Sequence record: PV806337.1 | Reading direction: 5' to 3' (one strand) | Length of the DNA: 64,000 nucleotides | Origin: a phage | Shown: piece after piece, positions 1 to 64,000 of the stretch | Position numbering within the stretch: the first letter of the stretch is position 1 | Layout: the number at the start of each line of letters is the position of its first letter | The notes under the pieces: generated by a model | What the model saw: only the letters and a program-made list of their open reading frames with translations | Told to the model about the DNA's origin: nothing | Database searches by the model: none | Made by a program: the position numbers and the translations under genes

Positions 1-1754
1 ACTAGGATAGATTTCTCACCCATCTCTAGAGAAGTCTGAAGTGCAACCCAAATACTGGATTCATCAGGGAACTCATAAGCATGAGCTTTTGATAGCATTT
101 TACGGTGATGATTATAAAATGCAACCGGTTTATCAAACTCAATCAAAGAACCATATGCTTCAATTGTTTCTGCACTAATATCCCCATCAGATAATATAAT
201 GATTTTTGCAGTTGCAAGAATATCCCGAAGAACCTGAATACATTCACGACGTTGTTTAACAACCGGGGCGAATAATAGGTCGTTCATTACTGCATCACAT
301 TCATCGATAAAGATTGCATCAATTTGACCAATAAAACTCTTGAACTTATGCAAAGAGTGAATAGTTGTGGACATACGGTCAATAGCACCACGCTTAAAAT
401 TAAGCATATCTACAGACTTATCGTATTGTCCTGCACTAAATTTCTTAGCATTTGAAGATACCAGTGCTCTAGTATTGGTAATTGCTAAAAAATTACCTTT
501 AATAACTCCTGAATCTAACCAACGCACAACCGCCGTGGTTTTACCTGTGCCTAAACTCGCTTTTACAAAAGTCATATAACCTTCTGGTGGCACAGTATTT
601 AGTTTCAAGAAATTATCAGTTTCTAGAGAATTAGTTTCTAGCTTTTTAAGTGGAATACCTTTTAAAATATCGGGTATATCGCGTTTAGAATTATTAACAA
701 ACGCTTTCAGAGCCTGCTTACGACCGTTATTAAAATAATCTTGAATATTACGACTGTTATCTTTAGTTGCGATATATTCTGATAAGGCTGGACGGATTTC
801 TTTTTCTAGCCATGCAAAATCAACACCATCCTCTAATGCTCTATGGTATAGTTTGGGGATAATACGCAAGTACACCCCATCCTCAGCTTCTTCTAGTTCG
901 CTGATAGTTTCCTCTACTTTATCAGAGGCAGCTTTTTTACCTTTAATTTGATCGAGTAAAGAGTAAAACTCCTCCTTAAACTCACCTCTAGTTGTTTCAT
1001 AGTCAACCAGATTATTTGGTAAATTTACTTTAGAACCTTTAACAAATACCAGACGTGAAGCACCCTCCGCTTTAAACGGATCTACTATACCATCGGTAAA
1101 TAACGGATCTGCAAAATAATGGAGCTGTACGGAAGAGTAATAAGCTAAGTCGGCAATATCAAAGCCGTACTTTTGTCTACTACTTTCATTGATAGATGTA
1201 AATAAGAATTTGATTTGACCCTGAGTTACTTTAACATTAGATTCTAGTATTAAGTGCATTCGGATACCTGGTTTTAGCCCAGCCGAAGACGATGCATGAG
1301 CGATAAACCCTGCATCAAGAGGAAACATATCCTCACTAATACTATTTAACATCCTAATAATATGTCGAGCCATGCCAACAAGATCAAACTTGTTACAACC
1401 ACCTGTATCTACAATACCATCCACGTCCATTGCAATTATATGACTTGGGTTAGATACATTAAAGTTGCCCTTCTTACGTCGCACATTATTTTTAGGTGCA
1501 AGACATCGACCTCGTACCGCAACGATATGAGGGTCAGACGTTAAACGTCTCATAAGAGGAAGCATTTCTACTAGGGTTTGAGGATCAACTTCATCAATTA
1601 CATCAAACTTGAAGGGCATTGAGGCTGGTTTACCTTCAGGATGCTTTGAGGAAAATCTTTTAGCAAAAAGATAGTCTTCTGCTTTAACTTCTCGCCAATT
1701 GCCTGTGGCTAAATCGCGATGAAATCCTGCATGACCTTGTAGGATTGAGAACAC
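1..1754 (-). CDS. P-loop NTPase, putative helicase-type replication protein (partial; 3' end beyond window start)
   Basis: Uninterrupted reverse-strand frame from GTG at 1754 (AGGAG 7 nt upstream) to window edge; Walker A GTGKTT and Walker B IFIDECD in translation; absent from ORF track because no in-window stop. Confidence 0.6.
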   Translation of the reverse strand, partial: MFSILQGHAGFHRDLATGNWREVKAEDYLFAKRFSSKHPEGKPASMPFKFDVIDEVDPQTLVEMLPLMRRLTSDPHIVAVRGRCLAPKNNVRRKKGNFNVSNPSHIIAMDVDGIVDTGGCNKFDLVGMARHIIRMLNSISEDMFPLDAGFIAHASSSAGLKPGIRMHLILESNVKVTQGQIKFLFTSINESSRQKYGFDIADLAYYSSVQLHYFADPLFTDGIVDPFKAEGASRLVFVKGSKVNLPNNLVDYETTRGEFKEEFYSLLDQIKGKKAASDKVEETISELEEAEDGVYLRIIPKLYHRALEDGVDFAWLEKEIRPALSEYIATKDNSRNIQDYFNNGRKQALKAFVNNSKRDIPDILKGIPLKKLETNSLETDNFLKLNTVPPEGYMTFVKASLGTGKTTAVVRWLDSGVIKGNFLAITNTRALVSSNAKKFSAGQYDKSVDMLNFKRGAIDRMSTTIHSLHKFKSFIGQIDAIFIDECDAVMNDLLFAPVVKQRRECIQVLRDILATAKIIILSDGDISAETIEAYGSLIEFDKPVAFYNHHRKMLSKAHAYEFPDESSIWVALQTSLEMGEKSIL

Positions 1755-2373
1755 AACAATACTCCTGTGTTGGAAATAAAATAAGTTTTCTTTAGGACTA
1801 TTCAGAAAGAATAGAACAACTGTTACTGTCAATTTCTCAACAAATTAATCGCAAATACTGAAGTGGGGTGGCAACTTCCACTTTCACGCTGCGCTGCTGC
1901 TTTGCTATATCGCACAAATCCTTGAGGATGGCCGCTAAGCCAGATTTGCTCACCTAATGCTTCATATACTAGCTCATACTAGATGCAATATAACTTACAG
2001 AATCACGTCTCGGAGTTTTTCACTCCTCCCATCTCACTTCACAACCACCTCATACTAGGTTGCTTCGAGGCCTTACCAGGGTTCCTATGGGACGCAGATC
2101 GCTAAGTATTCTATTAACTATTTGTTTAAAAACTAACACGTAACAGTTAAAACAACCCTTAATGGGGCAGCCTAACTGTTCCGTATCGCGGATTGTAAAC
2201 AAGAAAAATTAGCAAAATCAATTTTTACTAATGTCTCTCAATTCAATATAAATATTATATCAAGATTTTGGGCATCCTGCAAGTAAAATTTTCCGGATGG
2301 TGCTATCATTGGTCTTGAGTACGGATAAAACCGAGCCAAAATGACTCGGTAATCAGAGTTCAGCTAATAAAAA

Positions 2374-2766
2374 TCATTCATCATTTAAGCCTGGAACATA
2401 AATCCCAACACGGTTTAATTGTTCTTTAGCTTCTTTGAGAATATCTGGAGTGTACTCCCAAATATCATCTTCCACCTGTAAAAGATGGGGCGAACAACCA
2501 TCATCCGACACACGACATATGGCCAAACCACGTGGGTGGAACAAAGAGAAATTTAGGGCAACAATTAAACCCATAGCAGACAACTCATTCCAATCCAACT
2601 CCCATTCCCCCGCGTAGCCGGATAGGAAAACACCAACACAGGGATCATCTATTTGCTGCTCCGGAAAAGTGAAGGAGGCTTGTCTTACCCCCAACCAACG
2701 TTGTAGCAGCTTCTCCGCACGTTTCACCAAACTAGGATCAATCTGACGCCAATATACTTGTTCCAT
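2374..2766 (-). CDS. hypothetical protein, paralog of adjacent gene
   Basis: ORF track 130 aa; shares motifs (GL.VALN..LF.P, I.VPGL C-terminus) with 2776-3204 product. Confidence 0.55.
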   Translation of the reverse strand: MEQVYWRQIDPSLVKRAEKLLQRWLGVRQASFTFPEQQIDDPCVGVFLSGYAGEWELDWNELSAMGLIVALNFSLFHPRGLAICRVSDDGCSPHLLQVEDDIWEYTPDILKEAKEQLNRVGIYVPGLNDE

Positions 2767-2775
2767 TCTGCCTCC

Positions 2776-3204
2776 TTAAGCAGTTAAACCTGGGATCATA
2801 TACCCGAAACGTCGAAGTTTCTGAATCCCCTCATTTACTTCTTCCGGTGAGTAAGACCAACCATAACGTTCATTAACCTGAAAACCAGGAGATTCACTAG
2901 TTTTATAGTTAACAACAAGGCGATGCTTAGCAGGCATAAACAGCTTATAATTTAACGCAAAAACTAAGCCCATTTCGTCTAACTCTTTCCAGCCCACAAT
3001 CTCTTCAAGACCATCCTCTACCTGCACAATTAAACCAATACAGGGGGCCTCATCAATATCATCTTTAAAAGCAAAGGAGATTTCGTTATTCTCACACCAT
3101 ATTTTCAAGGAGTTAATAGCCTCATTATACAGGCTAGCCGGTAGAGTACGCCAAAAGTTAACCAAAATTGGGTTAGCTTCTTTAGAGAATACATTATTGA
3201 ACAT
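2776..3204 (-). CDS. hypothetical protein, paralog of adjacent gene
   Basis: ORF track 142 aa; tandem with 2374-2766 and similar in sequence. Confidence 0.55.
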   Translation of the reverse strand: MFNNVFSKEANPILVNFWRTLPASLYNEAINSLKIWCENNEISFAFKDDIDEAPCIGLIVQVEDGLEEIVGWKELDEMGLVFALNYKLFMPAKHRLVVNYKTSESPGFQVNERYGWSYSPEEVNEGIQKLRRFGYMIPGLTA

Positions 3205-3206
3205 AT

Positions 3207-3713
3207 TTACACCTTAAATTGTTGTAGGGCTTTACACATTTCAAGATCTGGACTAAATTCTAGCATATAGCTAACAGCCATTAAATCTTGAAGATTTATT
3301 CCAGTTCTACCGTTGACTATAACCGTTGGATACTGGTACATCATAGCACCAGCGTCATCCAGAACACACCAATGTTTGAGCTTATGCTTTTCAACGAAGC
3401 GAAGAACAGAATTACCCCTAGATAATCCACCCCCAGTAAAATCCGTTGTACCAAGAAAACGATCGATAAGACCTAATCCGGTCATAATCTGAACGTTCTC
3501 CATCTCATTCCTGACAGAGAACCATGAGGATACTCCAACAATCATTATCGGAGAAGGACGAATAAAGTCCTGAAAAGCCTTGAGAAGCGGTTTGAAAACC
3601 CAATCACTTCCAAAGAAAATCTTTTCGTCATCAGGTGCATGATGGTGGGAGATGCTCGAATTGAGCACCCCATCAATATCTAGAAAAATAATTGGAGTAT
3701 TACTTATTTCCAT
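3207..3713 (-). CDS. HAD-superfamily phosphatase-like protein
   Basis: ORF track 168 aa; N-terminal IIFLDIDGVLN motif (HAD motif I DxDGV). Confidence 0.6.
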   Translation of the reverse strand: MEISNTPIIFLDIDGVLNSSISHHHAPDDEKIFFGSDWVFKPLLKAFQDFIRPSPIMIVGVSSWFSVRNEMENVQIMTGLGLIDRFLGTTDFTGGGLSRGNSVLRFVEKHKLKHWCVLDDAGAMMYQYPTVIVNGRTGINLQDLMAVSYMLEFSPDLEMCKALQQFKV

Positions 3714-3909
3714 TTTTGTTCCTTTCTAAGAACCTATCATACTCAACCGTATCAACATATATAACACCATAGTCATCGGATTTATAGTCCATCTCCCACA
3801 GCTCACAGCGATAGCACCAACTACCATCCGCCCATACAAATATATCATCGGGGTGTGTATACACAGATTTAACTATGGACATACCTGTTTCCCTTGCTTC
3901 TCGACACAT
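3700..3909 (-). CDS. hypothetical small protein
   Basis: ORF track 69 aa, same strand as flanking operon, overlaps neighbours by a few codons. Confidence 0.4.
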   Translation of the reverse strand: MCREARETGMSIVKSVYTHPDDIFVWADGSWCYRCELWEMDYKSDDYGVIYVDTVEYDRFLERNKNGNK

Positions 3910-4705
3910 AAGGTCTACCCTCTAAATGAGCTTCTACACGAGCAATAAAATCAGGATCACTAAAAGCATCTACCGCACCTTTACTCCAGTAAGGGACACC
4001 ACGTTCTTCCAGCTGGTACATCTCACTACGAGTCATACCTTGATAGCCCGGTTCCGCCGCGAGGGCACTATCATAGTAGTTAACTACCATAAATTTCGCA
4101 GCAGTCCTATTAAGAACAGGAAATAATTCCCAGTAGAAGTTAATTACTTGGTTAGAGCAACCAACCACAATGATCATATCTTGACTGGTAATACCATCAA
4201 AAACATTATACATTTCTGCGTATGCAGGAGCATGCTCTCCAAAGAAGATTACATTAGGTTTAACCCATTTATAATCATCTGGATCAATAGAATTGTATCC
4301 TACATCAATAATCCGTTTATTGCTACTATTGTAGCTATCAGCTACAACAACCTCTTTTAAATATCCGTGAATATGCAGAATGTCACTATGTGGAACGCCA
4401 GCACGCTCAATAAGGTCATCAACGTTGGTAGTCAAGTTTACTACTTGACCTGGATATTGTTTATACCATTCACCAATACGCAAATGCGCAAGATTGGGTT
4501 CAACAGTTTTTAGCTCTTCACGACGCTTGTTGTAAAACATATGGGTTTTATGATAAAAATTACCACGAAAGGCATGAATATTACATACTTCTTCTAGATC
4601 ATAGTCATCCCACAATGCTTTACCACTAGCAGTATCAGTACGGAAGGCTCGTACACCACTTTCAACACTCAAACCCGCACCACTAATAATAATTAATCTA
4701 CGCAT
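3869..4705 (-). CDS. Sir2-family (sirtuin-like) NAD-dependent deacetylase / ADP-ribosyltransferase-like protein
   Basis: ORF track 278 aa; motifs GAGLSVESG..FR, TTNVDDL, IHG, VIFFGE, VVGCS match sirtuin core; no Zn-binding Cys pairs seen. Confidence 0.7.
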   Translation of the reverse strand: MRRLIIISGAGLSVESGVRAFRTDTASGKALWDDYDLEEVCNIHAFRGNFYHKTHMFYNKRREELKTVEPNLAHLRIGEWYKQYPGQVVNLTTNVDDLIERAGVPHSDILHIHGYLKEVVVADSYNSSNKRIIDVGYNSIDPDDYKWVKPNVIFFGEHAPAYAEMYNVFDGITSQDMIIVVGCSNQVINFYWELFPVLNRTAAKFMVVNYYDSALAAEPGYQGMTRSEMYQLEERGVPYWSKGAVDAFSDPDFIARVEAHLEGRPYVSRSKGNRYVHS

Positions 4706-4919
4706 TTTTCACCTGTTCTCTGAAGTTTTGCCCAATACTGTCTAATAGCTCAGCTAATTCTTTATTGCCTTTCTCCATTAAGGTATTAGCAATAACTTCT
4801 AGCATAGTAGCGCAGGATTCAACACCATCCTTATAGCCAGTTTCCCACTGCTGCATTAATGCATTTTCCAAAGCGGAGTTTAAACCCTTATCTGGTAGCA
4901 TCGGCTTCGAGAATGCCAT
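4698..4919 (-). CDS. hypothetical protein
   Basis: ORF track 73 aa in co-directional cassette. Confidence 0.45.
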   Translation of the reverse strand: MAFSKPMLPDKGLNSALENALMQQWETGYKDGVESCATMLEVIANTLMEKGNKELAELLDSIGQNFREQVKNA

Positions 4920-5112
4920 AAAGTTTCTCCTCTAGTTCCATAACACGATTTTCATAAGAGGCACGCAACTTTTCAATTGCCAGTGCACGCACTGTAACCT
5001 CATTAGAGTTAATAGCTAATTGGGCCAGATCTTCTGTTTCCATACGTCCGTTGTAAATTAATCGATATTTAAGGTGTTTCACATTCTTAGTCATTATTAA
5101 ACTCCACTGCAA
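4888..5112 (-). CDS. hypothetical protein
   Basis: ORF track 74 aa. Confidence 0.45.
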   Translation of the reverse strand: MQWSLIMTKNVKHLKYRLIYNGRMETEDLAQLAINSNEVTVRALAIEKLRASYENRVMELEEKLYGILEADATR

Positions 5113-5467
5113 CTGTTTCTAGGTCTTCGTCAGAAAAACTAGAGTATACATCTTTAAGATACTGTTTAATACTCCAAGTAATATCTTCGTACCCATTGGG
5201 GCTACGTTGGTATACTTTTAACACTCTATTATACACAAATTCAAGATTACATTTTACTTCATCTCTGTCTTCATCAAACAAGCAATATGGGTTATAAGGC
5301 GATACATCTAGATTTGTTCCCACCCAATCGCCAATAATGGTAGGGTATCCAACACCCTCTATATGCGAGTAATCACCTGTGGCAGCAAAGACAGCCTCAG
5401 CAATATCATCTACACCCAGATGGAAACTACCACATGTAGATTCAACTATATAGGGCTTTAATTCCAT
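5087..5467 (-). CDS. hypothetical protein
   Basis: ORF track 126 aa. Confidence 0.5.
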   Translation of the reverse strand: MELKPYIVESTCGSFHLGVDDIAEAVFAATGDYSHIEGVGYPTIIGDWVGTNLDVSPYNPYCLFDEDRDEVKCNLEFVYNRVLKVYQRSPNGYEDITWSIKQYLKDVYSSFSDEDLETVAVEFNND

Positions 5468-5566
5468 ATCTTTCTCCTCTCAAATTTATAAATCTATTAT
5501 ATATAAATTTTTGGCTGAAAGCAAATAAAATAAAAGCCAGGTCGACTAGCAACCCGGCTGATTAGC

Positions 5567-7414
5567 TTACTTAGCTCGAATATCCTGATGTTTCACCCTG
5601 CCCATAACCTCATGCTGTTTGCCTGGGTTAAATGGACGAGCACCTGGATTTCCAAGATACCCACAAACTCGACGAGTTACTTCAAGAGTTTCGGGGTCAT
5701 GATTACCACAGATAGGGCACTTAAATCCATCTTCGGATGCTATTGTTTCACCTAAGAATCCACATTTACCACAAGAATCCACTGGAGTATTAATACCGAA
5801 GTAATGAACTTTACTAGCAGCATAATTAATAACCCATTCTAGTGCATCTGGGAATCGTTTCATATCCGGTAGTTCTACATAGGAAATACACCCACCAGAA
5901 GCAATCGGAGTAAAGTTAGATTCATAATCAAATTTCACATTGGGAGCAACTTTACGTTCCACATCAAGGTGGTGAGAGTTAGTGTAGTATCCTTTGGACA
6001 GAATATCTTCATGCTCCGGGAAATATTCACGATCTAAACGGCAAAACCTATCACACAGGGACTCTGACGGTGTAGCATACAGGCTATAACCTAACTTAGT
6101 TTCTTCCTTCTTCTGATCGACTCTATCTCGCATGTACTGCAATACACGCTGAACAAACTTGATGCTGGTCTCGGACATTGTGTCTACATCTTTGCCAAAC
6201 ATGAACTGTAGCATTTCATGACAACCAATATATCCTAGAGATACAGAAGCACGGTTATAGAAATGATCGAATACGTATTCATCAGGCTCCAAGCGCAGTC
6301 CAAAGGCTCCTGACATATAGAGGATGGGTGCAGCTTTAGCTTGAATGTATTTTAAGCGATCAACTCTCCACTCCAACGCTTTTAATGCTGTATCCACACG
6401 TAGCTCAAGCAAATCAAAGAATAGATCAATATTTCCTTCAGCTTCGATAGCAATTCTAGGCAAGTTTACAGAAACAACACCTAAGTTATTACGACCTGCA
6501 GTTTCACCATCTTCTGTAGCAGCTAGGAATGAACGGCAGCCCATAGAAACTTTATAGTCACCAGTAACTTCCACAACCTTATCATAGCTGATATAATCTG
6601 GATACATACGTTCAGCAGTACATTTCATAGCTAACTTCTTGATGTCATAATTAACATCCCCTGGTTTCATATTAACGCCATCACGGAGTACAAATACCAG
6701 TTTAGGGAAGATAGCTGTACGCTTATTGATACCTAAACCATCCATGCGTACTTTCAGTATTGCTTTCTGTACTAGACGTGCTTCCCAAGAAGTTCCTAGA
6801 CCAAAACCAAAGGTAATAAATGGACTCTGCCCATTAGAGTTGAACATGGTATTGATTTCATATTCTAAACCCTGACAAGCGTCATAGACTTCTTTTTCAG
6901 TCATCTCCGTAGCCATTACGGATGCTTTGGCTTCATCCTTAGTCCAACGTTTTGCAAACGCATGATTTTTGTCATAAGATTTACGAACATAAGGGGCTAA
7001 TACTTCATCAAGGCGATCTACAGAAGTACCACCATACTGATGGGAGCTAACCTGAGTGATAATCTGAGCAGTAATAGCCGCCGCAGTAGTGATAGAGTTT
7101 GGAGTGCTAATTTCAGCATTACCAACCTTCATACCATTCTTCAACATATCTTCCAGAGCTACCAGGCAACAGTTAGTCATACCTAATGCAGCATAATCAG
7201 CATCATGGAAATGAATATCCCCAATCATATGAGCATTTCGAATCTGAATTGGCATTTCTTCTAAAATCAGATACTTACTCAATTCACCTGCAAGCATATC
7301 CCTTTGTGTAGGGAAACGTTCACTCGGTTTGTTCGCGTTATTAAAAAGTAACTCTTCATTGGCAGATCCCTCAATAATTTCCTTACAATTTCTAATCAAT
7401 TCATCTTTGTTCAT
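5567..7414 (-). CDS. nrdD: anaerobic ribonucleoside-triphosphate reductase (class III RNR)
   Basis: ORF track 615 aa; C-terminal Zn ribbon CGKCG..CPICG and glycyl-radical motif RRVCGYLG. Confidence 0.85.
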   Translation of the reverse strand: MNKDELIRNCKEIIEGSANEELLFNNANKPSERFPTQRDMLAGELSKYLILEEMPIQIRNAHMIGDIHFHDADYAALGMTNCCLVALEDMLKNGMKVGNAEISTPNSITTAAAITAQIITQVSSHQYGGTSVDRLDEVLAPYVRKSYDKNHAFAKRWTKDEAKASVMATEMTEKEVYDACQGLEYEINTMFNSNGQSPFITFGFGLGTSWEARLVQKAILKVRMDGLGINKRTAIFPKLVFVLRDGVNMKPGDVNYDIKKLAMKCTAERMYPDYISYDKVVEVTGDYKVSMGCRSFLAATEDGETAGRNNLGVVSVNLPRIAIEAEGNIDLFFDLLELRVDTALKALEWRVDRLKYIQAKAAPILYMSGAFGLRLEPDEYVFDHFYNRASVSLGYIGCHEMLQFMFGKDVDTMSETSIKFVQRVLQYMRDRVDQKKEETKLGYSLYATPSESLCDRFCRLDREYFPEHEDILSKGYYTNSHHLDVERKVAPNVKFDYESNFTPIASGGCISYVELPDMKRFPDALEWVINYAASKVHYFGINTPVDSCGKCGFLGETIASEDGFKCPICGNHDPETLEVTRRVCGYLGNPGARPFNPGKQHEVMGRVKHQDIRAK

Positions 7415-8072
7415 TAATTATTTCCTCAATAAACCTTGCTACTACTTCTGGCTCAATACTAAAAAATTCTGTAGCACCATCAAAATCTTTATATTGACAA
7501 TTATATTCCTTAAACTGTAAATGGGTTTCTCTCTCAATATGCATAGCTTTTGATCTATCTGAAAAGCTATACTCCTTAAATATTTTTAAATCATGTATGT
7601 TAGAGGAAGTTTTAATATCTCTGAGTCTATCTTTAGTTCTGCTAGACACACCTATTTTGGTTCCCACATTACTTACTAAAATATATACGTTAGTAGGATA
7701 ATTATCCTTCTCTAATAAACATATAGGACAACCAGAATTATGATTTCTAACACTATCAAGTGTAGACTCCCATTTATGATCATTCTCACAGCTGAACATG
7801 ATTTTACTCTTGGAATTGATATATTTACCTTCCATCTTTATTCCACGGGCAGCTAAAGATTCATTTACTTCTTTAAGATCTAAAGTACGGCTAGCACAAT
7901 AAGGGCAACCTCTACCACCTTTTACGTTATCTACTCTAGCCTCCCAACTATGCCCATTAGAGCACTTAAATATAGCCTTGGATTTAGCTGATACATACGT
8001 GCTTAGCATAACTATTCCTCTAGGAGCAAGTGCTAAGTTCACATCTTCTGTAGTTATTTTCTTTCTTACCAT
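7401..8072 (-). CDS. tandem zinc-ribbon + T5orf172 (GIY-YIG-like) domain protein
   Basis: ORF track 223 aa; two repeats with GCPYC/GCPIC; C-terminal YILVSN..KIGVS..R..GATEFF pattern. Confidence 0.6.
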   Translation of the reverse strand: MVRKKITTEDVNLALAPRGIVMLSTYVSAKSKAIFKCSNGHSWEARVDNVKGGRGCPYCASRTLDLKEVNESLAARGIKMEGKYINSKSKIMFSCENDHKWESTLDSVRNHNSGCPICLLEKDNYPTNVYILVSNVGTKIGVSSRTKDRLRDIKTSSNIHDLKIFKEYSFSDRSKAMHIERETHLQFKEYNCQYKDFDGATEFFSIEPEVVARFIEEIINEQR

Positions 8073-8294
8073 TAAATTCTCCTTAATTCACATATTATAC
8101 ATAATTCCACCCCATACGTCAACTACATTTTTCTAATACTATTTGACTTTTGATTTTTATCAATTTTTATTGATGCTATACAGCATAATATCTTTACATA
8201 TAAATAAATGATTATCTAGTATCATATTTCTACCTTTATAAGCAAGTAAATTTTTTATTTAAAAGCAATATCATAGGTTTATTTAAAATTATAC

Positions 8295-8323
8295 TTGCTT
8301 TTTGCTGTAAACCTTGTTATAAT
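8295..8323 (+). promoter_or_regulatory. T5-type sigma70 early promoter (TTGCTT-17-TATAAT) for phoH-nrdA operon
   Basis: -35 at 8295-8300, -10 at 8318-8323, A/T-rich upstream. Confidence 0.7.
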
Positions 8324-8399
8324 ATATTTGTAAGTTGATAAACAAGATCTCTTTGTTGATCCTCTGTTAGAAGCGAAGTACACTATAGGAGTGTTATTT

Positions 8400-9152
8400 A
8401 TGGGAAAAGCACGTCAAAAAAGAGAGAACCGCAATGGTTCAAGAAAGCGTGGCAACAAGTATGAGAATAACGTAATTCAGGCTGATTTTTCTAATGATTA
8501 CGCTAACCCAGTTGCTAAATCCCTAGTAGGTAAAAACCGCGAGCAAAAATCATATATCAATATGATCAAGAACAACACAGTGACTGTGGGCATCGGTGAG
8601 CCAGGTACTGGTAAAACCTTTATTCCGTCCGTTCTTGCAGCTCAGGAACTCGTAGACATTCACTCAGATATTGAGCAAGTGATCCTCGTACGTCCTAATG
8701 AACCTCTAGGTAAGTCTCTTGGTATGCTTCCTGGTGATCTAGCAGAAAAGCTAGAGCCTTGGTTGGAGCCAATAGCTGATGGTATGAAATGGGCCATCGG
8801 CGATCATGCCTATAAGGGATATGTCGAACGTCAGAAAATTAAATTTTTGGCTGTCGAACATGCTCGTGGCAGAACTTTCAACAACTCCTATGTAATTGTC
8901 GATGAAGCTCAGAATATTTCCGTTGAGGCAATGATTTGTCTTCTAACTCGTGTAGGGCAAGACTGCCGTTTAATTATCTGCGGAGATATAGCTCAGAAAG
9001 ACATTAAAGGTGACTCAGGTCTAGCACTCCTTATGGAAGTCTATGAGAAATACGAAAATGCCCCATTCTCAATGATCGAATTGATTGATAACGTTCGTTC
9101 TGTTGAGTCTAAAGCATTCTATGACATCTTTAAAGACATGGGGAAGGTGTAA
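8400..9152 (+). CDS. phoH: PhoH-like ATPase
   Basis: ORF track frame; ATG 8400 with AGGAG 8 nt upstream; Walker A GEPGTGKT and Walker B VIVDEAQN. Confidence 0.8.
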   Translation: MGKARQKRENRNGSRKRGNKYENNVIQADFSNDYANPVAKSLVGKNREQKSYINMIKNNTVTVGIGEPGTGKTFIPSVLAAQELVDIHSDIEQVILVRPNEPLGKSLGMLPGDLAEKLEPWLEPIADGMKWAIGDHAYKGYVERQKIKFLAVEHARGRTFNNSYVIVDEAQNISVEAMICLLTRVGQDCRLIICGDIAQKDIKGDSGLALLMEVYEKYENAPFSMIELIDNVRSVESKAFYDIFKDMGKV

Positions 9153-9153
9153 T

Positions 9154-9375
9154 ATGGGAAACGTCGTTCATCTGAGCCGTAAAACTAAAATACATCGTAC
9201 TTCACTGAGTGCTGCTAATATGATTACACGTAAGGAAGGGGAAGAAAGTCCTAAGACAACCCTAGCGTGGAAAATTGTAACCTCAAATCCAAATAAACCA
9301 TTCAATTATAACGAGTTGAGCACCTCCATAGATATTCTATTAAAAGAAGTAGCTAGAACTAAAGTAATTGAATAA
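9154..9375 (+). CDS. hypothetical protein
   Basis: In-frame ATG 9154 immediately after phoH stop within track ORF 9085-9375. Confidence 0.45.
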   Translation: MGNVVHLSRKTKIHRTSLSAANMITRKEGEESPKTTLAWKIVTSNPNKPFNYNELSTSIDILLKEVARTKVIE

Positions 9376-9517
9376 GCTAAAAAGCTAGACTGGTAATATA
9401 CAGGGCCTGGGTATGAAAATACTCGGGCCTTTTCTATCAGAAAATTTTATTTGCCTAATGACCGATAATAAAGTAGAATATTCCTTAAATCCTGATAACT
9501 ATAAAAAGGAAAGCCAA

Positions 9518-11848
9518 ATGAGCCATCGCATTGAAAAAGTAATTAAACGTGACGGTACTGTAGAAGACTTTGCTCCTGAAAAAATCAATGGTTGGGCAGA
9601 GTATGGTTGCAAAACAGTTGATGTAAGCTGGTCAGCCATTACTATGGCTGCTCAAAAAACTCTGCCTAAAGGGGTTGTAGATTCCGACACTCTGATGGAT
9701 GCATTAATTAAAGCTGCTGAAAGTCTTATTAAAGATAATCCAGCATACGATGTGCCAGCAAAGGAATTACGTCTTGCGCAAATGCGTAAACGCCTTTATG
9801 ACTCTTTCGAACCACCTTCTTTACGCTTCTTCCATGACCACATGGTTAGCGTAGGTGCATGGGAAGACATGAGTGCATGGATTACCGATGAGCAATTTGA
9901 AGCTCTGAATCAGGTTATCGACCATGATCGTGACCGTCTTTTTACTAGTGGTGGGCTGAAGCAGTTCTTTGATAAGTATTCCCGTCGTAATATAGCCACT
10001 GGTGAAATTTATGAAACCCCGCAATTCGCCTACATGGGTATGGCAATGGCGATGTTATCTCAACCTAACTGGACAATTCTAGATGCAATCGACCTCTACA
10101 ACGCAATGTCGCTCCACAAAATCAACGTTCCTACGCCGCCACTGGTTGGTCTGCGCTCTAGTGACCGTGGATTTGCTAGTTGCTGTCTCGTGGATTCCAC
10201 TGACACGTTGGATTCAATCGACACCGCCGAGCACATCGTCTTCAAAATGGTCGCAGCCAGAGCGGGAATCGGGTATCATCTTGAAAGCCGATCAATTGCT
10301 GATCCGGTGCGAAATGGGGCATTCCCGCATTCCGGAAAACTGCCATATTATCGACACATTGACCGCTCAGTAAAGGCCAATACTCAGCAAACTCGTGGTG
10401 GTTCTGCTACAGTGTCTTATCCATACTTCGACCCTGAAATCATTCAATTGATGCAGGTTAAGCAACAACGTGCTACAGATGAGAATAAAATCGATAAGAT
10501 GGATTATTCTCTGAGCTTTAACAATCTTTTGTTAAAACGTTATCTTAAAAACGAAGATATTACGCTAATGTCATACTTCTATGCTCCAGAAGTTCATGAA
10601 GCGTTTTATAGTGATGACGAGGCTAAATTTGAAGAAATCTACGTGGCAGCGGAGAAACGTGTGGCATCTCTTACAAAGATCGACCACGAAGGAAAAACAG
10701 TTCCTGCAGCTCCTAAAGTCTCTGCAAAAGAAATCCTAGATACTTGGCTACGTATCCGAATGGAAACAGGACGTATGTATGCTCACCACATTGGGGAATC
10801 TAATCGTCACGGTAACTTCCTTGATCCGATCCGTATGACAAACCTTTGTGTTGAAATTACTCAGCCTACACGCCCGTTCCATCACATTACAGAGCTGTAC
10901 AAGACAAAAGAGCAGCTTGATCAAATGAAGCCGGAGGATATTGGTGAAGTATCTCTGTGTAACTTAGGTGGTGTTGTACTTGGACGCATGGAATCTCTGG
11001 CTGAGTGGGAAAAAACTTGCTACATCCTTCTGAAGTTTGTTGATACAATTATTGAAATTCAGGATTATCCGTTCCCAACTATGGAATATACGGCCAAGAA
11101 ACGTCGTAATGTCGGTATTGGCCTAATGAACGCAGCAGGTGCAATGGCAGCAGAAGGTCTGGCTTACGAAGGTATTGAAGCTCGTAACTGGATCCACCGT
11201 GAGGCTGAAAAACTGTCTTACTTCCTGCATAAAGCCTCTGTACGCCTGGCTAAGGAACAGGGTGCATGTGAGTGGTTTGATCGTACTAAACCATCTAAAG
11301 GAATTCTGGTAATCGACACGTACAAGAAAACTGTTGATGAGCTGGTATCCGTAGGTCTAGAAATGGACTGGGAGTCTCTGCGTGCAGATATTCTGAAATA
11401 TGGTATGCGTAACTCTGTTCTGACTGCTCAGATGCCGGGAGAAAGTTCTTCTGTTCTGTTAGGTGTTACTAACTCTATCGAACCACCTCGTAAGATTGTA
11501 TCTATCAAGGGTAGTGCAGTAAATAAAGTAATTGCAATTGCTCCAGGTGCAACCGATTGGGAAACGTTAATGAGCTATAAATTGGCTTATGATGTAGATC
11601 GTATCGAGTGGATCAAATGGGTAGCAACTATGCAGAAATTCTTCAGCCAGTCTGTTAGTACTAATATGTACTACGACTACACCAAGTTTGAGAATGAAAT
11701 TATTCCTGGCCCAGTAGTAGTTCGTGATTTCATGACTGCTGTTAAATACGGGTGGAAAACTTGGTATTATGCTAACTTCAACACCGCAAATGGTGGTGGT
11801 GCTGGAGAAGAAGCAGCTGGTTGTGCATCAGGCGGTTGTACTATTTAA
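9518..11848 (+). CDS. nrdA: ribonucleoside-diphosphate reductase alpha subunit (class I RNR)
   Basis: Track ORF 9413-11848; ATG 9518 after AAAGGAAAG; N-terminal ATP-cone KRDGT, core motifs NLCVEI and C-terminal Cys pair. Confidence 0.9.
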   Translation: MSHRIEKVIKRDGTVEDFAPEKINGWAEYGCKTVDVSWSAITMAAQKTLPKGVVDSDTLMDALIKAAESLIKDNPAYDVPAKELRLAQMRKRLYDSFEPPSLRFFHDHMVSVGAWEDMSAWITDEQFEALNQVIDHDRDRLFTSGGLKQFFDKYSRRNIATGEIYETPQFAYMGMAMAMLSQPNWTILDAIDLYNAMSLHKINVPTPPLVGLRSSDRGFASCCLVDSTDTLDSIDTAEHIVFKMVAARAGIGYHLESRSIADPVRNGAFPHSGKLPYYRHIDRSVKANTQQTRGGSATVSYPYFDPEIIQLMQVKQQRATDENKIDKMDYSLSFNNLLLKRYLKNEDITLMSYFYAPEVHEAFYSDDEAKFEEIYVAAEKRVASLTKIDHEGKTVPAAPKVSAKEILDTWLRIRMETGRMYAHHIGESNRHGNFLDPIRMTNLCVEITQPTRPFHHITELYKTKEQLDQMKPEDIGEVSLCNLGGVVLGRMESLAEWEKTCYILLKFVDTIIEIQDYPFPTMEYTAKKRRNVGIGLMNAAGAMAAEGLAYEGIEARNWIHREAEKLSYFLHKASVRLAKEQGACEWFDRTKPSKGILVIDTYKKTVDELVSVGLEMDWESLRADILKYGMRNSVLTAQMPGESSSVLLGVTNSIEPPRKIVSIKGSAVNKVIAIAPGATDWETLMSYKLAYDVDRIEWIKWVATMQKFFSQSVSTNMYYDYTKFENEIIPGPVVVRDFMTAVKYGWKTWYYANFNTANGGGAGEEAAGCASGGCTI

Positions 11849-11855
11849 TAAAAAC

Positions 11856-11880
11856 AAGGAGATCTTCGGGTCTCCTTTTT
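11856..11880 (+). terminator. rho-independent terminator after nrdA
   Basis: Hairpin AGGAGATC-TTCG-GGTCTCCTT then T-run. Confidence 0.7.
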
Positions 11881-11894
11881 CTTTGAAATTTTAC

Positions 11895-11923
11895 TTGCTA
11901 ATCGCTACCAGATTTGCTATAAT
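11895..11923 (+). promoter_or_regulatory. T5-type promoter (TTGCTA-17-TATAAT) for nrdB-folA-thyA
   Basis: -35 at 11895-11900, -10 at 11918-11923, just after nrdA terminator. Confidence 0.7.
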
Positions 11924-11954
11924 ATTCCTGAAATAGTGAGAAAGAGGAAAATCA

Positions 11955-13100
11955 ATGACTACTTTACTAAACCTGAATTGGGATCATACTAACGCCGACC
12001 TTTTCCTGGGAGATTCTCTCGGTATCGCAGATTATGTACGTGTAGCACATCCAGAACTAGAACGTCTGGCACTTCTGCAGCGCTCTCAATTTTGGACTGA
12101 AACTGAAATCAGTCTGGAAGCAGATAAGAAACAATGGCCTAATCTCCCACGAGAAATTCAGGAAATTACACTCCTGAACTTAGCATGGCAAACTCAAACT
12201 GATTCCTTTATCAGTCGTGCCCCTGAAGCAGCTATTATGCCGCTTGTAAGTCGTCCAGAATTGGAAGGTATGCTCAAACAGTGGAGCTATTTTGAAGACC
12301 TGCATAGTCGTGCTTATAGCAATATTATTCGTAATGTGCTGACTGATCCAGCAGAATTTATTGATTCTGTAACCAAAAACCAAGAAGCATTCGCGCGCAT
12401 CGCTGATTCTGTTGAACTATTCGATGAACTGTACCAGTTAGGTCAGTATTTCATCGCAGTACGCGATCATCGTGGCGACAATACATATCCAGAAACTGAG
12501 TTCCCTGAAGTTAAACGTGAAACTCAGGCTAAACTATTAGACGCTTACTTTGCGATCTATGGTCTGGAAGCAATGCAGTTTTACGCATCCTTTGCATGTA
12601 CCTTTGCATTAGCAGAGAACGATATTCTGCAAGGTATTGCTAAAAATCTGCAATTAATCGCTAAAGATGAAGCTCTGCACACTCAGATGTCCAAAGCAAT
12701 CATCCAGATTATGTTTCAGCAATTTGACAAAGATCTGGTAGATGAAGCAGTGGCTAAAGCACCAGCACAGCTCCTGAAAACTCTGAAAACTGAAATTGAA
12801 TGGGGTCATTTCATTTTCAAAGGTCGTAGTCTGATTGGCTTGAATGCAGAACTTCTAGAAGAATATCTGTATTTTGTGGGACGTAATGCATTTATGCACA
12901 TCGGTGTAGAATGGCCTAGTCATTTACCAGTAATCACCAAAAACCCTATTCCGTGGATTATGAACTGGTTGGATACTACTTCTCTACAGCCTGCTCCACA
13001 AGAAATCCAGATTGGTGCAGCCTACCGTGTAGGTCAGGTAACTGAGACCTCTACTGATACTCTGAAAGATCTGGGTAATGAATTTGGAGATTTCTTATGA
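11955..13100 (+). CDS. nrdB: ribonucleoside-diphosphate reductase beta subunit
   Basis: ORF track 381 aa directly downstream of nrdA; ferritin-like di-iron type sequence. Confidence 0.85.
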   Translation: MTTLLNLNWDHTNADLFLGDSLGIADYVRVAHPELERLALLQRSQFWTETEISLEADKKQWPNLPREIQEITLLNLAWQTQTDSFISRAPEAAIMPLVSRPELEGMLKQWSYFEDLHSRAYSNIIRNVLTDPAEFIDSVTKNQEAFARIADSVELFDELYQLGQYFIAVRDHRGDNTYPETEFPEVKRETQAKLLDAYFAIYGLEAMQFYASFACTFALAENDILQGIAKNLQLIAKDEALHTQMSKAIIQIMFQQFDKDLVDEAVAKAPAQLLKTLKTEIEWGHFIFKGRSLIGLNAELLEEYLYFVGRNAFMHIGVEWPSHLPVITKNPIPWIMNWLDTTSLQPAPQEIQIGAAYRVGQVTETSTDTLKDLGNEFGDFL

Positions 13101-13630
13101 TTACAGCAATGTATGCAGTTGGGCCGAATGGGGAGTTCGGCCTCCGCGGTAAACTTCCATGGGGTTCCTTCAAAGAAGAACTAGATGCTTTCTATTCTCA
13201 ACTGGACGTGTTGAATCCAGATAACATCATCATTGGTGCGGGTACTTATTTAGCTCTTCCATACGCCGTTAGAGAACGTATGATTGGAGCTTCTGACCTA
13301 TTTATTCGTGCTGATCGTCCACTGCCAGATGATATTACACATGATATTTACACCCCAATTTCTAAGATTGGGGATGCTTTACCTACATTTCTGAAAGATC
13401 AGCAGACAGTAGTTCTAGGTGGTGCTAACCTTCTTCTAGAAATGTATCAATATGGTCATATTGAAAGTGCTTTTGTATCCACAATCTTTAGTAATCAAAA
13501 ACTAGAGGCAGATGTATATCTGGATAATACGATTCTAGATTACAACTATGAATCTACTCGTTTAGTTTACGCAACTGGCGCAAACAGTGATAACAGCCTG
13601 CGATTTGTACAGGAATTGGTTACTTATTAA
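13097..13630 (+). CDS. folA: dihydrofolate reductase
   Basis: ORF track 177 aa; stop/start overlap with nrdB and thyA; DHFR-like N-terminus (GKLPW). Confidence 0.7.
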
Positions 13631-14484
13631 TGGATCAGTATATAGAAGTTGGAAAACGTATTCTATCAGAAGGTCAGTGGGTAACGAATCCCAGAACAGG
13701 GGTTCGTTGCCTCACCATTATTGATGCAGATTTTACTTTTAACGTAGGTGCAGGTGAATTCCCACTTATTACTACTCGTAAGGCGTTTGCAAAACAAGCA
13801 ATAATGGAAATGATTGGGTATCTACGTGGGTATGATTCAGCAGCACAATTCCGCGCTATTGGTGTTAACACATGGAATGCTAATGCAAATGAAAACTTAG
13901 CTTGGCTAGACAATCCATACCGTAAAGGTGAGGATGATATGGGACGAGTCTATGGTGTTCAAGGACGTCAGTGGACTAATTCCGATGGTCTTATGTTTGA
14001 CCAACTAGTCAAGATTTATCATAATCTGAAAAAGGGCATTGATGATCGTGGGGAAATTCTAACCTTCTGGAATCCGGGGGAGTTCTCAAAGGGTTGCTTA
14101 CGTCCATGTATGCATACTCATCAGTTCTCTATTTTGGGAGATACATTATATCTGAACTCTTTCCAGAGATCTAATGACTTCCTGTTAGGCCAAGTATTTA
14201 ACATGGTTCAGTGCTATACGCTTCTAGCATTAATGGCACAGATTACAGGCCTTAAACCAGGAATTGCACGCCAGAAGATTATCAATCTTCATATCTATGA
14301 GGATCAGTATAATGTTTTGATGGAGCACAAGCAATTCGATCGTGAACCTTTTGCACTCCCAACTCTAGAAATTAATCCAAATATTAAGACTTTAGATGAC
14401 GTATTGACTTGGGTAAGTAAGGATGATTTTACTGTTCAAGGTTATGAACATCATCCAGCTATTGCATACCCATTCACTGTTTAA
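13630..14484 (+). CDS. thyA: thymidylate synthase
   Basis: ORF track 284 aa; active-site-like RPCMHTHQF and ThyA-like downstream block. Confidence 0.8.
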
Positions 14485-14497
14485 TTTAAAATATTAT

Positions 14498-14527
14498 TTG
14501 CTTTAATCCCAGTACTTATAGTATAAT
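14498..14527 (+). promoter_or_regulatory. T5-type promoter upstream of HNH endonuclease
   Basis: TTGCTT at 14498-14503, TATAAT at 14522-14527. Confidence 0.6.
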
Positions 14528-14558
14528 ATCTCCTATATACATTATAGGAGATATATTT

Positions 14559-15113
14559 ATGATCGTACAAGAGGGGTGGACAAAAGAATCCGCACGTAAT
14601 AGGTTTATCTATAATCCTCTTACTGGGGAGATTTTAAATAGAATTAACAGTGGTAGGGCTAAGAAAGGACAGATAGCCGGGTACCTAGACAAGTCTACTG
14701 GATATATTCGGGTAACATTGGCAGGAAAAAGAATGAAAGGACATCAGTTAGCCTTCTTATACATGGAAGGATATATACCTGATACTATAGATCACATCAA
14801 CAGAATAAAATCTGATAATAGATGGTGTAATTTAAGGGAATCTTCACCCCAAGAGAATGCTAGAAATATTAAAGCAAGAAGTAAATCTGGTTATTTAGGG
14901 GTTGGGTGGCATAAGCCAAGTCAAAAATGGTGGGTATATACTAAAGATGTAAAAGGAGCGCAGATTAATGGTGGTTACTTTGATTATACGAAATTAGAGG
15001 AAGCAGTCAATAAAGCTAATGAACTCCGTCAGCAATTACATGGACATACTGCTATTTTAGAAGTTTTTAATCCTGATCAACCAATACCTACCATAGAGGA
15101 ACTTAATAAATGA
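14559..15113 (+). CDS. HNH homing endonuclease with AP2-like DNA-binding domain
   Basis: ORF track 184 aa; IDHINRIKSDNRWCNLR (HNH) and SKSGYLGVGWHK (AP2-like); own promoter at 14498-14527. Confidence 0.75.
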   Translation: MIVQEGWTKESARNRFIYNPLTGEILNRINSGRAKKGQIAGYLDKSTGYIRVTLAGKRMKGHQLAFLYMEGYIPDTIDHINRIKSDNRWCNLRESSPQENARNIKARSKSGYLGVGWHKPSQKWWVYTKDVKGAQINGGYFDYTKLEEAVNKANELRQQLHGHTAILEVFNPDQPIPTIEELNK

Positions 15114-15586
15114 GTGTTTTCCACATTTACACAGATGGTGCTTGTAAGTCTAACCCAGGTCCAGGTGCTTGGGGATTTATTGTCTATGATGATAACGATG
15201 ATCGTTTAGGTTCTAAATCTGGATATAGTCCTAAAACTACAAATAATGAGATGGAACTCACGGCTATTGTAGAGGCTCTACGTTGGTCAGTTAAAAAAGA
15301 TAATAGACCAATTGTTATCTATACTGATTCTGCTTATTGCAAAAATGGTATGGAAAGTTGGATGTTTTCTTGGCAAAGGAAAGGCTGGAAGAAAGCAGAT
15401 GGTGAAGTTCCTCTTAATCTAGAACTTTGGCAGGAAGCATTTAAATTAACACAGCAGTATATCAACTTTCATAATACTAACCCTACCTTTATTAAGGTTA
15501 AAGGACATTCTGGTATTAGTGGTAATGAAGCTGTAGACGCCTTATGTAACACAGTTATTACTGAAGCTGAAATGGCTGAGATGTGA
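15110..15586 (+). CDS. rnhA: ribonuclease H
   Basis: ORF track 158 aa; N-terminal IYTDGACKSNPGPGAWG typical of RNase HI. Confidence 0.8.
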   Translation: MSVFHIYTDGACKSNPGPGAWGFIVYDDNDDRLGSKSGYSPKTTNNEMELTAIVEALRWSVKKDNRPIVIYTDSAYCKNGMESWMFSWQRKGWKKADGEVPLNLELWQEAFKLTQQYINFHNTNPTFIKVKGHSGISGNEAVDALCNTVITEAEMAEM

Positions 15587-15607
15587 TAAATAAATTAAAA
15601 AATTTTC

Positions 15608-15636
15608 TTGCTTAAAGCCCTCTAATTTAGTATAAT
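15608..15636 (+). promoter_or_regulatory. T5-type promoter
   Basis: TTGCTT 15608-15613, 17 bp, TATAAT 15631-15636. Confidence 0.7.
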
Positions 15637-15663
15637 ATTCGTATTGAAAGTGAGGAGGGCTTT

Positions 15664-15942
15664 ATGAGAATTTATAACTCAAATTCATTAGGATTTAAAC
15701 CGTTGAGAAAACGTGCACAATCACCTCGTCAAATAAGAAAGGCTAATATTGGTGAGCCAGAAACACGTCTTCCACCTCCTCCGGAACAACGTTTAGTTTA
15801 TCTGGATGAAGAATTAGCTGAACGCGAAAGAAAAGCTCAAGAAGAGATTGAGCGTAAGAAAATGTGTACTGCTCCAGCATATAATAAAGGAGCGTATCAA
15901 TATGTTTCCGATGCAGAACAAGCCAAGATGGTTGGTAGATAA
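15664..15942 (+). CDS. hypothetical protein
   Basis: ORF track 92 aa following promoter 15608-15636 and GAGGAGG RBS. Confidence 0.55.
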   Translation: MRIYNSNSLGFKPLRKRAQSPRQIRKANIGEPETRLPPPPEQRLVYLDEELAERERKAQEEIERKKMCTAPAYNKGAYQYVSDAEQAKMVGR

Positions 15943-15958
15943 TTTTTAAAAAATTCAT

Positions 15959-15987
15959 TTGCTAAACGCTTCAAATTCTCGTATAAT
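15959..15987 (+). promoter_or_regulatory. T5-type promoter with AAAAATTCATTTGCTA upstream block
   Basis: TTGCTA 15959-15964, 17 bp, TATAAT 15982-15987. Confidence 0.75.
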
Positions 15988-16025
15988 ATACTTCATAAAT
16001 TGATAAACAAAAAGGAAAATAAATA

Positions 16026-16541
16026 ATGGCTAAGCAGAAAAACGCAAAAACTCAAGCAGCCCCGGCAGTTAAAACTTTCCCTCAGACTGAGGCTAACCGC
16101 AAAGCTCGTCTGGAACGCCACCTGCGCAAGCACCCTACTGATGCTCAAGCTGCACAGGCACTGAATCGTCCGGCTCCGATTCGTCAAAAGCCGAAGGCTA
16201 AGAATACCACTCGTTCTGTAGTCCGCCTTGTGACCTATGTACAGGGTTATGGTCACAAATCTGTTCCAGTAGCACTGAGTTTCAATGCTGGAGCAGAATT
16301 GTTCCCTCGTAATGGCATGGCCATGAAAGATTACGAGAAAGCAGTTAACCAGAAACGCAAACCAACGGCAGATGTATTGCGTGATACTCGTGGACAGTTT
16401 GGTTCTGTTAAGCCAAATATCTTCGGTGTAGAGTATAGCAAAGATAATGTTCGTGCTCTATGTTACGGTGTAGGCATTAAGTTCACGGGTGATTCTGCTC
16501 GTAAATCTGCTAAACCAGCTCGTAAACGTAAAGCGAAGTAA
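16026..16541 (+). CDS. basic, Lys/Arg/Ala-rich protein (possible nucleic-acid-binding)
   Basis: ORF track 171 aa; promoter 15959-15987; highly basic termini. Confidence 0.6.
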   Translation: MAKQKNAKTQAAPAVKTFPQTEANRKARLERHLRKHPTDAQAAQALNRPAPIRQKPKAKNTTRSVVRLVTYVQGYGHKSVPVALSFNAGAELFPRNGMAMKDYEKAVNQKRKPTADVLRDTRGQFGSVKPNIFGVEYSKDNVRALCYGVGIKFTGDSARKSAKPARKRKAK

Positions 16542-16605
16542 TAGATAAATAGGGGCAGAAGCCCCTACAATCTACTAATTCTCTAACTAATCAAGGATAT
16601 TTTTT

Positions 16606-16821
16606 ATGTTCTCTAAGAAACCACGTTCCGTTACTGAAATCGTTGCTTCCTTTACCACTATCACTGATGAGCTTCAAGCTCGTATTGAGGCTGATCAAAA
16701 AATTGCGGCGGATATTCAGAAACAGCAGGAAGAACTCGCTTTAAAGTTGGCTGAAACCAACAAGAGTGAAAAATCTGCCCAAACTATTATGGAAAATATC
16801 CTTAAACTGCTGGGCAAGTGA
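16606..16821 (+). CDS. hypothetical protein
   Basis: ORF track 71 aa between two hairpins. Confidence 0.5.
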   Translation: MFSKKPRSVTEIVASFTTITDELQARIEADQKIAADIQKQQEELALKLAETNKSEKSAQTIMENILKLLGK

Positions 16822-16862
16822 TTTAAATCAGGGGGCGAAAGCCCCTCTTATTTGGAGAAACT

Positions 16863-17099
16863 ATGCGTAATTTTGTAGCAAAGAATGATTTTAACCGTGC
16901 TAGCACTCATAAGTCCGCTAGAGATTATACACGACTTTCTAGTCATGAGGTAATGGACACCTGTTATGAAGAGCTGGAAGGTAGCTGGAATGAATGGCCC
17001 GACTTCTCTATGGAAGAGAACTGGGATGTCAGTGAGGATATGCTTCCTGGCTTTAAAGACCCCAAGAAGTGGGAGTCTATTAAAGAGCTGTCTCTTTAA
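16863..17099 (+). CDS. hypothetical acidic protein
   Basis: ORF track 78 aa with GGAGA RBS; overlapping reverse ORF judged spurious. Confidence 0.5.
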   Translation: MRNFVAKNDFNRASTHKSARDYTRLSSHEVMDTCYEELEGSWNEWPDFSMEENWDVSEDMLPGFKDPKKWESIKELSL

Positions 17100-17127
17100 T
17101 AGTTTTCTACACAATAAAGGATAAGTT

Positions 17128-17829
17128 ATGAAAGTAAAACCATTTGGTATGCTAGATATTGAATCTCTGGGAACTCCAGGAGATTGTGGTACTACTCATA
17201 TCGCAATGCCTTCTTTCGCTTTTGTGGCTATGCATGGAATTGATAAAGACCCTGATCTAATATTTGTTACTTTGGATGTACAAGATCAGCTTAATTCTGG
17301 TGCCAAAGTTACAGCATCTACTCTAGCATTCTGGATGGATCAAGCTAAAAATAGCCCGTCTGCTATCCACATTATGGAAGCTATGAAGGAACGTAATCCA
17401 AAACTGATTGCCTTCCAAAATGGTAAACATCATTGCACTAATAAACTCGGCTCTAACTATGCTGCCTACTCTATGGCTAAAAATATTATGGAGTTGGCTT
17501 TAGGCGAAAATGCTTTGTATTATGGAAACGGTCCAGAGTTTGATATGACTATCTACTCTGCAAACACGTTCCATGCTGGAACCAATGAAGAGGTAGTTCC
17601 GTGGAAATTCTGGAATTTGGGTAATGTTCGATCTCTTCGTAACCTCTGGATGCAGGCTGGATACAGTTATAAAGCTCTAGAGACCGAAGGTATTAGCTGG
17701 GCAATAGCTAAAATGGAGAAGATGGACACCATTCGTTATGGGATCTATCCGGTTAAGCACGACCCAGCATTTGATGCCTTAGTTGAGAGCTATTGTGTTG
17801 CAGCTATGATCGAAAAAATGAAAATTTGA
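17128..17829 (+). CDS. DnaQ-like 3'-5' exonuclease
   Basis: ORF track 233 aa; Exo I-like MLDIESLG and Exo III-like HDPAFDAL motifs. Confidence 0.6.
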   Translation: MKVKPFGMLDIESLGTPGDCGTTHIAMPSFAFVAMHGIDKDPDLIFVTLDVQDQLNSGAKVTASTLAFWMDQAKNSPSAIHIMEAMKERNPKLIAFQNGKHHCTNKLGSNYAAYSMAKNIMELALGENALYYGNGPEFDMTIYSANTFHAGTNEEVVPWKFWNLGNVRSLRNLWMQAGYSYKALETEGISWAIAKMEKMDTIRYGIYPVKHDPAFDALVESYCVAAMIEKMKI

Positions 17830-17830
17830 T

Positions 17831-17859
17831 TTGCTTCCGGCTCCAAAATTCTGTATAAT
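17831..17859 (+). promoter_or_regulatory. T5-type promoter
   Basis: TTGCTT 17831-17836, 17 bp, TATAAT 17854-17859. Confidence 0.7.
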
Positions 17860-17899
17860 ATATTCATAAATTTGAGAAAACAATAAAAGGAAAACAAAT

Positions 17900-18082
17900 A
17901 TGCCAGTATCTAAAAATGTTCGTAAAAATGGTAAGAAAGCTACTCGTAATCTGGGTATCCGTCGTATGGCTGAACGTCAATCAGGTATCCAGAAAATCTT
18001 TGATCTGCTAAATCGTGCTAATCCTAAAATTGATAACAGTAACGATACTGTTCTGCGCACTCTGCTGGCAATTGGTCTGTAA
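17900..18082 (+). CDS. hypothetical small basic protein
   Basis: ORF track 60 aa after promoter 17831-17859. Confidence 0.5.
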   Translation: MPVSKNVRKNGKKATRNLGIRRMAERQSGIQKIFDLLNRANPKIDNSNDTVLRTLLAIGL

Positions 18083-18135
18083 TAGACCAACTTTAAACAA
18101 ATTCAAATCTCAAACTTCATATAAGGAAGCAAATA

Positions 18136-18774
18136 ATGACTACTCGTATCTCTAAAACTCGCGCTCTGGCAACTATCAAATCTCTGGAAGCTAAAATCCG
18201 TAAAGCTACTGAACAACAGCTTCTGATCGCTGTTGGTGAAGGTAAGGATAAAAATAAGGTTGTAGTTGGCGCTGCAATCGAAGTAGATGATTTATCTGAG
18301 CGTATTAAGACAGATTTCCAGTCCCTGCTGGATATGATGTCCCAGCGTGATCGTATCAAAGCTGCTCTGATTAAGAGCAATGCAGAAACGATCGTTGAGA
18401 TAGGCTCTCGTAAAATGACTGTTGCGGAAGCAATTGAAGCTAAGCGTTCTATGGAACTTAAAGCCCAACTGCTGGCTAACATGCGTAAGCAGTTCCATGC
18501 CGCCACGGTTAAGTTTAATACGCAGAAAGCACAGTTTGATGCTAAATATGAGCGTTTGCAGGATAGCATGGCTACCCGTGATAAGAAAACTTCCGAAGAT
18601 GAAGTTAAAATGCAGCTCAACCTGCTGGAACTCAAGAATACTCCATTCTTGATTGATCCGCTGGAACTGGAGAAGCTGATTAAGCAGCATGACGAGGAAT
18701 ACCAGGACTTTGCAACAAATGTTGATTTTGTTCTGTCCGAGTCTAACGCCTCTACCTTCATTGAAGTAGAGTAA
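18136..18774 (+). CDS. hypothetical protein
   Basis: ORF track 212 aa with AAGGAAG RBS; two overlapping reverse ORFs judged spurious. Confidence 0.6.
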   Translation: MTTRISKTRALATIKSLEAKIRKATEQQLLIAVGEGKDKNKVVVGAAIEVDDLSERIKTDFQSLLDMMSQRDRIKAALIKSNAETIVEIGSRKMTVAEAIEAKRSMELKAQLLANMRKQFHAATVKFNTQKAQFDAKYERLQDSMATRDKKTSEDEVKMQLNLLELKNTPFLIDPLELEKLIKQHDEEYQDFATNVDFVLSESNASTFIEVE

Positions 18775-19157
18775 TAATTTAAAAGCTAGTAAATCGGTAG
18801 ACGAAAGCCCAAGCATCTTACCTCGCAGCAGCGGTTGAAATACGAGGTTAAATAAGACCGCTGACCATACTATAAAGTATAATCTATTGGAGATTATGTT
18901 TATTACACCAGCCTTTTAAGCTGACACGTAAGAACAAAGCGTCGTTGATATTACCGACACAACTTCAAAGATCAACATTTAAGTATGAAAGCTGAAAAGT
19001 TTAAAGAACTCAAACTTCTAAACTTCTAAAGCTAAAAGATGCAAAGTATTCGTTGATGATTCAAACCCTAGATCAAAGGTACATGGCTCATAAGATATGG
19101 CCTGTGGCGCCTCTAGGCTGTTTATCGGTTTACTAGTTTCACAATTTAAAAATGTAT

Positions 19158-19186
19158 TTGCTAATTTACTAAGTTATCTGTATAAT
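19158..19186 (+). promoter_or_regulatory. T5-type promoter
   Basis: TTGCTA 19158-19163, 17 bp, TATAAT 19181-19186. Confidence 0.7.
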
Positions 19187-19216
19187 ATATTTTTAAATTG
19201 ATGAAACGAGGCTATT

Positions 19217-19534
19217 ATGACTTTTCATATTTTGATTGATGATGTGCGTAATCTTCACGGAATGGATATTATCATTCGAACCCCAGAAGCCGCTGTAGAG
19301 TTTCTGAATAAAACTGATACCACCGGCCATTTCGTTTATATGGATAATGACTTGGCTGTAGATGGTATGGAAGGTTATCAAATTCTTCGTTTACTCTTAG
19401 AATTTGGGCAGAGACCAAAGAAAGTGGTACTAGTAACCTCGAACCCAGTAGCTAAGCAAAATATGCGTAATGATTTGCTTGACTTAGGGTATAAAGAAAA
19501 TCCCAATCGTGTTGAATATGATTGGCAGGAGTAA
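19217..19534 (+). CDS. hypothetical protein
   Basis: ORF track 105 aa after promoter 19158-19186. Confidence 0.55.
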   Translation: MTFHILIDDVRNLHGMDIIIRTPEAAVEFLNKTDTTGHFVYMDNDLAVDGMEGYQILRLLLEFGQRPKKVVLVTSNPVAKQNMRNDLLDLGYKENPNRVEYDWQE

Positions 19535-19539
19535 AAAGA

Positions 19540-19989
19540 ATGAAGGCAGCTTTGCTTTTAGTAGCTGCCCTTACCTTCAGCTTTAGTAGTCAGGCATCGC
19601 ACGATGCAAAAGAAATAGATTGCATTGCTAAAAATATCTATTTCGAAAGTCGTGGTGAGGGCATAAAGGGAATGACGGCGATTGCACATGTTACTAAAAA
19701 CCGTGTAAACTCCGGTAAATTCCCAGATTCCTACTGTAAAGTAGTATATCAGTCTAACCAGTTCTCTTGGGTATCTAAGAGACCAAAAGTTGATAAAACT
19801 GATGAGGCTTGGCAAACCGCTAAGAATTTAGCTAGAGTGATATACTACGTTGATTTACCACAAGATCCTACATATGGAGCACTATACTTCCATAGTGGTA
19901 AAGATAAACCTTACTGGACAAAGAAGTTTAAGAAAACAACTAAGATTAAGGGACATACATTCTATAAACCTGTTGTCACTAAAACTTAA
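19540..19989 (+). CDS. secreted cell-wall hydrolase (SleB-like)
   Basis: In-frame ATG 19540 within track ORF; signal peptide; hydrolase-like core IYFESRGE. Confidence 0.6.
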   Translation: MKAALLLVAALTFSFSSQASHDAKEIDCIAKNIYFESRGEGIKGMTAIAHVTKNRVNSGKFPDSYCKVVYQSNQFSWVSKRPKVDKTDEAWQTAKNLARVIYYVDLPQDPTYGALYFHSGKDKPYWTKKFKKTTKIKGHTFYKPVVTKT

Positions 19990-19997
19990 AAATTTAC

Positions 19998-20026
19998 TTG
20001 CTTAGCTACTTAAATTTCTGTATAAT
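19998..20026 (+). promoter_or_regulatory. T5-type promoter
   Basis: TTGCTT 19998-20003, 17 bp, TATAAT 20021-20026. Confidence 0.7.
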
Positions 20027-20057
20027 ACTTTCATAAATTAATGAGAGGAAGCGAAAT

Positions 20058-20228
20058 ATGAAATCAGTTGTAATTATTGGTGTTAACACTCGCGGTATTC
20101 GTACTACGAAAACTGTTAAAACTTCTAACGTTGCTGAAATAACTACGAACCCTAAAAAGTTTGATTTCGCCAAAGTCTCAGCAGTTATGACAGAACAATC
20201 TTTTAACCAAGCATTGGGGATGAAATAA
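20058..20228 (+). CDS. hypothetical small protein
   Basis: 56-codon frame read by eye (below track cut-off); GAGAGGAAG RBS after promoter 19998-20026. Confidence 0.45.
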   Translation: MKSVVIIGVNTRGIRTTKTVKTSNVAEITTNPKKFDFAKVSAVMTEQSFNQALGMK

Positions 20229-20662
20229 TGGGTGAAAATATTCTAATGACCCTTCGTGGACTACTTAGTCTAGCACGTACTCACGGTGATAAGGAACGGG
20301 CACTTAATCTTCAGACCATGATTGGTGATCTGCAACGTATTGATAAAGACATTGTTACTCGAACCGAGTTCGTAGCCTATCTGAAAGCTCAGATTAAGGC
20401 TCTAGAAAATGCAAAACAACGCGCTATTAAAGTTGGTATGGAAGTTCCTACTGATGTAGACTATGAGCAACTGCTTTATTCCATGCTGCAAGAGTATCAG
20501 CCAAGTCAACTGACTGAGGTTCAGATTCGTGAGTATTTTGCAGAACTGGTTAAATTAAACCCAGGTATTACCAAAGCTCTATTAATGAAAACTATTAAGG
20601 CAGAATTTCCCGGACGTTATGACGGTAAAACAACTGCTTTGATTGCTAGTGAATTTTTCTAA
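20228..20662 (+). CDS. hypothetical protein
   Basis: ORF track 144 aa. Confidence 0.55.
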   Translation: MGENILMTLRGLLSLARTHGDKERALNLQTMIGDLQRIDKDIVTRTEFVAYLKAQIKALENAKQRAIKVGMEVPTDVDYEQLLYSMLQEYQPSQLTEVQIREYFAELVKLNPGITKALLMKTIKAEFPGRYDGKTTALIASEFF

Positions 20663-20670
20663 AAATTCAT

Positions 20671-20699
20671 TTGCTAAATGCTTATAAATTCTGTATAAT
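20671..20699 (+). promoter_or_regulatory. T5-type promoter driving ORF-free/tRNA segment
   Basis: TTGCTA 20671-20676, 17 bp, TATAAT 20694-20699. Confidence 0.7.
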
Positions 20700-20922
20700 A
20701 TATTCATAAATTAGGGAACAGCGAGCCGATTACGCTGAGTGCAGAATCCCAACCGGAGCGCATTGAATAGAGTCGGTGGGTTAGTTGTAAAACTAGTACA
20801 CAGGGGGCGGCAATCCCGGTTAGTGGCTAGAACGTGTAAAATGAGGCGTCTGAAACCTCTCCCCTAAACTCTTCTCTGATTTATAAATAGTGGGGTGTGG
20901 AAATCACTTATGTAGTAACACT

Positions 20923-20994
20923 GCCGTCCTAGTATAATTGGTATTATCAAGCCGTAACTGGTGGAAGATGTAGGTTCGAATCCTACGGTCGGTA
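20923..20994 (+). tRNA. tRNA-like gene, anticodon unresolved
   Basis: Canonical T-arm GTAGG-TTCGAAT-CCTAC followed by acceptor 3' strand; 5' acceptor pairs with one mismatch; no clean anticodon stem found by eye. Confidence 0.35.
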
Positions 20995-21496
20995 AGAACT
21001 GGATAACTGATGCTTTTAACATAAAAGCTTCCGAGGTTAGTTGCGCACTGCCTAAACCACGCGGTAGTTGGTTCCAGACTAACCAACCAGTCTGCTGAAT
21101 AGTTTTATTACGATTTAACTATGTCCAGGCTAAAGAAGAACTTTAGAAGGTATTCTAGGATAGTGAAGTTCTTTCTCCATATCGGAGTAGTTTTTCAAGC
21201 TATCCACAAAGTGGGAAATGCTGACATGAGAGATGTCACTAATGGTGCACAATAGCACAGGTAATTCGCGATAACTCCTGTTGAGTAGCAGCAAAAGGTG
21301 GGAAGTCATGACCCCAAGCCTAACCGAGTCCTCAATATACCGCAGGACATAACCACTAAGTCACCCTGACTTAAACTGGAAAATAATAGACGTTACTGTA
21401 TTTTGTCTTGAAATACTTAATGAGTGAGACTTATGACTCTCCCGGTATCGTCTGTATTTTTAAGAGTTTTTACGAGAGTTCTTAAAAATACTTAAA

Positions 21497-21571
21497 CGGG
21501 GTGTAGTCTAAGGGAGAGGCAGGAGTCTTCTAAATTCCTTTATGCAGGTTCGAATCCTGTCACCTCGGCCA
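21497..21571 (+). tRNA. tRNA-Arg (anticodon TCT)
   Basis: Acceptor CGGGGTG/CACCTCG, D-stem GTCT/AGGC, anticodon loop CTTCTAA, T-loop TTCGAAT, encoded CCA. Confidence 0.7.
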
Positions 21572-21605
21572 ATTTTATTAACTGTAACTAAAACAAAGGA
21601 AATAT

Positions 21606-22553
21606 ATGTTTGCTACTAAAAATATGAAAGAACTGACTTCTGAGCAGAAAGTAATTCGTACTATTAAACGTTGGGGTATTGGTGCTGTAGTTGGTTTAGC
21701 AGGTTTAATCCTAGCTTTTAATTCATATACTATTGTTTCTGATGGTACGGTTAAAACCCAAACATTCCTGGGTAAAGTAGACCCTAATCCAGTATTGCCG
21801 GGCTTCCATCTTGTAAACCCGTTTGCATCTTTCGATACTTTTAGTACAAAAGATATTGCTGTAAAATTAGATAAACTTCAGGTTCCTAGCCAGGATAAGT
21901 TTAAATCCACTGTTGACCTGACTGTTATGTTGCAGTTTGATGGTTCTAAAGCACCGATTAACCGTATTAACGCAGGTACTCAGGATCAGGCACTAGACAA
22001 GTATGTAACTGAAAAATTACTGTCTACTATTCGTGAGTTTGGTAAGTCTGTACCTAAAGCACAAGATTTATTTGATGCTAAAATTCAGGCTCAATTGCAA
22101 ACTGCAATTCAACAGGAAGTTGAAGAGTATGCGCGCCCATATGGTTACACAGTTAAGCAGGTATTCCTTCAGGATATTACCTTGCCGCCAGTAATCATGG
22201 AACAGGTACAGAATACCAAAGTTCGTGAAGAGCAAGTTAATGCTGCGAAAGCTGAACTTGCTCGCGTTGAACAGGAAGCACAGCAAAAAGTTAAACAAGC
22301 AGAAGCAGATCGTGAAGCTCGTAACAACCAAGCTATTGCTAATGAACGTGACGCAGATGCTAAACTGTACGCAGCTAAGAAAGAAGCTGAAGCTAACGCC
22401 GCATTGCAACGTACCATTACTCCTGAAATGATTCGTTGGAAACAACTGGAAGTTGAAATGATCCGTGCTCAGAAGTATCAAGGTGGTGTACCTCAGACTG
22501 TGGTAGGTACTGGCTACGATGGTCAAATGATCATGGATATGCGTAACAAGTAA
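21606..22553 (+). CDS. SPFH/band-7 (prohibitin/HflK-like) membrane protein
   Basis: ORF track 315 aa; N-terminal TM segment, SPFH-like core, Ala/Glu/Gln-rich coiled-coil tail. Confidence 0.65.
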   Translation: MFATKNMKELTSEQKVIRTIKRWGIGAVVGLAGLILAFNSYTIVSDGTVKTQTFLGKVDPNPVLPGFHLVNPFASFDTFSTKDIAVKLDKLQVPSQDKFKSTVDLTVMLQFDGSKAPINRINAGTQDQALDKYVTEKLLSTIREFGKSVPKAQDLFDAKIQAQLQTAIQQEVEEYARPYGYTVKQVFLQDITLPPVIMEQVQNTKVREEQVNAAKAELARVEQEAQQKVKQAEADREARNNQAIANERDADAKLYAAKKEAEANAALQRTITPEMIRWKQLEVEMIRAQKYQGGVPQTVVGTGYDGQMIMDMRNK

Positions 22554-22577
22554 TAGTTACACGTAATCTTCGAACCA

Positions 22578-22617
22578 AGCCCGCGTTTCCTACGAGAGCG
22601 CGGGCTTTTCTGTATTT
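22578..22617 (+). terminator. rho-independent terminator after SPFH gene
   Basis: Hairpin AAGCCCGCG...CGCGGGCTT then T-run. Confidence 0.7.
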
Positions 22618-22624
22618 AAGGCAA

Positions 22625-22665
22625 AAGAAAAAGCCCCTTACCTTTCGGCAGGGGCTTTTGTTTTT
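22625..22665. terminator. bidirectional terminator
   Basis: Hairpin AGCCCCTTACC-TTTCGG-CAGGGGCTT with A-run 5' and T-run 3'; lies between convergent gene sets. Confidence 0.65.
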
Positions 22666-22872
22666 GGTTTAGAACCATACTCTCGGTGTACAGCAACCAC
22701 CCATACGGGAGGCCAATCTTGACTGAAAATCTACTCTAGGGGGCAGGATAAGAGTAGGCTTAAAGGCAAAGGGATTGAACGCCGGTATTTGCGTAAACAT
22801 TGCTGGAGAGCAACAACGTGCTACAGGCACTGGGCAGCACGAAACAGATTTTCTGCAACACATATTTCCTCC

Positions 22873-23289
22873 TTAGGAGTTACTACCCCCATTTTGAGCT
22901 TTTGCAACTTGGCTTTGGCAGAAGCTATTAAACTTACCCATAAGTGATACAAGCTGTTTCCCATCCTCTGTCTTTGCGAAGTCTTCGAAAAGGGCTAGTA
23001 CTGCCTGTCCTTCCGCAGAAACCTGCGGTTGTTGGGTTTGTTGCTGAACTTGCTGCTGAGGCACCTGTTGCTGCATTTGTTGAGGCATTTGCGACTGCCC
23101 GCTCATTTGCTGCATCATTTGCATAGGACTCACACTTCCAGGGTTTTGCTGGAGTTGTTGCTGCATCTGTTGCGCTTCTGCTAAACGCTGTTGCAACTGT
23201 TGTAAGTAGGGGTTATCCAGACCCGGAATGGGCTGCTGGGAGCCCATACTTTGATTAAGTCCGTTATTTACAAAACCATATTTACTCAT
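22873..23289 (-). CDS. Gln-rich low-complexity protein
   Basis: ORF track 138 aa; GGAGGAG RBS upstream on reverse strand; long Q/M/P repeats. Confidence 0.55.
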   Translation of the reverse strand: MSKYGFVNNGLNQSMGSQQPIPGLDNPYLQQLQQRLAEAQQMQQQLQQNPGSVSPMQMMQQMSGQSQMPQQMQQQVPQQQVQQQTQQPQVSAEGQAVLALFEDFAKTEDGKQLVSLMGKFNSFCQSQVAKAQNGGSNS

Positions 23290-23310
23290 AATGGGCTCCT
23301 CCCCTTAATA

Positions 23311-24300
23311 TTAAGCCGGCAGTTTAGCCTGCAGACCAGCCAGAGTCTGAGTGATAGCACCAAGACTTAAAGCGATTTGATTAATTACCTGACCGTTAGC
23401 ACCGCTACCCGCAGCGATTGCTTCACGTAGGCGACATGCGTCTAACTCATCCTGGATACGCGCAGTAGTTACACCAGCGATCGCAGTCTGAAGTTCACAG
23501 CAACATTCAGCGATCTGACGTTCCAGAGAGTTCTGGTTAGCACACATCTGAGCCTGAACAGCGGCAAACTGGTTATTAGTTTGTAAAGTCTGCTGGAAAG
23601 CGATCTGTGCAGAATCAAACTTATCTTGTGCACGAGCTATCTGGTTAGCTGCGAAAGATTGATCAATCTGGCGAGAAAGATCGAACTGACCCTGAATAAC
23701 GTTGCGAGTTTCCTGGCAGATCTGATTAGACAGATTAGCACCTGTACCGTAGATCGTAGTTAGTACAGACTGAGTATCACGGCTCTGGTTTTGGGTTGTC
23801 TGGCTAAAACCATTGTTAACTGCGCTTAAAACAGCTCCAGTACCCTGGTTAGCCTCTGTACGAGTAGTGTTGATAGCTGCTAGAATACTAGCGGTATCTT
23901 GGTTCTGAAGTACTGCATCAACTGCGGTACCTTCACCAACTACACCACGTCCACCGAATCCACCGAAACCACCGAATCCGCCGGTTAATAGAGCACCGAT
24001 TAGGATAGCTCCGAATAGTCCCATACCTTCACCACCGAAAGCACCTGCGTTTGCTGGGTAACCACCCAGTAGGCCAGGGAAGCCACTAGTGAATACGTTT
24101 ACTGGTTCTTGCATTTTATGTTTTCCATATTTATGACAATGTTCATCATCGTCATCTTCTTCTTCATCATCGTGTTCACGATGTTTTTCTTCGTAGGCTC
24201 TGACCTTCTCCCACTTTTTCTTATCTGATTCCTCGTGACGGTGCAGTTCTGCTGCAACGCTAGCGACGGTCTCAGGACTCTTAGCTACTTCTTCTGTCAT
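23311..24300 (-). CDS. acidic N-terminus / Gly-rich hydrophobic / Gln-Asn-Thr-rich protein
   Basis: Track ORF 23311-24360; ATG at 24300 has AGGAGG RBS; GGFGGFGGFGG segment. Confidence 0.55.
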   Translation of the reverse strand: MTEEVAKSPETVASVAAELHRHEESDKKKWEKVRAYEEKHREHDDEEEDDDDEHCHKYGKHKMQEPVNVFTSGFPGLLGGYPANAGAFGGEGMGLFGAILIGALLTGGFGGFGGFGGRGVVGEGTAVDAVLQNQDTASILAAINTTRTEANQGTGAVLSAVNNGFSQTTQNQSRDTQSVLTTIYGTGANLSNQICQETRNVIQGQFDLSRQIDQSFAANQIARAQDKFDSAQIAFQQTLQTNNQFAAVQAQMCANQNSLERQIAECCCELQTAIAGVTTARIQDELDACRLREAIAAGSGANGQVINQIALSLGAITQTLAGLQAKLPA

Positions 24301-24507
24301 ATTTTGACACCTCCTAGTATATAGAAAATGTGTGTCTCTTTGATCACTCATCCATAACATATACTTTACACTACCCCAGCGAAAATGTCAAGGGGTCTTT
24401 AAAAATTGCCCCCGGATTTTTAGTGGGGTCACAAATTTTGGTCCTCCCCACTTATCTGCTACCCTTAAGTGCCCTATGATTTTCCTCTAAAAAGTTAAAA
24501 AATTTGA

Positions 24508-24536
24508 TTGCTTGAATGCTAAATTCTCTGTATAAT
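24508..24536 (+). promoter_or_regulatory. T5-type promoter
   Basis: TTGCTT 24508-24513, 17 bp, TATAAT 24531-24536. Confidence 0.7.
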
Positions 24537-24566
24537 ATATCTATAAATTTGAGAGAGGAACCAAAT

Positions 24567-25085
24567 ATGAATGTTGATGAGCTAACACAGCACCTCTTAT
24601 CCAGAGGATTTGATACAGATAAATATCATTGCTGGTTAAGTCCGGAAGGATGGCTAACAGTCCCGTTGTATGACTTCTCCGGGATGTTGCGAGGCTATCA
24701 GACGTATAATCCTTCTGCTCCAAAAGGTCATGGTAAGTGTCCCTTTGAAGCTAAATATTTTACTTATTCTACTACCCAGTGTGTATGGGGACTAGAAACT
24801 CTCAATGGAGATGAAAAAGTAGTATTGATCGCTGAATCTGTATTTAAGGCAGTTGCGCTACATAACGCTGGTTATCCAGCCCTGGCAATGTTAGGTTCTT
24901 CTCCAGGAAAAGCGTTATTAAAGCAACTGAAATTATTACCTTTTAAATTGGTAGCTGTCGGAGACAACGATCCTGCGGGTGAAAAATTTGCTAGAAAATT
25001 AAACGGCTTTGTTTCTCCCGTAGATGTGGATGAGATGTCTACCGAAAACTTGAAAAATTTTCTTGCTATGAAGCTAAATTTCTAA
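24567..25085 (+). CDS. Toprim-domain protein (primase-like)
   Basis: In-frame ATG 24567 after promoter 24508-24536; LIAESVF..VAVGDNDPAGEKFA resembles DnaG Toprim. Confidence 0.55.
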   Translation: MNVDELTQHLLSRGFDTDKYHCWLSPEGWLTVPLYDFSGMLRGYQTYNPSAPKGHGKCPFEAKYFTYSTTQCVWGLETLNGDEKVVLIAESVFKAVALHNAGYPALAMLGSSPGKALLKQLKLLPFKLVAVGDNDPAGEKFARKLNGFVSPVDVDEMSTENLKNFLAMKLNF

Positions 25086-25091
25086 TATAAT
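25063..25091 (+). promoter_or_regulatory. T5-type promoter embedded in 3' end of Toprim-like gene, driving tRNA cluster
   Basis: TTGCTA 25063-25068, 17 bp, TATAAT 25086-25091; tRNA-Ser starts at 25107. Confidence 0.65.
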
Positions 25092-25106
25092 ATATCTTAT
25101 AAATTC

Positions 25107-25195
25107 GGAAGAATAGCATAACGGTATTGCAGCAGATTGCTAATCTGTCGGTTTGAAATATAGCCTTGTGGGTTCGATTCCCACTTCTTCCGCCA
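25107..25195 (+). tRNA. tRNA-Ser (anticodon GCT)
   Basis: Acceptor GGAAGAA/TTCTTCC, anticodon loop TTGCTAA, long variable arm, T-loop TTCGATT, CCA. Confidence 0.75.
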
Positions 25196-25201
25196 AATTC
25201 T

Positions 25202-25279
25202 GGTTCTCAAGCTCATATGGTATGAGCACCCGGCTCATAACCGGAAGGTACGTAGGTTCGAATCCTCGGGGAGCCACCA
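25202..25279 (+). tRNA. tRNA with CAT anticodon (Met/fMet/Ile2 type)
   Basis: Acceptor GGTTCTC/GGGAGCC, D-stem GCTC/GAGC, anticodon loop CTCATAA, T-loop TTCGAAT with weak T-stem, CCA. Confidence 0.5.
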
Positions 25280-25299
25280 ACTTAATTAGGGGATTACAA

Positions 25300-25488
25300 G
25301 TGGAATTATACATAGTTTATGTTGTATTTATTCAAGATAGAGAATACCCGGATGAATATAAAAAAGGATATAGGTTAGCCAGAGCTACCTCTGAGGCCCA
25401 AGCTATGGATAAAGTGGCAGATTATATGATTATGGTAGAAAACGTATACTATATCGACTCCCTTGAAGCCTCAAAAGTAATTGACTAA
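25300..25488 (+). CDS. hypothetical small protein
   Basis: GTG 25300 downstream of tRNAs; 5' part of track ORF 25153-25488 overlaps two tRNAs and is rejected. Confidence 0.35.
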   Translation: MELYIVYVVFIQDREYPDEYKKGYRLARATSEAQAMDKVADYMIMVENVYYIDSLEASKVID

Positions 25489-25497
25489 GGAGACTAT

Positions 25498-25683
25498 ATG
25501 TCCAAGTTTCAAGAACTCAAGCAAGAGCTAGAAGAATGTGCCTGCCCTGAGTGTAGGGGAATTGGTGAAAGTTCTGATGCAGAAGCAGGAGATACTTTTT
25601 GCAATATCTGGATTTGTTCAAATTGCAACGGTACAGGTATTAATCCTAACTGCGGTGTTTCCCTAGATATTGAACGAGGATAA
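25498..25683 (+). CDS. Cys-rich putative zinc-binding small protein
   Basis: ORF track 61 aa; CxC..CPEC..CSNCNG pattern. Confidence 0.5.
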   Translation: MSKFQELKQELEECACPECRGIGESSDAEAGDTFCNIWICSNCNGTGINPNCGVSLDIERG

Positions 25684-25784
25684 TACCTGTGAAACTAAAA
25701 GATTATTATATTGGTTGGTTTGTGGGACTAGTAGTAGGATTTTCACTAGGCTATAATATGTATCAACTAATAAACTGATTACAT

Positions 25785-25861
25785 GGGGGTGTAATCGAAT
25801 TGGCATAGGTACTGGACTTAAAATTCAGGTTTTGTGGGTTCGAATCCCACCACCCCTACCA
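25785..25861 (+). tRNA. tRNA with TAA anticodon (Leu by anticodon) but short variable arm
   Basis: Acceptor GGGGGTG/CACCCCT, anticodon stem CTGGA/TTCAG, loop CTTAAAA, T-arm GTGGG-TTCGAAT-CCCAC, A73, CCA; variable region only 5 nt. Confidence 0.55.
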
Positions 25862-25876
25862 ACTTAAGGAAATAAG

Positions 25877-26044
25877 ATGTATAGACATCCACCTCCGCCA
25901 ACACGTCGTTCTAGGGAAGTCATCCTTATGGAATTGACTAAAAACTTCAAGGCAACTCTTGAAGATAGAGATTTAGGCACGGATGAAGACATTGATTTTA
26001 TTTGTAGACTATTAAAGATGAAACTGGAGAAACAACATGGCTAA
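25877..26044 (+). CDS. hypothetical small protein
   Basis: 55-codon frame read by eye; AAGGAAA RBS. Confidence 0.4.
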   Translation: MYRHPPPPTRRSREVILMELTKNFKATLEDRDLGTDEDIDFICRLLKMKLEKQHG

Positions 26045-26243
26045 TCCTGAAATTACCGCACAACGTTTCATGCTTAAAGGCATGATTGCTGAAGCAGGTA
26101 TGACTCAAGAGGTTGCAGACTTTCATAAGCAATTTCTTGATATTATAACTCTAGCTAAAGAGACTGGAGAAAGAGAACACGGTGCAGCAATTATGGCTAT
26201 ATCTCTTATTAGCCTAGACTTAGCTGAAGAATCTGGAATTTAG
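26037..26243 (+). CDS. hypothetical protein
   Basis: ORF track 68 aa. Confidence 0.5.
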   Translation: MANPEITAQRFMLKGMIAEAGMTQEVADFHKQFLDIITLAKETGEREHGAAIMAISLISLDLAEESGI

Positions 26244-26273
26244 CTCCTCCAAACAGAATTTTTAAAAATGTAC

Positions 26274-26303
26274 TTGCCTTTTGCTTTAAATTTCTGATAT
26301 AAT
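26274..26303 (+). promoter_or_regulatory. T5-type promoter
   Basis: TTGCCT 26274-26279, 18 bp, TATAAT 26298-26303. Confidence 0.6.
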
Positions 26304-26333
26304 AGTTATATAAATTGATGAAGGAGTTAACTA

Positions 26334-26609
26334 ATGCAAAATCGTGTTGTAGCAACTGGTATTGAAAGTGCAATCTGTAAATCCTGGGAAGGCTGGGAAG
26401 GTGAGATTGAATGGCTTTATTTCTATGATGTAGAACTTCTACCGGAAGTTAAAGCTAAATGTGTTGAAGCTGGCATGGCTCCAGATGCAAAAGCTGATAT
26501 TGATATTTCAATGTCTGAACTTAAAGGTCGTGTAATTACTGTTAGTGATGAGGGCGAAGAAGTCTTCGAACTTCCATTCTCCTTAACTGTCACTCCTAAG
26601 TTCGACTAA
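26334..26609 (+). CDS. hypothetical protein
   Basis: ORF track 91 aa after promoter 26274-26303. Confidence 0.55.
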   Translation: MQNRVVATGIESAICKSWEGWEGEIEWLYFYDVELLPEVKAKCVEAGMAPDAKADIDISMSELKGRVITVSDEGEEVFELPFSLTVTPKFD

Positions 26610-26645
26610 CTAATACAGCATTGGGTAAGTTCTTTAAAATTTGAC

Positions 26646-26674
26646 TTGCTCAGTGCCTTAAAACTTGGTATAAT
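26646..26674 (+). promoter_or_regulatory. T5-type promoter driving tRNA-Tyr/Glu/Trp/Phe group
   Basis: TTGCTC 26646-26651, 17 bp, TATAAT 26669-26674. Confidence 0.65.
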
Positions 26675-26737
26675 AGTTATCTAATTTGGAAACATATTTA
26701 AAAGTGTTTAAACTAGTATTTGAATACTTTTAAATAT

Positions 26738-26828
26738 GTTGGATTAGTATCGTAGAGGTAGCGAAGCAGACTGTAAATCTGCCGACTCGGAAGGGTCTCG
26801 GGTGGTTCGACTCCATCATCCAACACCA
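26738..26828 (+). tRNA. tRNA-Tyr (anticodon GTA)
   Basis: Acceptor GTTGGAT/ATCCAAC, anticodon stem GCAGA/TCTGC, loop CTGTAAA, long variable arm, T-loop TTCGACT, CCA. Confidence 0.8.
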
Positions 26829-26835
26829 AATTTAA

Positions 26836-26912
26836 GTCCTGTTAGACAAACTGGTAAAGTCACTACCCTTTCAAGGTAGGATTTGCGGGTTCGATCCCCG
26901 CACAGGACGCCA
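26836..26912 (+). tRNA. tRNA-Glu (anticodon TTC)
   Basis: Acceptor GTCCTGT/ACAGGAC, anticodon stem CTACC/GGTAG, loop CTTTCAA, T-arm GCGGG-TTCGATC-CCCGC, CCA. Confidence 0.8.
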
Positions 26913-26920
26913 TTTTCTGC

Positions 26921-26997
26921 ATTCCTAGAGTGTTACTGGACAGCATGTCGGTCTCCAAAACCGTACGGTCTAGGTTCGAGTCCTAGTAGGTTTGCCA
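26921..26997 (+). tRNA. tRNA-Trp (anticodon CCA)
   Basis: Anticodon loop CTCCAAA, T-arm CTAGG-TTCGAGT-CCTAG, CCA; acceptor stem has two U-U mismatches. Confidence 0.55.
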
Positions 26998-27003
26998 AAA
27001 TTT

Positions 27004-27078
27004 GCACCTTTAGCTGAGATGGATTAGCGCTTGCCTGAAGAGCTTGAGAGGTTGGATCGTTACCAACGGGGTGCTCCA
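27004..27078 (+). tRNA. tRNA-Phe-like (anticodon GAA), atypical
   Basis: Acceptor GCACCTT/GGGGTGC, anticodon loop CTGAAGA, non-canonical T-loop ATCGTTA, CCA; anticodon stem has two U-U mismatches. Confidence 0.45.
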
Positions 27079-27095
27079 AATTGAAGGAGCTGCTG

Positions 27096-27368
27096 ATGCA
27101 TCCTGAAAACTTCTTTATTTACTGCGCTGATAAGTCGCTGAAACGTAGAATTAACAAAGTCTATCATTATAGTGCTAGTCAACAGCCTTATGTATACGCT
27201 TTTGACGGTGATCACATTCCACTAGAACAATTATCTTGTGATTACATGATATTGAAGAACTTTGATGAGACGAAGATCTCGAGCGTTCACAATCGACAGA
27301 ATCCATTAACGTGGAAATATAAGAAGAAAAAGAAAGGCATCAAATTCTTAAAAAATGTAGTTGCTTAG
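27096..27368 (+). CDS. hypothetical protein
   Basis: ATG 27096 with GAAGGAG RBS, inside track ORF 27081-27368. Confidence 0.5.
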   Translation: MHPENFFIYCADKSLKRRINKVYHYSASQQPYVYAFDGDHIPLEQLSCDYMILKNFDETKISSVHNRQNPLTWKYKKKKKGIKFLKNVVA

Positions 27369-27389
27369 TTTCCAAAAGTTCTGTATAAT
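27361..27389 (+). promoter_or_regulatory. T5-type promoter driving tRNA-Cys
   Basis: TTGCTT 27361-27366, 17 bp, TATAAT 27384-27389. Confidence 0.7.
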
Positions 27390-27437
27390 AATTACATAAA
27401 TTGAACTGGAGAAGCAACATGACAGAACAAGATAAAC

Positions 27438-27513
27438 CGACCGTTGGCTGAATGGCTTAGGCGAAGGATTGCAAATCCTTTTTATGTGAGTTCAAATCTC
27501 ATGCGGTCGTCCA
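27438..27513 (+). tRNA. tRNA-Cys (anticodon GCA)
   Basis: Acceptor CGACCGT/GCGGTCG, anticodon stem AAGGA/TCCTT, loop TTGCAAA, T-loop TTCAAAT, CCA. Confidence 0.8.
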
Positions 27514-27534
27514 AATTACTAAAGGAAAGAAGTA

Positions 27535-28053
27535 GTGCATACAAAAGTTTTTGATAGTTTGGTAAAGAAAGGCGTTGTTACTAACGAGCCCTTCTATATA
27601 ACCGCAGAACTAATCCAGAGATTTATGGAAGAATATATAAATCTTTCAGGAACCAATGGTAATACCAAAAAGAATACAAATACTATGTATTCGAGAAAAC
27701 TTGCTGCACTTTCCTTTATAAAGTTTAAGCAGGAAAATAAACTTCCTATTTCTGAAGGTTTTGTATACTGTATTAGTAATCCTGCATGGAAAAATCAGTA
27801 TAAAATAGGTATGAGTCAAAATCCAAAAGAGAGATTAGCTCAATATCAGACTTATTCCCCTTATAGGGATTATAAGTTAGAGCATTGGTCTTTTTGGTTT
27901 GACAAACGAAAAGGTGAAAAACTAATTCACCAGTATTTCAAAGATTTAAAAGAACATGAGTGGTTTAGTATAAATTCTAGGGATCTTAGTAAATATCTAG
28001 AACGTATTAACTCTAGTTCTGACTTATATGGTTCCTTAGCTCTAATTGGTTAG
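27535..28053 (+). CDS. T5orf172 (GIY-YIG-like) domain protein
   Basis: ORF track 172 aa; FVYCISNP..YKIGMS..RL motif. Confidence 0.6.
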   Translation: MHTKVFDSLVKKGVVTNEPFYITAELIQRFMEEYINLSGTNGNTKKNTNTMYSRKLAALSFIKFKQENKLPISEGFVYCISNPAWKNQYKIGMSQNPKERLAQYQTYSPYRDYKLEHWSFWFDKRKGEKLIHQYFKDLKEHEWFSINSRDLSKYLERINSSSDLYGSLALIG

Positions 28054-28107
28054 AGCGGCATCTTGTTAAGTTGAGGGTTGCTGGTTCGAATCCTGCAGGA
28101 ACCGCCA
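28030..28107 (+). tRNA. tRNA-Asn (anticodon GTT)
   Basis: Acceptor GGTTCCT/AGGAACC perfect, D-arm GCTC-TAATTGGTTA-GAGC, anticodon loop TTGTTAA, T-loop TTCGAAT, CCA. Confidence 0.7.
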
Positions 28108-28209
28108 AATTCTGTGTAGAGTTAAGTAAACCGGTAGCCAACCAGCTATCATTGCTGACATCGAATTCAGCCATAGATACCATTTTCGTTAATAACTGAG
28201 GAAACAAGC

Positions 28210-28395
28210 ATGTCCAAGAATGTAATTGCGCAGCTAGAAGTTCATCGTGATAGCACTATCAACAATATTGAAGTTGAGAAGAAATACATAGAAGAACTTA
28301 AACATGATATACTGGTAAGTCTCAACCGTCTTAATGTACGAAAAGAGTTTCTTAAAGAACTTAATGCAGCTATTGAAAAACTCAAAGCTGAGTAA
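28210..28395 (+). CDS. hypothetical coiled-coil small protein
   Basis: ORF track 61 aa. Confidence 0.5.
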   Translation: MSKNVIAQLEVHRDSTINNIEVEKKYIEELKHDILVSLNRLNVRKEFLKELNAAIEKLKAE

Positions 28396-28404
28396 ATGAA
28401 TTAT

Positions 28405-28481
28405 GCGACCGGGGCTGGCTTGGTAATGGTACTCCCCTGTCACGGGAGAGAATGTGGGTTCAAATCCCATCGGTCGCGCCA
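28405..28481 (+). tRNA. tRNA-Asp (anticodon GTC)
   Basis: Acceptor GCGACCG/CGGTCGC, anticodon stem CTCCC/GGGAG, loop CTGTCAC, T-loop TTCAAAT, CCA. Confidence 0.8.
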
Positions 28482-28498
28482 AATAAGGTAGGTTAGCT

Positions 28499-28657
28499 AT
28501 GGAACGTAGGGAGTTTACTCCAGAAGAGATAGAGCAGATAAAAGAATCTGCTATGAAAAATGCTAGAATATCTCTGTCACTGGAAGGTATCATTATTAGT
28601 GATGTAAACTTTGAAAAAATCAAAGCCATAGCTGATGAACTGGAAAAAGTAATTTAA
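28499..28657 (+). CDS. hypothetical small protein
   Basis: 52-codon frame read by eye between tRNA-Asp and tRNA-Lys. Confidence 0.4.
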   Translation: MERREFTPEEIEQIKESAMKNARISLSLEGIIISDVNFEKIKAIADELEKVI

Positions 28658-28658
28658 T

Positions 28659-28734
28659 ACATCCATAGCTCAATGGTTAGAGCTACCGCCTCTTAAGCGG
28701 AGGGTTCTAGGTTCAAGTCCTAGTGGGTGTACCA
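28659..28734 (+). tRNA. tRNA-Lys (anticodon CTT)
   Basis: Acceptor ACATCCA/TGGGTGT, D-arm GCTC/GAGC, anticodon loop CTCTTAA, T-arm CTAGG-TTCAAGT-CCTAG, CCA. Confidence 0.6.
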
Positions 28735-28760
28735 AATTAAACTAGCACGAGAAATATGCT

Positions 28761-29108
28761 ATGATTAATGCTAAAGAAGAATTGTTACTTGCCCTAAAGA
28801 ATACTAATTCTGAAGTTAAGTGTATTAAGATAGAATTCGGTTATTATGGGGATAAAGAAGTTTGGGTATTACCCGTAGGTTATACAGAAAAAGATATTGA
28901 AGATTTTCTAGATAATCTAGACTTTAAATATGATTCTGGTTTCGGCGGACAATTGCTTTATGGTAACGTATGGTTTACCGATGGAACTTGGTTAGAACGT
29001 GGTGAATATGATGGTTCTGAATGGTGGGAATATAAGACTACACCAGCAATCCCAGAAGAATGCCGAACAATTAATGGTGAAGTAGATCGTACTTTACTAT
29101 TAAATTAA
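28761..29108 (+). CDS. hypothetical protein
   Basis: ORF track 115 aa. Confidence 0.55.
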   Translation: MINAKEELLLALKNTNSEVKCIKIEFGYYGDKEVWVLPVGYTEKDIEDFLDNLDFKYDSGFGGQLLYGNVWFTDGTWLERGEYDGSEWWEYKTTPAIPEECRTINGEVDRTLLLN

Positions 29109-29230
29109 CAAAATTTCAGTGCAGAACACGGAGCTAGCAATTCGGAAGTGCTGACTCATGATAAGCTGCCTATGTACTTGCGAAGCGGTCGTGTCCAAGA
29201 CTCGGACTCTTGCACTGAAAACAATCAAAC

Positions 29231-29352
29231 ATTCTAGCGTGGTTGATGGGGAAACCAGCTTGGCGAGGGCAGAAGCTCGTTCGATTCGAGTGAAAGAATG
29301 GTTCTCGTAAGTCCGCACAAGTGATAACAGGTTCGAGTCCTGTCTAGAATGA
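29231..29352 (+). ncRNA. 122-nt tRNA-like structured RNA (acceptor-like helix, D-arm, two T-arm hairpins)
   Basis: ATTCTAG (29231-29237) pairs perfectly with CTAGAAT (29346-29352); D-arm TGGT/ACCA; T-arm hairpins GCTCG-TTCGATT-CGAGT and ACAGG-TTCGAGT-CCTGT; no CCA; no ORF. Confidence 0.3.
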
Positions 29353-29500
29353 CACTATAAAGTTTACTTATTATGTAGGTTCCGATAGACCGGCGGGTCT
29401 ATTCTGGCATTTAAGAGAGGTCTCGCAAACTTCTTTGTCAGCCGTGGGGTTGGTAGCCTCCAGGTGGCCTACACAATAAGTAAATTTATTAAAAATTCAT

Positions 29501-29529
29501 TTGCTATTCTGCTTTATTATCTGTATAAT
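29501..29529 (+). promoter_or_regulatory. T5-type promoter
   Basis: TTGCTA 29501-29506, 17 bp, TATAAT 29524-29529. Confidence 0.7.
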
Positions 29530-29561
29530 ATATTTTATAAAGTGAAGAGAAGGAAAGCAAA

Positions 29562-29720
29562 ATGAAACACAAGATAGCTCAAGTTTTTATGGCATTATGG
29601 TGTATACCAATAGCTATAACAGCATTTAATCTAGATACTTTTACTATAGAAGAAAAATGTATCGGATTAGTTAGCGGTTTTATTATGCTGGGCTTATCTT
29701 TGCTGTGGTTAAAGAACTAA
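29562..29720 (+). CDS. small membrane protein
   Basis: 52-codon frame after promoter 29501-29529 and GAGAAGGAAAG RBS; hydrophobic. Confidence 0.45.
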   Translation: MKHKIAQVFMALWCIPIAITAFNLDTFTIEEKCIGLVSGFIMLGLSLLWLKN

Positions 29721-29724
29721 TATT

Positions 29725-29802
29725 CTCCGTGTAGCTCAGTTTGGCCAGAGCGTTTCGTTTGGGGCGATAGGGTCGGGGGTTCAAATCCTCCCACGGAGAC
29801 CA
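29725..29802 (+). tRNA. tRNA-Pro (anticodon TGG)
   Basis: Acceptor CTCCGTG/CACGGAG, D-arm GCTC/GAGC, anticodon loop TTTGGGG, T-loop TTCAAAT, CCA. Confidence 0.7.
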
Positions 29803-29808
29803 AACAAT

Positions 29809-29886
29809 TGCGGGTTAGATCTCTGGTAGAGATCGCTAGTCTCATAAGCTAGAAAGAGGTAGGTTCGATTCCTGCACCCGCTTCCA
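29809..29886 (+). tRNA. tRNA with CAT anticodon (Met/fMet/Ile2 type)
   Basis: D-arm GATC/GATC, anticodon stem CTAGT/GCTAG, loop CTCATAA, T-loop TTCGATT, CCA. Confidence 0.7.
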
Positions 29887-29906
29887 CTTTAATAGAGGAT
29901 TTCGAA

Positions 29907-30074
29907 ATGAAAGTATTTCGATTAGTAGTAAGTGACAAACGTTTAGGTAAGAATACCTCAAAATCCTTACTTGCTCATTATGGAAAAGATGAGAAAGAAG
30001 TAATGGCGGAGTTTGGGATTAATCACCCTTACTTGAAAGTTCACTCTATTAAAGAAGTATATAATGGTTACTAA
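29907..30074 (+). CDS. hypothetical small protein
   Basis: 55-codon frame read by eye between tRNA-CAT and tRNA-Lys. Confidence 0.4.
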   Translation: MKVFRLVVSDKRLGKNTSKSLLAHYGKDEKEVMAEFGINHPYLKVHSIKEVYNGY

Positions 30075-30075
30075 T

Positions 30076-30154
30076 AGATCGCTAGCTCAATAGGTTTAGT
30101 AGCATCCGACTTTTAATCGGAAGGTTCTGGGTTCGAGTCCCAGGCGATCTACCA
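30076..30154 (+). tRNA. tRNA-Lys (anticodon TTT)
   Basis: Acceptor AGATCGC/GCGATCT perfect, anticodon stem TCCGA/TCGGA, loop CTTTTAA, T-loop TTCGAGT, CCA. Confidence 0.8.
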
Positions 30155-30172
30155 ATTTCAAGAAAAACGCAG

Positions 30173-30201
30173 TTGCTTGATGCTTAATTTCTTGTTATAA
30201 T
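30173..30201 (+). promoter_or_regulatory. T5-type promoter driving ORF-free segment and tRNA-Ala
   Basis: TTGCTT 30173-30178, 17 bp, TATAAT 30196-30201. Confidence 0.7.
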
Positions 30202-30438
30202 ATTTATATAAATTGATGAGGAGAAATCCTCATCATAGTTCACTAAGGTATTAGCTCGACCTAGGACTGGCTACCAAAAAGCACGATCCCTACGATTTGG
30301 AGAAGTTCTAGATTAGTCCACTAGATTCAGCGGCAACTGAATAGTGTATTGGGTTTGCGAGATGACGCAGTTCCTTCCGCTCGAAGCGAAGGTGCTGTAG
30401 TTACGCCGAGCTAATAGCCTTAGTAAACTAAAGAATTT

Positions 30439-30517
30439 GGGGGATGGGTCTGCTAGGGGTGGACACCTCACTTGCACCGAGGACATCAGAACGATTCGAA
30501 TTCGTTATCCTCCACCA
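30439..30517 (+). tRNA. tRNA-Ala (anticodon TGC)
   Basis: Acceptor GGGGGAT/ATCCTCC, D-stem GTCT/GGAC, anticodon loop CTTGCAC, T-arm AACGA-TTCGAAT-TCGTT, CCA. Confidence 0.6.
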
Positions 30518-30522
30518 AATAC

Positions 30523-30599
30523 GCGTGATTGATGGAATTGGCATACATACCGTCCTTAGAAGTCGGGTTTTGAGGGTTCGAATCCCTTGTCACGCACCA
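30523..30599 (+). tRNA. tRNA with TAG anticodon (Leu by anticodon) but short variable arm
   Basis: Acceptor GCGTGAT/GTCACGC, anticodon loop CTTAGAA, T-arm GAGGG-TTCGAAT-CCCTT, A73, CCA; 5-nt variable region. Confidence 0.5.
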
Positions 30600-30724
30600 A
30601 ATTTGATGGTCAGAGTAAATTAAACCTACTATCTCGGTTGAGCTGTTTTAATGGGTTCGAATCCCAGCGAGGCGTAACTGCCTGGTGTGATAGAGGCATC
30701 ATTCCACTAACATTGGAAAAACTA

Positions 30725-30955
30725 ATGAAACGAAAATTAAAAAAGTCTTATATAATTAAGATAAATAAGCTACGAAGTAGGGCAAAAGGATGGCCACTTC
30801 GAATATTAATTGCGGATAACCATACTAGATACCATGCGGAACAACGTCATTACAAACAGTGGGAGTCATACTGCCGCTCAAAAGCAGGTCGTTTAGATGG
30901 ATCTTATGAGTTTCTATTTGGTAAGAAGCCTACTAGAGTAGCTTTAGGTAATTAA
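30725..30955 (+). CDS. small basic protein
   Basis: In-frame ATG inside track ORF 30587-30955; upstream part carries a tRNA T-arm-like motif. Confidence 0.4.
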   Translation: MKRKLKKSYIIKINKLRSRAKGWPLRILIADNHTRYHAEQRHYKQWESYCRSKAGRLDGSYEFLFGKKPTRVALGN

Positions 30956-30959
30956 TACT

Positions 30960-31050
30960 TGGAAGAGCAAATCGAATTGGCGACGAAAACCGCTTGGAAA
31001 GTGGCTGACTGGTAAAACGGCTTGAGAGTTCAAATCTCTCCTCTTCCGCC
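30960..31050 (+). tRNA. tRNA-Ser (anticodon GGA)
   Basis: Anticodon loop TTGGAAA, long variable arm, T-arm GAGAG-TTCAAAT-CTCTC, acceptor 3' CTCTTCC, CCA. Confidence 0.6.
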
Positions 31051-31062
31051 AAACAATTTATA

Positions 31063-31157
31063 TGGTAGGTCAATCCAATGGCTGGCGTGGGACTCCGACT
31101 TGAAATCGGTTGATCGTAGTGATACGGTGTAAGGGTTCGATCCCCTTACCTACCTCC
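31063..31157 (+). tRNA. tRNA-Ser (anticodon TGA)
   Basis: Acceptor GGTAGGT/ACCTACC perfect, anticodon stem CCGA/TCGG, loop CTTGAAA, long variable arm, T-loop TTCGATC, CCA. Confidence 0.7.
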
Positions 31158-31523
31158 AAATCTTGAAGTATGCCGGAATCGGTAGACGGGGCTGCCTAAA
31201 AGGTTTATAGGGAACATCCACTCCCTGCAACATACCTCATAAAGCGGCTGAGATAAATGGTCTATCTCGTGAAGGTTCAAGTCCTTCTGCTTCTTGATAT
31301 ATCTATGGCTCAAAGTGTAACGGTGCTATTTGATGCTCTTAGTAAGACTTTCCCGACATGCGTTCGGGAGTAAGCTGCTAAGGCTAGAGTAGAAGAGTTT
31401 CGGAGAGCCGCCACAATTGAAAATTCGTACTCGTCTTGAGCTGCGCGCAATAGGAGATAACTTGATTAGTATTCTAGAACATGCTAATTGAGGATGGTTT
31501 CGCTAACCCTGCGAGTTTTCAAT

Positions 31524-31600
31524 TGTGGCTATATCATAATTGGTTAATGATCCTGATTGTGAATCAGGCCTATGTGGATTCGAATTCCACTAGCCACCCC
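31524..31600 (+). tRNA. tRNA-His (anticodon GTG)
   Basis: Acceptor GTGGCTA/TAGCCAC, D-arm TCAT/ATGA, anticodon stem CCTGA/TCAGG, loop TTGTGAA, T-loop TTCGAAT, CCA. Confidence 0.8.
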
Positions 31601-31626
31601 AAATTAACTTAAACAGGAAATAAAAT

Positions 31627-31821
31627 ATGGCTGATTTCTGCAAACAATGCTCCATTGATATGTGGGGCAGAGATACTGGTGATCTTTCTGGTTTGATTAC
31701 AGAAGCTGAAGTTAAAGAAGGCTACGGTGCAGTTGTAGTTTGCGAAGGCTGTGGAGTTATTCGAGTAGATCATGAAGGCAAACGTTTAGAAGAACCTGGG
31801 CCAACTACTCTAATTCCATAG
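31627..31821 (+). CDS. putative zinc-ribbon small protein
   Basis: ORF track 64 aa; CKQC ... CEGC pairs. Confidence 0.55.
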   Translation: MADFCKQCSIDMWGRDTGDLSGLITEAEVKEGYGAVVVCEGCGVIRVDHEGKRLEEPGPTTLIP

Positions 31822-31833
31822 AGTAATAATTAT

Positions 31834-31909
31834 TGGGATGTAGATCAATTGGCAGATCGTCGGCCTCTGACTCCGAAGGTTCCACGTTCGATCCGTGGCA
31901 TCCCAGCCA
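31834..31909 (+). tRNA. tRNA-Gln (anticodon CTG)
   Basis: 76 nt; U1-A72, G73, anticodon positions 34-36 CTG, T-loop TTCGATC, CCA. Confidence 0.8.
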
Positions 31910-31915
31910 AACAAT

Positions 31916-31991
31916 TGGAGAGTAGTGTAACGGTTAGCACAACGGCCTTTGACTCCGTTAATGGTAGGTTCGATTCCTCCTTCTCCAGCCA
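31916..31991 (+). tRNA. tRNA-Gln (anticodon TTG)
   Basis: 76 nt; U1-A72, G73, D-stem GTGT/GCAC, anticodon loop CTTTGAC, T-loop TTCGATT, CCA. Confidence 0.8.
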
Positions 31992-31999
31992 AATAATAA

Positions 32000-32075
32000 G
32001 CGGTTAAGCACACGGGTTGTGTCGCAGGCCTTCCAAGCCTCGCTGAGTAGGGTTCGATTCCCTCTAGCCGCTCCA
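32000..32075 (+). tRNA. tRNA-Gly (anticodon TCC)
   Basis: Acceptor GCGGTTA/TAGCCGC, anticodon loop CTTCCAA, T-loop TTCGATT, U73, CCA. Confidence 0.8.
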
Positions 32076-32091
32076 ACTTTAAGGAAATGTT

Positions 32092-32313
32092 ATGCACGTT
32101 TTTGAGTTTCGTAATAAAAATACTGATAAGCGAGTTATCATTATTGGAGAAACATACCGAGCATATGAACAAACTGACGGCTCTGTTATCTTGAATGATG
32201 AGAAAGGAGGTTTTAGCTTTTATCCAGAAGAACCTTATGAAGAGTTTCGTACTAAGTTTCTTTTACCAGACTGGCTAGCAGTAGCTGAGCAACGAGAATC
32301 CGAAGATGGCTGA
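32092..32313 (+). CDS. hypothetical protein
   Basis: ORF track 73 aa. Confidence 0.5.
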   Translation: MHVFEFRNKNTDKRVIIIGETYRAYEQTDGSVILNDEKGGFSFYPEEPYEEFRTKFLLPDWLAVAEQRESEDG

Positions 32314-32470
32314 TAACCTAAAATTAAGGGTCGACAAACAAAAGAAATACATTGAGGTTGAATTAGGCGAAGAACGCTTAAAGCTAACTTTCGAGTTTCT
32401 TCAGCAGTTGGCAATGACAGTTATGACTGATAAGTCTCCTGTTATTGAAAAAGAAATCCCGTTGAAATAA
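32306..32470 (+). CDS. hypothetical small protein
   Basis: 54-codon frame overlapping previous stop. Confidence 0.4.
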   Translation: MADNLKLRVDKQKKYIEVELGEERLKLTFEFLQQLAMTVMTDKSPVIEKEIPLK

Positions 32471-32478
32471 CGGGTTCT

Positions 32479-32553
32479 GCTCCTAAAGCATTGCTGGCGA
32501 TGCAGTTGCCTTGTAAGCATCTGAACCGGGTTCGATTCCTGGTGGGAGCACCA
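32479..32553 (+). tRNA. tRNA-Thr (anticodon TGT)
   Basis: Acceptor GCTCCTA/TGGGAGC, D-arm GCAT/ATGC, anticodon loop CTTGTAA, T-loop TTCGATT, CCA. Confidence 0.75.
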
Positions 32554-32568
32554 AATTTAAAAATTCAT

Positions 32569-32597
32569 TTGCCTTCTCTCTTATTTCTTGTTATAAT
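32569..32597 (+). promoter_or_regulatory. T5-type promoter
   Basis: TTGCCT 32569-32574, 17 bp, TATAAT 32592-32597. Confidence 0.65.
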
Positions 32598-32627
32598 ATT
32601 TATATAAATTAATGAGAGGGAAACCAA

Positions 32628-32921
32628 ATGAAACGTTATCTTTCTGTAGTATTTCAAACTGGTGGTCAAAGATATACCTATGAATTTCCTAACTCTTGGA
32701 AAATCAAAGAAGGTGATCAAGTTGTTGTGTTAACACCACGTGAAGGATATAAAGTAGTAACTGTTAAACAAGTATTCCCAAAAGATCATGAACCAGCTAA
32801 AGGCATTTGCTATAAGATGATTCATGGTGTAGTTCGTCAAGTACCACGAGCGGAAGTCGAAATCAAAATAGATAAAGATGGTAAACTTAAATACACCTCC
32901 TGCTTAGACGAGTTGCTATAA
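32628..32921 (+). CDS. hypothetical protein
   Basis: ORF track 97 aa after promoter 32569-32597. Confidence 0.55.
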   Translation: MKRYLSVVFQTGGQRYTYEFPNSWKIKEGDQVVVLTPREGYKVVTVKQVFPKDHEPAKGICYKMIHGVVRQVPRAEVEIKIDKDGKLKYTSCLDELL

Positions 32922-33127
32922 TGAGGATTACTTTTACAGAAAAGATCATGAGTAATGGTGTTATGATCATTACCGCATGGGATGGTAATCAGTGGTGTAG
33001 TGTTTCAGGTATTAAACCTGAAGAACAAACACTAGAAAATATCTCAAAGATTAAGCGAAGAATGGCAGAACGTGCACGACTTCCAGGTGCACCCAGAAAT
33101 GGCAAACGTTCTGCAACTAAATGTTAA
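32921..33127 (+). CDS. hypothetical protein
   Basis: ORF track 68 aa, ATGA overlap with previous gene. Confidence 0.5.
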   Translation: MRITFTEKIMSNGVMIITAWDGNQWCSVSGIKPEEQTLENISKIKRRMAERARLPGAPRNGKRSATKC

Positions 33128-33128
33128 T

Positions 33129-33205
33129 GCTTCGGTAGCTTAGCGATCTAAAGCACTCGGCTGATAACCGAGAGATCGGGGGTTTAAATCCCTCCCGGAG
33201 TACCA
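33129..33205 (+). tRNA. tRNA-Ile (anticodon GAT)
   Basis: Anticodon stem CTCGG/CCGAG perfect, loop CTGATAA, atypical T-loop TTTAAAT, CCA. Confidence 0.7.
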
Positions 33206-33301
33206 AATTTAGGAATTAAGACTATGCGTCCAGGAAAGTTTAAAAAAGCTAATTGGTCTAAAGAGTATAAAGAATACTTACTTAGTCTAATAAAACATAA
33301 T

Positions 33302-33377
33302 AGTTAGTTGGCAGAGTGGTTATGCACCTCCTTCATACGGAGCGATTACAGTGGTTCAAATCCACTACTAACTACCA
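33302..33377 (+). tRNA. tRNA with CAT anticodon (Met/fMet/Ile2 type)
   Basis: Acceptor AGTTAGT/ACTAACT perfect, anticodon loop TTCATAC, T-arm AGTGG-TTCAAAT-CCACT, CCA. Confidence 0.7.
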
Positions 33378-33414
33378 TTAAAAGAGCTAGAGATAGCTAA
33401 ATATAGGAGCAGTT

Positions 33415-33609
33415 ATGTTAACAGTTAAAGTAATGGCCACTAATGGTGGTGAAGAAATTCATGACGGTACTAGTGTAGGATTTAATCCCAAAAATAAAAG
33501 TATTCATATTTCAGGATTAGATCAACCAATTTTCTTAAAAGAGAATGAAGTTGCCTATGTTATGAACCAAAATGGTAAAACTGTTTCCGTATACTATGGA
33601 AAAGTATAA
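33415..33609 (+). CDS. hypothetical protein
   Basis: ORF track 64 aa; hairpin plus T-run at 33620-33642. Confidence 0.5.
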   Translation: MLTVKVMATNGGEEIHDGTSVGFNPKNKSIHISGLDQPIFLKENEVAYVMNQNGKTVSVYYGKV

Positions 33610-33794
33610 AGAATAAAATATCAGGCCTTTGTGCCTGATTTCTATGTTTATTAAGCTGAATGGGACTATCAATCCACAAGCCGGACTACGAGCGATTATC
33701 GGGTATTCACTTAATAAACAGCCTGCCTTCCAGTTTTTATCTTGCTTCTGGGTTAACAAAAAGCTGAGCCAAATTCTAACATCGGGGAGATCTA

Positions 33795-34163
33795 ATGAAA
33801 GCATATCAAAATCTTAAATCTGGCGTAATTAACCTTGTTCATGAAAATCAGATTATTCAGCTGTACTCCGACAATGGTGAACTTAAACAGAAAGTTCTAG
33901 TTGAAGATCTAGAAGGTATCACACCACAATTCGATTCCGAAGCCTTCCGTGAAGTCAAAGTGGAAGTCGCTCCTCAAATCGAAGGTGGTCAGCACCTAAA
34001 TGTCAATGTGTTAAGCCGTGATCAGCTTTTGGATGCGCAGAAACATCCTGAAAAATATCCTCAGTTGACCATCCGTGTCTCTGGCTACGCTGTTCGATTT
34101 AATGCACTGACTCGCGAACAACAGAACGACGTTATTAGTCGTACGTTTACTCAGGCGATGTAA
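33795..34163 (+). CDS. grcA: autonomous glycyl-radical cofactor protein (GrcA/YfiD-like)
   Basis: ORF track 122 aa; C-terminal [27 protein letters not shown] matches glycyl-radical domain. Confidence 0.7.
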
Positions 34164-34244
34164 TGGGGTTTGGATACGATTTCTCCCAGCTACGCAAGGT
34201 AGTCGAGCAAACTCCATTTATCTCCCAAGTTTTAGGAGAAATGT

Positions 34245-34559
34245 GTGGATCGAGCATTAAGACGCCATCACCGGCAACGTATGAAGAACAACCGCAAGAA
34301 GTACTGGACAGTCTTTCCACATGAAGAAAGCCCTAAGCGGTTAGGTATCATCACTACTACTCCTTGCATCTGTTCTTGTTGGATGTGTGGGAACCCTCGC
34401 AAATATTATAAGAATAGTAAAGCAGGACTGAAAATTTCGGAGATTAGGAAAATGGAAGCAATGATTATGGGCATTTCAAATGATGAATTTGATGGCTTTG
34501 TAGGATTCGGAGAAGGAATCAGCTCAGGCTGTTTCGAAGATGAATGCCACGATCTGTAA
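34245..34559 (+). CDS. Cys-rich hypothetical protein
   Basis: ORF track 104 aa; terminator hairpin at 34569-34599. Confidence 0.5.
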   Translation: MDRALRRHHRQRMKNNRKKYWTVFPHEESPKRLGIITTTPCICSCWMCGNPRKYYKNSKAGLKISEIRKMEAMIMGISNDEFDGFVGFGEGISSGCFEDECHDL

Positions 34560-34568
34560 TTAATAACA

Positions 34569-34605
34569 AACCCCAGCTATTGAACAAGTAGTCTGGGGTT
34601 TTTCT
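34569..34605 (+). terminator. rho-independent terminator
   Basis: Hairpin CCCCAGCT...AGTCTGGGG then TTTTTCTG. Confidence 0.65.
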
Positions 34606-34680
34606 GTATACAGGTAAATAGTTTATGTATAATAAAATTCATCCACATTAGGTTAATTTAAAAGACTTAATGGAGGTAAT

Positions 34681-35028
34681 ATGAGCCGTACTTATCGTAA
34701 ACAATCTGGTGATCAGTGGTGGAAGTCTAAAGAACAATTCTCTCAAGAATATTCTTTCATCAAAGAAAATGGCTACTGGATTCGTGTTATTTATGCCAAA
34801 TCTTGGGACTACATCAAAAAAGAAATGAAGGAAGCAACCATTCGTAATGAGAAAAAGGATGGTTATAACTGGAATTCCATTAGTAAGAATGTTAAGTGGC
34901 ACTCTAATAAAATGGTTCGTCAAGGGAATCGTCAAGAACTCCACCGCGTGATGAAAGATACAGAAAATTATGATTATAATCGCGATCATGACATGCGTAA
35001 GCGTGGATTATGGTGGTGCTATGACTAA
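34681..35028 (+). CDS. hypothetical basic protein
   Basis: ORF track 115 aa with GGAGG RBS; opposing ORF 34648-34989 judged spurious. Confidence 0.5.
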   Translation: MSRTYRKQSGDQWWKSKEQFSQEYSFIKENGYWIRVIYAKSWDYIKKEMKEATIRNEKKDGYNWNSISKNVKWHSNKMVRQGNRQELHRVMKDTENYDYNRDHDMRKRGLWWCYD

Positions 35029-35044
35029 ATTCTGAAATAATTCA

Positions 35045-35073
35045 TTTGCTAAACCTCTCTTTTCTTGCTATAA
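35045..35073 (+). promoter_or_regulatory. T5-type promoter
   Basis: TTGCTA 35045-35050, 17 bp, TATAAT 35068-35073. Confidence 0.7.
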
Positions 35074-35104
35074 TATATTTATAAATTGATGGGAGAGGTT
35101 TGAA

Positions 35105-35386
35105 ATGAAAACTCGTCTAGACTGTGCCCTTCATGTTCTTGAGCATGATGTTGTGGGAACCTGTATGTCTTACCACGAAGCAGGTCGTTTAATTAAAGAA
35201 CGTGTGGCAGATGTGTGCGGATTGAAGATTACTGCTGAGGAATCTGAGGATCTTTTAGGTCAAGCACTGGAGAAAACCGAAATGTTTCTCTGCGATTCTT
35301 GTTCTTGGTGGTGTGAAGCTCACGAACGTTCTTTCAACGATTATGATGTATGTCGTGATTGTAGTGGGGAGGATGAAAATGAATAA
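35105..35386 (+). CDS. Cys-rich hypothetical protein
   Basis: ORF track 93 aa after promoter 35045-35073. Confidence 0.55.
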   Translation: MKTRLDCALHVLEHDVVGTCMSYHEAGRLIKERVADVCGLKITAEESEDLLGQALEKTEMFLCDSCSWWCEAHERSFNDYDVCRDCSGEDENE

Positions 35387-35678
35387 GTTTATTATTGCAC
35401 TGATGATCTCCGCAGTTAGTTTCGGTTCTATGGCGTCTACCAAAGTTTCTATGAAAAATGGCAGTGTTAAAGTCCAACAGAACGGCATTATTACCGAGTA
35501 TGGTAAAGTTCGTGATGTTAAAGAACGTAATGGTAAAGTAGAAATCTATACTAACAAAAACTTTTCTACTCCAGCTGTTACTATTGGCAAACGCGGTGAA
35601 ATAACCACTCAACGTACTAATAGCTCTAGTTCTTTTACTTGTCGTTATGATTGCGACTTTGAAGGTGAAGATGAATAA
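35379..35678 (+). CDS. secreted small protein
   Basis: ATG 35379 overlapping previous stop (ATGAATAA), inside track ORF; signal-peptide-like N-terminus. Confidence 0.5.
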   Translation: MNKFIIALMISAVSFGSMASTKVSMKNGSVKVQQNGIITEYGKVRDVKERNGKVEIYTNKNFSTPAVTIGKRGEITTQRTNSSSSFTCRYDCDFEGEDE

Positions 35679-36063
35679 TTTAGACCCTAGAATTAAATTT
35701 GCAATTACCGAAATCCAAGATCAAATTGATGAGGACTTTACTGTTTGGTCAAGGTCCGGTAACGGGGAATACTGCCAGCTTTATAGTATGAAAATGGGTA
35801 TCTCAATTGAGCTTAATATCAACTCTGAGGGTAGAGTTGAAGCCCAACCCATGTTCAGTGTTCCAGGCTTCTCTGGATTTGTTGCAGGTATAAAATTGTG
35901 CCTACCAAATAACCATCTTCATCGAGTTATTTGTCAGCTAGAGACTATTAAGCATTTCTTGCCAGAAGGTAATATTAATGACTACTACCATGAAGTTGTA
36001 GCAGCTCATATGATGAAAGAAAGTAAACGTCGGAGAGAAGAACGTGAAAAGACTAAACATTAA
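35671..36063 (+). CDS. hypothetical protein
   Basis: ATG 35671 overlapping previous stop (ATGAATAA), inside track ORF 35647-36063. Confidence 0.5.
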   Translation: MNNLDPRIKFAITEIQDQIDEDFTVWSRSGNGEYCQLYSMKMGISIELNINSEGRVEAQPMFSVPGFSGFVAGIKLCLPNNHLHRVICQLETIKHFLPEGNINDYYHEVVAAHMMKESKRRREEREKTKH

Positions 36064-36340
36064 CAGCACAGTGCAGATTCCAGCAACTAAGGATGTTTTA
36101 ACATTCCTACGAAGTGAAAACGCTCAGTTTTGGCATGATCATGTTGTAAAGAACGGTAGTATTCCAGATGTAGTTGCCTTTGCCAAAAAACGTATCGAAG
36201 AATATAAAGATCCAGAGATTAAAGATGGGATGATCACTATGCAATTGTGGGTAGCCATGAATACGTTTGGACCTACTATGAGTCTAGGAGTTACTCCACT
36301 GTTTACTAATATTCTAATTAATGAAAAGGATCTGAAATGA
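36044..36340 (+). CDS. hypothetical protein
   Basis: ORF track 98 aa. Confidence 0.5.
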   Translation: MKRLNINSTVQIPATKDVLTFLRSENAQFWHDHVVKNGSIPDVVAFAKKRIEEYKDPEIKDGMITMQLWVAMNTFGPTMSLGVTPLFTNILINEKDLK

Positions 36341-36621
36341 TTATCTCTCCATTTGCTCTTTGGTTCGTCATTGGATCTATAGTAGCTATTTACAGCTTGG
36401 TTGATGATCTGTATATTTCTAAGAATAAAGATGTAATATTATACGTTATACATAAAACTCGACCGTTAGATCTGCCTCCTCTTGATGATAAAACATTACT
36501 CAGATGTGCTAGATCTATGATATTTATTGTGGATATTCTTCTAGGCCCAACATCTGTGTTTTTCTTTTATAGAAAGACTCGTAATATGAAAAAATTTAAA
36601 GCTGAAATGCAGAATACCTAA
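36337..36621 (+). CDS. membrane protein
   Basis: ORF track 94 aa with hydrophobic segments. Confidence 0.5.
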   Translation: MIISPFALWFVIGSIVAIYSLVDDLYISKNKDVILYVIHKTRPLDLPPLDDKTLLRCARSMIFIVDILLGPTSVFFFYRKTRNMKKFKAEMQNT

Positions 36622-36731
36622 AGAACTCGCGTAGGACCGAGTTGCGTCACCTGCAACTGTTACGGATAAGGGAGTCGTGCCCCTTAGTGCGGTAAGTGGT
36701 GAGGTGGCTGCTAGCCATAACTGGAGATAAT

Positions 36732-37076
36732 ATGACTATATTACTAATTCTTGTTACAACTTGGTTTTTAATCGGTGCTGTATATGCGATAGCTATTATT
36801 AGACATTTGGATGAACATTCTGCTGAATGGTTTGTTAAGTATCTACGTATTGATGATCAAGAACAGAAGTTTAAAGATGAAAAGCAGAAAAAAGCAGTAA
36901 ATAATATGACAGCCAAAGAATGCTTGTTCTACATGCGTATTGTAGGGTTCTTTGGACTATTAGTTGCTGGCCCAATTGGTTCTACCATTGCTCCATATAA
37001 AGAAACAGTTGCTGACATCAAATTGTGGAGAAATGCAGGGGTACTACGCAAAGCTAGAGAAACTAATATTACATAA
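36732..37076 (+). CDS. membrane protein
   Basis: ATG 36732 with GGAG RBS, inside track ORF 36696-37076; two hydrophobic segments. Confidence 0.5.
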   Translation: MTILLILVTTWFLIGAVYAIAIIRHLDEHSAEWFVKYLRIDDQEQKFKDEKQKKAVNNMTAKECLFYMRIVGFFGLLVAGPIGSTIAPYKETVADIKLWRNAGVLRKARETNIT

Positions 37077-37119
37077 GATTGATACTAAATCAACTTACTA
37101 GCAAAAGCAAATAATGACA

Positions 37120-37156
37120 AAGCCCAGCCTGCACTTTTGCGACTGGGCTATTTTTA
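37120..37156 (+). terminator. rho-independent terminator
   Basis: Hairpin AGCCCAGCCTGCAC-TTTTGC-GACTGGGCT then T-run. Confidence 0.65.
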
Positions 37157-37170
37157 TAATAAAATTTTAG

Positions 37171-37199
37171 TTGCTTAGATGCCCAAACTTTTGTATAAT
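37171..37199 (+). promoter_or_regulatory. T5-type promoter
   Basis: TTGCTT 37171-37176, 17 bp, TATAAT 37194-37199. Confidence 0.7.
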
Positions 37200-37230
37200 A
37201 TGTTTATAGATTGAGGCAAGAGGATTAAAT

Positions 37231-37929
37231 ATGAGGATTATTTCTAAGTTCGCCGATGTGTATGATTTGCAGAACAGTTTGTTCGACCCAGATCGTGTTT
37301 GGGAGCGTAAAACTGAAGAGTTGCTGGTTAAAGTAACCGATGATGCAGAAAAGAACATTGTGCATACTCGCCAGGTATTTCGTGATGGCTCGCTATCTTT
37401 TCGTGGTGATTTCGAATATTTTGTAAACCCACTATTTGTTGCAGGTGAAGTTTACTGGTTGCACGAGCTGTACTGCTGGCATCCGGCATTTAGCTTCAAA
37501 ACGTTCAACCTCGACACTATGTTCGATAAAATGGAAGAGATGGGGTTGCATGCCCGCTCTTATTTAATGGATAAGAGTCGCGGAGATGTTCGTGAAACAA
37601 TGCGTGATTTGCTCGCTGAAGCAAAACCTAAAGCAGAACGTATCTTATCCGAACTGCGTGTACCGATTGCATATGTGAAAGGTATTAAAAAGAACGATAA
37701 CGATGATGTTCGTAACTTCGTGATTCAGACTAACATTCGTTTCCATCAGTCAGGTATTCCGTGGCAGGAAATTGAAAGTAACTTATACCGTTTACACCAA
37801 GTTCTCGAACAGTATATCTTCGGTGTACTAGGAACTGGTGAGCCTGATATGATTAAAGTATCAGATAAAGACAGGTTAGCAGCGCATGGATTTGATACAA
37901 AAACTTCTTTCAGGAATATGGCAAGGTAA
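37231..37929 (+). CDS. hypothetical protein
   Basis: ORF track 232 aa after promoter 37171-37199. Confidence 0.6.
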   Translation: MRIISKFADVYDLQNSLFDPDRVWERKTEELLVKVTDDAEKNIVHTRQVFRDGSLSFRGDFEYFVNPLFVAGEVYWLHELYCWHPAFSFKTFNLDTMFDKMEEMGLHARSYLMDKSRGDVRETMRDLLAEAKPKAERILSELRVPIAYVKGIKKNDNDDVRNFVIQTNIRFHQSGIPWQEIESNLYRLHQVLEQYIFGVLGTGEPDMIKVSDKDRLAAHGFDTKTSFRNMAR

Positions 37930-38335
37930 GTGGTATATCCTGGGAGCAGGTCTAGCGATAGGCATCGGGTTCGGTGCTTATCACTTAGTAGATAAAGTGG
38001 AGACTTTAGCAGGAGATCTTGCGGTAGCTACTAAAAAGATTTCTTCTCTAGAGACTTCCCTCAATAAGGTGAAAGCTGAAAGCGAACTTCGTGAGACTAG
38101 AATGAATCAGTATTTCACAATGAATAATATTTCGCAAGCAGATCTAGACAAAAAGATTAAGCAGTTAGACAAAGCTCTTAGTCGCCAAGATATTATAGCT
38201 GCAAAGCCTGGATTGGTAACATTAATTGCTAAAAAGCAGAGTAAAGAGTTCGAGGAAAGATTAGCATGTTTAACTGGAAACTTGGAATACTGCTCGCAGC
38301 CGCAATCACAATCACAGGCTGTGCAGAAGAAATAA
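37886..38335 (+). CDS. candidate i-spanin (N-terminal TM + coiled coil)
   Basis: ORF track 149 aa; single N-terminal hydrophobic segment then charged helical region. Confidence 0.45.
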   Translation: MDLIQKLLSGIWQGKWYILGAGLAIGIGFGAYHLVDKVETLAGDLAVATKKISSLETSLNKVKAESELRETRMNQYFTMNNISQADLDKKIKQLDKALSRQDIIAAKPGLVTLIAKKQSKEFEERLACLTGNLEYCSQPQSQSQAVQKK

Positions 38336-38619
38336 AACCAGAGCCATCTCATGAGTTAAAGCAAGCTCATGTAGACTGGCCTAAAGGACTTCAACCTTGT
38401 AGCTTTGACTTTAAGTTTGAAAAGAAAGTAGCTACAAATGGAGAAGATGGCGTAGTAGTTGTTGTACCATATAAAGATTGGAATATGTTGGCAAAATGCC
38501 GTGAGGCAGAATATTCATATATTTCACGACTGACAAGTATGGTTTGCTTCTATCGCCAAGATTTACAAGAAAAACGTTGCTTAGTTTACTATCCACCCAT
38601 TACAAATAGGAAAGATTAA
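38266..38619 (+). CDS. candidate o-spanin / outer-membrane lipoprotein
   Basis: ORF track 117 aa; lipobox AITITGC; starts inside 3' end of previous gene in another frame. Confidence 0.45.
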   Translation: MFNWKLGILLAAAITITGCAEEIKPEPSHELKQAHVDWPKGLQPCSFDFKFEKKVATNGEDGVVVVVPYKDWNMLAKCREAEYSYISRLTSMVCFYRQDLQEKRCLVYYPPITNRKD

Positions 38620-39371
38620 TGTCAGTATTAGTCGGTTTACATGGTGAAGCTGGTTCGGGAAAAGATACCGTTGCAAAATTAATTATCGATTGGTGTAATG
38701 ACACGTATCCAACGTGTTTACCCCGTCGTTATAGTTTTGCTAAGCCCGTTTATGAACTTGCATCCGTAATCCTCGGTGTAACTCCAGAGTTTCTAGGAGA
38801 GCGCAGGGGAAAAGAGGTTGACCAATGGTTTACGGTCACACAATCTCAATTGGAGCGAGCCAGAGATGTGTGGTTTAAGTACGGTATCGATAAGTTTGAA
38901 GACTTCTCGTACGTTTGGCCTATTTTTGAGGAAAAATATCTTAATCCTCAACAACTTATCTCAGAGAGTAAAAAAGACGGACTTTATAGTTTATTTATTT
39001 CTCCGAGAAAAATGTTACAGCTCGTAGGAACTGAGCTAGGAAGGCAGCTGGTGCATGAACGCATTTGGCTCATAATTCTGGAGCAATCCATCGCTAAAGA
39101 CGACCCAGACGTCGCCGTAATAACAGATGTTAGATTCCCCAATGAAGGAGAGTTACTCAGAGAAACAAACCATTTAGATATGGATTCTTTGATAGTAAAT
39201 GTAGTACCCGCTGAGCAGAAGTTCACTATTAAATCAGATCATCCATCTGAAAGTGGTATTCCTGCAAAATATATTACTCACGAATTAGTTAATAAATTCG
39301 ATGGTATCAATAACCTTAAACTAGAAGTTTATAACTTCTGTGACTTAGAGCTAGAACCACTAGTTGGATAA
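38619..39371 (+). CDS. dnk: deoxynucleoside monophosphate kinase
   Basis: ORF track 250 aa; P-loop GEAGSGKDT at N-terminus. Confidence 0.7.
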   Translation: MSVLVGLHGEAGSGKDTVAKLIIDWCNDTYPTCLPRRYSFAKPVYELASVILGVTPEFLGERRGKEVDQWFTVTQSQLERARDVWFKYGIDKFEDFSYVWPIFEEKYLNPQQLISESKKDGLYSLFISPRKMLQLVGTELGRQLVHERIWLIILEQSIAKDDPDVAVITDVRFPNEGELLRETNHLDMDSLIVNVVPAEQKFTIKSDHPSESGIPAKYITHELVNKFDGINNLKLEVYNFCDLELEPLVG

Positions 39372-39383
39372 TCAAGGATCGCT

Positions 39384-39983
39384 ATGACTAATAAAAAAGA
39401 AGAAAAGACTAACCTGTTTCACTCCATTCGCCAATCTAATGAGTATACCTTTTTCTTTGATGAAGAATTAGGTCCACCTGATGAATACCGTGATTTATCA
39501 ATGGTACTTATGCAGGCAAATGAGGACGACGAAATTAATCTGATGATTAATGGCCCGGGTGGTTATGTTGATACTGCCGCACAGTTATCTAACTTAATTG
39601 CTAATTGCCGTGGAACAGTTATAGGACACCTGATTGGTCCTAGTGCTTCTGCTTACTGCACAATTTTCCTATCTTGTCATGGATGGGTAGTACACCCACA
39701 TGCTACGCTAATGGGACACACGTTCTCTGGCGGGTTCTGTGAGAAAGGTCAAGAAATCAAGAAAGCCTATGAATCTTACAACAAGTTCGTAGAAGATATG
39801 ATGCTAGATGTCTACTATCCATTCTTCTCAATAGATGAAATCGACGAGATGGTAAAAGACAACAAAAATATCTATCTAGATAGCAAGGAAATACATAAGC
39901 GTATTGAAATCTTGGCAAAATATCGATCTGAGCAATATAATAAAATGCAGTTACCTCAATCCGAGGGGCACAACGAAGAGTAA
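39384..39983 (+). CDS. ClpP-like serine protease
   Basis: ORF track 199 aa; INGPGGYV ... GPSAS ... HP resembles ClpP catalytic core. Confidence 0.6.
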   Translation: MTNKKEEKTNLFHSIRQSNEYTFFFDEELGPPDEYRDLSMVLMQANEDDEINLMINGPGGYVDTAAQLSNLIANCRGTVIGHLIGPSASAYCTIFLSCHGWVVHPHATLMGHTFSGGFCEKGQEIKKAYESYNKFVEDMMLDVYYPFFSIDEIDEMVKDNKNIYLDSKEIHKRIEILAKYRSEQYNKMQLPQSEGHNEE

Positions 39984-39992
39984 GTAATTTTA

Positions 39993-40022
39993 AGCCAGGG
40001 TTAAGTACCCTGGCTTTTCTTT
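39993..40022 (+). terminator. rho-independent terminator after ClpP-like gene
   Basis: Hairpin GCCAGGGTTAAGTACCCTGGC then TTTTCTTTT. Confidence 0.7.
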
Positions 40023-40085
40023 TATCTAAAATTCTTCTTGACAACGACATAATTTTGTGCTCCAAGTGTAACATTTAAAAACCCA

Positions 40086-40114
40086 TTGAAATTTTCCTCC
40101 AAAATTAGTATAAT
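40086..40114 (+). promoter_or_regulatory. sigma70-type promoter of lysis cassette
   Basis: TTGAAA 40086-40091, 17 bp, TATAAT 40109-40114; holin start TTG 40140. Confidence 0.55.
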
Positions 40115-40139
40115 GGTACTGGTTAGAGGAGGTTACAAA

Positions 40140-40796
40140 TTGGAAAAGTTCTTACAATTATTAACAGTACTGCTCCAAGAAGCGAAAGACCCAGCATCGC
40201 TTCTTAAACGTCTGCTAACTATCTTAGTTGCTGTCATTATTTTCTTATTTGTTAGTAATACTAGTGAAGTGATGTCATTCTTAAAGACTTTTTCCACGTC
40301 TGCAGTTTTACAGGATTTACAAACCCAGAGGATAGATAACTTCCCTAATGTGGCGAGGGAAAAGAGCATGGTTCTCTTCTCTCAGACGGGTGCAGATGCT
40401 GTTTTTGTAGTCAAGTATAAACCAGATGCTATCAATGACTATTCCAATATTATTGCATGGGAAAGTAATGCGCAATTAGATAGGGCTGACTTGGCCGATA
40501 AAGCGGTAAATAAAACGTCTGAATTATACAGACGTCATTTAGAGGGCTTTAACTACGCATCGGATCTAAGTGTAAGAGTAAATAAATATATGGGGTTAAA
40601 TATACCTGCGTTTAAAAACGTTACTTTTAATTACATATACACTTGTCCATACTTCAATCTAAAAAATATCTATGCTGGGTACATTGGTATTGCTTGGAAA
40701 GATAATCCGGTAGATACAGCTGATTCTGAACAGTTCAAGGAATATTTAGCAAAGCTCTGTTCCCCACAACAGAGATCTTTAGGTAGATCAATATGA
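40140..40796 (+). CDS. holin-like membrane protein
   Basis: TTG 40140 with GAGGAGG RBS after promoter 40086-40114; 218 codons; N-terminal TM; immediately upstream of endolysin. Confidence 0.55.
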   Translation: MEKFLQLLTVLLQEAKDPASLLKRLLTILVAVIIFLFVSNTSEVMSFLKTFSTSAVLQDLQTQRIDNFPNVAREKSMVLFSQTGADAVFVVKYKPDAINDYSNIIAWESNAQLDRADLADKAVNKTSELYRRHLEGFNYASDLSVRVNKYMGLNIPAFKNVTFNYIYTCPYFNLKNIYAGYIGIAWKDNPVDTADSEQFKEYLAKLCSPQQRSLGRSI

Positions 40797-41206
40797 GTTT
40801 TAAATTTGGTAAAAATAGTGAAAAACAATTAGCTACCGTTAAGCCCGAACTACAAAAAGTAGCTCGTAGGGCTTTAGAACTATCTCCGTATGATTTCACA
40901 ATCGTGCAAGGTATTCGTACAGTAGCACAAAGTGCCCAGAACATTGCTAATGGTACTTCATTTCTAAAAGATCCTAGTAAAAGCAAACATATTACTGGGG
41001 ATGCTATTGATTTTGCTCCATATATTAATGGCAAAATTGATTGGAATGACTTAGAAGCATTTTGGGCAGTTAAAAAGGCTTTTGAACAAGCTGGTAAAGA
41101 GCTAGGCATTAAACTTCGTTTTGGTGCTGATTGGAATGCTTCGGGAGATTATCACGACGAAATAAAACGTGGTACCTATGATGGCGGTCATGTCGAACTA
41201 GTTTAA
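40793..41206 (+). CDS. lys: endolysin, L-alanyl-D-glutamate peptidase (M15/VanY-like)
   Basis: ORF track 137 aa; SKHITGDAIDF and DGGHVEL zinc-peptidase motifs; terminator at 41214-41241. Confidence 0.8.
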   Translation: MSFKFGKNSEKQLATVKPELQKVARRALELSPYDFTIVQGIRTVAQSAQNIANGTSFLKDPSKSKHITGDAIDFAPYINGKIDWNDLEAFWAVKKAFEQAGKELGIKLRFGADWNASGDYHDEIKRGTYDGGHVELV

Positions 41207-41213
41207 TTAATAA

Positions 41214-41241
41214 CTGAGGCGGGAATATTCCCGCCTTTTTA
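41214..41241 (+). terminator. rho-independent terminator after endolysin
   Basis: Hairpin GGCGGGAATATTCCCGCC then TTTTT. Confidence 0.7.
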
Positions 41242-41283
41242 GGCAAAGGGGGCTTTAATAATTTTTGAAGATAGGAGAAAGCC

Positions 41284-41700
41284 ATGTTTGCAGAACTATT
41301 CACTATGATGCTGCTAGGTATCTGGAAAATAAGTCTAGTAGTATTCGTTTTAATGATAGTCTTTACTATCATTGCATTAACTACCCGAAATAGCTTATTA
41401 ATAAAGGTTATTCACGGACTAGAGTATATAATTATGGGTTCATTCGGCGTTTGTAAATGCAATTGCCATAGAGATACGAAATATTGTTGGTTATGGATGG
41501 AACTAGAGAATCCTATATCCATAGCTTTGGCTGTTTCATTCGGTATGATTCTTATGGCCCTTACTCTAGCATTAATACCTTTGATGTTAGCTGGGGGAGT
41601 TACAGCGTATTTCACCCTTTTCTCCCCGATACTTATGTACTCAATTTACCCAATAACTATGTATCTAGTTAGGAAAAAATTTATACATACAGTAGATTAA
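41284..41700 (+). CDS. multi-pass membrane protein
   Basis: ORF track 138 aa, several hydrophobic segments. Confidence 0.5.
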   Translation: MFAELFTMMLLGIWKISLVVFVLMIVFTIIALTTRNSLLIKVIHGLEYIIMGSFGVCKCNCHRDTKYCWLWMELENPISIALAVSFGMILMALTLALIPLMLAGGVTAYFTLFSPILMYSIYPITMYLVRKKFIHTVD

Positions 41701-41713
41701 GATAAAAAAGTAG

Positions 41714-41742
41714 TTGACTTTTAGCCCTAGTTATTATATAAT
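41714..41742 (+). promoter_or_regulatory. sigma70-type promoter
   Basis: TTGACT 41714-41719, 17 bp, TATAAT 41737-41742. Confidence 0.65.
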
Positions 41743-41775
41743 ATATACATAAATTAGTTAAGAGAGGTATATATT

Positions 41776-42207
41776 ATGTCTGATCGTTTCTATACTCAAA
41801 TGGCGGAACATTTTCGTATACCACATTACGAGCTAAACATTGCACTCCGTGATCATGACTCTCCTGAGTACAAAAAGCTCGAAAAGAAAGCGGAAAAATC
41901 TATTGATACAAAGGTAGGTGCATCTATGTCTAAGGGCAAAAAGTTAACTCGTCTTGATCTTAATAAAATTTTAACTGAACTTTTGGGTACTGATATTGAA
42001 GGTGCTAAATTACCGCTTCTTGTACTAGAGACTATGATTAAAAAGGTCAAAAATAAAGAATATAAGAAGGTAGAAGTGCCAGAAGGCAGATTGAAGGCTC
42101 CTTATCAGGAAGCATTAACCGAGTGTTTGGGTGTAAATCTTGATCTAAGCACCGCAACCGTAAAAACTATGAAAAACTTCTTAGAGGCCATTAATAACTA
42201 TGAGTAA
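41776..42207 (+). CDS. hypothetical protein
   Basis: ORF track 143 aa after promoter 41714-41742. Confidence 0.55.
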   Translation: MSDRFYTQMAEHFRIPHYELNIALRDHDSPEYKKLEKKAEKSIDTKVGASMSKGKKLTRLDLNKILTELLGTDIEGAKLPLLVLETMIKKVKNKEYKKVEVPEGRLKAPYQEALTECLGVNLDLSTATVKTMKNFLEAINNYE

Positions 42208-42490
42208 ATTAGTATATCTATTGAAAGGTTCCACTTGCAATCCTTGCAAAATGTTTGAGCCAGTATTTGATAAAGTAGTCAATGACTATAATTTGGAAAT
42301 CCATAAAGAGACTGATAATACAGAATTAATGCAGAAATTTGGTGTGCGCCAAGTTCCTGTAGTAGTTCTGGCAGATCGCTTACCTAATGGTCGAGTAGAA
42401 GCTAATCATATTCTGATTGGACGTCAGCTTCGTAAAGAAACTATGCACGAAGCTATTAAAAATTTCCTGGATGATAATCCAGAGGACTAA
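42200..42490 (+). CDS. thioredoxin-like protein
   Basis: ORF track 96 aa; CNPC motif near N-terminus. Confidence 0.5.
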   Translation: MSKLVYLLKGSTCNPCKMFEPVFDKVVNDYNLEIHKETDNTELMQKFGVRQVPVVVLADRLPNGRVEANHILIGRQLRKETMHEAIKNFLDDNPED

Positions 42491-42497
42491 TAAACAA

Positions 42498-42530
42498 AGC
42501 CTGATCTTAGCGGATCAGGCTTTTATTTTA
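42498..42530 (+). terminator. rho-independent terminator
   Basis: Hairpin AGCCTGATC-TTAGC-GGATCAGGCT then TTTTATTTT. Confidence 0.7.
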
Positions 42531-42531
42531 C

Positions 42532-42560
42532 TTGCTTTTTGCTAAAAATTTTGGTATAAT
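42532..42560 (+). promoter_or_regulatory. T5-type promoter
   Basis: TTGCTT 42532-42537, 17 bp, TATAAT 42555-42560. Confidence 0.7.
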
Positions 42561-42587
42561 ATTTATATAAATTGATCGGAGGATTAA

Positions 42588-42833
42588 ATGTTAGCGGAAC
42601 AGGCAAAACGTTTAGCCAGAATAAATAGAGCTGCACTTCTTAAAAGCAGAAAGAAACAATATAAGTATGTTAAAAAGAGAATAGTTTCTTCTGTGGGGAT
42701 TGGAGGTTCTTTTGTACAGTTTAATCGTGATGAAATTGGTTATGAAGCTATAAAAGCCCTCTATAAAGAGGGTTATACCCTCCAACTATCTAATGATTAT
42801 GGCACAACTATTTTAACTGTTATTTGGGAATAA
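42588..42833 (+). CDS. hypothetical protein
   Basis: ORF track 81 aa after promoter 42532-42560. Confidence 0.5.
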   Translation: MLAEQAKRLARINRAALLKSRKKQYKYVKKRIVSSVGIGGSFVQFNRDEIGYEAIKALYKEGYTLQLSNDYGTTILTVIWE

Positions 42834-42835
42834 TT

Positions 42836-43699
42836 ATGAAAAAAGAATTTAATGTACATAAAACTCTAGTAGTGCCGGATGATGCCAACTTGTTTTTCGT
42901 TGGTGATATTCATGGGTGCAACGATTTGCTAGAAGATGCGTTAAAATTAGCTGGGTATAATAGCAAAAAAGATTGCGTAGTATGTGTTGGTGACTTAATT
43001 GACCGAGGCACACAAAACTTACAAGTTTTAGCCAAATTCCTGTATAATCCACGCTTTATCAGTGTCCGTGGCAATCATGACCAATTTATGATTGTGGGAG
43101 ATTGGGCTAACTGGATGTATAATGGTGGTATGTGGGCCATGAATGAACTAGATGCTGACACCATTAAAAATATTGCCGAAGATATGGCTGAAAAAATGCC
43201 AGTATTCCTAACTGTTAGACATCGTGGTAAGAAGTTTGGTGTTGTTCATGGTGGTATACCTTTTACATACAAAGAATGTGGTAATGAAGTAGAAACCCCA
43301 GTATGGGATAATCTTATTGCACAAGTAGAAGCAACTAAGGAAGACCCACATGACCATCCGGGATACCATGTTGAACCATATTTATGGGATCGAGATGTAA
43401 TCCAAGAAATAGGCTTCTACTTGTCCAAAAATGGTGAGGAACACCCATATTTCCAGCGTTATGCAGGATTTAAAGAAAAATACATGGTAGAAGTGCCTGA
43501 AGTTAAAGGGGTAGATTTCGTGTTTCACGGGCATACTGGGGTCCCTTACCCACTTCTTTATAAAAACCGTGTTTATCTTGATACTGGCGGTGTTTTCAAC
43601 GGGCAGTTGACGGTTGCGCAGGTTAATGATGAAACGGGCAAAATCACCACATTTACTACACTCCGGGAAGATAGCTGTGGTGTACAGAGGATTCTTTAA
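42836..43699 (+). CDS. serine/threonine protein phosphatase (calcineurin-like metallophosphatase)
   Basis: In-frame ATG of track ORF; GDIHGC, GDLIDRG, GNHD motifs. Confidence 0.75.
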   Translation: MKKEFNVHKTLVVPDDANLFFVGDIHGCNDLLEDALKLAGYNSKKDCVVCVGDLIDRGTQNLQVLAKFLYNPRFISVRGNHDQFMIVGDWANWMYNGGMWAMNELDADTIKNIAEDMAEKMPVFLTVRHRGKKFGVVHGGIPFTYKECGNEVETPVWDNLIAQVEATKEDPHDHPGYHVEPYLWDRDVIQEIGFYLSKNGEEHPYFQRYAGFKEKYMVEVPEVKGVDFVFHGHTGVPYPLLYKNRVYLDTGGVFNGQLTVAQVNDETGKITTFTTLREDSCGVQRIL

Positions 43700-43998
43700 T
43701 GAATGATAGAATGAAAGAAGTACGAGAAGAATTACGAGCAATGCGTATTGATGCCCTTCGTTGGAGGGCATTAGTTAATGCTTTCGTCAAAGGAGATACT
43801 GGGGTAATATATTCTGGGATAGCAGTCAATTTTTGTTTTAATTCTCCTACTGAAATAGAGGTAGAAACAAGGCTTACTACCTATCTTAATGAGGTAGACC
43901 TTAAGGAAGGAGAGACTTCCGAGGAGTTTAAAACCAAAGTGTTAACCTCTTGGGTTGATAGTTTAATACAGAATAAGGAAAAGAGTAATGAAAGTTAA
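43699..43998 (+). CDS. hypothetical protein
   Basis: ORF track 99 aa. Confidence 0.5.
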   Translation: MNDRMKEVREELRAMRIDALRWRALVNAFVKGDTGVIYSGIAVNFCFNSPTEIEVETRLTTYLNEVDLKEGETSEEFKTKVLTSWVDSLIQNKEKSNES

Positions 43999-44578
43999 AT
44001 TCTGGTCAGACTTGCACCTAGACCACCCTGGAGCGTTACGTTTCCGTCCGTGGTTTAAGAACATGAAGGAGCACGATGAGTATATTCTAGACACTTTGTC
44101 CAAGCATATTGGTAAACGAACAAAACTTATTTTGCTAGGAGATATTGCAGTAGGTCGTGAAGGTCTGGCCAAGTTAAAGTCGGTTATCCACAATGTCCCT
44201 AATCAACTCATTATGGGTAATCATGATGCGGAGCGTCAAGGACTGAGTATTAGGGACTTAGCGGAAGTTTATGACGATATTCAAGCTCTAGGCAAACAGA
44301 CTGGAGGTGGCAAAAAGTTTTGGCTATCTCACTGCCCTTTGCATCCCAATGAACTTCGTGGCAAACTAAATATTCACGGACATGTACATACTACTTCTTT
44401 ACGTGACCCACGTTATATTAATGTCTCATTTGAAATGAGTAGAACTCCAATTCCACTAGAGGATATTGTGTCTGGTAAGTTTACTAGTTACGATAGAGTG
44501 GTTAATTGTACTACCGGCGAGGTATTACAAATAGGAGAAGACGTAGCTGCTGTATTGCGTGGCGATATAAATGTCTAA
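43988..44578 (+). CDS. metallophosphoesterase
   Basis: ORF track 196 aa; DLHLDH, GDIAVG, GNHD motifs. Confidence 0.6.
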   Translation: MKVKFWSDLHLDHPGALRFRPWFKNMKEHDEYILDTLSKHIGKRTKLILLGDIAVGREGLAKLKSVIHNVPNQLIMGNHDAERQGLSIRDLAEVYDDIQALGKQTGGGKKFWLSHCPLHPNELRGKLNIHGHVHTTSLRDPRYINVSFEMSRTPIPLEDIVSGKFTSYDRVVNCTTGEVLQIGEDVAAVLRGDINV

Positions 44579-44686
44579 GTATATAGCTGAGGTTATTATT
44601 AAACGAATCATACAGGCGATAGCAATACTTATAATCATTTGTATTGCTATTGGCACAGGATTAGGCATTTTAATTAAAAGTTTTAT

Positions 44687-44715
44687 TTGCTAAAATGCTT
44701 AAGTTTCTGTATAAT
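44687..44715 (+). promoter_or_regulatory. T5-type promoter
   Basis: TTGCTA 44687-44692, 17 bp, TATAAT 44710-44715. Confidence 0.7.
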
Positions 44716-44745
44716 TGCTGTATAAATTGATGAGAAGGAATCAAA

Positions 44746-45177
44746 ATGAACAAAGTTGATAAAGCTCTAGTTTTCGCAGCAGCAGATAAGTTTGAACAAG
44801 TTAAGGCAACTTTCCGAACCCTGTTTCAGTCTTACGTACAGGATAAGTCTAATCCTATTTCTGAACGCTTGATGGTTTGGGAGTGTCATGCTTGCAATGC
44901 CTTATTAATTGCGGATTATCGTAGCGATATAGATAAAGATCTATGCGAAATTCTTATCGCTGAGGAGGCAGAACGTTATCAGTTAGTCTCTTTCCAAGAT
45001 TTGGCGGAGCATATCATTCCCGATGATCTTTGGGATAAATACTATGGTGATCCTGAAGATGAAGGAATGACTCCAGAAGCATGTATTGAGCTGATCTGCA
45101 AAGATCATCCTGAAATTGCAGAGAAATTTGAAAAAGTTTTTGCTTCTGAGTTCTCCGGCGTTGTTAACGATTGGTAA
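44746..45177 (+). CDS. hypothetical acidic protein
   Basis: ORF track 143 aa after promoter 44687-44715. Confidence 0.55.
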   Translation: MNKVDKALVFAAADKFEQVKATFRTLFQSYVQDKSNPISERLMVWECHACNALLIADYRSDIDKDLCEILIAEEAERYQLVSFQDLAEHIIPDDLWDKYYGDPEDEGMTPEACIELICKDHPEIAEKFEKVFASEFSGVVNDW

Positions 45178-45194
45178 GTAATTAAAAAATTCAG

Positions 45195-45223
45195 TTGCTT
45201 TAAGCCTTAAAATTCTGTATAAT
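45195..45223 (+). promoter_or_regulatory. T5-type promoter
   Basis: TTGCTT 45195-45200, 17 bp, TATAAT 45218-45223. Confidence 0.7.
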
Positions 45224-45255
45224 AAGTTCATAAATTAATGAGAGAGGAAATTCTA

Positions 45256-45507
45256 ATGGAAAACATGACTAAAAACGAAATGGCTAACGTTCTGGCAATT
45301 CTCCTCGACATGCAGGGTTTTGAAGGACAGCTCATGAAGATGTCTATTCCGGCGATGAAAAAGATGTATGATTCTCTGAATAAGAATGCTATGGCGTTCA
45401 ACCTTGCAAAACAGGAAGCTCGTTTTGCTAAAGAGCATCAAGCGACTGCCGAACGTCGTGCAGCATCTTTTGAGCGTGAAGTTAAGCAACTGAAAGGTAA
45501 GAAATAA
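45256..45507 (+). CDS. hypothetical protein
   Basis: ATG 45256 after promoter 45195-45223 and GAGAGAGGAAA leader. Confidence 0.5.
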   Translation: MENMTKNEMANVLAILLDMQGFEGQLMKMSIPAMKKMYDSLNKNAMAFNLAKQEARFAKEHQATAERRAASFEREVKQLKGKK

Positions 45508-45529
45508 GGACTAAGGGAGTATATAATTA

Positions 45530-45811
45530 ATGTTGATTGAAATTCTTATTGGGTTACTAGTTCTTACTACGCTAGTAGCGATTGGCGGAGTTATTGGGAT
45601 TGTGAATGCACGAAAAAGCATGGAAAATATGCTTATTACTAATGATGGACTACACCACCGTTTGCTAGAGCAAGAGCAGGATATTGAATTAGCACAAAGA
45701 CGCTCGGATATTCTTAAGGAAAAATTAAATAATATAGAAGCAGTAGTTGGGAATAATAAATTACCTGCTAAAGTAATGCGTACACAGATAATCACGGAGA
45801 TTAAAAAATGA
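45530..45811 (+). CDS. membrane-anchored coiled-coil protein
   Basis: ORF track 93 aa. Confidence 0.5.
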   Translation: MLIEILIGLLVLTTLVAIGGVIGIVNARKSMENMLITNDGLHHRLLEQEQDIELAQRRSDILKEKLNNIEAVVGNNKLPAKVMRTQIITEIKK

Positions 45812-46053
45812 TGATGTTTATCCTAGCATTTTATTTGATTGTGGTAGGGGTTCTAGTTACTAAGTACCACATATGGGCACCAAATAATGTAGGTAAGGTA
45901 GCACTGTTTGTTATCCCAGTTCCACTTATTATACTTTCTATGTTACTGGTGATGTTAATAGGTAAAGTAACAAAAACAGATGTTAAGCGCATTGCTGACG
46001 AATTGCAACAGTCCTGTGATATGGTTGAGGATATTCTTAAAGATGAAGTTTAA
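45808..46053 (+). CDS. membrane protein
   Basis: ORF track 81 aa. Confidence 0.5.
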   Translation: MMMFILAFYLIVVGVLVTKYHIWAPNNVGKVALFVIPVPLIILSMLLVMLIGKVTKTDVKRIADELQQSCDMVEDILKDEV

Positions 46054-46369
46054 TTTTAATGAATTAAATACCTTACATGAGATATTACAGTTTGTGAATA
46101 ATAATATTAGTATTCCAGATGATACACTAGAAGTTCTCATGTTAATCGAGAAAAAGGTAGGAATTGAAATTGAGGATTCTTGGAAACCACTTTCTGTATT
46201 AACACCTCTTAATATGAAAGTGATAGTTAAAAATATTGATACTGGTGAAGAGTGTGAAATGATTCGTAAAGAACTAGCTGATAGCTACTCACCAAAGTCT
46301 GTAGTAATGTACCATGATGATACCGCTAAGACTCTACAGACAGCTAATTACGTATGGCGTCTCCCATGA
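46043..46369 (+). CDS. hypothetical protein
   Basis: In-frame ATG 46043 inside track ORF 45980-46369. Confidence 0.45.
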   Translation: MKFNFNELNTLHEILQFVNNNISIPDDTLEVLMLIEKKVGIEIEDSWKPLSVLTPLNMKVIVKNIDTGEECEMIRKELADSYSPKSVVMYHDDTAKTLQTANYVWRLP

Positions 46370-46468
46370 TTAATTTAGTACCAATTACTGCGTGGCTAAT
46401 AGCACTATTAGTGCTCGCAGTTTTTATTATTGTGGAGCAGGCCAAAGTAATAAGGAGACTTAAAAACA

Positions 46469-46669
46469 ATGATAAAACGTCTTGTTTATCAGGCACCAAA
46501 GATTGTAACTGAGTATTTTGTATTACTGCCTCAGATTGTATTTCTAACAGCATTATTTAATATACTTTTTCGACATCTAGGAATAACGGAAAATATCTTC
46601 TACACTTCTGGACTACTTCCTTTTATGTACGAAGGCATTATCGTGGCAATTAACGGAGTTCGTAAATGA
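46469..46669 (+). CDS. membrane protein
   Basis: ORF track 66 aa. Confidence 0.45.
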   Translation: MIKRLVYQAPKIVTEYFVLLPQIVFLTALFNILFRHLGITENIFYTSGLLPFMYEGIIVAINGVRK

Positions 46670-47127
46670 CAGCACTACAACAACTACAGAATTACTGGTT
46701 TGATAACCAATTTAACGATCTTTTCATCCAGTTGTTTGTCGAAACGAACGGACGCTTCAACTACCGATTCTTTAACAAGTTTCACGAAACAAAATTCTCG
46801 CATACAGAAATTAATGCAGCGATCCAAGACCTAACTGGTTCTAAAGTAGTTCAATATCGTGAAGTAGACTTTACACCAGATTGTTTTGGGTTTGAGTTGT
46901 TTAAGAAAGCATATAAATTTGGTAAGTTTGAGGATGCTCGTCAATGGGTTCATGATTTCTGGTACAACACTGATATTGTTCCTAGTCGTGTACTGATTCT
47001 TAACTGGATTGCTAAACAACATCCGCCTAAAGCTCAATCATCCTTCTTACCAACTGACACAGGAAACCTCTACCATGACAGAAAAGAAAAATCCATTATT
47101 GGAGCAGATGAAGGAGTGGGAGAGTAA
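46666..47127 (+). CDS. hypothetical protein
   Basis: ORF track 153 aa. Confidence 0.55.
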   Translation: MTALQQLQNYWFDNQFNDLFIQLFVETNGRFNYRFFNKFHETKFSHTEINAAIQDLTGSKVVQYREVDFTPDCFGFELFKKAYKFGKFEDARQWVHDFWYNTDIVPSRVLILNWIAKQHPPKAQSSFLPTDTGNLYHDRKEKSIIGADEGVGE

Positions 47128-47446
47128 TATTGAATCTGGTCTAGTAGACGGAGAAGATATTGTTAACTCCATGCTAGAAGTAACAGTAGATAATATTAAT
47201 CCTATTTTGGCCAAAGAAACCTCCGATCTTATAGGACTCTCTAGCACATTTGATTCTTTAGCTAAATTAGCCTTAGATGACGAAGAGATAACCAAAGAAG
47301 ATCTCGCCTCAGCTATGAATATGGCTATTAACGCTTACATTGGTAAACGTACCGATGAACTTGGTAAACAGATCAATAAGCGTGATGCTACGCTAGGTCT
47401 TATGGAAACGGCCACTATGTTAAGAAGTGGTAAACAACTTCATTAA
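47075..47446 (+). CDS. hypothetical acidic protein
   Basis: ATG 47075 inside track ORF 47009-47446; terminator 47454-47481. Confidence 0.5.
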   Translation: MTEKKNPLLEQMKEWESNIESGLVDGEDIVNSMLEVTVDNINPILAKETSDLIGLSSTFDSLAKLALDDEEITKEDLASAMNMAINAYIGKRTDELGKQINKRDATLGLMETATMLRSGKQLH

Positions 47447-47453
47447 TTCTAGA

Positions 47454-47481
47454 GGCCAGGACTTAATTGTTCTGGCCTTTT
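47454..47481 (+). terminator. rho-independent terminator
   Basis: Hairpin GGCCAGGAC...TTCTGGCC then TTTTG. Confidence 0.65.
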
Positions 47482-47505
47482 GAGTACATATAAAAGGAGA
47501 CTATA

Positions 47506-47739
47506 GTGGAAATTGTATTAGTTATTCTTGCAATAGCACTATTATTCGCAATCAGCGTATCTATTAAAAAGACTCGTGATCTTAATAGGACTATAGATGA
47601 TAACAGAAAACTACGTGGTGAAAAGGCTAGGCTTAACCTACAACATGAAGCTCTGAAGTTATTTGTAGTTCAGGGCAATAGAAACCATACTCCTGAAGAC
47701 TTTATTAAACAGCTTAAAAAGCACTTAGGGCTCAAATAA
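47506..47739 (+). CDS. small membrane-anchored protein
   Basis: ORF track 77 aa; AAGGAG RBS. Confidence 0.5.
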   Translation: MEIVLVILAIALLFAISVSIKKTRDLNRTIDDNRKLRGEKARLNLQHEALKLFVVQGNRNHTPEDFIKQLKKHLGLK

Positions 47740-47924
47740 TGGAAACTCTTTTTCTTTTAATGCTCGTAGGTTCTCTGTTACTAATACTAGCACTTCTACT
47801 AATCTGCAATATTCTTAATAATAAGAATCTAGAGCTAAAGTGTGAGAACCAAATCCTTAACCGTGAACTTAAACAATATAATCTAGCAGCCTATAAACTG
47901 TTAGACAAACTGGAGAATAAATAA
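47739..47924 (+). CDS. small membrane protein
   Basis: ORF track 61 aa. Confidence 0.45.
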   Translation: METLFLLMLVGSLLLILALLLICNILNNKNLELKCENQILNRELKQYNLAAYKLLDKLENK

Positions 47925-48526
47925 TGACTTTTAATGCGCAACAATCTATTCAAGTAGTGCCAGATCATGAACTGAACACATGGGATTATAGCTTTAAAGA
48001 TTTAACCGCTACTGTACAATTTAAATCTATGAAGCTAACATTTGCACACACTGACCTTAGAGCATGTAAAGGTCTTGAGGATAAGCTCGAAGATGCTCGC
48101 AAGATTTTTGGTAAGGCTCGCATCCCAGCTGATAATCTAATTAACGCATTAATCGATGCAGGGTACAAACTTGTGAAGACTGAGGTGAACCGCCCTAGTA
48201 CTCCAGTGACTATTAGAGATCCGTGGCAGTCAGGGACAATCGCAATGCTGAATAAATCATCGGATTTGCACAATGTTCCTTGTGGGGGTGTGATAAGTAG
48301 TACGCAGTCATATAAGTTTGGGGAAGATTACGGCCCTTCTGTACAGTTGAAACATACTCAAGAAGCTTTTGAATCTGATATGCGAAGCGTAGCACCTGCG
48401 GATGCTGAAGGTTTTAGAAGTCCCATCTATGTTACTCACTTTAATAATCTTAGGCCTGGGAGTATAAATGATGCTATCCTTGAAGCGTTGGGAGCTGCTA
48501 TTAATGAAGATAAGAGGGGTAATTAA
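47924..48526 (+). CDS. hypothetical protein
   Basis: ORF track 200 aa; internal reverse ORFs judged spurious. Confidence 0.55.
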   Translation: MTFNAQQSIQVVPDHELNTWDYSFKDLTATVQFKSMKLTFAHTDLRACKGLEDKLEDARKIFGKARIPADNLINALIDAGYKLVKTEVNRPSTPVTIRDPWQSGTIAMLNKSSDLHNVPCGGVISSTQSYKFGEDYGPSVQLKHTQEAFESDMRSVAPADAEGFRSPIYVTHFNNLRPGSINDAILEALGAAINEDKRGN

Positions 48527-49251
48527 TGAGTATAAAAAAGAATTTAGCAGAGATTATTAAGTTAGCTAGAGCTTGTAATGGAAAATGTGTTTCTCAGCTT
48601 AATGAACTAGAAGCACATGCAGTAGCATTTTGTGCAGAGTTTTATCCTGCATACCTTAATGCTAGTGGGCAACCTAAATATAATAAGGATGCCGAAGAAG
48701 TTACGTTAGCTCCTTCATATATTAGCTTGCGTCGTTTAATTCAAACCGTTGATCCTACTATTAAAGGATTCTCAGCAGATTCATTCCACGTCTTTGCAGA
48801 TAAAGAACTCCCGTATTTTAAAGAAGGAAATGCAAAGTCATGTTTAGAATGTTATCCTAATATACTGATGATTCCTCAAAAGCAATGTAAATACGATCAT
48901 CTTCCTAGACTTACAAAGAAAGTAGCACCACCTTATTCTTCTCTATCTGAATTAAAGCTAGGAATTGTATCTACACTTGCGCAGATTCATCTAAGTATAG
49001 TTGACGACTCAACAACATCTAACCCTATTCTAGATGCTGCTCACTTTGAAATTTTACGTGATCCTGAACAAGCTAGAAAAGTTGCTAAGTCTGTTAAGTT
49101 TGATATATCAACAATTCTTGACACTAAACAAGAAACTAGACCTAGAGGAAGTGTAGATTATTCTGCGCTAAATTCCGAGTCATCTTACTTAGCAACATTC
49201 CTTTTCATGGCGTCAAAAGGGGTTATTCTAAAGGTTAATAAAGATGGATGA
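48526..49251 (+). CDS. hypothetical protein
   Basis: ORF track 241 aa. Confidence 0.55.
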   Translation: MSIKKNLAEIIKLARACNGKCVSQLNELEAHAVAFCAEFYPAYLNASGQPKYNKDAEEVTLAPSYISLRRLIQTVDPTIKGFSADSFHVFADKELPYFKEGNAKSCLECYPNILMIPQKQCKYDHLPRLTKKVAPPYSSLSELKLGIVSTLAQIHLSIVDDSTTSNPILDAAHFEILRDPEQARKVAKSVKFDISTILDTKQETRPRGSVDYSALNSESSYLATFLFMASKGVILKVNKDG

Positions 49252-49972
49252 TTTACGTGCTGAAATTAATAAAAAGTTACGAGAGGAAGCCCGGAGGTTT
49301 CCTCTTAAAAACTTTTTGAAGTCAAATGGCTCTACTAATATAACGAAGATTAGGCAACTTCACCCTGACTTCCAACAAGAGGCCTTAAACCTTATCTTTA
49401 TTAGGAAAGCTTTAAAAGTCCAGAAAGAAGAGTATGGGTATGAAAGAGTTAATTATAAGACAGCCAATCAGTTAGTAGAGATATGGTGCTATAAACATAA
49501 AGGATACTTTATGCAAACTGCTAGATCTCACCTAGATGGGCACGGTTGTTTACAATGTGCTAGGGAAAGCAACCTAAATACACCTATCGAGAAACCGGAG
49601 GTAGAAGAAGATGTTCAGTCCCCCACATATCTCTATATCTTCTCTAATAAAGATCAGTCTAGGAAGAAATTAAAGACAAAGATTGGGGTTTCTAGAGAGC
49701 CACATCAAAGGTTTAAGAATCTAGAGTATGATAAATTGCGTGTGCCGGGTTTTGAAGATATGGAAGTATTTGGTATCTACCAGTATAAGAAAGGATCGAA
49801 AGAACTCGCTTACAAAATAGAACACCAAGCACATAAATTTTTCGAGAATAAATTTGCTAACCATTATAAATTCGATGGAGCAAAAGAGATATTCAACATT
49901 AAAGCTGTAGAGGCAGAAGAATATCTATTAAGTCAAGGTTGCATAAAAATTTACCCAACTCCAAACTCATGA
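49244..49972 (+). CDS. zinc-ribbon + T5orf172 (GIY-YIG-like) domain protein
   Basis: ORF track 242 aa; GHGCLQC ribbon; YLYIFSN..KIGVS..FDGAKEIF pattern. Confidence 0.6.
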   Translation: MDDLRAEINKKLREEARRFPLKNFLKSNGSTNITKIRQLHPDFQQEALNLIFIRKALKVQKEEYGYERVNYKTANQLVEIWCYKHKGYFMQTARSHLDGHGCLQCARESNLNTPIEKPEVEEDVQSPTYLYIFSNKDQSRKKLKTKIGVSREPHQRFKNLEYDKLRVPGFEDMEVFGIYQYKKGSKELAYKIEHQAHKFFENKFANHYKFDGAKEIFNIKAVEAEEYLLSQGCIKIYPTPNS

Positions 49973-49999
49973 CAAAAATTTAAAAGTAACGAAATCTGC

Positions 50000-50029
50000 T
50001 TGACATTCGTGAGAATAATGTGTTATAAT
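50000..50029 (+). promoter_or_regulatory. consensus sigma70 promoter (TTGACA-18-TATAAT) with no ORF downstream
   Basis: TTGACA 50000-50005, TATAAT 50024-50029; next about 300 nt lack a credible ORF and lead into the repeat field. Confidence 0.6.
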
Positions 50030-50369
50030 AATCTCATAGATTAAAAACATCAACTTGTTTTTACCTCTAGGCCGTAGATTTACATCATTCCTCGTAGGAA
50101 AACACTTGATGACGGTTCTGCTCGCAGGTTCTCGTCAATTGTTCTTCCACACCGAGACTTAGGAGGATGTATCAAATCGCACGCGCCTAGAGGGGCTAAC
50201 TCTCATGAAATGGGGGTATATTTACTTTTAAATAACTAAAAAATATTTAAAGGCAATATCTGTGTTCAAGATGATACACCTGTTGCCGCTCTCCATCTCT
50301 AGGATCACATACACTTTCCTAGAAACTCCAGAGTTCTCACTAAATACTCACGAAATATCACACTTCTAG

Positions 50370-50442
50370 TGGGCGGTTCTCCTAAGTTTCTAGGAACATA
50401 TACTAGGCGGTTAATATAGGGCGGTTAATATAGGGCGGTTAT
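50370..50442. repeat. tandem GGCGGTT-containing direct repeats (TAGGGCGGTTAATA x3 plus variant)
   Basis: Copies at 50405-50417, 50417-50430, 50431-50442, variant 50370-50380. Confidence 0.8.
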
Positions 50443-50485
50443 TTCTAGGAGACATTTTTCCAAAACACATTTCCAGAAATTACTA

Positions 50486-51085
50486 TCGGATTTGCACATT
50501 GTGTTTCTAGAAATTTATGGTCGGATTTGCACAAACGCCTAAGTTTTTAGGAACTCTTACTCCCCTGAAAATGGCAGCATTATTTCGGGCCGAAGGCCCA
50601 TAATTGCCTGAGTTTTTAGAGCCACAGAAATTTTCACTTGTCAAGCTATTTTGCCCCATTTTGCTAATAAAATTTTACTTTATCTCCACTAATCTCAAAT
50701 TAACCCAAATCTTCTCAACTCTTCCCCAAAAACGCAGCAAATCAGGCGTTGCACGCCACCCATGCTGCTCCTCCAGTTTCTCCCCTTATTTTCTCTCGCT
50801 CTCTCATCTTCTCCTCAAACCCATACAATCACACACCCTCTCATCGAAGTCACAAAAATCTTGTCGGATTCGCACATCTTAATCCTAGAAAAACCGTGTC
50901 GGATTTGCACATACCCCACAGGATTCGAACGCAGTTCGTGATTGCTGGAGTTTTTAGGAAAATTCATTGTCGGATTTGCACACTATAAAAATTTTTCGGG
51001 TCGGATTTGCACACTACCAAAAATTGTCGGATTTGCACACACACGCCCACGCGTAATCCATGGGGGCAAATGTCGGTTTTGCACA
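50486..51085. repeat. dispersed 14-bp direct repeat GTCGGATTTGCACA, 8 copies (injection-stop-signal-like region)
   Basis: Copies near 50486, 50520, 50863 (variant), 50898, 50969, 51000, 51026, 51072 (variant), irregular spacing. Confidence 0.8.
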
Positions 51086-51119
51086 AAAGCGCAGGGCAAT
51101 TGCCCTGCTCGCCTGAATG

Positions 51120-51300
51120 CGAATGATAATGAGAATGATTCTCATTTAAAAAGCGGAATGAGAATGATAATAATTCGCATTTAAGAATGGAAGTGAGAAT
51201 TATTCAGGAAGTGAAACGATTCTCATTTAAAAAGCAGAATGATTCTCATTTAGAAAGTGGAACGCAAATAATAGTGATTCGTATTTAAGAACGGAAGTGA
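51120..51300. repeat. palindromic repeat family (GAATGAGAATGATTCTCATTTAAAAAGC-like)
   Basis: Several similar ~25-bp units, each a near-palindrome around GAGAATGATTCTC; further copy at 51623-51643. Confidence 0.7.
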
Positions 51301-51426
51301 GAAACACTATTATTTAAGTTATCCACAGACTTATTAACAGCACGATTTGACTTGACAGAATCCTAGCCATTTTGGGGTGTTATTAACAGACTTATCCACA
51401 GCTTATCCTACTGTATAAATATACAG
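51297..51426. repeat. left arm of ~130-bp imperfect inverted repeat with two DnaA-box motifs
   Basis: TTATCCACA at 51319-51327 and 51392-51400; ends in palindrome CTGTATAAATATACAG; reverse complement matches 55251-55380. Confidence 0.8.
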
Positions 51427-51794
51427 TATTCCTACGCAGTGAATAATTCTAATATAGCGTTAAAACGTCCTAGATCGCATTCTAACGCGTTTAATTTTGG
51501 TGGAGATACTAAAACAAGGGCAAAATTGGAGGAGGCTTGAAAATTAGTTAGCTCGCTAACGATCACACAAGGCGACACGTAACACCCTAATCATTAGCAG
51601 GCTAACCATCGCGGGCGCGGTCAAATGAGAATGATTCTCATTTGAGAATTGGGGGCACTTCCCGATAGTTGCGCCCCGTGATTATTATAGTAGCGGGCAA
51701 CCGTTACGCTTTGCCCACTCCCGCCACTCATCTTGATGCCTAGACTTGCGACGGCGTACTAAAAACCGCTTGTACCAGTGATTAAACCATCGTT

Positions 51795-51998
51795 TCATAA
51801 ACCCTCCTCCGGTAGTCGATGCGTGATCTTCTCCTCCTCCCCGTAGGAATCCACCAAATACTGATAATAACCATCGTGATCATAAATCACTTTATCATAT
51901 TCGCCCCGCTCGACCGCTTGCCGATTCTCCGGCGTATCTGGCACGTAAAAAACATCAACCATTGTACTGATTTTGGTTACAATAATTTTATTGCTCAT
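51795..51998 (-). CDS. hypothetical protein (pre-early block)
   Basis: ORF track 67 aa in GC-richer block between inverted repeats. Confidence 0.45.
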   Translation of the reverse strand: MSNKIIVTKISTMVDVFYVPDTPENRQAVERGEYDKVIYDHDGYYQYLVDSYGEEEKITHRLPEEGL

Positions 51999-52221
51999 AA
52001 TAACGCTCCGTTATTAAAAATTACCATATATTCCCGGCCAAATTTTACTAGTAACATAAGTTACTATTCCTGCCGTAATTATGCTATAAACTACTAATAA
52101 GGTAAACATTAAACCAGACATAATAACTCCTAGTAAATATATTTTTGCCAATGGTGGCGAACGTTGTCGCCACCAGCGGAATCATTAGCTGCCTTAACAT
52201 TACCAACGAAAATATATAATC

Positions 52222-52581
52222 TCATTGCGCCACCTTTCGAAATGCTGTTTCAATACTTTCCGCAGTTGATTGAATATACACGCCTTTCATTATCAAGCGC
52301 TCAGTGCATACCTTACGGAAAATATTAATAAAATCCTCTTCATTTTCCGCGATTAATGCCTCACCCATAACCTGAACGTCACAAGATGCAAAGGTCAAAA
52401 ATTGAAATGCTAGTTCACGGGCAACGACCGCATTAATTTTATAATGCGCCTTTCCCTCATAAATATTAATAACGCCCTTATAAGCTGGGGAAAGCTGGTT
52501 TAAATAGTTTGCTAATAATGCCGGACGGCAATTAGCAACAAAGCGATTGCCTTCATAAATTATCATTTGCATAGCTCCCAA
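52222..52581 (-). CDS. hypothetical protein (pre-early block)
   Basis: ORF track 119 aa. Confidence 0.5.
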   Translation of the reverse strand: MGAMQMIIYEGNRFVANCRPALLANYLNQLSPAYKGVINIYEGKAHYKINAVVARELAFQFLTFASCDVQVMGEALIAENEEDFINIFRKVCTERLIMKGVYIQSTAESIETAFRKVAQ

Positions 52582-52681
52582 ATAGTTCCGCCGATGATCA
52601 TTAGCTGACTAATAATTATCAGAATAAAACCAATTGAAGGCAGGACGCCCCAAAAACGAAAAGCCGTTTTAATTTGCTGAA

Positions 52682-52894
52682 TCATAATACCCCACGAAAA
52701 GCAGCGTAAAAGGTGGCAAAATGTTTAACTGTTTCAGCTATCACGTTGCCGCGCTTATCAAATTTTTTCTCGGTAACACGAAAGGCATTTTTGTTACGTG
52801 CTACATATTCGATTTTACAATCTTCCCGCTCGAACGTGTTAACATCCACCAGCTTAAAGCCTTTCGAACGTGCAAGGGAAACGTTGCGGATCAT
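52682..52894 (-). CDS. hypothetical protein (pre-early block)
   Basis: ORF track 70 aa; overlapping forward ORFs judged spurious. Confidence 0.45.
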   Translation of the reverse strand: MIRNVSLARSKGFKLVDVNTFEREDCKIEYVARNKNAFRVTEKKFDKRGNVIAETVKHFATFYAAFRGVL

Positions 52895-53095
52895 TTTTAT
52901 TCTCCTTTACTAGTCATGCAGCCCAGCAGATAAGAAAACGCAGCAATGCCAGCGCCAATAATAACAGCGTGAACGCCGAAAGCTATCGCAAATAACGATA
53001 AAATAGCGCCCAAGATACCCGCTAAAATAGATCGAAAAATAACCATTTGTGATAGCCTCCTAGTTATCGGGGCGAAAGTAACGCCCCGTTATTAA

Positions 53096-53404
53096 TTACA
53101 TTAAAACAATTTTAGCGGCTTGTTTTTTAGTGCAATGTTCAGCTTTCAGGGTATCCAGTAAAAAGCCAGCCGTTTGCTGATCGATTTTATCGGCGTTATA
53201 TAGTTCCTGAATGGTATTATAAGTTTTAGCAATGCCGAACTCCTGCACCATTTCATAGATGACAGCACGATTAGATACCCAGCCTTGCGCGGTAAACAGA
53301 TGACTAGCAGAAGAATAAGCAACCATTTTAAGCCTCCAAATTTTTGGGAAAATTTTCAATCCACCGTTTTGGTGTAAAAGCATTATAACAAAAAAGGCCA
53401 CCAT
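53096..53404 (-). CDS. hypothetical protein (pre-early block)
   Basis: ORF track 102 aa. Confidence 0.5.
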   Translation of the reverse strand: MVAFFVIMLLHQNGGLKIFPKIWRLKMVAYSSASHLFTAQGWVSNRAVIYEMVQEFGIAKTYNTIQELYNADKIDQQTAGFLLDTLKAEHCTKKQAAKIVLM

Positions 53405-53431
53405 AAAAGGCGACCTTTACAAAACTTTACA

Positions 53432-53926
53432 TTAGACTACTTGCAGGGATTCAATATTGAAACATCGTTTCAATTCGTCATGCAAAACAGCGTATTCATC
53501 CCATCGGGTACTATCAGGAATATAAACAAGCTGTTTTAATCGGTTTGCGTATATTACCGCTTTGTTATCAATTATCTCGACGCCACCATATTTAATAATT
53601 AATTTCATGACGGAATTAATAGGATCGCCGCCGTTTACATATGTGCCGGATTTACTTAGCTGATAATGATAAAGGCTTGCATATACGTTTTCATTTTCAT
53701 ACCATTCGCCAGTTTCTTCGTCTTCATAGCCATCGCTACCAAAACGAGAAGCATTATCAATAGCCATTTCATGAGCGAAAGCGTCCAGATCCGTACCAGC
53801 AGGAACAAAGTATTCTTCGGTGTTCCCTTCTCCGCAATAGCCAGTATGACAATCGACTAAAATGATCATATCATGTTTAGCCGTGCTCACTTCTCCTAGC
53901 GAGAAGCCGTATTTTTCCTCAGCCAT
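53432..53926 (-). CDS. hypothetical acidic protein (pre-early block)
   Basis: ORF track 164 aa. Confidence 0.55.
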   Translation of the reverse strand: MAEEKYGFSLGEVSTAKHDMIILVDCHTGYCGEGNTEEYFVPAGTDLDAFAHEMAIDNASRFGSDGYEDEETGEWYENENVYASLYHYQLSKSGTYVNGGDPINSVMKLIIKYGGVEIIDNKAVIYANRLKQLVYIPDSTRWDEYAVLHDELKRCFNIESLQVV

Positions 53927-53991
53927 TAGTTAGCCTCCTATTAATTAACAAGGGAATAGTAAAGTGGGGAAATAATCCCCACTAAATATTA

Positions 53992-54984
53992 TTACTCGAT
54001 TTCGGTGCTAGTGGTAAAAGTAGAAATATCAATACCTTTCACCATTTCATCAATCATTTCAGCGATGTTAAAACTTTGCACCATTTCCAGCATTGCCGCT
54101 TCCATAGCCGCCCCTGCTACCGCTTTCGCTTTCTGGTTAGTCGGTGCGTACTGGTCAACCGCTACACTTAGCAGGTTAGCAATCACTACTCGACCAATCG
54201 GCGTATCAATATAGCCTTTAATCATGAACGGTGCTTTTTTAGCCGCTACTTTCGTGATTTGAGTCAGTGCAATTTTACCCGCTTCCAGTTTTGCAGCATT
54301 TACAACAGCAGACTTATTGGCGGCAACGATATTAGCGATCTTGGTCATGGTATTTTTTCCTTTGTTTTCAGTAGTTTGAGTGTTAACGCTTTGAGTGTTA
54401 GAATTTACAGCATGTTTTTCGATGTTGTCAATAGGCTGATCTTCCTCCTTCCAGAAAGTAAAACCAGCCTCCTCTATTAAATCATTATATACATACGGGT
54501 ATAATTCCGACGGTAGCAAAAAATTACCGTTATCATCAAAAGCCATTATAGCCGCAAAACGATACCCGTGATAATCTGATCGATTCCACCCAATTGATAA
54601 ATAACGCCAAAATGAATCGAGAAAATTTTCTACGTCATAAAGATCCTTATCATAAGGCTCATAATTTTCTATCGTGAAAACTTCTAAGCCCATCCCCGCA
54701 TCATAGGCTTTTACTGTACTGCCTTTCACTATAATAAAATCAGTATCTGGCCCTCGACTAGTAAGCAAGTGAGATTCCTGATTATATAAAACAAGCGTTG
54801 CCCCTTGATTATATAACGGTAGAAAACTATTCATATTATAAGCATCGTAATCATCAAGAAAATTACGATGAATAGTTTCAATATTGAAAACAAAATGTTT
54901 AATGCTGGTTGTTCTGCTACCGTCCAGCAGGTTACGCAGCGCGCCTTTTAAGACGGTTGCGTTATCTGGTTTATACAGCCTCAT
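53992..54984 (-). CDS. hypothetical protein (pre-early block)
   Basis: ORF track 330 aa. Confidence 0.55.
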   Translation of the reverse strand: MRLYKPDNATVLKGALRNLLDGSRTTSIKHFVFNIETIHRNFLDDYDAYNMNSFLPLYNQGATLVLYNQESHLLTSRGPDTDFIIVKGSTVKAYDAGMGLEVFTIENYEPYDKDLYDVENFLDSFWRYLSIGWNRSDYHGYRFAAIMAFDDNGNFLLPSELYPYVYNDLIEEAGFTFWKEEDQPIDNIEKHAVNSNTQSVNTQTTENKGKNTMTKIANIVAANKSAVVNAAKLEAGKIALTQITKVAAKKAPFMIKGYIDTPIGRVVIANLLSVAVDQYAPTNQKAKAVAGAAMEAAMLEMVQSFNIAEMIDEMVKGIDISTFTTSTEIE

Positions 54985-55250
54985 TTGTTGGCCTCCCTCG
55001 TTAATCGGTGAGTGAATGATAAAGGTAATTTTCTAGCATGGGCAAATATTATTTTACCTTTTTATTTTCCTTGCCTAACGCCTAGTTTTATGCTAACCGC
55101 GCAGCGGTGCAATAAAGAGCAAAACACGGCGAAGCCACCAGGGCGACGCGTTGCGGCTTTACTTTAACATTACCCTACAGCATTTTGCTCGTTAGAAAGC
55201 GATTTAGGCCGCTTAAAATTGATTGCAGTTGTTAACACTACCTTTTTACC

Positions 55251-55380
55251 CTGTATATTTATACAGTAGGATAACCTGTGGATAAGTCTGTGTAAAAGTC
55301 CTTATATCGCCGCCTATCGTGTCAAGTCAAAAAGTGCTGTGGATAACTTTGTGTATAACTTAAATGATAGTGGTTCTCAC
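55251..55380. repeat. right arm of ~130-bp imperfect inverted repeat with two DnaA-box motifs
   Basis: TGTGGATAA at 55277-55285 and 55338-55346; starts with CTGTATATTTATACAG; inner ~40 bp nearly identical to left arm, outer part diverged. Confidence 0.8.
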
Positions 55381-55900
55381 TTAGCTAGATGATTTCTTAT
55401 AGTTATTATTTCTCATTAATTTATATGTATATTATATATCATGAAATAGTTAGTTGGCTAATGAGATTTTTCCGTGATTAATAGTCTGCTAATAATTCAG
55501 GTCGTTACAATCCACCAGCATGATTATCATTCTAGCAATTATTAGTCTGCTATCTTTCCGATGCATACTAACAAATAAAAGTCAATTAATTTATTTCATA
55601 AAATAAGTAGTTATCCACTGGAAAATAAAAGTCAAGTGGATAACTAGGAAAATTTCATTTTTGCTTTTGGGGATAAGTTATCAACAAGGCTAGAATGCGC
55701 CTAAAACGCTCCAGAACGCAATAAAGTTTTTAGCCATCCCATCATAAGGGGATAAGCCGTTTATCGTTACCACGAGCTTTTTAGATTTTGTCAAGTAGGG
55801 CAAAGCAAATATAAATGAAAAAATTACTTGCCTATTTGCTTTATTTTGTGGTATTCGCGCGCCCGTTTCTTTTAATTTTAGGCCGTCGCCGCACGGTGTC
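55380..55900. promoter_or_regulatory. AT-rich non-coding control region with further DnaA-box-like motifs upstream of pre-early genes
   Basis: TTATCCACT (~55610) and GTGGATAAC (~55637) in inverted orientation; repeated AATAAAAGTCAA; no ORF. Confidence 0.45.
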
Positions 55901-56090
55901 CGGTGAGTTTTACCTTTACATTTCTTTACAAAAATAAGGTTGCGCCATTTTCGGGAATCCCCTATTATTTATCTCGTAGGGCGGCAATGACGAACTACAC
56001 GGCGGGAAGTTTACCGCCACGCTCTTTAAAAATTGGGTATATCTTAAAGCCTATCGGCGGTAAACTTATTCATTATAAGGAATCGACGAT

Positions 56091-56294
56091 ATGAAACAAA
56101 CGCTTTTGATCACTGGCAAGCCTAGCAAGGCACTAGATAGCAAAACAAAAAACTTGTTGACAGTAGCGCAAAATTCTGTAAAATGGCGATTCAAGCAATA
56201 TTTGCAAGGTCGCCAGCAAGGTTTAGAAATGATCTGGCGAAACATTATGATTGACCTGAAGGAAAATCATAAAAAATCTCAAAAAATTGTTTGA
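56091..56294 (+). CDS. hypothetical small protein
   Basis: ORF track 67 aa. Confidence 0.4.
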   Translation: MKQTLLITGKPSKALDSKTKNLLTVAQNSVKWRFKQYLQGRQQGLEMIWRNIMIDLKENHKKSQKIV

Positions 56295-56520
56295 CAGCCT
56301 AGCCGATAGGTTTTAAGATGTACCCAGTTCGAAAAGAGCGATAACTTGATAAAATTTGACGGTCGGTGCTTACCATAATGCATCCCGCCCCCTAACGGGA
56401 TATAGCGGCCTACGTGGAGTTCTTTAAATTGATTAAACTGGCGAGCGGATTGTTACTTATTACCTGCTACTTTCTAGCAGGTAATGCGGAACAATCCCCA
56501 AATAACTAGGAGTTTATATT

Positions 56521-56772
56521 ATGCAAAACGTTATTACCGCGCCTAAAATTGGTCAATCCGTTTTTATTCCTTTCGTTACTAAAACGGACGAATTAACCGG
56601 AAAAGCCGAACGTATTAAAGGTGCGGCGCTTATGCCGTTCGATACAATCGACGCGGTATACACTGAAAATGAACGCAGTAACAACGGCAAGCCCGTTTTT
56701 AGCGTTCGCGTTAAATCCGGCGATGTTGTAAAGGTTGTTCAACGCAACGAAAAATGGGAAGCTGTTTTATAA
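56521..56772 (+). CDS. hypothetical protein
   Basis: ORF track 83 aa with AGGAG RBS. Confidence 0.5.
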   Translation: MQNVITAPKIGQSVFIPFVTKTDELTGKAERIKGAALMPFDTIDAVYTENERSNNGKPVFSVRVKSGDVVKVVQRNEKWEAVL

Positions 56773-56870
56773 TTTAGTGCTAACTTTATATCCCTCTTAT
56801 TTCAGGGGGATATAACGATTAACATTAAGTTAATCTAATCCCTTAAATTAAACTAATAGGAGTTTTTACC

Positions 56871-57278
56871 ATGACTAACGCAAAAACCGCAAAATTCGCA
56901 TGGAATGAAGAAAACACTCAGAAAGCTGTTACCATGTACCAGCAGTTAATCAACGAAAACGGTTTAGATTTTGCAAATAGCGACGGCCTGAAAGAGATTG
57001 CAAAAGCAGTAGGCGCGGCCTCCCCCGTATCCGTTCGCTCAAAATTGACCAGTGCAAAAGCCTATCAAAAAAGCGATAAGCCGCGTAAAGTTGGCGGCGG
57101 TAGCTCTGTGCGTAAAGCTCACTATGTGCGCGTTATCGCTAAACATGCTATTGATTCCGGCATTATCAAAGACGCCGATGATTTGGCAAGCCTTGAAAGT
57201 GCAAAACTTGAAACGCTGGACGCAGTAGCGCAATTGTTAGGCGTTGCCGATGAAGTAAAACAGGCCGCAGGCGAATAA
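56871..57278 (+). CDS. hypothetical protein
   Basis: ORF track 135 aa with AGGAG RBS; terminator hairpin 57291-57311. Confidence 0.55.
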   Translation: MTNAKTAKFAWNEENTQKAVTMYQQLINENGLDFANSDGLKEIAKAVGAASPVSVRSKLTSAKAYQKSDKPRKVGGGSSVRKAHYVRVIAKHAIDSGIIKDADDLASLESAKLETLDAVAQLLGVADEVKQAAGE

Positions 57279-57290
57279 TAGTTATATCTT

Positions 57291-57315
57291 GCCCCCTTTT
57301 AGTGAGGGGGCAATA
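57291..57315 (+). terminator. rho-independent terminator-like hairpin
   Basis: GCCCCCTTTTAGTGAGGGGGC palindrome after 56871-57278 gene. Confidence 0.5.
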
Positions 57316-57368
57316 ATATAACTGTTTAGCGATAGTTATTTTCTTCCCTTAAATCAGGAGTTTTAAAA

Positions 57369-57566
57369 ATGGTTTTCTTCCCTACTGAATCTTTAATTCT
57401 AGGCTTATTTATTATGGCGGCCTCTCTATTATTCGCTTATTTTCAAAATGATTTAGATTCATATTATTTTAAACGCAAATCTAAATTGGCAAAGCGTTTG
57501 GGCTTACTTTGTTTTATCGCTGCCGTTGCTTGTGGTGTTAGTTCTAGCCTAGTGCCTTTAAATTAA
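57369..57566 (+). CDS. small membrane protein
   Basis: ORF track 65 aa. Confidence 0.45.
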   Translation: MVFFPTESLILGLFIMAASLLFAYFQNDLDSYYFKRKSKLAKRLGLLCFIAAVACGVSSSLVPLN

Positions 57567-57656
57567 TGTTGCAAATTATAACGCCTATTGTTCGAGGCGT
57601 TATATTTGGCAATATTGCCGTTATTAACCTAATCCCTTTAATGGAGTTTTATTACT

Positions 57657-59327
57657 ATGATTATTTCCGCAGAAAAACAAACCGTTATCCTGAAAATGGC
57701 CGCTGACTTTAATTTCTATGGTAAACGTCTGCGCGCTACTAAGCTGGAAGTCTGCGACGATATATCAAAAGCGGTTTACGATACTACAAAACACTCCACC
57801 GCCATTTGTGATTGGTTGGAAGCAAATAAACCAGCGAAACCAAAAGCGGCAAAAGTAGCAAAAGCCATTAAAAATGATGAGCGCCCAGAAGCGGCTGGGA
57901 TTGTTTCTAGTACGGTGGAGCAATGGGAAGTAAAACAAGGTAAACGCTTTATTATTACATCGATTCAGAATAATACTTTCCCACATAAAAACTTTTTAGC
58001 CTCACTGGAGCAATTTGCTAAATATATCGGTGCTGATTTGCTTGTTTCTAAGTATATTTATAATAAAAACGGTTTTCAAAATGGGGAAGGTGCGGATGGA
58101 ATCAAATATGATTCCGCGTTCGATAAATATATTTGCAGCAAAAACGTGTTTTTAAATAACCGCCGCTTTGCTTTTATGGCTGAAATTAATGTTTTGCCAA
58201 CCGCAGATTATCCGCTTTCTGGATTCGCTGAAACTGCAACGGCGCTTAATCTTGAAGGTCTGGCAATTGGTCACGCCAAAATTACCGCCGAAAGCGTGCC
58301 AGCTTTAAAAGGTGAAGTAGTGCGCCGCATGTATTCAACCGGAACGGCAACGCTCAAAAACTACATTCAGCAGAAAGCAGGGCAAAAAGCCGAAGCGCTG
58401 CATAATTTCGGTGCGCTTATTGTTGAGTTCGACGAGGACGGGGAATTTTTTGTTCGCCAGCTTGAAACAATGGACGAAAGCGGGGTGTTTTATGATCTGA
58501 ACGTTTGCGCTACTCCTGCCGGATGCTATGAGACATCGGGGCATGTTTTAGGCTTGCAGTATGGCGATATTCACGCCGAAAAATTAGATGAGGAGTGCGC
58601 CGCCGCATCTTGGGGGCATGGTGATACTTATGGGCTAGTAGATATTCTTAAACCAAAATATCAGTTTGTGCATGACGTTCATGATTTTACATCCCGCAAT
58701 CATCATAACCGCGCATCCGGTGTATTCCTAGCGAAACAATATGCCGCCGGACGTGATAAAGTTCTGGATGATCTTATCGATACGGGGCGCGTACTGGAAT
58801 CAATGGAGCGCGATTTTAGTCAAACAATCATTGTTGAATCGAATCACGATTTGGCGCTATCCCGTTGGCTTGATGATCGTAATGCTAACATCAAAGACGA
58901 TCCAGCAAACGCCGAGTTATATCACCGCCTGAATGCTGCAATTTACGCGGCAATCGGTGAACACGACGAAACGTTTAACGTGCTAGATTATGCGTTGCGC
59001 AAGGTTGCAGGTTGTGAATTTAACGCCATTTTCCTGACCACTGATCAATCTTTCAAGATTGCAGGCATTGAATGCGGCGTACACGGTCACAATGGCATTA
59101 ACGGCAGTCGTGGCAATCCTAAACAATTTAAAAAATTGGGCAAGTTAAACACGGGGCATACCCATACCGCCAGCATTTATGGCGGCGTATATACCGCTGG
59201 CGTAGCTGGTAGTCTGGATATGGGCTACAACGTTGGCGCGTCAAGTTGGACGCAGACGCATTTAATTACCTATGCAAACGGTCAACGCACTTTGATCGAC
59301 TTTAAAAACGGTAAATTCTTTGCGTAA
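57657..59327 (+). CDS. A1: pre-early A1-like protein (metallophosphoesterase-type)
   Basis: ORF track 556 aa (matches recalled size of T5 A1); GDIHAEK and GHNGINGSRGN phosphoesterase-like motifs; next to A2- and dmp-like genes. Confidence 0.6.
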   Translation: MIISAEKQTVILKMAADFNFYGKRLRATKLEVCDDISKAVYDTTKHSTAICDWLEANKPAKPKAAKVAKAIKNDERPEAAGIVSSTVEQWEVKQGKRFIITSIQNNTFPHKNFLASLEQFAKYIGADLLVSKYIYNKNGFQNGEGADGIKYDSAFDKYICSKNVFLNNRRFAFMAEINVLPTADYPLSGFAETATALNLEGLAIGHAKITAESVPALKGEVVRRMYSTGTATLKNYIQQKAGQKAEALHNFGALIVEFDEDGEFFVRQLETMDESGVFYDLNVCATPAGCYETSGHVLGLQYGDIHAEKLDEECAAASWGHGDTYGLVDILKPKYQFVHDVHDFTSRNHHNRASGVFLAKQYAAGRDKVLDDLIDTGRVLESMERDFSQTIIVESNHDLALSRWLDDRNANIKDDPANAELYHRLNAAIYAAIGEHDETFNVLDYALRKVAGCEFNAIFLTTDQSFKIAGIECGVHGHNGINGSRGNPKQFKKLGKLNTGHTHTASIYGGVYTAGVAGSLDMGYNVGASSWTQTHLITYANGQRTLIDFKNGKFFA

Positions 59328-59383
59328 TTAAATTATTTCCCTAGCGGCTTGAAATATAGCCGCTATTACAGGAGTCACAAAAA

Positions 59384-59641
59384 ATGAAAGTTACATTACC
59401 CAAAACATTGGACGAAAAAGTATTCATTTCACCGGATGAAATGGAATCTGATAAAGTTTACAGCTTCGGGCCTATCCTAGCCGCTAAAACTAATACTGAT
59501 GGTATTATTTCCGTCGATTCCCGTGATAATGATGTTGTTCCTTTTGATGACGATGGCGCTTTTTATGAGTGGCTAAGCGATAATAATTTACCCGTAAACG
59601 GTGAATTAACGCCGTACCAGATGCAGATTATTATCAAATAA
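59384..59641 (+). CDS. hypothetical acidic protein
   Basis: ORF track 85 aa. Confidence 0.5.
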   Translation: MKVTLPKTLDEKVFISPDEMESDKVYSFGPILAAKTNTDGIISVDSRDNDVVPFDDDGAFYEWLSDNNLPVNGELTPYQMQIIIK

Positions 59642-59679
59642 ATTAAATCCATTATTAAACTAATTGGGGTTTTATAAAT

Positions 59680-60072
59680 ATGAAAAAGCAAAATATTCCA
59701 TTCGATCGCGCTCAATCTTCCATTGTTCTGGTTTATTCTAATGGCGAACGTTACCACGTCGAGGCGGGGCACGTTATTGATGAACTACTAGACTTTAATG
59801 ACGCTTTGCAGGTTACTACCTTTGCCTATACGCAAGGCCGCGCAAGTAGTTACATTAAGGCCGCAGGCGTTTATGTTGACACGGTGAAACAAGAAACGAT
59901 TATCATCGACGCCGTAAAATCCGGCCTAGCCTTTGCAGTTGTCGCGCCTTGCCCCGCTTGCCTTGATGATCAATTGATCAGCGCAAAAGTATATACTTGT
60001 GCGGGGATTCGTTCCAGCGTATCCGGTGAAGATGTTAGTTTTATTGCCGATGCGTTGGCTTATGGTCTTTAA
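59680..60072 (+). CDS. A2: pre-early A2-like protein
   Basis: ORF track 130 aa; position between A1-like and dmp-like genes; assignment by synteny and size only. Confidence 0.45.
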   Translation: MKKQNIPFDRAQSSIVLVYSNGERYHVEAGHVIDELLDFNDALQVTTFAYTQGRASSYIKAAGVYVDTVKQETIIIDAVKSGLAFAVVAPCPACLDDQLISAKVYTCAGIRSSVSGEDVSFIADALAYGL

Positions 60073-60151
60073 TAGTTAATTTATTATTACCCGCTTATAA
60101 ATAGCGGGTAATGCTGAATAAACTAAATCCCTTTAACGGAGAATGTAACAA

Positions 60152-60886
60152 ATGAGTAAAGCTATTATGAATATTTCCCGCAGCTTCCCGCATATTTCCC
60201 GCGTCATGATTTGGGATCTGGACGGCACTATCATTAATTCTTTCCATCGTGTAGCACCCTGCTTTGATAGCGAGGGCAATTTAGATTTAAATAAGTATAA
60301 AAATGAAGCCTGCAAACATGATTTAATAATGCAAGATACTTTATTGCCCCTTGTTACATATATGCGCCAGTGCATGAATGACGCAAATACATTAAACATT
60401 ATTTGCACCGCTCGACTGATGAGCAAGTCGGATTATTATTTCTTGCGTAAACAAGGCTTGCGCGGTCGTGATAAAAGCAATATCCGCGTTTTTTCCCGCG
60501 ACACACTGCATAAATATTTTGAAGCTGATAAAGTTAGCGAAATTTACCATAGTAAAGACGCTATATATAAAAGCCATTATTTTGAGCTATTTAAACAGTT
60601 ATATCCGAACGCTGATTTTACGATGATTGACGATCATAAAGGTGTGCTATCGGCGGCGGCATCATACGGATTTAAAACGCTGGACGCGCAAGCTATTAAC
60701 GATATTCTATCGATTGGGGTTACATTGATAGGTGAAACCTTTATTGATGAATCTCTTGAGGATGATAATGATTATCAGTTCCTAGCCGACCGCCTGCAAT
60801 TATGTTGGGAAGGTATGACCGAAGAAGAACGCGCAGAATATAGTTGCAGCCCGCAACAATATATTGAGAAATTAAAAGTTGCGTAA
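60152..60886 (+). CDS. dmp: 5'-deoxyribonucleotidase (HAD-like)
   Basis: ORF track 244 aa; N-terminal MIWDLDGTIINS HAD motif; size and synteny as recalled for T5 dmp. Confidence 0.6.
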   Translation: MSKAIMNISRSFPHISRVMIWDLDGTIINSFHRVAPCFDSEGNLDLNKYKNEACKHDLIMQDTLLPLVTYMRQCMNDANTLNIICTARLMSKSDYYFLRKQGLRGRDKSNIRVFSRDTLHKYFEADKVSEIYHSKDAIYKSHYFELFKQLYPNADFTMIDDHKGVLSAAASYGFKTLDAQAINDILSIGVTLIGETFIDESLEDDNDYQFLADRLQLCWEGMTEEERAEYSCSPQQYIEKLKVA

Positions 60887-60902
60887 TAATTAAAGTTGAA
60901 AT

Positions 60903-60937
60903 AGTCACGGTGTGTAATGATAACATGCCGTGACTAT
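60903..60937. terminator. hairpin between convergent dmp-like and reverse small genes
   Basis: TAGTCACGG...CCGTGACTA inverted repeat. Confidence 0.5.
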
Positions 60938-61037
60938 TAGCCTGCTAAGTACCGGGCGGTAATGAGACTCATTCTCATCTGGAGGACCACTGGACACACC
61001 TCCATGTGTAATCTTATGAAATTTGGCAAAAGTCAAA

Positions 61038-61283
61038 TTAGCGCATAGAAGGGTCATCAAACCTGTGTTCTGGTCTGAACTCACGGAATCTCTTTCGCGA
61101 CGCCCGAGATCCATCCGACCACTCCCGCTCAAACTCCGCACGTTTCTCATCAAACTTCCGCTCCCTTTCCGCAATCTCCCGCGATACTTCCGCAGTATAC
61201 TTACGATGCTTGTTAATAGCCGCAGTCATTCCGAAAACTCCCGCGAGTACCCCGATAATAAAAGCAATTACAATACTAAACAT
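61038..61283 (-). CDS. small membrane protein
   Basis: ORF track 81 aa; N-terminal TM then charged tail. Confidence 0.45.
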   Translation of the reverse strand: MFSIVIAFIIGVLAGVFGMTAAINKHRKYTAEVSREIAERERKFDEKRAEFEREWSDGSRASRKRFREFRPEHRFDDPSMR

Positions 61284-61470
61284 CTAATTCCCTCTCAATT
61301 TGCAGAATACGGGTACTATCACAACGTTGGAGTTCTACTAATTTTTCTATGGCAAATTGTTGCTGCTTTACCTGGGCCTCTAGAGTTTTTAGGCGAACAT
61401 ACGCGGTGTAAGAAATAATGAAAACTGCCCAGACTAGTATTACTATTAGTGTAGCTACCACTTCCATCAT
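61276..61470 (-). CDS. small membrane protein
   Basis: ORF track 64 aa; N-terminal TM. Confidence 0.45.
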   Translation of the reverse strand: MMEVVATLIVILVWAVFIISYTAYVRLKTLEAQVKQQQFAIEKLVELQRCDSTRILQIERELDV

Positions 61471-61880
61471 TTACGTTTCTCCAATAATAAGGTTTCAATT
61501 CTAGCTAAGTGATTATCTAAAATACATTGCCCAGTAATAACAACCCCTAGTAGTGCAATAATTATCCATTCCATTAAATCCACCCCGCCATAGCTGCTAA
61601 CCAAAAACCTACGAAAATAAAGAATAGGATAGTTCCGAATCCAAAGCTATTAATCCAGCTATCGTACACTTCTCCACGTCTGCTCTTTCTTTTGTTTGAC
61701 ATATCTTTCATGCTCCTATAAATATGGTATTTTAAAATATTTTATAATTTGTGTAATAACCAACCATGCTTGTGACTTCCTAGAAGGACTTCTACTTTTC
61801 TTACATAGTGGTTTCTGCCAATATACCATCCAAAAAATAAAAAATTTAGTTTACTTGGATGTCTTTTTGCTTTATACTAA

Positions 61881-62147
61881 TTACAGGTAGTTAGATTGCT
61901 CTAGTTTAAATTTACAATCACCATATTTAAGGTCAAACTGACTGAGATCCCACCACCCAAACTTAGTACGGAGCTGTACTACTGGGAAGCGATCTCCCTT
62001 AATACGAACTTTTTGAATCTTGAGGCCGTAATGTTCTTCTCCCGCACCGCCAAAAGATTTTACAAATCCAGTACAAAATGGTTTGGGAGCAGGTGCACAA
62101 CCAGATAACATAACTGCGGCAACTAGTGCAATCACAAACTTTTTCAT
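61881..62147 (-). CDS. llp: lytic-conversion-type lipoprotein (Llp-like)
   Basis: ORF track 88 aa; lipobox MLSGC; GGAGAG RBS; divergent from adjacent receptor-binding gene. Confidence 0.6.
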   Translation of the reverse strand: MKKFVIALVAAVMLSGCAPAPKPFCTGFVKSFGGAGEEHYGLKIQKVRIKGDRFPVVQLRTKFGWWDLSQFDLKYGDCKFKLEQSNYL

Positions 62148-62232
62148 ATTTATCTCTCCATTTCTAATTTATGAATCTATTATAGCAAAATAGAGGGATG
62201 AAAGCAAATACATTTTTATAATAGGAGATTAT

Positions 62233-63990
62233 ATGGGTTTTTTCGCTGGAAAATATAGCGATGGTAAGACCGTACTATCCTTAAATACTGAATCTGGTGG
62301 TGACATTAATCGTCACTATAGTCCAAATAATAATAGTATTTTTCATAGTGATATGCCATTTGTTCTAGTTGATGGTACTTATGAGGTAGGATTAGGTGAT
62401 GCCGGGAATGGGTTTTTCGTATGTCAGATGCCTCCTGATATAGTAAATATTAAATCTAATGATCCTGGTAGAGTTATACTAACTGCTATTGAAATTAACG
62501 GCACTCACAGAGCTTTTCTTAATGGTACTCAGAGTAAGGTTGGTCAAACTATAGTTGCCACTCAAGCAGATCCCTTTAGATCTTTTGCTAGTGTTTCTCA
62601 AACCAGTGGATTTGCCTTTGGTAATAGTCTAGCATCCGGCACTTATAATTATAATCCCTCTCTAGGGCACGAAGAATCTATCTCTAGGAGTGGTACAGGG
62701 GGTACTACGTTACATAGTACCTACCATGGGATAGTTAGGCCCGGTGCGGGAGCTCCTGTAGGTATTACTGTTGCAGAAGCTTTTGCACAATTAGGTTTTC
62801 CTACTAATAGTAGCACAGTACCTATAGATGGCAATAACCCGTACTATTGGGATCCTGGATGGATATCACCTCTAGGAGCAGCGCATAGAGGGCATGATTG
62901 GTTTTATGTCTGCAATTCTAATATACGTGGATATGGTGGGGTTAGGCAAGGGCTCCCAGGTAATGTAAATACTATGTACCACGACGGTGGGAACAGATTT
63001 GTTTGTAGGGGATCTACTACTAATCTGGCCAACCAGTCTGGCAATCCTACGGTAATACAGGACTGGTATAATATAACTCCTACTAAGGTTATTTGGTATG
63101 TTCTTAATTTAAGGTACTCTAATGGTGGAATGAGTATTTCAGGCAACCCCTTTACTGGTTCTGATATTCTTATATCGCCTTCTAACTTCATAATTAAAGG
63201 GGTGAGTCTCCCTAATACCGGATATAAATTTATAAATCAGAATGCTTTTGGTAACCTAGGTTACCGTCCTGATATGGAGTATATAGGAAATAACGCAGCG
63301 TATACCGGGGTTTTTGGTGATACCACGGCAAGATGTGAACTTGTAGGGTCTAGTAATGGAGGGTTGTGGTCTCCTGTAGATTATGGAGGAGCTAAATCTC
63401 AAATTAGTATTTATAGATTCGGAGTAGGTAAACAGTGGTATGTAAACTCTAACGATAATACTATTGGTAATGAGCATGGAGTTGTTTGGGGACCCTCAGC
63501 AGTTCCACTGCGACTTTTTGGTGGAAATGTAGGTAGTTCTTATATGGGAGATGATATTACTCCCAGCTACCCAGGAACGGGTGATAGATACGTTGGTTTA
63601 TCAACTATTGGGCTAGGTATACCAGGCGGAAATGCTACAGTAATTCTTACTACTGAAGTTATATCAGGTAATCTTAATTGTGCGGGTGTTCCAGCTAATA
63701 CATGGAATAATGGTGTGTTTCAAGTGCAAGGAAGAAGAGCATATAGCTATAGCGGCGGGGATGCAATATTCCACCAGATTTTAACGCTACCTGTGGGCTA
63801 TCTAGTACCTTTTCATACTACATCTGCTTTTAGATATACACCTAACAATGCTCTAAGTAGAAACAGTTTTATATACACTGTTAAAAATTTAGGAAATGGA
63901 AATGTAGAGTTAGGAGTAGTTATGCACGTGAGTTTGGGTAGTGCAGTTTTCCTACCTAGATTAAGAGTAACAGTTCAACGCCTTACCTAA
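62233..63990 (+). CDS. oad: receptor-binding tail protein (pb5/Oad-like)
   Basis: ORF track 585 aa; AGGAG RBS; Gly/Asn/Ser/Thr-rich; N-terminus MGFFAGK..IFHSDM, internal KVIWYV.NL and FIIKGV, C-terminal QRLT resemble T5 pb5 as recalled. Confidence 0.65.
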   Translation: MGFFAGKYSDGKTVLSLNTESGGDINRHYSPNNNSIFHSDMPFVLVDGTYEVGLGDAGNGFFVCQMPPDIVNIKSNDPGRVILTAIEINGTHRAFLNGTQSKVGQTIVATQADPFRSFASVSQTSGFAFGNSLASGTYNYNPSLGHEESISRSGTGGTTLHSTYHGIVRPGAGAPVGITVAEAFAQLGFPTNSSTVPIDGNNPYYWDPGWISPLGAAHRGHDWFYVCNSNIRGYGGVRQGLPGNVNTMYHDGGNRFVCRGSTTNLANQSGNPTVIQDWYNITPTKVIWYVLNLRYSNGGMSISGNPFTGSDILISPSNFIIKGVSLPNTGYKFINQNAFGNLGYRPDMEYIGNNAAYTGVFGDTTARCELVGSSNGGLWSPVDYGGAKSQISIYRFGVGKQWYVNSNDNTIGNEHGVVWGPSAVPLRLFGGNVGSSYMGDDITPSYPGTGDRYVGLSTIGLGIPGGNATVILTTEVISGNLNCAGVPANTWNNGVFQVQGRRAYSYSGGDAIFHQILTLPVGYLVPFHTTSAFRYTPNNALSRNSFIYTVKNLGNGNVELGVVMHVSLGSAVFLPRLRVTVQRLT

Positions 63991-64000
63991 AGGAGGAAAT

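What the first reader, a model, noticed from the sequence alone, without database searches (positions are those of the whole stretch)
14559..15113. HNH-AP2 homing endonuclease wedged between thyA and rnh
An HNH motif (IDHINRIKSDNRWCNLR) plus an AP2-type DNA-binding domain, with its own promoter, sits between two conserved nucleotide-metabolism genes. This is the typical footprint of a free-standing homing endonuclease invading a conserved operon.
Basis: partly seen in the sequence, partly recalled or inferred. Interest (0 to 1): 0.45.

Follow-up and report, generated by a model that had tools for sequence, protein, structure and literature searches.

The report
Free-standing HNH-AP2 homing endonuclease gene
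This is an ordinary selfish nuclease gene (an HNH-AP2 homing endonuclease) in a T5-like phage; it occupies a much-swapped slot between the thymidylate synthase and RNase H genes and brought about 160 bases of its donor's thymidylate synthase gene with it.

Summary
The ORF at 14559-15113 (+, 184 aa) is real. It has an I-HmuI-like HNH nuclease domain with its catalytic residues intact, and a C-terminal AP2-fold DNA-binding domain. The window is a T5-like phage (Tequintavirus). The gene is rare: about 10 of about 450 T5-like records carry it, and 99%-identical copies are already annotated as 'HNH homing endonuclease'. T5 itself has an empty thy-rnh site, and other relatives carry at least eight other cassettes there, including an I-TevI-like GIY-YIG gene and its remnant. 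The window's backbone is nearly identical to EC148/T5_ev212 up to 14327. A donor-type block then starts inside thyA. This 157-nt thyA 3' tract is found only in HNH carriers (10 of 259 records). The block lacks the terminator found in other alleles, keeps the site's TTGCTT-N-TATAAT early promoter, adds a hairpin over the ribosome-binding site, and ends by overlapping the rnh start codon. dN/dS against a diverged variant is 0.11. The promoter is the locus's promoter rather than the gene's own, and thyA is not a uniformly conserved flank. Cleavage and homing are inferred, not shown. This is a known kind of element and of low interest.

The parts
13630..14484 (+). thyA (thymidylate synthase, 284 aa, 'window type'); left flanking gene
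   Evidence: Pfam Thymidylat_synt E=1.2e-68. T5 and many relatives instead carry a 279-aa thy that is only 28% identical.
14328..14484 (+). Variant 3' tract of thyA that travels with the HNH gene (a co-conversion-type tract); the left end of the imported block lies between 14262 and 14328
   Evidence: Window vs T5_ev212: 2 mismatches over 11500-14327, then 24 over 14328-14481; differing codons are 14 synonymous and 5 non-synonymous. The tract is >=98% identical among four HNH carriers and 77-88% in 12 non-carriers. Database-wide, only the 10 carrier records are >=96% identical out of 259. The closest HNH-less sequence is GSW6 at 92%.
14485..14497 (+). Spacer that lacks the GC-rich terminator hairpin (AGCCCTTCGGGGCT + T-run) found after thy in all alleles without this HNH
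   Evidence: Spacer comparison across alleles of both thy types; EH7 variant spacer.
14498..14527 (+). T5-type early promoter: TTGCTT, 18-nt spacer, TATAAT
   Evidence: The motif occurs 13 times in the window vs 0.09 expected. It is positionally equivalent to the promoter in every other allele, and the T5 record annotates a promoter here. No transcript data.
14526..14554 (+). 12-bp hairpin whose 3' arm contains the Shine-Dalgarno AGGAG (14546-14550); its 5' arm starts within the -10 hexamer
   Evidence: -14.5 kcal/mol on its own. The SD is fully paired in modelled read-through RNA and partly open in RNAs starting at 14532-14537. It is preserved in the diverged EH7 variant, with a C-to-U change that keeps a G.U pair, and absent from the other alleles.
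14559..15113 (+). HNH-AP2 endonuclease ORF, 184 aa
   Evidence: dN/dS of 0.108 against the 74%-identical EH7 variant.
14559..14864 (+). I-HmuI-like N-terminal beta region plus HNH (beta-beta-alpha-metal) nuclease domain, residues 1-102; D78-H79, N91 and N100 align with I-HmuI D74-H75, N87 and N96
14880..15050 (+). AP2-fold DNA-binding domain, residues 108-164 (three beta strands and a helix)
15110..15115 (+). ATGAGT: the HNH stop codon TGA overlaps the rnh start ATG. Ser2 of rnh is AGT here but TCG/TCA in HNH-less alleles. This is the right end of the block shared by all carriers.
   Evidence: Junction comparison; mismatches at 15113-15115 against HNH-less alleles.
15110..15586 (+). rnh (RNase H, 158 aa); right flanking gene, probably co-transcribed with the HNH gene
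   Evidence: Pfam RNase_H E=2e-32. The rnh haplotype is not linked to HNH presence.

Best explanation
The ORF is a free-standing homing endonuclease gene of the HNH-AP2 class in a T5-like phage. Shown here: it encodes an I-HmuI-like HNH nuclease fused to an AP2-fold DNA-binding domain, it is kept under purifying selection, it is present in only a few relatives, and it sits in a slot that is empty in T5 and holds other cassettes elsewhere. Inferred: during mixed infection the protein binds, through its AP2 and N-terminal beta regions, a site in the HNH-less allele. The best guess for that site is the last ~160 nt of the window-type thyA, or the GC-rich terminator just after it. The protein then nicks or cuts there; its closest structural relative, I-HmuI, is a nickase. 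Recombinational repair from the HNH-carrying genome copies the gene and the DNA between the cut and the gene. That would explain why the block begins inside thyA (~14328) and why that thyA tract is always inherited with the gene. The carrier's own allele would be protected by the substitutions in the tract and/or the missing terminator. The gene is transcribed from the resident early promoter together with rnh. A hairpin over its ribosome-binding site probably keeps translation low on transcripts that read through from thyA.
For: Domains and fold; catalytic positions conserved. Purifying selection: dN/dS 0.108. Sporadic distribution: 9 records at >=95% protein identity plus 3 at 60-80%, among about 447 T5-like records. 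Empty site in T5. Hotspot with at least 8 other cassettes, including an I-TevI-like GIY-YIG gene and its deletion remnant. Near-isogenic comparison: the window differs from T5_ev212 at 2 positions in 2.8 kb, then at 24 positions in the last 154 nt of thyA. The tract is strictly linked to the gene: 4 of 4 carriers against 0 of 12 non-carriers, and 10 of 259 records database-wide, all carriers. The cassette is 98.7-99.5% identical across carriers whose adjacent rnh differs by up to 18%. The cassette lies at a change of ancestry: EC148-like on the left, SPLA5b-like on the right. This is the pattern reported for phage nuclease genes (PMC10448857). HNH-AP2 is a recognised homing endonuclease class (Magnani 2004, cited). 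HNH genes are described as the main source of differences among T5-like genomes (PMC10644984).
Against: No cleavage, target site or biased inheritance has been shown for this protein or any close homolog. The non-nuclease 93-aa cassette at the same slot is also far more conserved (98.7%) than the neighbouring frd (89%), so cassettes can move here without encoding a nuclease. The right flank (rnh) shows no tract linked to the gene. The carrier records are few and partly redundant: RefSeq/GenBank duplicates and three sister GEC phages. A 92%-similar thyA tract exists in GSW6 without the gene, so the tract may simply be donor sequence rather than an immunity determinant. In promoter-initiated RNA models the ribosome-binding site is only partly freed.
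Confidence: 0.8

Rival explanations
1. Passive cassette. The gene is one of many interchangeable cassettes at a recombination hotspot. It moves by ordinary homologous recombination between the conserved flanks (thy 3' end with terminator and promoter on the left, rnh on the right) during co-infection, and its nuclease plays no part in its spread.
For: At least 8 other cassettes, mostly without nuclease domains, occupy the slot and combine with both thy types. The non-nuclease C5 cassette is also more conserved than its backbone. T5-like genomes are mosaic throughout.
Against: The protein keeps an intact catalytic motif and is under purifying selection. Unlike the other cassettes, whose homology break is at the thy stop, this one carries a private 157-nt thyA tract. 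Three HNH-AP2 lineages and a GIY-YIG nuclease have all settled at this one site.
Confidence: 0.12
2. Co-opted function. The protein now mainly benefits the phage, for example by cutting competing T5-like genomes (interference competition or marker exclusion), or by acting as an AP2-type DNA-binding regulator of the thy-rnh region, rather than acting as a purely selfish element.
For: Purifying selection. Placement in an early operon upstream of and overlapping rnh. Published precedents exist for homing endonucleases used in phage competition or immune evasion (titles and abstracts of PMC11620839, and PMC13096335).
Against: Rarity among relatives argues against an important phage function. Nothing here distinguishes this reading from selfish homing, and the two are not exclusive.
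Confidence: 0.07
3. Recently inactivated element. The ORF is intact, but the enzyme no longer has a cleavable target in the population or has lost activity, and it persists only by linkage.
For: Decay at this site is documented for the GIY-YIG gene (remnant in L021). The older HNH182 lineage diverges in step with its backbones, as expected for vertical inheritance.
Against: Full-length ORFs in all carriers. dN/dS of 0.11. 99% identity across diverged backbones indicates recent spread.
Confidence: 0.08

Closest known systems
I-HmuI (Bacillus phage SPO1; PDB 1u3e)
   Different: I-HmuI is encoded in a group I intron and has a helical C-terminal DNA-binding domain. This protein is free-standing and has an AP2 domain instead. 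Identity is 23%. That I-HmuI nicks one strand is from memory; it is unknown whether this protein nicks or cuts both strands.
HNH-AP2 homing endonucleases (Magnani, Sjolander and Hake 2004, PMC520932, as cited in PMC10448857)
   Same: The same two-domain architecture, N-terminal HNH and C-terminal AP2, reported in phages, cyanobacteria and protists.
   Different: That class was defined by sequence. This member's AP2 domain falls below Pfam's threshold and needed a family profile and a structure model to confirm it.
T4 free-standing endonuclease genes next to nucleotide-metabolism genes (MobE at nrdB, PMC2790892; SegG with co-conversion from a distant cut site, Liu et al. 2003, cited)
   Same: A free-standing gene between conserved genes, with flanking DNA transferred along with it and a cut site expected in the neighbouring gene. 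A hairpin occluding the ribosome-binding site recalls the translational control of T4 endonuclease genes (from memory).
   Different: A different phage family and a different DNA-binding domain (T4 Mob proteins use zinc fingers). No experimental data exist for this gene.
T5 HNH endonucleases (F-Tfl enzymes, Akulenko et al. 2004, cited in PMC10644984; hegH/P-TflVIII in the T5 record)
   Same: They are in the same phage group and the same nuclease superfamily, and are recognised as the main source of differences among T5-like genomes.
   Different: They sit at other loci, and T5 has nothing between thy and rnh. The T5 HNH next to nrdB matches only residues 57-115 at 40% identity.
IPA-HNH and 'nuclease genes at boundaries of genetic exchange' (Barth, Dunham and Seed 2023, PMC10448857)
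   Same: An HNH-AP2 architecture, placement beside essential or metabolic genes, interchangeable nucleases at one site, and a position at a change of ancestry.
   Different: IPA-HNH domains escape the Pfam HNH_3 model, whereas this protein matches it clearly. That study did not highlight HNH-AP2 genes in T5-like phages; it noted T5orf172 genes there.

Membership tests
HNH / His-Me finger endonuclease (Pfam HNH_3, PF13392) | Match to the family model above the curated cutoff | tested here: met
   46.2 bits against a cutoff of 24.8, E=3.6e-12, residues 62-102.
HNH / His-Me finger endonuclease (Pfam HNH_3, PF13392) | Catalytic His and metal-binding Asp/Asn positions present | tested here: met
   D78-H79, N91 and N100 align with I-HmuI D74-H75, N87 and N96. 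H79, N87 and N91 are invariant in 19 homologs. The residue roles are from memory of the I-HmuI structure paper.
HNH / His-Me finger endonuclease (Pfam HNH_3, PF13392) | Beta-beta-alpha-metal fold | tested here: met
HNH / His-Me finger endonuclease (Pfam HNH_3, PF13392) | Metal-dependent DNA nicking or cleavage | not testable with these tools
   Needs purified protein.
AP2 DNA-binding domain (PF00847) | Match to the Pfam model above the curated cutoff | tested here: not met
   15.2-17.8 bits against a cutoff of 33.3, although the match covers model positions 2-54 of 54. Two homologs have precomputed PF00847 hits.
AP2 DNA-binding domain (PF00847) | Significant profile-level homology to solved AP2 domains | tested here: met
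   WRI1 E=1.1e-8, TEM1 E=6.4e-7, ERF096 E=7e-4.
AP2 DNA-binding domain (PF00847) | Three-stranded antiparallel sheet packed on one helix | tested here: met
Free-standing homing endonuclease gene | A separate ORF between host genes, not inside an intron or intein | tested here: met
   thyA and rnh are intact on either side.
Free-standing homing endonuclease gene | Sporadic presence among close relatives, with alleles lacking it | tested here: met
   About 10-12 of about 447 records carry it. T5 has an empty site. The nearest backbones EC148 and T5_ev212 lack it.
Free-standing homing endonuclease gene | Flanking markers co-inherited with the gene (co-conversion) | tested here: inconclusive
   On the left the criterion is met: a 157-nt thyA tract is strictly linked to the gene. 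On the right there is no linked tract beyond 6 nt. The pattern is also compatible with a single ancestral import that later spread by ordinary recombination.
Free-standing homing endonuclease gene | Site-specific cleavage of the allele lacking the gene, and resistance of the carrier allele | not testable with these tools
   Candidate target regions are named but not tested.
Free-standing homing endonuclease gene | Nuclease-dependent biased inheritance in mixed infection | not testable with these tools
   Needs phage crosses.

The most novel reading that the evidence does not exclude
The thyA 3' tract that always travels with this gene is the enzyme's immunity determinant, and the enzyme targets the 3' end of the window-type thymidylate synthase gene or the terminator behind it. 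On this reading, successive nucleases at this one slot (three HNH-AP2 lineages and an I-TevI-like GIY-YIG) drive both the cassette turnover and the coexistence of two unrelated thy alleles in T5-like phages. The promoter-in-hairpin arrangement would be an independently evolved translational throttle, like the one used by T4 endonuclease genes.
Probability: 0.2. Interest if true: 0.4.

Novelty: already known. Interest (0 to 1): 0.18.

Why it matters
It matters little beyond correct annotation. The HNH-AP2 class has been described since 2004, homing endonuclease genes are the recognised cause of mosaicism in T5-like phages, and 99%-identical copies are already labelled 'HNH homing endonuclease' in GenBank. 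The useful by-products are practical. The window and EC148/T5_ev212 form a near-isogenic pair, with and without the gene, that could serve for a clean homing cross. The candidate target region is narrow, about 200 bp. The thy-rnh slot is a compact natural example of nuclease turnover (invasion, replacement, decay) in a phage group used for therapy.

Tried and rejected
1. A single-sequence search of solved structures gave only irrelevant hits; a family profile was needed.
2. The single-sequence Pfam AP2 match is below threshold.
3. The generic sigma-70 scan did not list the promoter; a genome-specific motif count did.
4. Base composition does not set the gene apart from rnh (GC about 0.35-0.38 for both), so it was not used.
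5. 'Cassette more conserved than backbone' was tested as evidence for nuclease drive and found not to be specific, because the non-nuclease C5 cassette behaves similarly. That script stopped with an error before the C9+C11 and empty-site classes were processed.
6. A co-conversion tract on the rnh side was looked for. The window's rnh 5' differences from T5_ev212 are not shared by other carriers and belong to a longer segment of different ancestry running to about 18.7 kb.
7. An exact-match scan of IMG/VR for the variant thyA tract found nothing, and none of the 30 IMG/VR loci carry this HNH.
8. No paralog of the gene exists elsewhere in the window.
9. The idea that this is the enzyme making T5's natural genome nicks was rejected, because T5 lacks the gene.
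10. A packaging-associated HNH was rejected because of the early-gene location and the rarity of the gene (inference).
11. The hairpin as a replacement terminator was judged weak: only 3 G-C pairs and a poor T-run.

Full report
What is there. The window is from a T5-like phage. A 3.6-kb query around the finding matches 447 phage records, nearly all Salmonella or Escherichia Demerecviridae. The best match is Escherichia phage ESCO30 at 95.6%. Over 25 kb the closest backbones are EC148 (98.8%) and T5_ev212 (98.5%), and no record is identical. The ORF at 14559-15113 (+) is real. It has an ATG start and encodes 184 aa. It follows nrdA, nrdB, frd and thyA on the same strand, and its stop codon overlaps the start of rnh.

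Distribution. By tblastn, only 9 phage records encode this protein at >=95% identity: ESCO30, GEC_vB_N3/N5/N7 and vB_Sen_I1, including RefSeq duplicates. Three more fall at 60-80%, including EH7. Relatives below 60% occur in about 2,600 records of many phage groups and in many genomic contexts. The carrier records already annotate the gene as 'HNH homing endonuclease'. There is no paralog in the window.

The slot. I compared the thy-rnh interval in 38 related loci.
- T5 itself and two other phages have nothing there: a 131-133 bp spacer in which the T5 record annotates a promoter.
- Other phages carry a 93-aa ORF; a 66-98-aa ORF with or without the 93-aa ORF or an 89-aa ORF; or a 127-aa ORF followed by a 182-aa HNH-AP2 gene that is 53% identical to this one.
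- Still others carry a proteasome-like 192-aa ORF, a DUF3307 membrane protein, or an I-TevI-like GIY-YIG endonuclease. One phage retains a deletion remnant of that GIY-YIG gene.
- The thymidylate synthase gene itself comes in two types that are only 28% identical. These are the window type (284 aa) and the T5 type (279 aa), and they combine freely with the cassettes.
So the site is a cassette hotspot and thyA is not a uniformly conserved flank.

Footprint of import. Against T5_ev212 the window has 2 mismatches between 11500 and 14327. It then has 24 mismatches in the last 154 nt of thyA, with 14 codons changed synonymously and 5 non-synonymously. After that comes unrelated sequence up to the second codon of rnh. 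This variant thyA 3' tract is >=98% identical in all four independent carriers and 77-88% identical in 12 non-carriers, whereas the rest of thyA and rnh do not sort by carrier status. Across the whole phage collection, 259 records have this thyA type. The only ones >=96% identical over the tract are the 10 carrier records. The next best is GSW6 at 92%, and all others are <=89%. GSW6 belongs to a divergent thyA lineage and has no HNH gene. The tract therefore looks like ordinary thyA sequence from a GSW6-like donor lineage that was carried in with the gene. The block shared by all carriers runs from about 14328 to 15115. It is 98.7-99.5% identical among carriers whose adjacent rnh genes differ by up to 18%. 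At its right end the HNH stop codon lies inside the rnh start (ATGAGT), and the second rnh codon is AGT instead of TCG/TCA. To the right, the window stays moderately different from EC148 up to about 18.7 kb and best matches a third group of phages (SPLA5b, PMBT29; 98.7%). The gene therefore sits at a change of ancestry.

A control that weakens one argument. The non-nuclease 93-aa cassette is also much more conserved (98.7%) than frd (89%) among its carriers. 'Cassette more similar than backbone' is therefore not specific to the nuclease, and cassettes can move here by ordinary recombination. What is specific to this gene is the private thyA tract. The other cassettes break homology at the thy stop codon.

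Regulatory anatomy. In every allele without this HNH type, and with either thy type, thy is followed by a GC-rich terminator hairpin (AGCCCTTCGGGGCT plus a T-run). Next comes TTGCTT-N17-TATAAT. In the window the terminator is missing and the promoter is TTGCTT-N18-TATAAT (14498-14527). That motif occurs 13 times in the window against 0.09 expected by chance, so it is this phage's standard early promoter type. Starting at the last two bases of the -10 hexamer is a 12-bp hairpin (14526-14554, -14.5 kcal/mol) whose 3' arm holds the Shine-Dalgarno AGGAG. In modelled read-through RNA the Shine-Dalgarno sequence is fully paired. In RNAs starting at 14532-14537 it is only partly open. The diverged EH7 variant (74% protein identity) keeps the promoter, also lacks the terminator, and keeps the hairpin, with a C-to-U change that preserves pairing as G.U. 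I read this as a translational throttle on read-through transcripts, with modest confidence (about 0.35). There are no transcript data.

Selection. dN/dS between the window gene and the EC148-unrelated EH7 variant is 0.108 (dS 1.44, dN 0.156). The protein has therefore been maintained as a working protein.

Mechanism. The most likely account, at about 0.8 for the class assignment, is a free-standing homing endonuclease gene that spreads in mixed infections by cutting or nicking the HNH-less allele and being copied in during repair. The nuclease and DNA-binding folds, conserved catalytic positions, purifying selection, sporadic distribution, empty sites and linked flank tract are shown. The cutting, the target and the bias in inheritance are inferred. 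The block always starts about 160-230 nt to the left of the gene, which points to a target in the last ~160 nt of the window-type thyA or in the terminator that carriers lack. I cannot choose between these. Whether the enzyme nicks, as I-HmuI and the T5 F-Tfl enzymes do (from memory), or cuts both strands is unknown.

Comparison with what is known. HNH-AP2 homing endonucleases were described in 2004 (Magnani et al., cited). Nuclease genes at boundaries of genetic exchange, and interchangeable nucleases at one site, were described for other phages in 2023 (PMC10448857). HNH genes are named as the main contributors to differences among T5-like genomes (PMC10644984). Free-standing endonuclease genes beside nucleotide-metabolism genes are classic in T4 (PMC2790892). 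The finding is a correct call of a known kind of element, already annotated as such in close relatives.

Verdict. Novelty: already known. Interest: low (0.18).

Noticed in passing
window 7401-8072 (-), within the 7397-8205 patch: A second free-standing endonuclease-type gene: 223 aa with two treble-clef zinc fingers, a CapR homology domain and a T5orf172 (GIY-YIG-related) domain. It lies directly upstream of nrdD on the same strand. EC148 and T5_ev212 lack it (206 bp there against 809 bp in the window), and mismatch density is raised on both flanks.
   Followed up: partly
window 13630-14484; loci L006-L032, L043: T5-like phages carry one of two thymidylate synthase genes that are only 28% identical: the 284-aa window type and the 279-aa T5 type. 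Both sit in the same position between frd and the same terminator, and both combine freely with the downstream cassettes. This is a clean whole-gene replacement.
   Followed up: partly
L008 1853-2626 and L021 2462-2720 (coordinates with the rnh start at 3001): An I-TevI-like GIY-YIG endonuclease gene (GIY-YIG, NUMOD3 and I-TevI DNA-binding domains) directly follows the T5-type thy gene in one phage. Another phage keeps only a ~250-bp remnant made of its first and last codons. I-TevI itself targets the T4 thymidylate synthase gene (from memory).
   Followed up: partly
window, 13 sites, e.g. 8295, 15608, 17831, 19998, 24508, 27361, 30173, 37171, 42532, 45195 (+): TTGCTT-N16-18-TATAAT occurs 13 times against 0.09 expected by chance. 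Most copies have a 17-nt spacer ending in TG before the -10 hexamer. The copy upstream of the HNH gene is the only one with an 18-nt spacer and has no TG.
   Followed up: partly
window 15904-15948 vs L041 15233-15721: The window lacks the ~450-bp COG3236/DUF1768 gene ('GTP cyclohydrolase II' in the annotations) that EC148 and T5_ev212 carry two genes downstream of rnh. This is another presence/absence difference close to the HNH gene.
   Followed up: no
window 11849-11954; L002 1-459; L043 5037-5401: The nrdA-nrdB spacer is empty in the window (107 bp). T5 (hegH, P-TflVIII) and phage Th1 ('homing endonuclease C') have an HNH gene immediately upstream of nrdB.
   Followed up: partly
window 13147-13451 (inside frd): Mismatches between the window and several relatives cluster densely in the middle of the dihydrofolate reductase gene. 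frd is the least conserved gene of the block, at 82-94% between phages whose neighbouring genes are 95-99% identical. The window protein also matches Pfam DHFR_1 only weakly (E=0.004).
   Followed up: no
L028 2150-2728 and L031 2420-2998 (coordinates with the rnh start at 3001): A 192-aa protein with a proteasome-subunit (Ntn-hydrolase) domain (Pfam PF00227, E=2.5e-9) occupies the same thy-rnh slot in two phages.
   Followed up: no
window 14328-18750: The window is a three-way mosaic around the HNH gene. The left side is EC148/T5_ev212-like and almost identical. The HNH block is ESCO30/GEC-like at 99%. The right side, up to about 18.7 kb, is closest to SPLA5b, PMBT29 and mar004NP2 at 98.7%.
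   Followed up: partly

What the first reader, a model, noticed from the sequence alone, without database searches (positions are those of the whole stretch)
20700..21496. About 800 nt of promoter-driven non-coding sequence around the first tRNA-like gene
A perfect T5-type promoter at 20671-20699 is followed by ~220 nt without an ORF, then a tRNA-like gene (20923-20994) whose anticodon arm I could not fold cleanly, then ~500 nt more without a credible ORF (the only track ORF, 20904-21086 reverse, is short and lacks start signals) before tRNA-Arg. Local hairpins are common, for example GTTGGTT-CCAGACT-AACCAAC near 21070-21090 and GACATGAGAGATGTC near 21226-21240. This is a candidate locus for stable phage small RNAs or decayed tRNA genes.
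Basis: seen in the sequence. Interest (0 to 1): 0.6.

Follow-up and report, generated by a model that had tools for sequence, protein, structure and literature searches.

The report
Large structured phage T5 RNA (rnaX)
The ~800-base promoter-driven gap is one large, intricately folded non-coding RNA of T5-like phages, already labelled "RNAX, function unknown" in the T5 reference genome, that carries a tRNA-shaped module on a conserved helical arm and resembles the enigmatic giant phage RNAs found next to tRNA genes.

Summary
A T5-type early promoter (20671-20699) is followed by ~790 nt with no credible ORF. This contains a tRNA-like element (20923-20994) and ends at tRNA-Arg (21497).

The stretch is the locus annotated rnaX/T5s08, "stable RNA with unknown functions", in T5 (NC_005859), BF23, phage 5 and DT571/2.

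It is neither a set of small RNAs nor decayed tRNAs. It is one modular, highly structured RNA:
- 95 curated base pairs are 93.7% paired in 16 diverse relatives, with 22 pairs changed on both sides against 1-5 in slid controls.
- G·U pairs outnumber A·C 145 to 10, so the fold is on the + strand RNA.
- The leader and trailer of the tRNA-like element form a 12-bp helix (P2) that clamps it.
- P2 is kept in five Demerecviridae lineages. In Proteus and Providencia phages a plain hairpin replaces the tRNA-like cap.
- An invariant palindromic loop (GUCAUGAC), a pseudoknot and a 17-bp 3' hairpin complete it.

No Rfam family matches and no bacterial genome holds it. The viable T5 st0 deletion appears to remove it.

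The function is unknown. It most likely acts as a stable accessory RNA scaffold of the GOLLD/ROOL kind.

The parts
20671..20699 (+). Sigma-70 T5-type early promoter (-35 TTGCTA, 17-nt spacer, -10 TATAAT). The transcription start is inferred at A20706.
   Evidence: 10/12 match. The homologous site in T5 is annotated promoter P 16-17. The block is repeated at other T5-like intergenic sites. The start site is inferred from my own knowledge of PN25-type T5 promoters.
20708..20882 (+). 5'-terminal stem (20708-20717 with 20870-20882) enclosing 'module A' (20718-20869), an apical expansion that T5 proper lacks. Module A holds the hairpin 20719-20723 / 20733-20737. Its loop GCCGA (20725-20729) pairs with UCGGU (20773-20777), forming a pseudoknot.
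   Evidence: T5 has only the minimal hairpin, and L020 shows compensatory changes in the stem; the hairpin and pseudoknot covary as GCCGA/UCGGU, GCAGA/UCUGU and GCAUA/UAUGU.
20888..20922 (+). Conserved leader. It contains GUGG (20890-20893), a candidate long-range partner of CCAC at 21353-21356 (P0); GGUGU; the P2 5' strand AUCACUUAUGUAGU (20903-20916); and the linker AACACU.
   Evidence: P0 is nearly invariant across the family. In DU_PP_V both strands change to ACGG/CCGU and still pair (read by eye).
20923..20994 (+). tRNA-like module (non-decoding). Acceptor, D and T arms and the elbow nucleotides are kept. The 1-72 pair is G·U and 5-68 is U·U. The anticodon arm is a 3-4 bp stem with a 6-nt loop. 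No CCA is encoded.
   Evidence: Rfam 35.5 bits. Not called by ARAGORN. Covariation counts.
20995..21028 (+). Trailer: linker AGA, P2 3' strand ACUGGAUAACUGAU (20998-21011), and hairpin H1 (21012-21017 with 21023-21028).
   Evidence: P2 is 99.2% paired in 21 sequences, with 7 of 12 pairs changed on both sides. It scores 12/14 in ten representatives of five lineages, with conserved C·C and G·G 1x1 loops. H1 covaries as UA/AU/CG.
21035..21087 (+).
   Evidence: GGCAG/CUGCC changes to GACAG/CUGUC, and GUUGGUU/AACCAAC changes to GUUGAUU/AAUCAAC.
21182..21238 (+).
   Evidence: P5 has 3 pairs changed on both sides. UCGG/CCGA is 96.9% paired, but only with one-sided changes.
21296..21357 (+). Hairpin P7 (21296-21302 with 21313-21321) presenting a 10-nt loop AAGUCAUGAC (21303-21312) that holds the invariant 8-nt palindrome GUCAUGAC. 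Then CCGA (21324-21327), hairpin P8 (21328-21332 with 21344-21348) and the conserved motif AUAACCACU (21349-21357).
   Evidence: P7 has 5 of 7 pairs changed on both sides and P8 has 3 of 5. The palindrome occurs once in the 64-kb window, and a dimer is favoured in silico. It is present in Tequinta-, Epseptima-, Sugarland-, Hongcheon- and Novosibvirus.
21359..21453 (+). Hairpin P9 AGUCA-CCC-UGACU (21359-21371), the conserved single strand UUAAACUGGAAAAUAAU (21372-21387), and a three-way junction P10 (closing helix 21388-21396 with 21445-21453, plus two inner hairpins joined by CUUAAU).
   Evidence: most of the sequence-dissimilar versions give the same architecture in independent MFE folds, though several give alternative folds.
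21454..21496 (+). P11: a 17-bp A/U-rich hairpin with a UACG loop (21454-21491), plus a 5-nt tail (CUUAAAC incl. last stem base; 21492-21496) up to the inferred RNase P site of tRNA-Arg.
   Evidence: 100% paired in 16 sequences, with G·U to G-C/A-U changes. It is 90-100% identical even in Pectobacterium phage DU_PP_V. No + strand terminator was found.
21497..21571 (+). tRNA-Arg(UCU), co-transcribed. Its 5' maturation by RNase P would create the 3' end of RNAX.
   Evidence: 49.3 bits. The processing step is inferred from the general RNase P pathway.

Best explanation
The stretch 20706-21496 encodes one large (~790 nt) non-coding, highly structured RNA. It is the rnaX 'stable RNA' of T5-like phages.

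SHOWN
- It is not protein-coding.
- It folds, on the + strand, into a 5'-terminal stem with an expandable pseudoknotted apex (module A).
- A conserved arm (helix P2) is formed by the leader and trailer of a tRNA-shaped but non-decoding module.
- A series of covarying hairpins follows: H1-H3, P5, P7-P9, a three-way junction and a 17-bp terminal hairpin.
- Invariant single-stranded motifs lie between the helices, and one loop holds an invariant 8-nt palindrome.
- The P2 arm (leader, H1, H2) and the module-A anchors are shared by five Demerecviridae lineages; the palindromic loop is seen in all of them except the Providencia phage, and the terminal hairpin P11 is absent from both the Proteus and Providencia phages. 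Peripheral modules, including the tRNA-like cap, are swapped, expanded or replaced.

INFERRED
- Host RNA polymerase makes it early from a strong T5-type promoter, as part of a transcript that runs on into tRNA-Arg and the SPFH gene.
- RNase P cleavage at tRNA-Arg releases it with a hairpin-protected 3' end, and the 5' stem protects the other end. This would make it metabolically stable.
- RNase P may also nick it at G20923. If so, P2 would keep the pieces together.
- It then acts in trans as an accessory RNA scaffold. It is dispensable in the laboratory, since the viable T5 st0 deletion appears to remove it.
- In T5, Epseptima-, Sugarland- and Hongcheonviruses it presents a tRNA elbow/acceptor mimic. 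It possibly self-associates through the GUCAUGAC loop to bind or sequester a component of the tRNA/translation machinery or of a host defence.

My probabilities: structured ncRNA identical to rnaX, 0.9. Stable trans-acting scaffold rather than a mere leader, 0.6. Self-association through the palindromic loop, 0.3. tRNA-mimic sequestration or counter-defence as the actual role, 0.25.
For: Identity:
- 100% identical to T5_ev212.
- Homologous stretches are annotated misc_RNA rnaX in NC_005859 with promoter P 16-17, DT571/2, BF23 and Salmonella phage 5.

Non-coding:
- ORFs are 60 aa or shorter.
- There is no third-position excess, and relatives carry frameshifting indels.

Structure:
- Cloverleaf plus H1: 87.8% paired against 34-51% in slid controls, 13 pairs changed on both sides, 0/500 shuffles reaching this.
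- P2: 99.2% paired, 7 of 12 pairs changed on both sides, slid controls 25-41%. It scores 12/14 in all ten representatives, including Proteus and Providencia phages.
- 95-pair curated structure: 93.7% paired, 22 pairs changed on both sides against 1-5 in controls, 0/500 shuffles.
- RNAalifold: 28 of 105 pairs carry compensatory changes.
- Most sequence types of the 3' junction fold to the same architecture.
- The pseudoknot occurs in three covarying versions.

Strand: 145 G·U cells against 10 A·C cells.

Distribution:
- 526 phage records match.
- Also found in DU_PP_V, Proteus phage 1 and Providencia PSTCR5.
- None in 185,579 bacterial and archaeal species genomes.

Ends:
- P11 lies 5 nt upstream of tRNA-Arg.
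- There is no + strand terminator.

Palindrome: unique in the window, and a dimer is favoured in silico at -28.2 against 2 x -6.7 kcal/mol.

Dispensability: the st0 junction joins T5p066 to the remnant of T5p079. No RNAX or SPFH sequence is found in the 5.5 kb of the st0 record around that junction.
Against: - I had no expression, end-mapping or stability data. 'Stable RNA' rests on GenBank notes whose primary evidence I could not read.
- The single-sequence folding energy is not exceptional (z = -1.45).
- The long-range pairings P0 and UCGG/CCGA are nearly invariant. P0 has one lineage with a change on both sides; UCGG/CCGA shows only one-sided changes.
- An RNAalifold helix (GGUGU:GCACU) conflicts with the covarying hairpin H2, so I dropped it.
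- The tRNA-like cap is absent from the Novosibvirus and Priunavirus versions. tRNA mimicry therefore cannot be the universal core function.
- The Providencia version lacks the GUCAUGAC loop.
- The RNA appears dispensable for growth on laboratory E. coli.
- Heavy mosaicism and large indels could also fit a tolerant spacer, although the covariation argues against that.
Confidence: 0.65

Rival explanations
1. The stretch is a cis-acting leader or processing cassette. It exists only to drive and process the downstream tRNA-Arg and SPFH mRNA (RNase P/RNase E entry sites, mRNA stabilisation) and has no role in trans.
For: - The stretch lies between a promoter and tRNA-Arg/SPFH with no terminator.
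- P11 sits just before tRNA-Arg here, or about 15-20 nt before a ribosome-binding site in Epseptimaviruses.
- The tRNA-like element has a canonical U(-1)/G(+1) RNase P context.
Against: - 0.65-1.3 kb of covarying structure with invariant loops is far more than processing signals need.
- The RNA is conserved while the downstream neighbour changes: tRNA-Arg, a 169-aa ORF, two small ORFs, or a 135-aa ORF with tRNA-Arg ~1 kb away.
- Other tRNAs of the same cluster have no such leader.
Confidence: 0.15
2. The stretch is a graveyard of decayed tRNA genes and spacer DNA, evolving neutrally.
For: - The stretch lies at the edge of a 20+ tRNA cluster.
- One element is tRNA-like with a defective anticodon arm.
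- Annotators label it pseudo-tRNA, tRNA-OTHER, Sec, Ser or Pro.
- Indels are frequent.
Against: - Compensatory changes maintain every arm of the tRNA-like element and about 15 other helices.
- Invariant motifs persist across subfamilies that are no longer alignable by BLAST.
- No further tRNA-model hit is found at E<=10.
Confidence: 0.03
3. One or more small proteins are encoded here, for example 21121-21255 (+) or 20904-21086 (-).
For: ORFs of 42-60 aa exist. Some annotators call 'hypothetical proteins' here, and Sugarland annotates three small CDS in its version.
Against: - There is no codon-position bias in any frame.
- The 21121-21255 and 21130-21309 ORFs are frameshifted in T5 and mar003J3.
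- The ORFs that stay open are those overlapping the conserved tRNA-like element.
- The T5, FZ41 and PWKp9S annotations leave the region free of CDS.
Confidence: 0.02
4. The conserved inverted repeats act at the DNA level, as an origin, nick site, recombination or protein-binding site. GTCATGAC and AGTCA-N3-TGACT would be operators for a dimeric protein.
For: Both motifs are DNA palindromes sharing the half-site GTCA/TGAC, and both are invariant. Homing-endonuclease genes and an insertion flanked by direct repeats occur in the region.
Against: - Helices tolerate G·U but not A·C (145 against 10 cells). This is expected only for + strand RNA.
- The tRNA model match and the pseudoknot have no DNA-level rationale.
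- The stems flanking the palindrome covary.
Confidence: 0.03

Closest known systems
rnaX / T5s08 'RNAX, stable RNA with unknown functions' of phage T5 (NC_005859 40848-41566; also BF23, Salmonella phage 5, DT571/2)
   Same: Same locus and synteny: YqeY-like gene, promoter P 16-17, RNAX, tRNA-Arg, SPFH lipoprotein. The core is 91-99% identical.
   Different: The window's version carries a ~150-nt 5' expansion (module A) that T5 lacks. It lacks T5's ~87-nt insertion that duplicates P9. The database records give no structure, boundary evidence or function.
GOLLD (RF01998) and ROOL (RF03087) large ornate RNAs
   Same: - Phage-encoded.
- 0.6-1.3 kb and non-coding.
- Located in or next to tRNA islands.
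- A conserved part plus a variable part.
- A tRNA (here tRNA-like) is sometimes embedded.
- Non-essential, with unknown function.
- Loops suited to RNA-RNA contacts.
(for GOLLD/ROOL; here.)
   Different: - No covariance-model match at E<=10 in five lineages.
- Different secondary structure.
- Hosts are Enterobacterales and the phages are virulent Demerecviridae.
- Oligomerisation is untested.
Bacterial Y RNA YrlA (tRNA-like module on a helical stem)
   Same: A non-decoding tRNA mimic with conserved T and D arms, attached to a helix within a larger non-coding RNA (paper PMC4201824 listed, abstract only; details from my own knowledge).
   Different: - No Rfam match.
- No Ro60/rsr gene among the neighbours.
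- Here the connection to the rest of the RNA is through the acceptor end and the anticodon arm is closed.
- RNAX is several times larger.
tRNA-like processing modules such as MALAT1-mascRNA (own knowledge)
   Same: A tRNA-shaped element inside a long non-coding transcript that could recruit RNase P/RNase Z to define ends.
   Different: Those are eukaryotic. In RNAX the leader and trailer pair (P2), so cleavage would nick rather than separate the RNA. Cleavage is untested.
Other stable RNAs of phage tRNA clusters: T5 RNAI, RNAIII, RNA1, RNA2 etc.; T4 species 1 and 2 RNAs (own knowledge)
   Same: Promoter- or tRNA-linked stable non-coding RNAs of unknown function in the same gene cluster. Some are tRNA-like with large insertions.
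   Different: They are 73-172 nt. RNAX is 5-10 times larger and multi-domain.

Membership tests
T5 rnaX locus (GenBank annotation) | Sequence homology and position between the promoter after the YqeY-like gene and tRNA-Arg(UCU) | tested here: met
tRNA (RF00005) | Covariance-model score at or above the gathering threshold | tested here: met
   35.5 bits against 29. Homologues score 30-38 bits.
tRNA (RF00005) | Canonical anticodon arm: 5-bp stem, 7-nt loop with U33 and an anticodon | tested here: not met
   The model skips 18 nt and ARAGORN makes no call. The arm is a 3-4 bp stem with a 6-nt loop, and its length and sequence are hypervariable among lineages.
tRNA (RF00005) | Free acceptor end with encoded or added CCA; aminoacylation | not testable with these tools
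   No CCA is encoded (A73 is followed by AGA). The leader and trailer are paired in P2. Processing is unknown.
GOLLD / ROOL / OLE / HEARO / raiA large RNAs (Rfam) | Match to the family covariance model | tested here: not met
   No hit at E<=10 or E<=5 in the window, Sugarland, DU_PP_V, KKP_3711, EK80, L052 or Proteus phage 1.
GOLLD / ROOL kind (large ornate phage RNAs) | More than 500 nt, extensive covarying structure, phage-encoded, adjacent to a tRNA island | tested here: met
.
GOLLD / ROOL kind | RNA-only homo-oligomeric assembly | not testable with these tools
   There is only an invariant palindromic loop and an in-silico dimer.
tmRNA | Split tRNA-like domain plus a tag reading frame | tested here: not met
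   ARAGORN finds no tmRNA and there is no Rfam hit.
Y RNA (YrlA) | Covariance-model match and linkage to Ro60/rsr | tested here: not met
   No Rfam hit. The neighbours are YqeY-like, DUF7616 and SPFH genes.
Group I / II introns and small self-cleaving ribozymes | Covariance-model match; exon context | tested here: not met
   No hit.

The most novel reading that the evidence does not exclude
RNAX is the coliphage counterpart of the GOLLD/ROOL class. In this reading it is a self-assembling RNA (a dimer or higher oligomer through the invariant GUCAUGAC kissing loop). It displays or encloses a tRNA-shaped module and protects the phage's translation supply, for example by sequestering a host tRNA-directed defence or processing factor. 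T5 and E. coli would then be the first genetically tractable system for this kind of giant phage RNA.
Probability: 0.15. Interest if true: 0.85.

Novelty: new variant of a known kind. Interest (0 to 1): 0.62.

Why it matters
The existence of the locus is not new. T5's reference annotation has called it RNAX, "stable RNA with unknown functions", for two decades.

What appears to be undescribed is its nature. It has no Rfam family, and I found no paper on it in the searchable library. It is a 0.65-1.3 kb, modular RNA with extensive covariation, conserved across at least five Demerecviridae lineages. It has a tRNA mimic clamped on a universal helical arm and an invariant palindromic loop.

Large ornate phage RNAs next to tRNA islands (GOLLD, ROOL) are a standing puzzle, and they are studied in hosts that are hard to manipulate. 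An analogous RNA in T5 infecting E. coli K-12, with a ready-made viable deletion (st0), would make the question of what such RNAs do directly testable. It would also give a concrete candidate function to one of the classic "stable RNAs" of T-odd phages.

Tried and rejected
1. Known RNA families. I scanned the window region, five relatives and the Proteus version with Rfam at permissive E-values. Only tRNA hits appeared.
2. Wider homologues in IMG/VR.
   - The pattern AGTCATGACC...ATAACCAC returned 61 loci, but all the non-T5-like ones are chance matches inside coding sequence.
   - The tRNA-like and P11 patterns found only T5-likes.
   - The metagenome scan gave 11 T5-like contigs.
   - Two genome-contig scans found nothing.
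3. Single-sequence folding of 872 nt gave z = -1.45, which is uninformative.
4. The RNAalifold helix GGUGU:GCACU was rejected. It overlaps the covarying hairpin H2, and in 'long-type' relatives its partner is engaged locally. The alternative GGUGU:ACACU would be a pseudoknot and is contradicted by L051/L052. It is left open.
5. The alternative hairpin CAGACU/AGUCUG (21075-21094) was rejected because it is broken in L051.
6. A functional link to the upstream 'tRNA amidotransferase/YqeY-like' gene is weak. The Pfam YqeY hit is only 18 bits (cut-off 27). The gene is absent at that position in Sugarlandvirus, and the DU_PP_V protein at that position has no hit.
7. Literature searches for RNAX, T5 stable RNAs, T5 transcriptomes and ornate RNAs in T5 found no description. 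The 2005 T5 genome paper is not held.
8. My first P2 table was mis-indexed. It was redone.
Full report
**1.

The window is a T5-like phage. The stretch is 100% identical to Escherichia phage T5_ev212 and nine other records.

- **Neighbours.** The finding lies between a 144-aa gene (20228-20662; weak YqeY-like Pfam hit) and tRNA-Arg(UCU) at 21497-21571. An SPFH/band-7 gene follows (21606-22553).
- **Promoter.** The promoter-like site is real: TTGCTA-17-TATAAT at 20671-20699, 10 of 12 matches. This is strong rather than 'perfect'. About 50 nt of it recur at other promoter-type intergenic positions of T5-like genomes. In T5 the homologous site is annotated 'promoter P 16-17'. By analogy with PN25-type T5 promoters (my own knowledge), transcription should start at A20706.
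- **tRNA-like element.** The Rfam tRNA model hits 20923-20994 at 35.5 bits (threshold 29) but skips the anticodon region. ARAGORN does not call it.
- **ORFs.** No ORF longer than 60 aa lies in the stretch.

**2. It is an annotated but uncharacterised gene**

- In the T5 reference (NC_005859) the homologous 719 nt are misc_RNA rnaX/T5s08, 'RNAX, stable RNA with unknown functions'.
- The same label is used in DT571/2, BF23 and Salmonella phage 5.
- A second T5 record marks only a pseudo-tRNA there.
- I found no paper describing RNAX in the searchable library, and the T5 genome paper is not held.
- Whether RNAX was ever observed as an RNA therefore remains unknown to me.

**3. It is not coding**

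- I compared the six ORFs of 42-60 aa with seven relatives. Substitutions show no third-position excess; for example the counts by codon position are 15/12/7 and 5/8/10.
- The 21121-21255 (+) and 21130-21309 (-) ORFs are hit by 1-nt indels in T5 and mar003J3.
- The ORFs that stay open are those overlapping the conserved tRNA-like element.

**4. It is a structured RNA on the + strand**

I gathered about 50 distinct versions from INPHARED, IMG/VR and metagenomes.

*tRNA-like module*
- It keeps its acceptor, D and T stems through compensatory changes.
- It keeps the elbow nucleotides (G18 G19, T-loop UUCGAAU).
- It carries a conserved non-Watson-Crick 1-72 pair (G·U or G·A) and a U5·U68 mismatch in 17 of 21 sequences.
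- With hairpin H1, 87.8% of cells are paired against 34-51% when partners are slid. Thirteen pairs changed on both sides, and 0 of 500 shuffles reach this.
- Its anticodon arm varies by lineage. It is a 3-4 bp stem with a 6-nt loop in T5 types, an 11-bp arm in Sugarlandvirus, and a 6-bp stem with a triloop in DU_PP_V. So it is a tRNA-shaped body, not a decoder.

*Helix P2*
- RNAalifold revealed that the 14 nt upstream (20903-20916) pair with the 14 nt downstream (20998-21011) of the module.
- P2 is 99.2% paired in 21 sequences, with 7 of 12 pairs changed on both sides. Slid controls give 25-41% and 0-1 such pairs.
- This explains the otherwise odd conservation of the 'leader'.

*Downstream helices*
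- H1, H2, H3, P5, P7, P8, P9, the P10 three-way junction and P11 all persist.
- The curated 95-pair structure is 93.7% paired in 16 sequences. It has 22 pairs changed on both sides against 1-5 in slid controls, and 0 of 500 shuffles reach this.
- The P9-P11 segment exists in at least five mutually dissimilar sequence versions. Most of them fold independently into the same hairpin / three-way-junction / long-hairpin architecture, though several MFE folds give alternatives.

*Strand*
- G·U cells outnumber A·C cells 145 to 10. The selected structure is therefore RNA of the + strand, not a DNA cruciform or an antisense RNA.

*Single-sequence folding*
- The folding energy alone is unremarkable (z = -1.45).

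**5. Architecture and modularity**

*5' end*
- The transcript begins with a terminal stem (20708-20717 with 20870-20882).
- In T5 proper this is a minimal hairpin. In the window it encloses a ~150-nt expansion, module A.
- Module A starts with a hairpin whose loop pairs with a downstream pentamer. Both the hairpin and this pseudoknot covary: GCCGA/UCGGU in the window type, GCAGA/UCUGU in DU_PP_V and Proteus phage 1, and GCAUA/UAUGU in Providencia PSTCR5.

*Candidate long-range pairings*
- GUGG (20890-93) with CCAC (21353-56). In DU_PP_V both strands change to ACGG/CCGU and still pair.
- UCGG (21182-85) with CCGA (21324-27).
- Their support is thin because they hardly vary.

*Invariant motifs*
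- CUAAACCACG, AAAGUGGGAAA, AUAACCACU and UUAAACUGGAA.
- Most striking is the P7 loop AAGUCAUGAC. Its 8-nt palindrome occurs once in the 64 kb and strongly favours a dimer in silico. The flanking stem covaries in 5 of 7 pairs.

*Size*
- T5: about 720 nt.
- The window: about 790 nt.
- DU_PP_V: about 990 nt.
- Sugarlandvirus: about 1,290 nt.

*Insertions in relatives*
- Some Epseptimaviruses carry an HNH endonuclease gene between the promoter and the core, and a 169-aa ORF between P11 and tRNA-Arg.

**6. Distribution**

- blastn finds the RNA in 526 phage records: Tequintavirus, Epseptimavirus, Sugarlandvirus and unclassified Markadamsvirinae.
- The full arrangement is recognisable by motifs and structure in Pectobacterium phage DU_PP_V (Mccorquodalevirinae).
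- Proteus phage 1 (Novosibvirus) has an 805-nt gene-free gap before tRNA-Arg. It contains the module A anchors, the GUCAUGAC loop, the leader, P2, H1 and H2. However, the tRNA-like cap is replaced by a plain 34-nt hairpin and P11 is missing.
- Providencia phage PSTCR5 (Priunavirus) is similar, with another hairpin cap, and its tRNA-Arg lies 1 kb away.
- P2 scores 12/14 in all ten representatives. The same C·C is kept (U·U, shifted by one position, in DU_PP_V) along with the same G·G 1x1 loops.
- So P2 is the universal element, and the tRNA mimic is a lineage-specific decoration of its tip.
- Nothing matches in 185,579 bacterial and archaeal species genomes. Apparent IMG/VR hits outside T5-likes are chance matches.

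**7. How it most likely works**

*Shown:* a non-coding, + strand, multi-domain structured RNA gene behind a T5-type promoter.

*Inferred:*
- It is transcribed early together with tRNA-Arg and SPFH, since no + strand terminator is present.
- RNase P cleavage at 21496/21497 leaves P11 plus a short tail as a 3'-exonuclease block. The 5' stem protects the other end. This would account for the 'stable RNA' label.
- The tRNA-like module has a canonical U(-1)/G(+1) RNase P context, so it may be nicked. P2 and P0 would keep the halves together.
- The RNA appears dispensable in the laboratory. The st0 deletion junction joins T5p066 to the remnant of T5p079 (the YqeY-like gene), an interval that contains rnaX in wild type. 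No RNAX or SPFH sequence is found in the 5.5 kb of the st0 record around that junction.
- Other viable tRNA-region deletions stop short of rnaX.

I therefore favour a trans-acting accessory scaffold. In most lineages it presents a tRNA elbow/acceptor mimic, and it may self-associate through the palindromic loop. The tRNA/translation machinery or a host defence would be the likely target. These functional steps are hypotheses, with my probabilities at 0.25-0.6.

*Rivals:*
- A purely cis-acting leader (0.15).
- Decayed tRNAs (0.03).
- Small proteins (0.02).
- DNA-level sites (0.03).

**8. Comparison with known systems**

- **Membership.** It is the T5 rnaX locus by homology. It passes the tRNA model's score but fails the defining anticodon arm. 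It matches no Rfam family otherwise: GOLLD, ROOL, OLE, HEARO, raiA, Y RNA, tmRNA, introns and ribozymes are all absent.
- **Resemblance.** It is closest to GOLLD and ROOL. These are large phage RNAs near tRNA islands with a conserved and a variable part, sometimes an embedded tRNA, non-essential, and held together by kissing loops. It is not a member of either family.
- **Topology.** The tRNA mimic on a helix recalls YrlA Y RNAs and mascRNA-type modules, but the connectivity and context differ.

**9. Novelty and verdict**

The locus is already annotated, so its existence is not new. Its nature as a family-wide, ornate, modular RNA with a P2-clamped tRNA mimic seems undescribed. It makes a GOLLD/ROOL-like puzzle testable in E. 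coli.

Interest: 0.62.

Noticed in passing
window 28110-28182, 29230-29354, 29373-29475, 30249-30419, 31162-31306, 31307-31413, 31418-31523: All seven other 'stable RNA' loci annotated in T5 are present in the window at 85-99% identity: rna3, rna2, rnaIV, rna2H, rna1, rnaI and rnaIII. rna1 and rna2 fold as tRNA-like bodies (acceptor plus T arm) with large insertions in place of the anticodon arm.
   Followed up: partly
window 25202-25276 and 27004-27075: There are two further Rfam tRNA-model hits (40.3 and 31.5 bits) that ARAGORN does not report. They are probably the T5 tRNA-Ile2(CAU) homologue and another degenerate or atypical tRNA.
   Followed up: no
L004 (T5 AY587007) and L091, at the position corresponding to window ~21358-21382: T5 proper and one metagenomic relative carry an ~87-nt insertion. 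It is a 64-nt hairpin flanked by a 23-nt direct repeat of AGTCACCTTGACTTAAACTGGAA, so P9 is duplicated. It looks like a target-site duplication or a slippage event.
   Followed up: partly
L146 (T5 st0, AY692264) 4168-4347: The annotated st0 recombination site joins T5p066 to the remnant of the YqeY-like gene. The classic heat-stable st0 mutant therefore appears to lack rnaX, tRNA-Arg and the SPFH gene, yet it is viable.
   Followed up: partly
L051, L055, L058, L059 (Epseptimavirus), upstream and downstream of the RNA core: An HNH_3 homing-endonuclease gene sits between the promoter and the RNA core. A conserved 169-aa ORF with no Pfam hit sits between hairpin P11 and tRNA-Arg.
   Followed up: partly
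L143 7984-8000 (Proteus phage 1) and L145 1262-1280 (Providencia PSTCR5): Isolated T-arm-like hairpins (CUGGG-UUCAACU-CCCAG and GAGG-UUCGAUU-CCUC) lie in the 5' part of the RNAX-like RNAs that lack the P2 tRNA-like cap. No tRNA-model hit is found in the Proteus phage RNA (the Providencia locus was not scanned). They are possibly a relocated or vestigial tRNA-like piece.
   Followed up: no
window 21606-22553; loci L037-L044: The SPFH/band-7 protein downstream of tRNA-Arg has ~76% identical homologues in ~175-kb T4-like phage contigs. This suggests exchange between unrelated phage groups.
   Followed up: no
window 20058-20225 and 20228-20662: The small upstream protein is a full-length DUF7616 (113 bits). 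The protein widely annotated as 'tRNA amidotransferase' hits YqeY only weakly (18 bits, below the cut-off of 27), so that product name is poorly founded.
   Followed up: partly
non-window type relatives (L027, L030, L051, Sugarland), aligned to window ~21160-21200: A conserved hairpin UCGCA-UCGAAAAUCGGAGG-UGCGA exposes a perfect Shine-Dalgarno-like GGAGGUG in its loop. The window type has UAUCGGAGUAG instead. This may be relevant to ribosome binding, which has been reported for GOLLD pull-downs.
   Followed up: no

What the first reader, a model, noticed from the sequence alone, without database searches (positions are those of the whole stretch)
22560..24400. Opposite-strand island of two low-complexity proteins inside the early region
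Two reverse-strand genes with strong RBSs encode compositionally odd proteins: a Gln/Met/Pro-rich 138-aa protein, and a 329-aa protein with an acidic His-rich N-terminus, a Gly-rich hydrophobic stretch (GGFGGFGGFGG) and a long Gln/Asn/Thr/Ala-rich tail. The island is bounded by a bidirectional terminator at 22625-22665 and includes a GC-richer 200-bp intergenic stretch (22660-22870). The composition suggests a phase-separating or amyloid-like assembly, or a membrane-associated structural protein.
Basis: seen in the sequence. Interest (0 to 1): 0.55.

Follow-up and report, generated by a model that had tools for sequence, protein, structure and literature searches.

The report
Three-gene accessory membrane operon of T5
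The island is a real, self-contained operon of phage T5 (genes T5.077, T5.078 and an overlooked cysteine-rich mini-gene, T5.079) that occurs in several unrelated phage groups yet is missing from about half of T5's relatives, so it is an optional add-on of unknown function rather than a core or structural part of the phage.

Summary
The window is a T5-like phage, and 22560-24400 contains the reverse-strand genes T5.077 (329 aa) and T5.078 (138 aa), each with a strong RBS. The unit has its own sigma-70 promoter and a bidirectional terminator.

One point is wrong. The "GC-richer intergenic stretch" is a third gene, T5.079. It encodes 64 aa with 8 Cys in four CC pairs and is translationally coupled to T5.078.

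The same trio recurs in distant Demerecviridae-like contigs, Pseudomonas phage KPP23, an N4-like contig and two other phage contigs. T5.077 and T5.078 are under purifying selection (dN/dS about 0.1-0.3). Their low-complexity parts are variable linkers between conserved modules:
- T5.077: an N-terminal helix, a Gly-rich hydrophobic anchor, and a long helical domain with an invariant CCC.
- T5.078: a short N-terminal helix and a conserved 40-aa C-terminal domain.

A shorter version of T5.077 defines a wide, wholly uncharacterised phage family (phrog_8119, phrog_9288, phrog_16490).

Roughly half of T5-like genomes have cleanly lost the cassette, so it is dispensable. It matches no known family in Pfam, NCBIfam, PADLOC, PDB or Foldseek.

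My best guess is an early-expressed, membrane-anchored three-protein complex with a moron-like competitive role. The evidence does not support amyloid or phase separation. Function remains inferred.

The parts
24363..24391 (-). Promoter of the operon (T5 'P12', also 'putative early promoter T5P21'). -35 TTGACA at 24391-24386, 17-nt spacer, -10 TAAAGT at 24368-24363, followed by the discriminator ATATG.
   Evidence: This is the only sigma-70-like site the scan found in 22400-24600, matching 10 of 12 consensus positions. Both T5 records annotate a promoter here. The discriminator resembles the ATATT consensus that PMC7472727 reports for T5 early promoters. The 24300-24400 bin is 98-99% identical in distant T5-likes.
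24301..24356 (-). 5' UTR of about 56 nt, with the RBS AGGAGG (24315-24310) 9 nt before the start codon.
   Evidence: Read directly from the sequence. A weak hairpin could pair with the RBS (-10.1 kcal/mol), but its z-score of -0.8 is not significant. The promoter-proximal part of this leader survives in phages that lost the genes.
23311..24300 (-). T5.077, 329 aa. Conserved N-terminal helix (about residues 12-46); variable acidic His-rich linker; conserved motif MQEPVNVFT.GFPG; Gly-rich hydrophobic anchor (94-117); long helical domain (about 127-326) with an invariant CCC at 266-268.
   Evidence: ORF. PHROG phrog_8119 at E 8e-205, function unknown. Alignment A1 and its invariant columns. AF2 models are all-helical with a helix at 174/176-297/298, mean pLDDT 49 and 58. 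Hydropathy. dN/dS 0.14-0.19.
22873..23289 (-). T5.078, 138 aa. Conserved N-terminal helix (Y..QLQQRL.EAQ), a Q/M/P-rich linker of variable length, and a conserved 40-aa C-terminal domain (S.EGQAVLALFEEFAKTEDGKQLVS.GKFNSFCQS).
   Evidence: ORF. PHROG phrog_7894 at E 1e-79, function unknown. Alignment A2. It always directly follows the T5.077 homologue. dN/dS about 0.14-0.16 against the more distant relatives (0.25-0.32 against close ones, where dS is only 0.07-0.12).
22669..22863 (-). T5.079, 64 aa, basic (+7), with 8 Cys as four CC pairs and 14% Pro. Motifs are MCC at the N-terminus, CCP.PV.RCC, FNPF, and GGCC near the C-terminus.
   Evidence: ORF and RBS. T5, BF23 and Salmonella phage 5 annotate it. 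An MCC or Cys-rich ORF sits 2-9 nt after the T5.078 homologue, or overlaps its end, in 7 lineages. Codons of the FNPF motif differ only at wobble positions between lineages. It matches no Pfam, PHROG or NCBIfam family.
22617..22671 (.). Bidirectional rho-independent terminator that closes the operon; it also serves the converging SPFH gene.
   Evidence: Inverted repeat I1. Fold energies -23.1 (- strand) and -26.2 (+ strand) kcal/mol with z about -4.4. T5 annotation.
22620..24330 (.). Extent of the dispensable cassette: the segment missing from 'empty-site' T5-likes such as HildyBeyeler.
   Evidence: Alignment of the HildyBeyeler and S124 junctions with both flanks of the window. About half of T5-like records keep the flanks but lack the genes.

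Best explanation
**Shown**
- The island is the T5.077-T5.078-T5.079 operon of a T5-like phage.
- It is one transcription unit with its own sigma-70 promoter and a bidirectional terminator.
- Its three genes are tightly coupled, and the unit is conserved as a whole in several unrelated groups of virulent phages of Gram-negative hosts.
- Many close relatives of T5 have cleanly deleted it, so it is an accessory, moron-like cassette that lytic growth does not require.

**Inferred from anatomy**
- T5.077 is anchored in the inner membrane by its Gly-rich hydrophobic segment.
- It probably oligomerises through a helix of about 120 residues (roughly 18 nm) that carries the invariant CCC.
- T5.078 looks like a flexible tether with two conserved ends. 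T5.079 is a basic peptide of CC pairs. Neither has an export signal.
- Both occur only with T5.077 versions that have the extra N-terminal helix, so they probably dock there on the cytoplasmic side.
- The conserved cysteines in all three proteins suggest thiol- or metal-bridged contacts.

**Inferred function, least certain**
- The operon is probably expressed early.
- The complex probably alters the host envelope to the phage's advantage in nature. The most likely role is exclusion of, or competition with, other phages or defence-related membrane effectors.
- It is not a replication, lysis or virion component.
For: - **Identity and annotation:**
- **Promoter, terminator, RBSs:**. The divergent neighbour promoter P15A is experimentally early, and early promoters share an ATATT discriminator (PMC7472727).
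- **Purifying selection:**
- **Trio conserved with 2-9 nt spacing or overlap:** seen in T5-likes, L004, L005, KPP23/L008, the N4-like L036, L037 and L038.
- **Co-occurrence:** the N-terminal extension goes with T5.078 and T5.079 in 7 of 7 lineages. Short-form homologues (L006, L009, L010, eiAU, phiWae15) lack both and have other partners.
- **Hydrophobic anchor:** conserved across the family.
- **Dispensability:** 446 records carry the flanks but only about 223-238 carry the genes. Two different deletion junctions exist, and one keeps the promoter remnant.
- **Not a lysis cassette:** L037 and eiAU carry a separate holin, endolysin and Rz (PMC3025963).
Against: - There is no experimental or homology-based functional evidence of any kind. 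All database searches were empty.
- Topology is unresolved:
  - In short-form homologues the N-tail has essentially no K or R, one R follows the anchor, and the protein has an odd number of Cys. These features favour N-out/C-in.
  - In T5.077 the N-terminal extension is about 95 residues and charged, and its putative cytoplasmic partners argue for N-in.
  - The low-charge N/Q/T/S/A-rich helical domain looks extracytoplasmic.
- Hydropathy of the anchor is borderline in some members (1.06-1.5).
- An exclusion system would not usually be conserved across phages with different entry routes.
- Expression timing is inferred from promoter sequence only.
Confidence: 0.35

Rival explanations
1. Lysis-related envelope device. 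T5.077 would be a type II inner-membrane protein whose helix of about 18 nm spans the periplasm, like an i-spanin or the large periplasmic domain of the T4 holin, with cysteines forming intermolecular disulfides. The operon would tune lysis timing or envelope disruption.
For: - It has a single N-proximal anchor plus a long helical domain with conserved Cys.
- A helix of about 123 residues roughly matches the width of the periplasm (inference).
- Some homologues lie next to lysis genes: L037 is divergent from a holin-lysozyme-Rz set, L006 is near a VanY gene, and L009 is near an Amidase_3 gene and a holin-like gene.
- Lysis modulators are typically dispensable.
Against: - T5.079 has no signal peptide or lipobox, so it is not an o-spanin.
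- L037 and eiAU already encode an Rz-type spanin and a holin.
- In T5, KPP23 and the N4-like contig the operon is not next to lysis genes.
- The short-form N-tail lacks K/R and the Cys count is odd (3), which fits a cytoplasmic C-domain better.
- There is no hit to holin or spanin Pfam/PHROG families.
Confidence: 0.12
2. Metal- or thiol-handling complex. The CCC helix, the CC-pair peptide, the His-rich N-terminus and the Met-rich linker would together bind soft metals (Cu(I), Zn, Ni) or buffer thiol/redox stress at the membrane during infection.
For: - Conserved Cys are present in all three proteins: invariant CCC, FCQS, and MCC/CC pairs.
- Epseptimavirus versions carry His runs such as HHYHHHHHEHY.
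- T5.078 of T5-likes contains M-x-x-M-type tracts.
- T5.079 has 12% Cys and no hydrophobic core.
Against: - The His-rich and Met-rich tracts are lineage-specific and absent from distant homologues.
- There is no similarity to metallothioneins, copper chaperones or ferritin-like families.
- No reason is known why diverse virulent phages would need such a function.
Confidence: 0.12
3. The 200-bp stretch (22669-22863) acts mainly as RNA or DNA, for example a structured 3' element of the mRNA or a signal linked to the nearby major nick. On this reading the ORF is secondary, or the stretch has a dual function.
For: - Within T5-likes the stretch is 92-96% identical while the flanking genes are 80-88% identical.
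- Its dS is 0.04-0.18 against 0.45-0.87 for T5.077 (and for T5.078 against the two more distant relatives) in the same genome pairs, and most comparisons show no third-position excess.
- The 261-nt 3' region, terminator included, folds with z -3.6.
- The T5 major nick at 32.6% lies about 70-260 bp away.
Against: - Seven lineages keep an ORF starting with MCC or rich in Cys at the same place, with an RBS and tight coupling.
- Their nucleotide sequences cannot be aligned, yet they share peptide motifs whose codons differ at wobble positions.
- A compensated frameshift preserves the frame at the C-terminus (TPRVWF versus NKSIWF).
- Fold z-scores of the ORF region alone range from -2.7 to +0.7 across lineages, no better than control tiles.
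- There is no Rfam match.
Confidence: 0.15
4. One reading: the two proteins form a phase-separated or amyloid-like assembly, or a structural (virion) component.
For: - T5.078 has an uncharged tract of about 50 residues that is about 49% Gln.
- T5.077 has GGF repeats and a Q/N-rich tail.
- The best, though non-significant, Foldseek hit in PDB is vimentin at E 8.2.
Against: - The Q-rich tract varies in length and becomes short and Pro-rich in distant homologues. The conserved parts are the non-repetitive modules.
- The tail is predicted to be helical, and its large-hydrophobic (I/L/M/F/V/W/Y) periodicity is 3.6 residues rather than the heptad value of 3.5.
- The operon has an early-type promoter, lies in the early region, and is absent from half of the relatives.
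- The text of PMC8624392 cites 16 virion-associated T5 proteins. Whether T5.077 or T5.078 is among them could not be checked here.
Confidence: 0.06

Closest known systems
Phage 'moron' or accessory cassettes that encode membrane proteins for superinfection exclusion (for example T5 llp, T1/phi80 cor, HK97 gp15, T4 imm/sp; recalled from general knowledge, not tested here)
   Same: It is a self-contained unit with its own promoter and terminator, inserted in the opposite orientation among other genes. Lytic growth does not need it, and close relatives differ in having or lacking it. It encodes a membrane-anchored protein. In eiAU the short-form homologue sits directly after the tail-fibre genes, a classic moron position.
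   Different: There is no sequence or fold similarity to any of these proteins. It has three components where those systems usually have one. The same trio is conserved across T5-like, N4-like and KPP23-like phages that use different receptors and entry routes. No exclusion phenotype has been tested.
Two-component spanins (lambda Rz/Rz1 type)
   Same: An N-proximal membrane anchor is followed by a long helical domain with conserved cysteines. A small Pro- and Cys-rich protein is encoded just downstream.
   Different: The small protein lacks a lipoprotein signal and lipobox. The large protein is about twice the usual i-spanin length and has an extra N-terminal domain of about 95 aa. The operon coexists with genuine Rz genes and is usually not in the lysis cassette.
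Uncharacterised PHROG families phrog_8119, phrog_9288 and phrog_16490 (T5.077-like) and phrog_7894 (T5.078-like)
   Same: Direct membership: T5.077 hits phrog_8119 at E 8e-205 and T5.078 hits phrog_7894 at E 1e-79. Short-form relatives hit all three of the T5.077-like PHROGs.
   Different: These families carry no functional annotation, so membership says nothing about mechanism. T5.079 belongs to no PHROG.
Membrane-anchored cytoskeletal or scaffold proteins with one N-terminal anchor and a long helical or linker region (for example ZipA, EzrA, flotillin/SPFH; recalled, resemblance only)
   Same: It shares the bitopic architecture with a short acidic N-tail in the short-form family, a long helical cytoplasmic-type rod, and a partner with a P/Q-rich flexible linker. 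An SPFH gene lies convergently next door.
   Different: No homology was detected. The helical domain is unusually poor in charged residues. The neighbouring SPFH gene is retained in phages that lost the cassette, so the two are not functionally tied.

Membership tests
Two-component spanin (i-spanin / o-spanin) | The o-spanin is an outer-membrane lipoprotein with a signal peptide and a lipobox Cys. | tested here: not met
   T5.079 starts MCCRKSVSCC. It has no hydrophobic h-region (maximum 19-mer hydropathy 0.97) and no lipobox. The same is true of the six other lineage versions.
Two-component spanin (i-spanin / o-spanin) | The i-spanin has an N-terminal TMD followed by a periplasmic coiled-coil domain. 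| tested here: inconclusive
   A hydrophobic anchor and a long helix are present. However, about 95 residues precede the anchor, and charge and Cys-parity patterns in the family favour a cytoplasmic C-domain. Topology cannot be tested with these tools.
Two-component spanin (i-spanin / o-spanin) | It is part of the lysis cassette and is the phage's only spanin. | tested here: not met
   L037 carries Phage_lysis (Rz), a lysozyme and a holin besides the module. eiAU has a separate endolysin, holin and Rz. In T5 the neighbours are tRNA genes, an SPFH gene and a Toprim gene.
Holin / antiholin families | Match to a holin or antiholin profile (Pfam, PHROG). | tested here: not met
   No such hit at E up to 1 in Pfam or 0.1 in PHROGs.
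   The Q-rich tract is about 50 aa, interrupted by Pro, variable in length, and reduced to a short P/Q linker in distant homologues (proteins of 101-146 aa). No dedicated predictor (PLAAC or a disorder tool) was available.
Intermediate-filament-like / canonical coiled-coil protein | Heptad (3.5-residue) hydrophobic periodicity and structural similarity to coiled-coil rods. | tested here: not met
   The strongest periodicity of large hydrophobic residues is 3.6. The only PDB Foldseek hit is vimentin at E 8.2, probability 0.03.
cAMP-dependent protein kinase catalytic subunit (GenBank label 'kapc' for T5.078) | Protein kinase catalytic domain. | tested here: not met
   No kinase domain in Pfam or NCBIfam. 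At 138 aa the protein is too short, and its best Pfam hits have E above 0.06 to unrelated families. The label appears in AY587007 and has been copied to other records.
Anti-phage defence or known candidate defence proteins (PADLOC) | Match to a PADLOC model. | tested here: not met
   No hit for any of the three proteins or for short-form relatives.
Known structured RNA in the 'intergenic' stretch | An Rfam match, or a consistently stable fold or covariation. | tested here: not met
   Only sub-threshold terminator-like Rfam hits. Fold z-scores of the ORF region are -2.7 to +0.7 across 7 lineages and resemble the controls.
Moron-like accessory cassette / superinfection exclusion | Autonomous promoter and terminator, dispensable, patchy distribution. 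| tested here: met
   Promoter and terminator. The cassette is deleted in about half of T5-likes, with two different junctions. It also occurs in unrelated phage groups.
Moron-like accessory cassette / superinfection exclusion | Confers exclusion of, or resistance to, other phages. | not testable with these tools
   This needs plaque or EOP assays with the operon expressed or deleted.

The most novel reading that the evidence does not exclude
The trio would be a previously unrecognised, widely distributed phage membrane system. A glycine-zipper-anchored helical rod with an invariant Cys triplet (the core of a large dark-matter family: phrog_8119, phrog_9288, phrog_16490) recruits a tether protein and a translated CC-pair micropeptide through thiol or metal bridges. 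The system would perform a new kind of envelope manipulation, such as exclusion, counter-defence or membrane stabilisation, shared by T5-like, N4-like and KPP23-like phages.
Probability: 0.25. Interest if true: 0.7.

Novelty: new variant of a known kind. Interest (0 to 1): 0.42.

Why it matters
T5 is a classical model phage, yet this operon has sat in its annotation for twenty years as three 'hypothetical proteins'. In some records one of them carries a spurious kinase label.

Three results turn a compositional oddity into a defined target for experiments:
- The unit has three genes.
- It is conserved across unrelated virulent phages.
- It is cleanly lost in half of T5's relatives.

Natural isogenic-like pairs with and without the cassette already exist, for example among the BASEL phages. 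T5.077 is also an entry point into a large, entirely uncharacterised family of phage membrane proteins. T5.079 is a candidate translated micropeptide of a kind that annotation pipelines routinely miss or, as in KPP23, call in the wrong frame. If the function is exclusion or counter-defence, it would matter for phage cocktails built from T5-like phages.

Tried and rejected
**Database and structure searches that found nothing**
- Pfam, NCBIfam and PADLOC returned no hits, and the PHROGs hits were function-unknown families only.
- PDB sequence search gave only chance hits.
- Two AF2 runs gave low confidence (pLDDT 49 and 58) and extended helices. Foldseek against PDB and BFVD found nothing significant.
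- Rfam gave only terminator-like sub-threshold hits.

**Tests that came out negative or unhelpful**
- RNA-structure explanation for the T5.079 stretch: z-scores were inconsistent across lineages.
- hhalign of T5.078 against the neighbours of short-form homologues showed no relation.
- The GTDB genome scan for prophage copies found one 2-kb MAG contig only. The first attempt failed because the alignment was too diverse.

**Literature**
- No paper mentions T5.077, T5.078 or T5.079, or T5p074-079.
- The Bas33 omics dataset could not be used because Bas33 (HildyBeyeler) lacks the cassette.
- The supplements of the phiR2-01 proteome paper are not held.
- The accessory-gene screen paper does not cover it.

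**Ideas rejected**
- Foreign origin on GC grounds: GC3 of T5.077 equals the background.
- Linkage to the T5 'endolysin' T5.083: that gene is a SleB-like hydrolase about 3 kb away, and the module's neighbours differ in other phages.
Full report
**Identity of the window.** The 3.7 kb around the finding is 100% identical to several Tequintavirus genomes (SUT_E420, T5_ev212, EC148) and about 88-97% identical to T5 itself. In the T5 reference NC_005859 the island corresponds to T5.077, T5.078 and T5.079. That record annotates them with 'promoter P12', an 'efficient bidirectional rho-independent transcription terminator' and a major DNA nick site alongside. The flanking genes are the Toprim protein T5.076 and the SPFH 'lipoprotein' T5.080. 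The second T5 record, AY587007, calls the promoter 'putative early promoter T5P21'. It splits T5.077 into two ORFs, labels T5.078 'kapc, cAMP-dependent protein kinase catalytic subunit', and places 'major single-stranded nick 3, 32.6%' at the adjacent hairpin. The ORFs are therefore already in public annotation, all without a function. No paper in the searchable library mentions them.

**Check of the observation.** Both reverse-strand ORFs exist as described.
- T5.077 should start at the ATG at 24300, which has AGGAGG 9 nt upstream. The longer 349-aa ORF begins inside the -10 region of the promoter.
- T5.078 has GGAGGAG 6 nt before its ATG.
T5.078 is 28% Gln. T5.077 has a net charge of -9 and 7 His in its first 62 residues. 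Its most hydrophobic 19-mer, GLFGAILIGALLTGGFGGF, scores 1.72 on the Kyte-Doolittle scale. Its tail is rich in A, Q, N and T.
- The inverted repeat at 22617-22671 folds as a terminator on either strand: -23.1 and -26.2 kcal/mol, z about -4.4.
- A second, + strand terminator at 22577-22607 ends the SPFH gene.
- The only sigma-70-like promoter in the region is TTGACA-17-TAAAGT at 24391-24363 on the - strand.
- Both genes are under purifying selection. Against STG2, EH3 and ESCO30, dN/dS is 0.14-0.19 for T5.077, and for T5.078 against STG2 and EH3, where changes fall mostly at third codon positions. Against ESCO30, T5 and L031, T5.078 is nearly identical (dS 0.07-0.12) and the ratio, 0.25-0.32, rests on few changes.

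**The error in the observation.** The 'GC-richer 200-bp intergenic stretch' is a gene. ORF 22669-22863(-) encodes 64 aa: MCCRKSVSCCPVPVARCCSPAMFTQIPAFNPFAFKPTLILPPRVDFQSRLASRMGGCCTPRVWF. Its AAGGAGG RBS overlaps the T5.078 stop codon. T5, BF23 and Salmonella phage 5 annotate it.

The strongest evidence that it is translated is comparative. Every lineage that carries T5.077 and T5.078 homologues also has a small Cys-rich ORF starting 2-9 nt after the T5.078 homologue or overlapping its end. In six of the seven lineages that ORF begins with MCC. The lineages are:
- T5-likes, with 25 sequence variants, all 64 codons long.
- Two distant Demerecviridae-like contigs, L004 and L005.
- Pseudomonas phage KPP23 and a KPP23-like contig. 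In KPP23 the annotated ORF072 is in the wrong frame.
- An N4-like contig, L036.
- L037 and L038.

The versions share an N-terminal MCC, CC pairs (CCP.PV.RCC in T5 and L037), an FNPF motif and a C-terminal GCC. The nucleotide sequences are otherwise unalignable, and the FNPF codons differ only at wobble positions: TTCAATCCC, TTCAACCCA and TTCAATCCG, each followed by TTT. Two C-terminal variants in T5-likes (TPRVWF and NKSIWF) differ by a compensated frameshift that restores the reading frame.

**Anatomy of the proteins.** Alignments show that the 'low-complexity' parts are variable linkers between conserved modules.
- T5.077 has a conserved N-terminal helix (about residues 12-46, pLDDT 85-93 in the second model). 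An acidic His-rich tract follows, which varies by indels and reaches HHYHHHHHEHY in Epseptimaviruses. Then come a conserved MQEPVNVFT.GFPG motif and the Gly-rich hydrophobic segment. The rest is a helical domain that includes one predicted helix of about 123 residues and an invariant CCC at 266-268.
- T5.078 has a conserved helix (Y..QLQQRL.EAQ), a Q/M/P linker that makes the protein 101-146 aa long and is short and Pro-rich in distant homologues, and a nearly invariant 40-aa C-terminal domain with one invariant Cys.
- T5.079 is basic (+7), with 12% Cys and 14% Pro.
- The higher GC of T5.077 comes from Gly and Ala codons (GC1 0.63, GC3 0.35, against a background GC3 of 0.335). It does not point to foreign origin.

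**Distribution.** Word-indexed and exhaustive searches find T5.077 relatives only in phage-sized contigs. None has a functional name, Pfam domain or solved structure.

The exhaustive profile search recovered 179 proteins at E up to 0.001. Many of the stronger hits are 240-290 aa 'short forms'. These begin at the PV.V motif, have the Gly-rich anchor, and share NFTTLSSINGLGRD and CCCE.K..I..DG..TRALIN motifs. They map to phrog_8119, phrog_9288 and phrog_16490, all of unknown function.

Short forms never have T5.078 or T5.079 next to them. They are followed instead by a beta-rich protein of about 99-121 aa. In Edwardsiella phage eiAU and Aeromonas phage phiWae15 the conserved series is phrog_9288, phrog_9157, phrog_8329 and phrog_7239.

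The N-terminal extension of T5.077 co-occurs with T5.078 and T5.079 in 7 of 7 lineages. It is absent in 5 of 5 short-form contexts. This is the basis for proposing that the two small proteins dock on that extension.

The long-form trio sits in very different genomic settings:
- among tRNA genes and next to SPFH or NadR/PnuC genes in T5-likes
- divergent from the terminase gene in KPP23
- between the virion RNA polymerase and replication genes in the N4-like contig
- divergent from a holin-lysozyme-Rz cassette in L037

It is usually its own transcription unit, and in several of these contexts it lies on the strand opposite to its neighbours.

**Dispensability.** In the phage collection, 446 records match the flanking SPFH, Toprim and tRNA sequence, but only 223-238 contain the operon.
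- In HildyBeyeler (Bas33) the SPFH gene and its terminator are joined directly to the remnant of the P12 promoter and the promoter-proximal part of its leader. The deletion runs from about 22620-22633 to about 24315-24330 and removes the bidirectional terminator, all three ORFs and the T5.077 RBS.
- S124 has a different, larger deletion.

The cassette has therefore been lost at least twice and is not needed for lytic growth on laboratory hosts. This is also why the Bas33 transcriptome and proteome dataset could not be used to test expression.

**Expression signals.** P12 has a consensus -35 element, a 4-of-6 match at -10, and the discriminator ATATG. Klimuk et al. (PMC7472727) report that all T5 early promoters carry ATATT in the discriminator, and that the divergent neighbouring promoter P15A is experimentally early. 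Early expression is therefore likely but inferred. The 24300-24400 bin is 98-99% identical even in Epseptimaviruses.

**What it is not.**
- **Spanin pair.** T5.079 lacks a signal peptide and lipobox. L037 and eiAU carry genuine Rz genes and holins elsewhere.
- **Kinase.** No kinase domain is present.
- **PADLOC defence protein.** No model matches.
- **Canonical coiled coil or intermediate-filament protein.** Large-hydrophobic periodicity is 3.6, and the only PDB Foldseek hit is vimentin at E 8.2.
- **Rfam RNA.** No family matches.
- **Prion or amyloid.** The Q-rich tract is short, variable and not conserved.
- **Virion role.** An early-type promoter, an early-region location and patchy presence all argue against it. 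The T5 virion protein list itself could not be checked here.

**Most likely mechanism (inferred).** I propose an early-expressed complex anchored in the inner membrane by T5.077. T5.077 would oligomerise through its long helix. T5.078, a two-ended tether, and T5.079, a CC-pair peptide, would bind its N-terminal extension. The conserved cysteines in all three would provide thiol or metal bridges.

The cassette is autonomous, dispensable and patchily distributed, and in eiAU it occupies a moron-like position after the tail fibres. I therefore rank a competitive role in the field first, at about 0.35. That role could be exclusion of other phages or interference with envelope-associated defence or stress. 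Lysis modulation and metal or thiol handling each rank at about 0.12.

Topology is unresolved, with arguments on both sides:
- In short forms the N-tail has essentially no Lys or Arg and is acidic, one Arg follows the anchor, and most have exactly three Cys. These features suggest N-out/C-in.
- The T5.077 N-terminal extension is about 95 residues and charged, and its presumed cytoplasmic partners suggest N-in. The low-charge N/Q/T/S/A-rich helical domain resembles extracytoplasmic proteins.

**Unexplained.** Within T5-likes the T5.079 stretch is more conserved at the nucleotide level (92-96%) than its coding neighbours (80-88%). Its dS is 0.04-0.18 against 0.45-0.87, and most comparisons show no third-position excess. 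A central stretch of about 130 nt is almost invariant across 25 variants.

RNA-fold z-scores do not explain this. A second function of this DNA or RNA remains possible, as does a recent sweep. The stretch lies next to the terminators and to T5's major nick at 32.6%.

**Verdict.** The amyloid or phase-separation reading is unsupported. The ORFs are already annotated, so the island itself is not new. Three points appear to be unreported:
- It is a three-gene unit.
- It is conserved across unrelated phage groups and repeatedly lost.
- It opens onto a large family of uncharacterised phage proteins.

Interest is moderate. The target is well defined and testable, but its function is unknown and nothing yet points to a surprising mechanism.

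Noticed in passing
window 22577-22607 (+), GCGC at 22598-22601: The + strand terminator hairpin of the SPFH gene contains the GCGC nick consensus. It corresponds to T5's 'major single-stranded nick 3, 32.6%' (AY587007) and 'major DNA single-chain interruption' (NC_005859). One of T5's five major nicks therefore sits at the edge of the cassette, and the hairpin is kept in phages that lost the cassette.
   Followed up: partly
window 22669-22863 and 22500-22800: Synonymous sites in T5.079 and the adjoining terminator region are nearly frozen among T5-likes (92-98% nucleotide identity against 80-88% in the flanking genes). A consistent RNA fold does not explain this.
   Followed up: partly
window 22873-23289 (T5.078) in public records: Several GenBank records label this 138-aa Q-rich protein 'cAMP-dependent protein kinase catalytic subunit' (kapc). 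The label appears in AY587007 and has been propagated. It has no kinase domain, so the label is spurious.
   Followed up: yes
window 23311-24360; AY587007 38160-38950: The annotation of T5.077 is inconsistent. Some records use the 349-aa start, which lies inside the promoter. AY587007 splits the gene into ORF072 and ORF073.
   Followed up: yes
L012 (Pseudomonas phage KPP23) 6936-7118 versus annotated ORF072 6938-7132: In KPP23 the small gene after the T5.078 homologue is annotated in the wrong reading frame. The MCC... Cys-rich frame is the conserved one.
   Followed up: yes
window 24301-24358 (-) and L039 (HildyBeyeler) 1380-1450: In the T5.077 leader a weak hairpin can pair with the AGGAGG RBS (-10.1 kcal/mol, not significant), and the 24300-24400 bin is 98-99% conserved. 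The promoter and the upstream part of the leader persist as a remnant in phages that have deleted the genes (the RBS itself is deleted).
   Followed up: partly
L042 (eiAU) 5632-7486; L043 (phiWae15) 4704-6585; L006, L009: Short-form relatives of T5.077 belong to a different conserved gene series of four unknown-function proteins (phrog_9288, phrog_9157, phrog_8329, phrog_7239). The series is found in unrelated phages and lies after the tail-fibre genes in eiAU.
   Followed up: partly
window 19522-19989 (+): The gene annotated 'endolysin' in NC_005859 (T5.083) encodes a protein of about 150 aa with an N-terminal signal-like sequence. Its homologue in L004 hits Hydrolase_2 (SleB-like). It is not part of a holin-endolysin cassette here.
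   Followed up: no
window 21606-22553 (+) and 24516-25085 (+): The cassette's neighbours are an SPFH/Band 7 membrane protein with an A/E/Q-rich C-terminal helix (Pfam E 2e-17) and a 189-aa Toprim-only 'primase' fragment-like protein. Both are retained when the cassette is lost.
   Followed up: partly
window 21497-33377: There are 21 tRNA genes on the + strand, interspersed with small ORFs. The 20700-21490 stretch corresponds to T5's annotated 'RNAX, stable RNA with unknown functions'.
   Followed up: no
phage collection hits: Records named 'Listeria phage LM 4-14-1/4-11-1' and 'Campylobacter phage A148/C13' carry T5-like sequence with 94% or higher identity or full T5.077 homologues. They are probably mislabelled or contaminant T5-like phages.
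   Followed up: no
L013/L014/L035 (Epseptimavirus-type loci): In Epseptimaviruses the Toprim gene next to the cassette is replaced by NadR-like nicotinamide-nucleotide adenylyltransferase and PnuC transporter genes. This interval is a hotspot for accessory-gene exchange.
   Followed up: no
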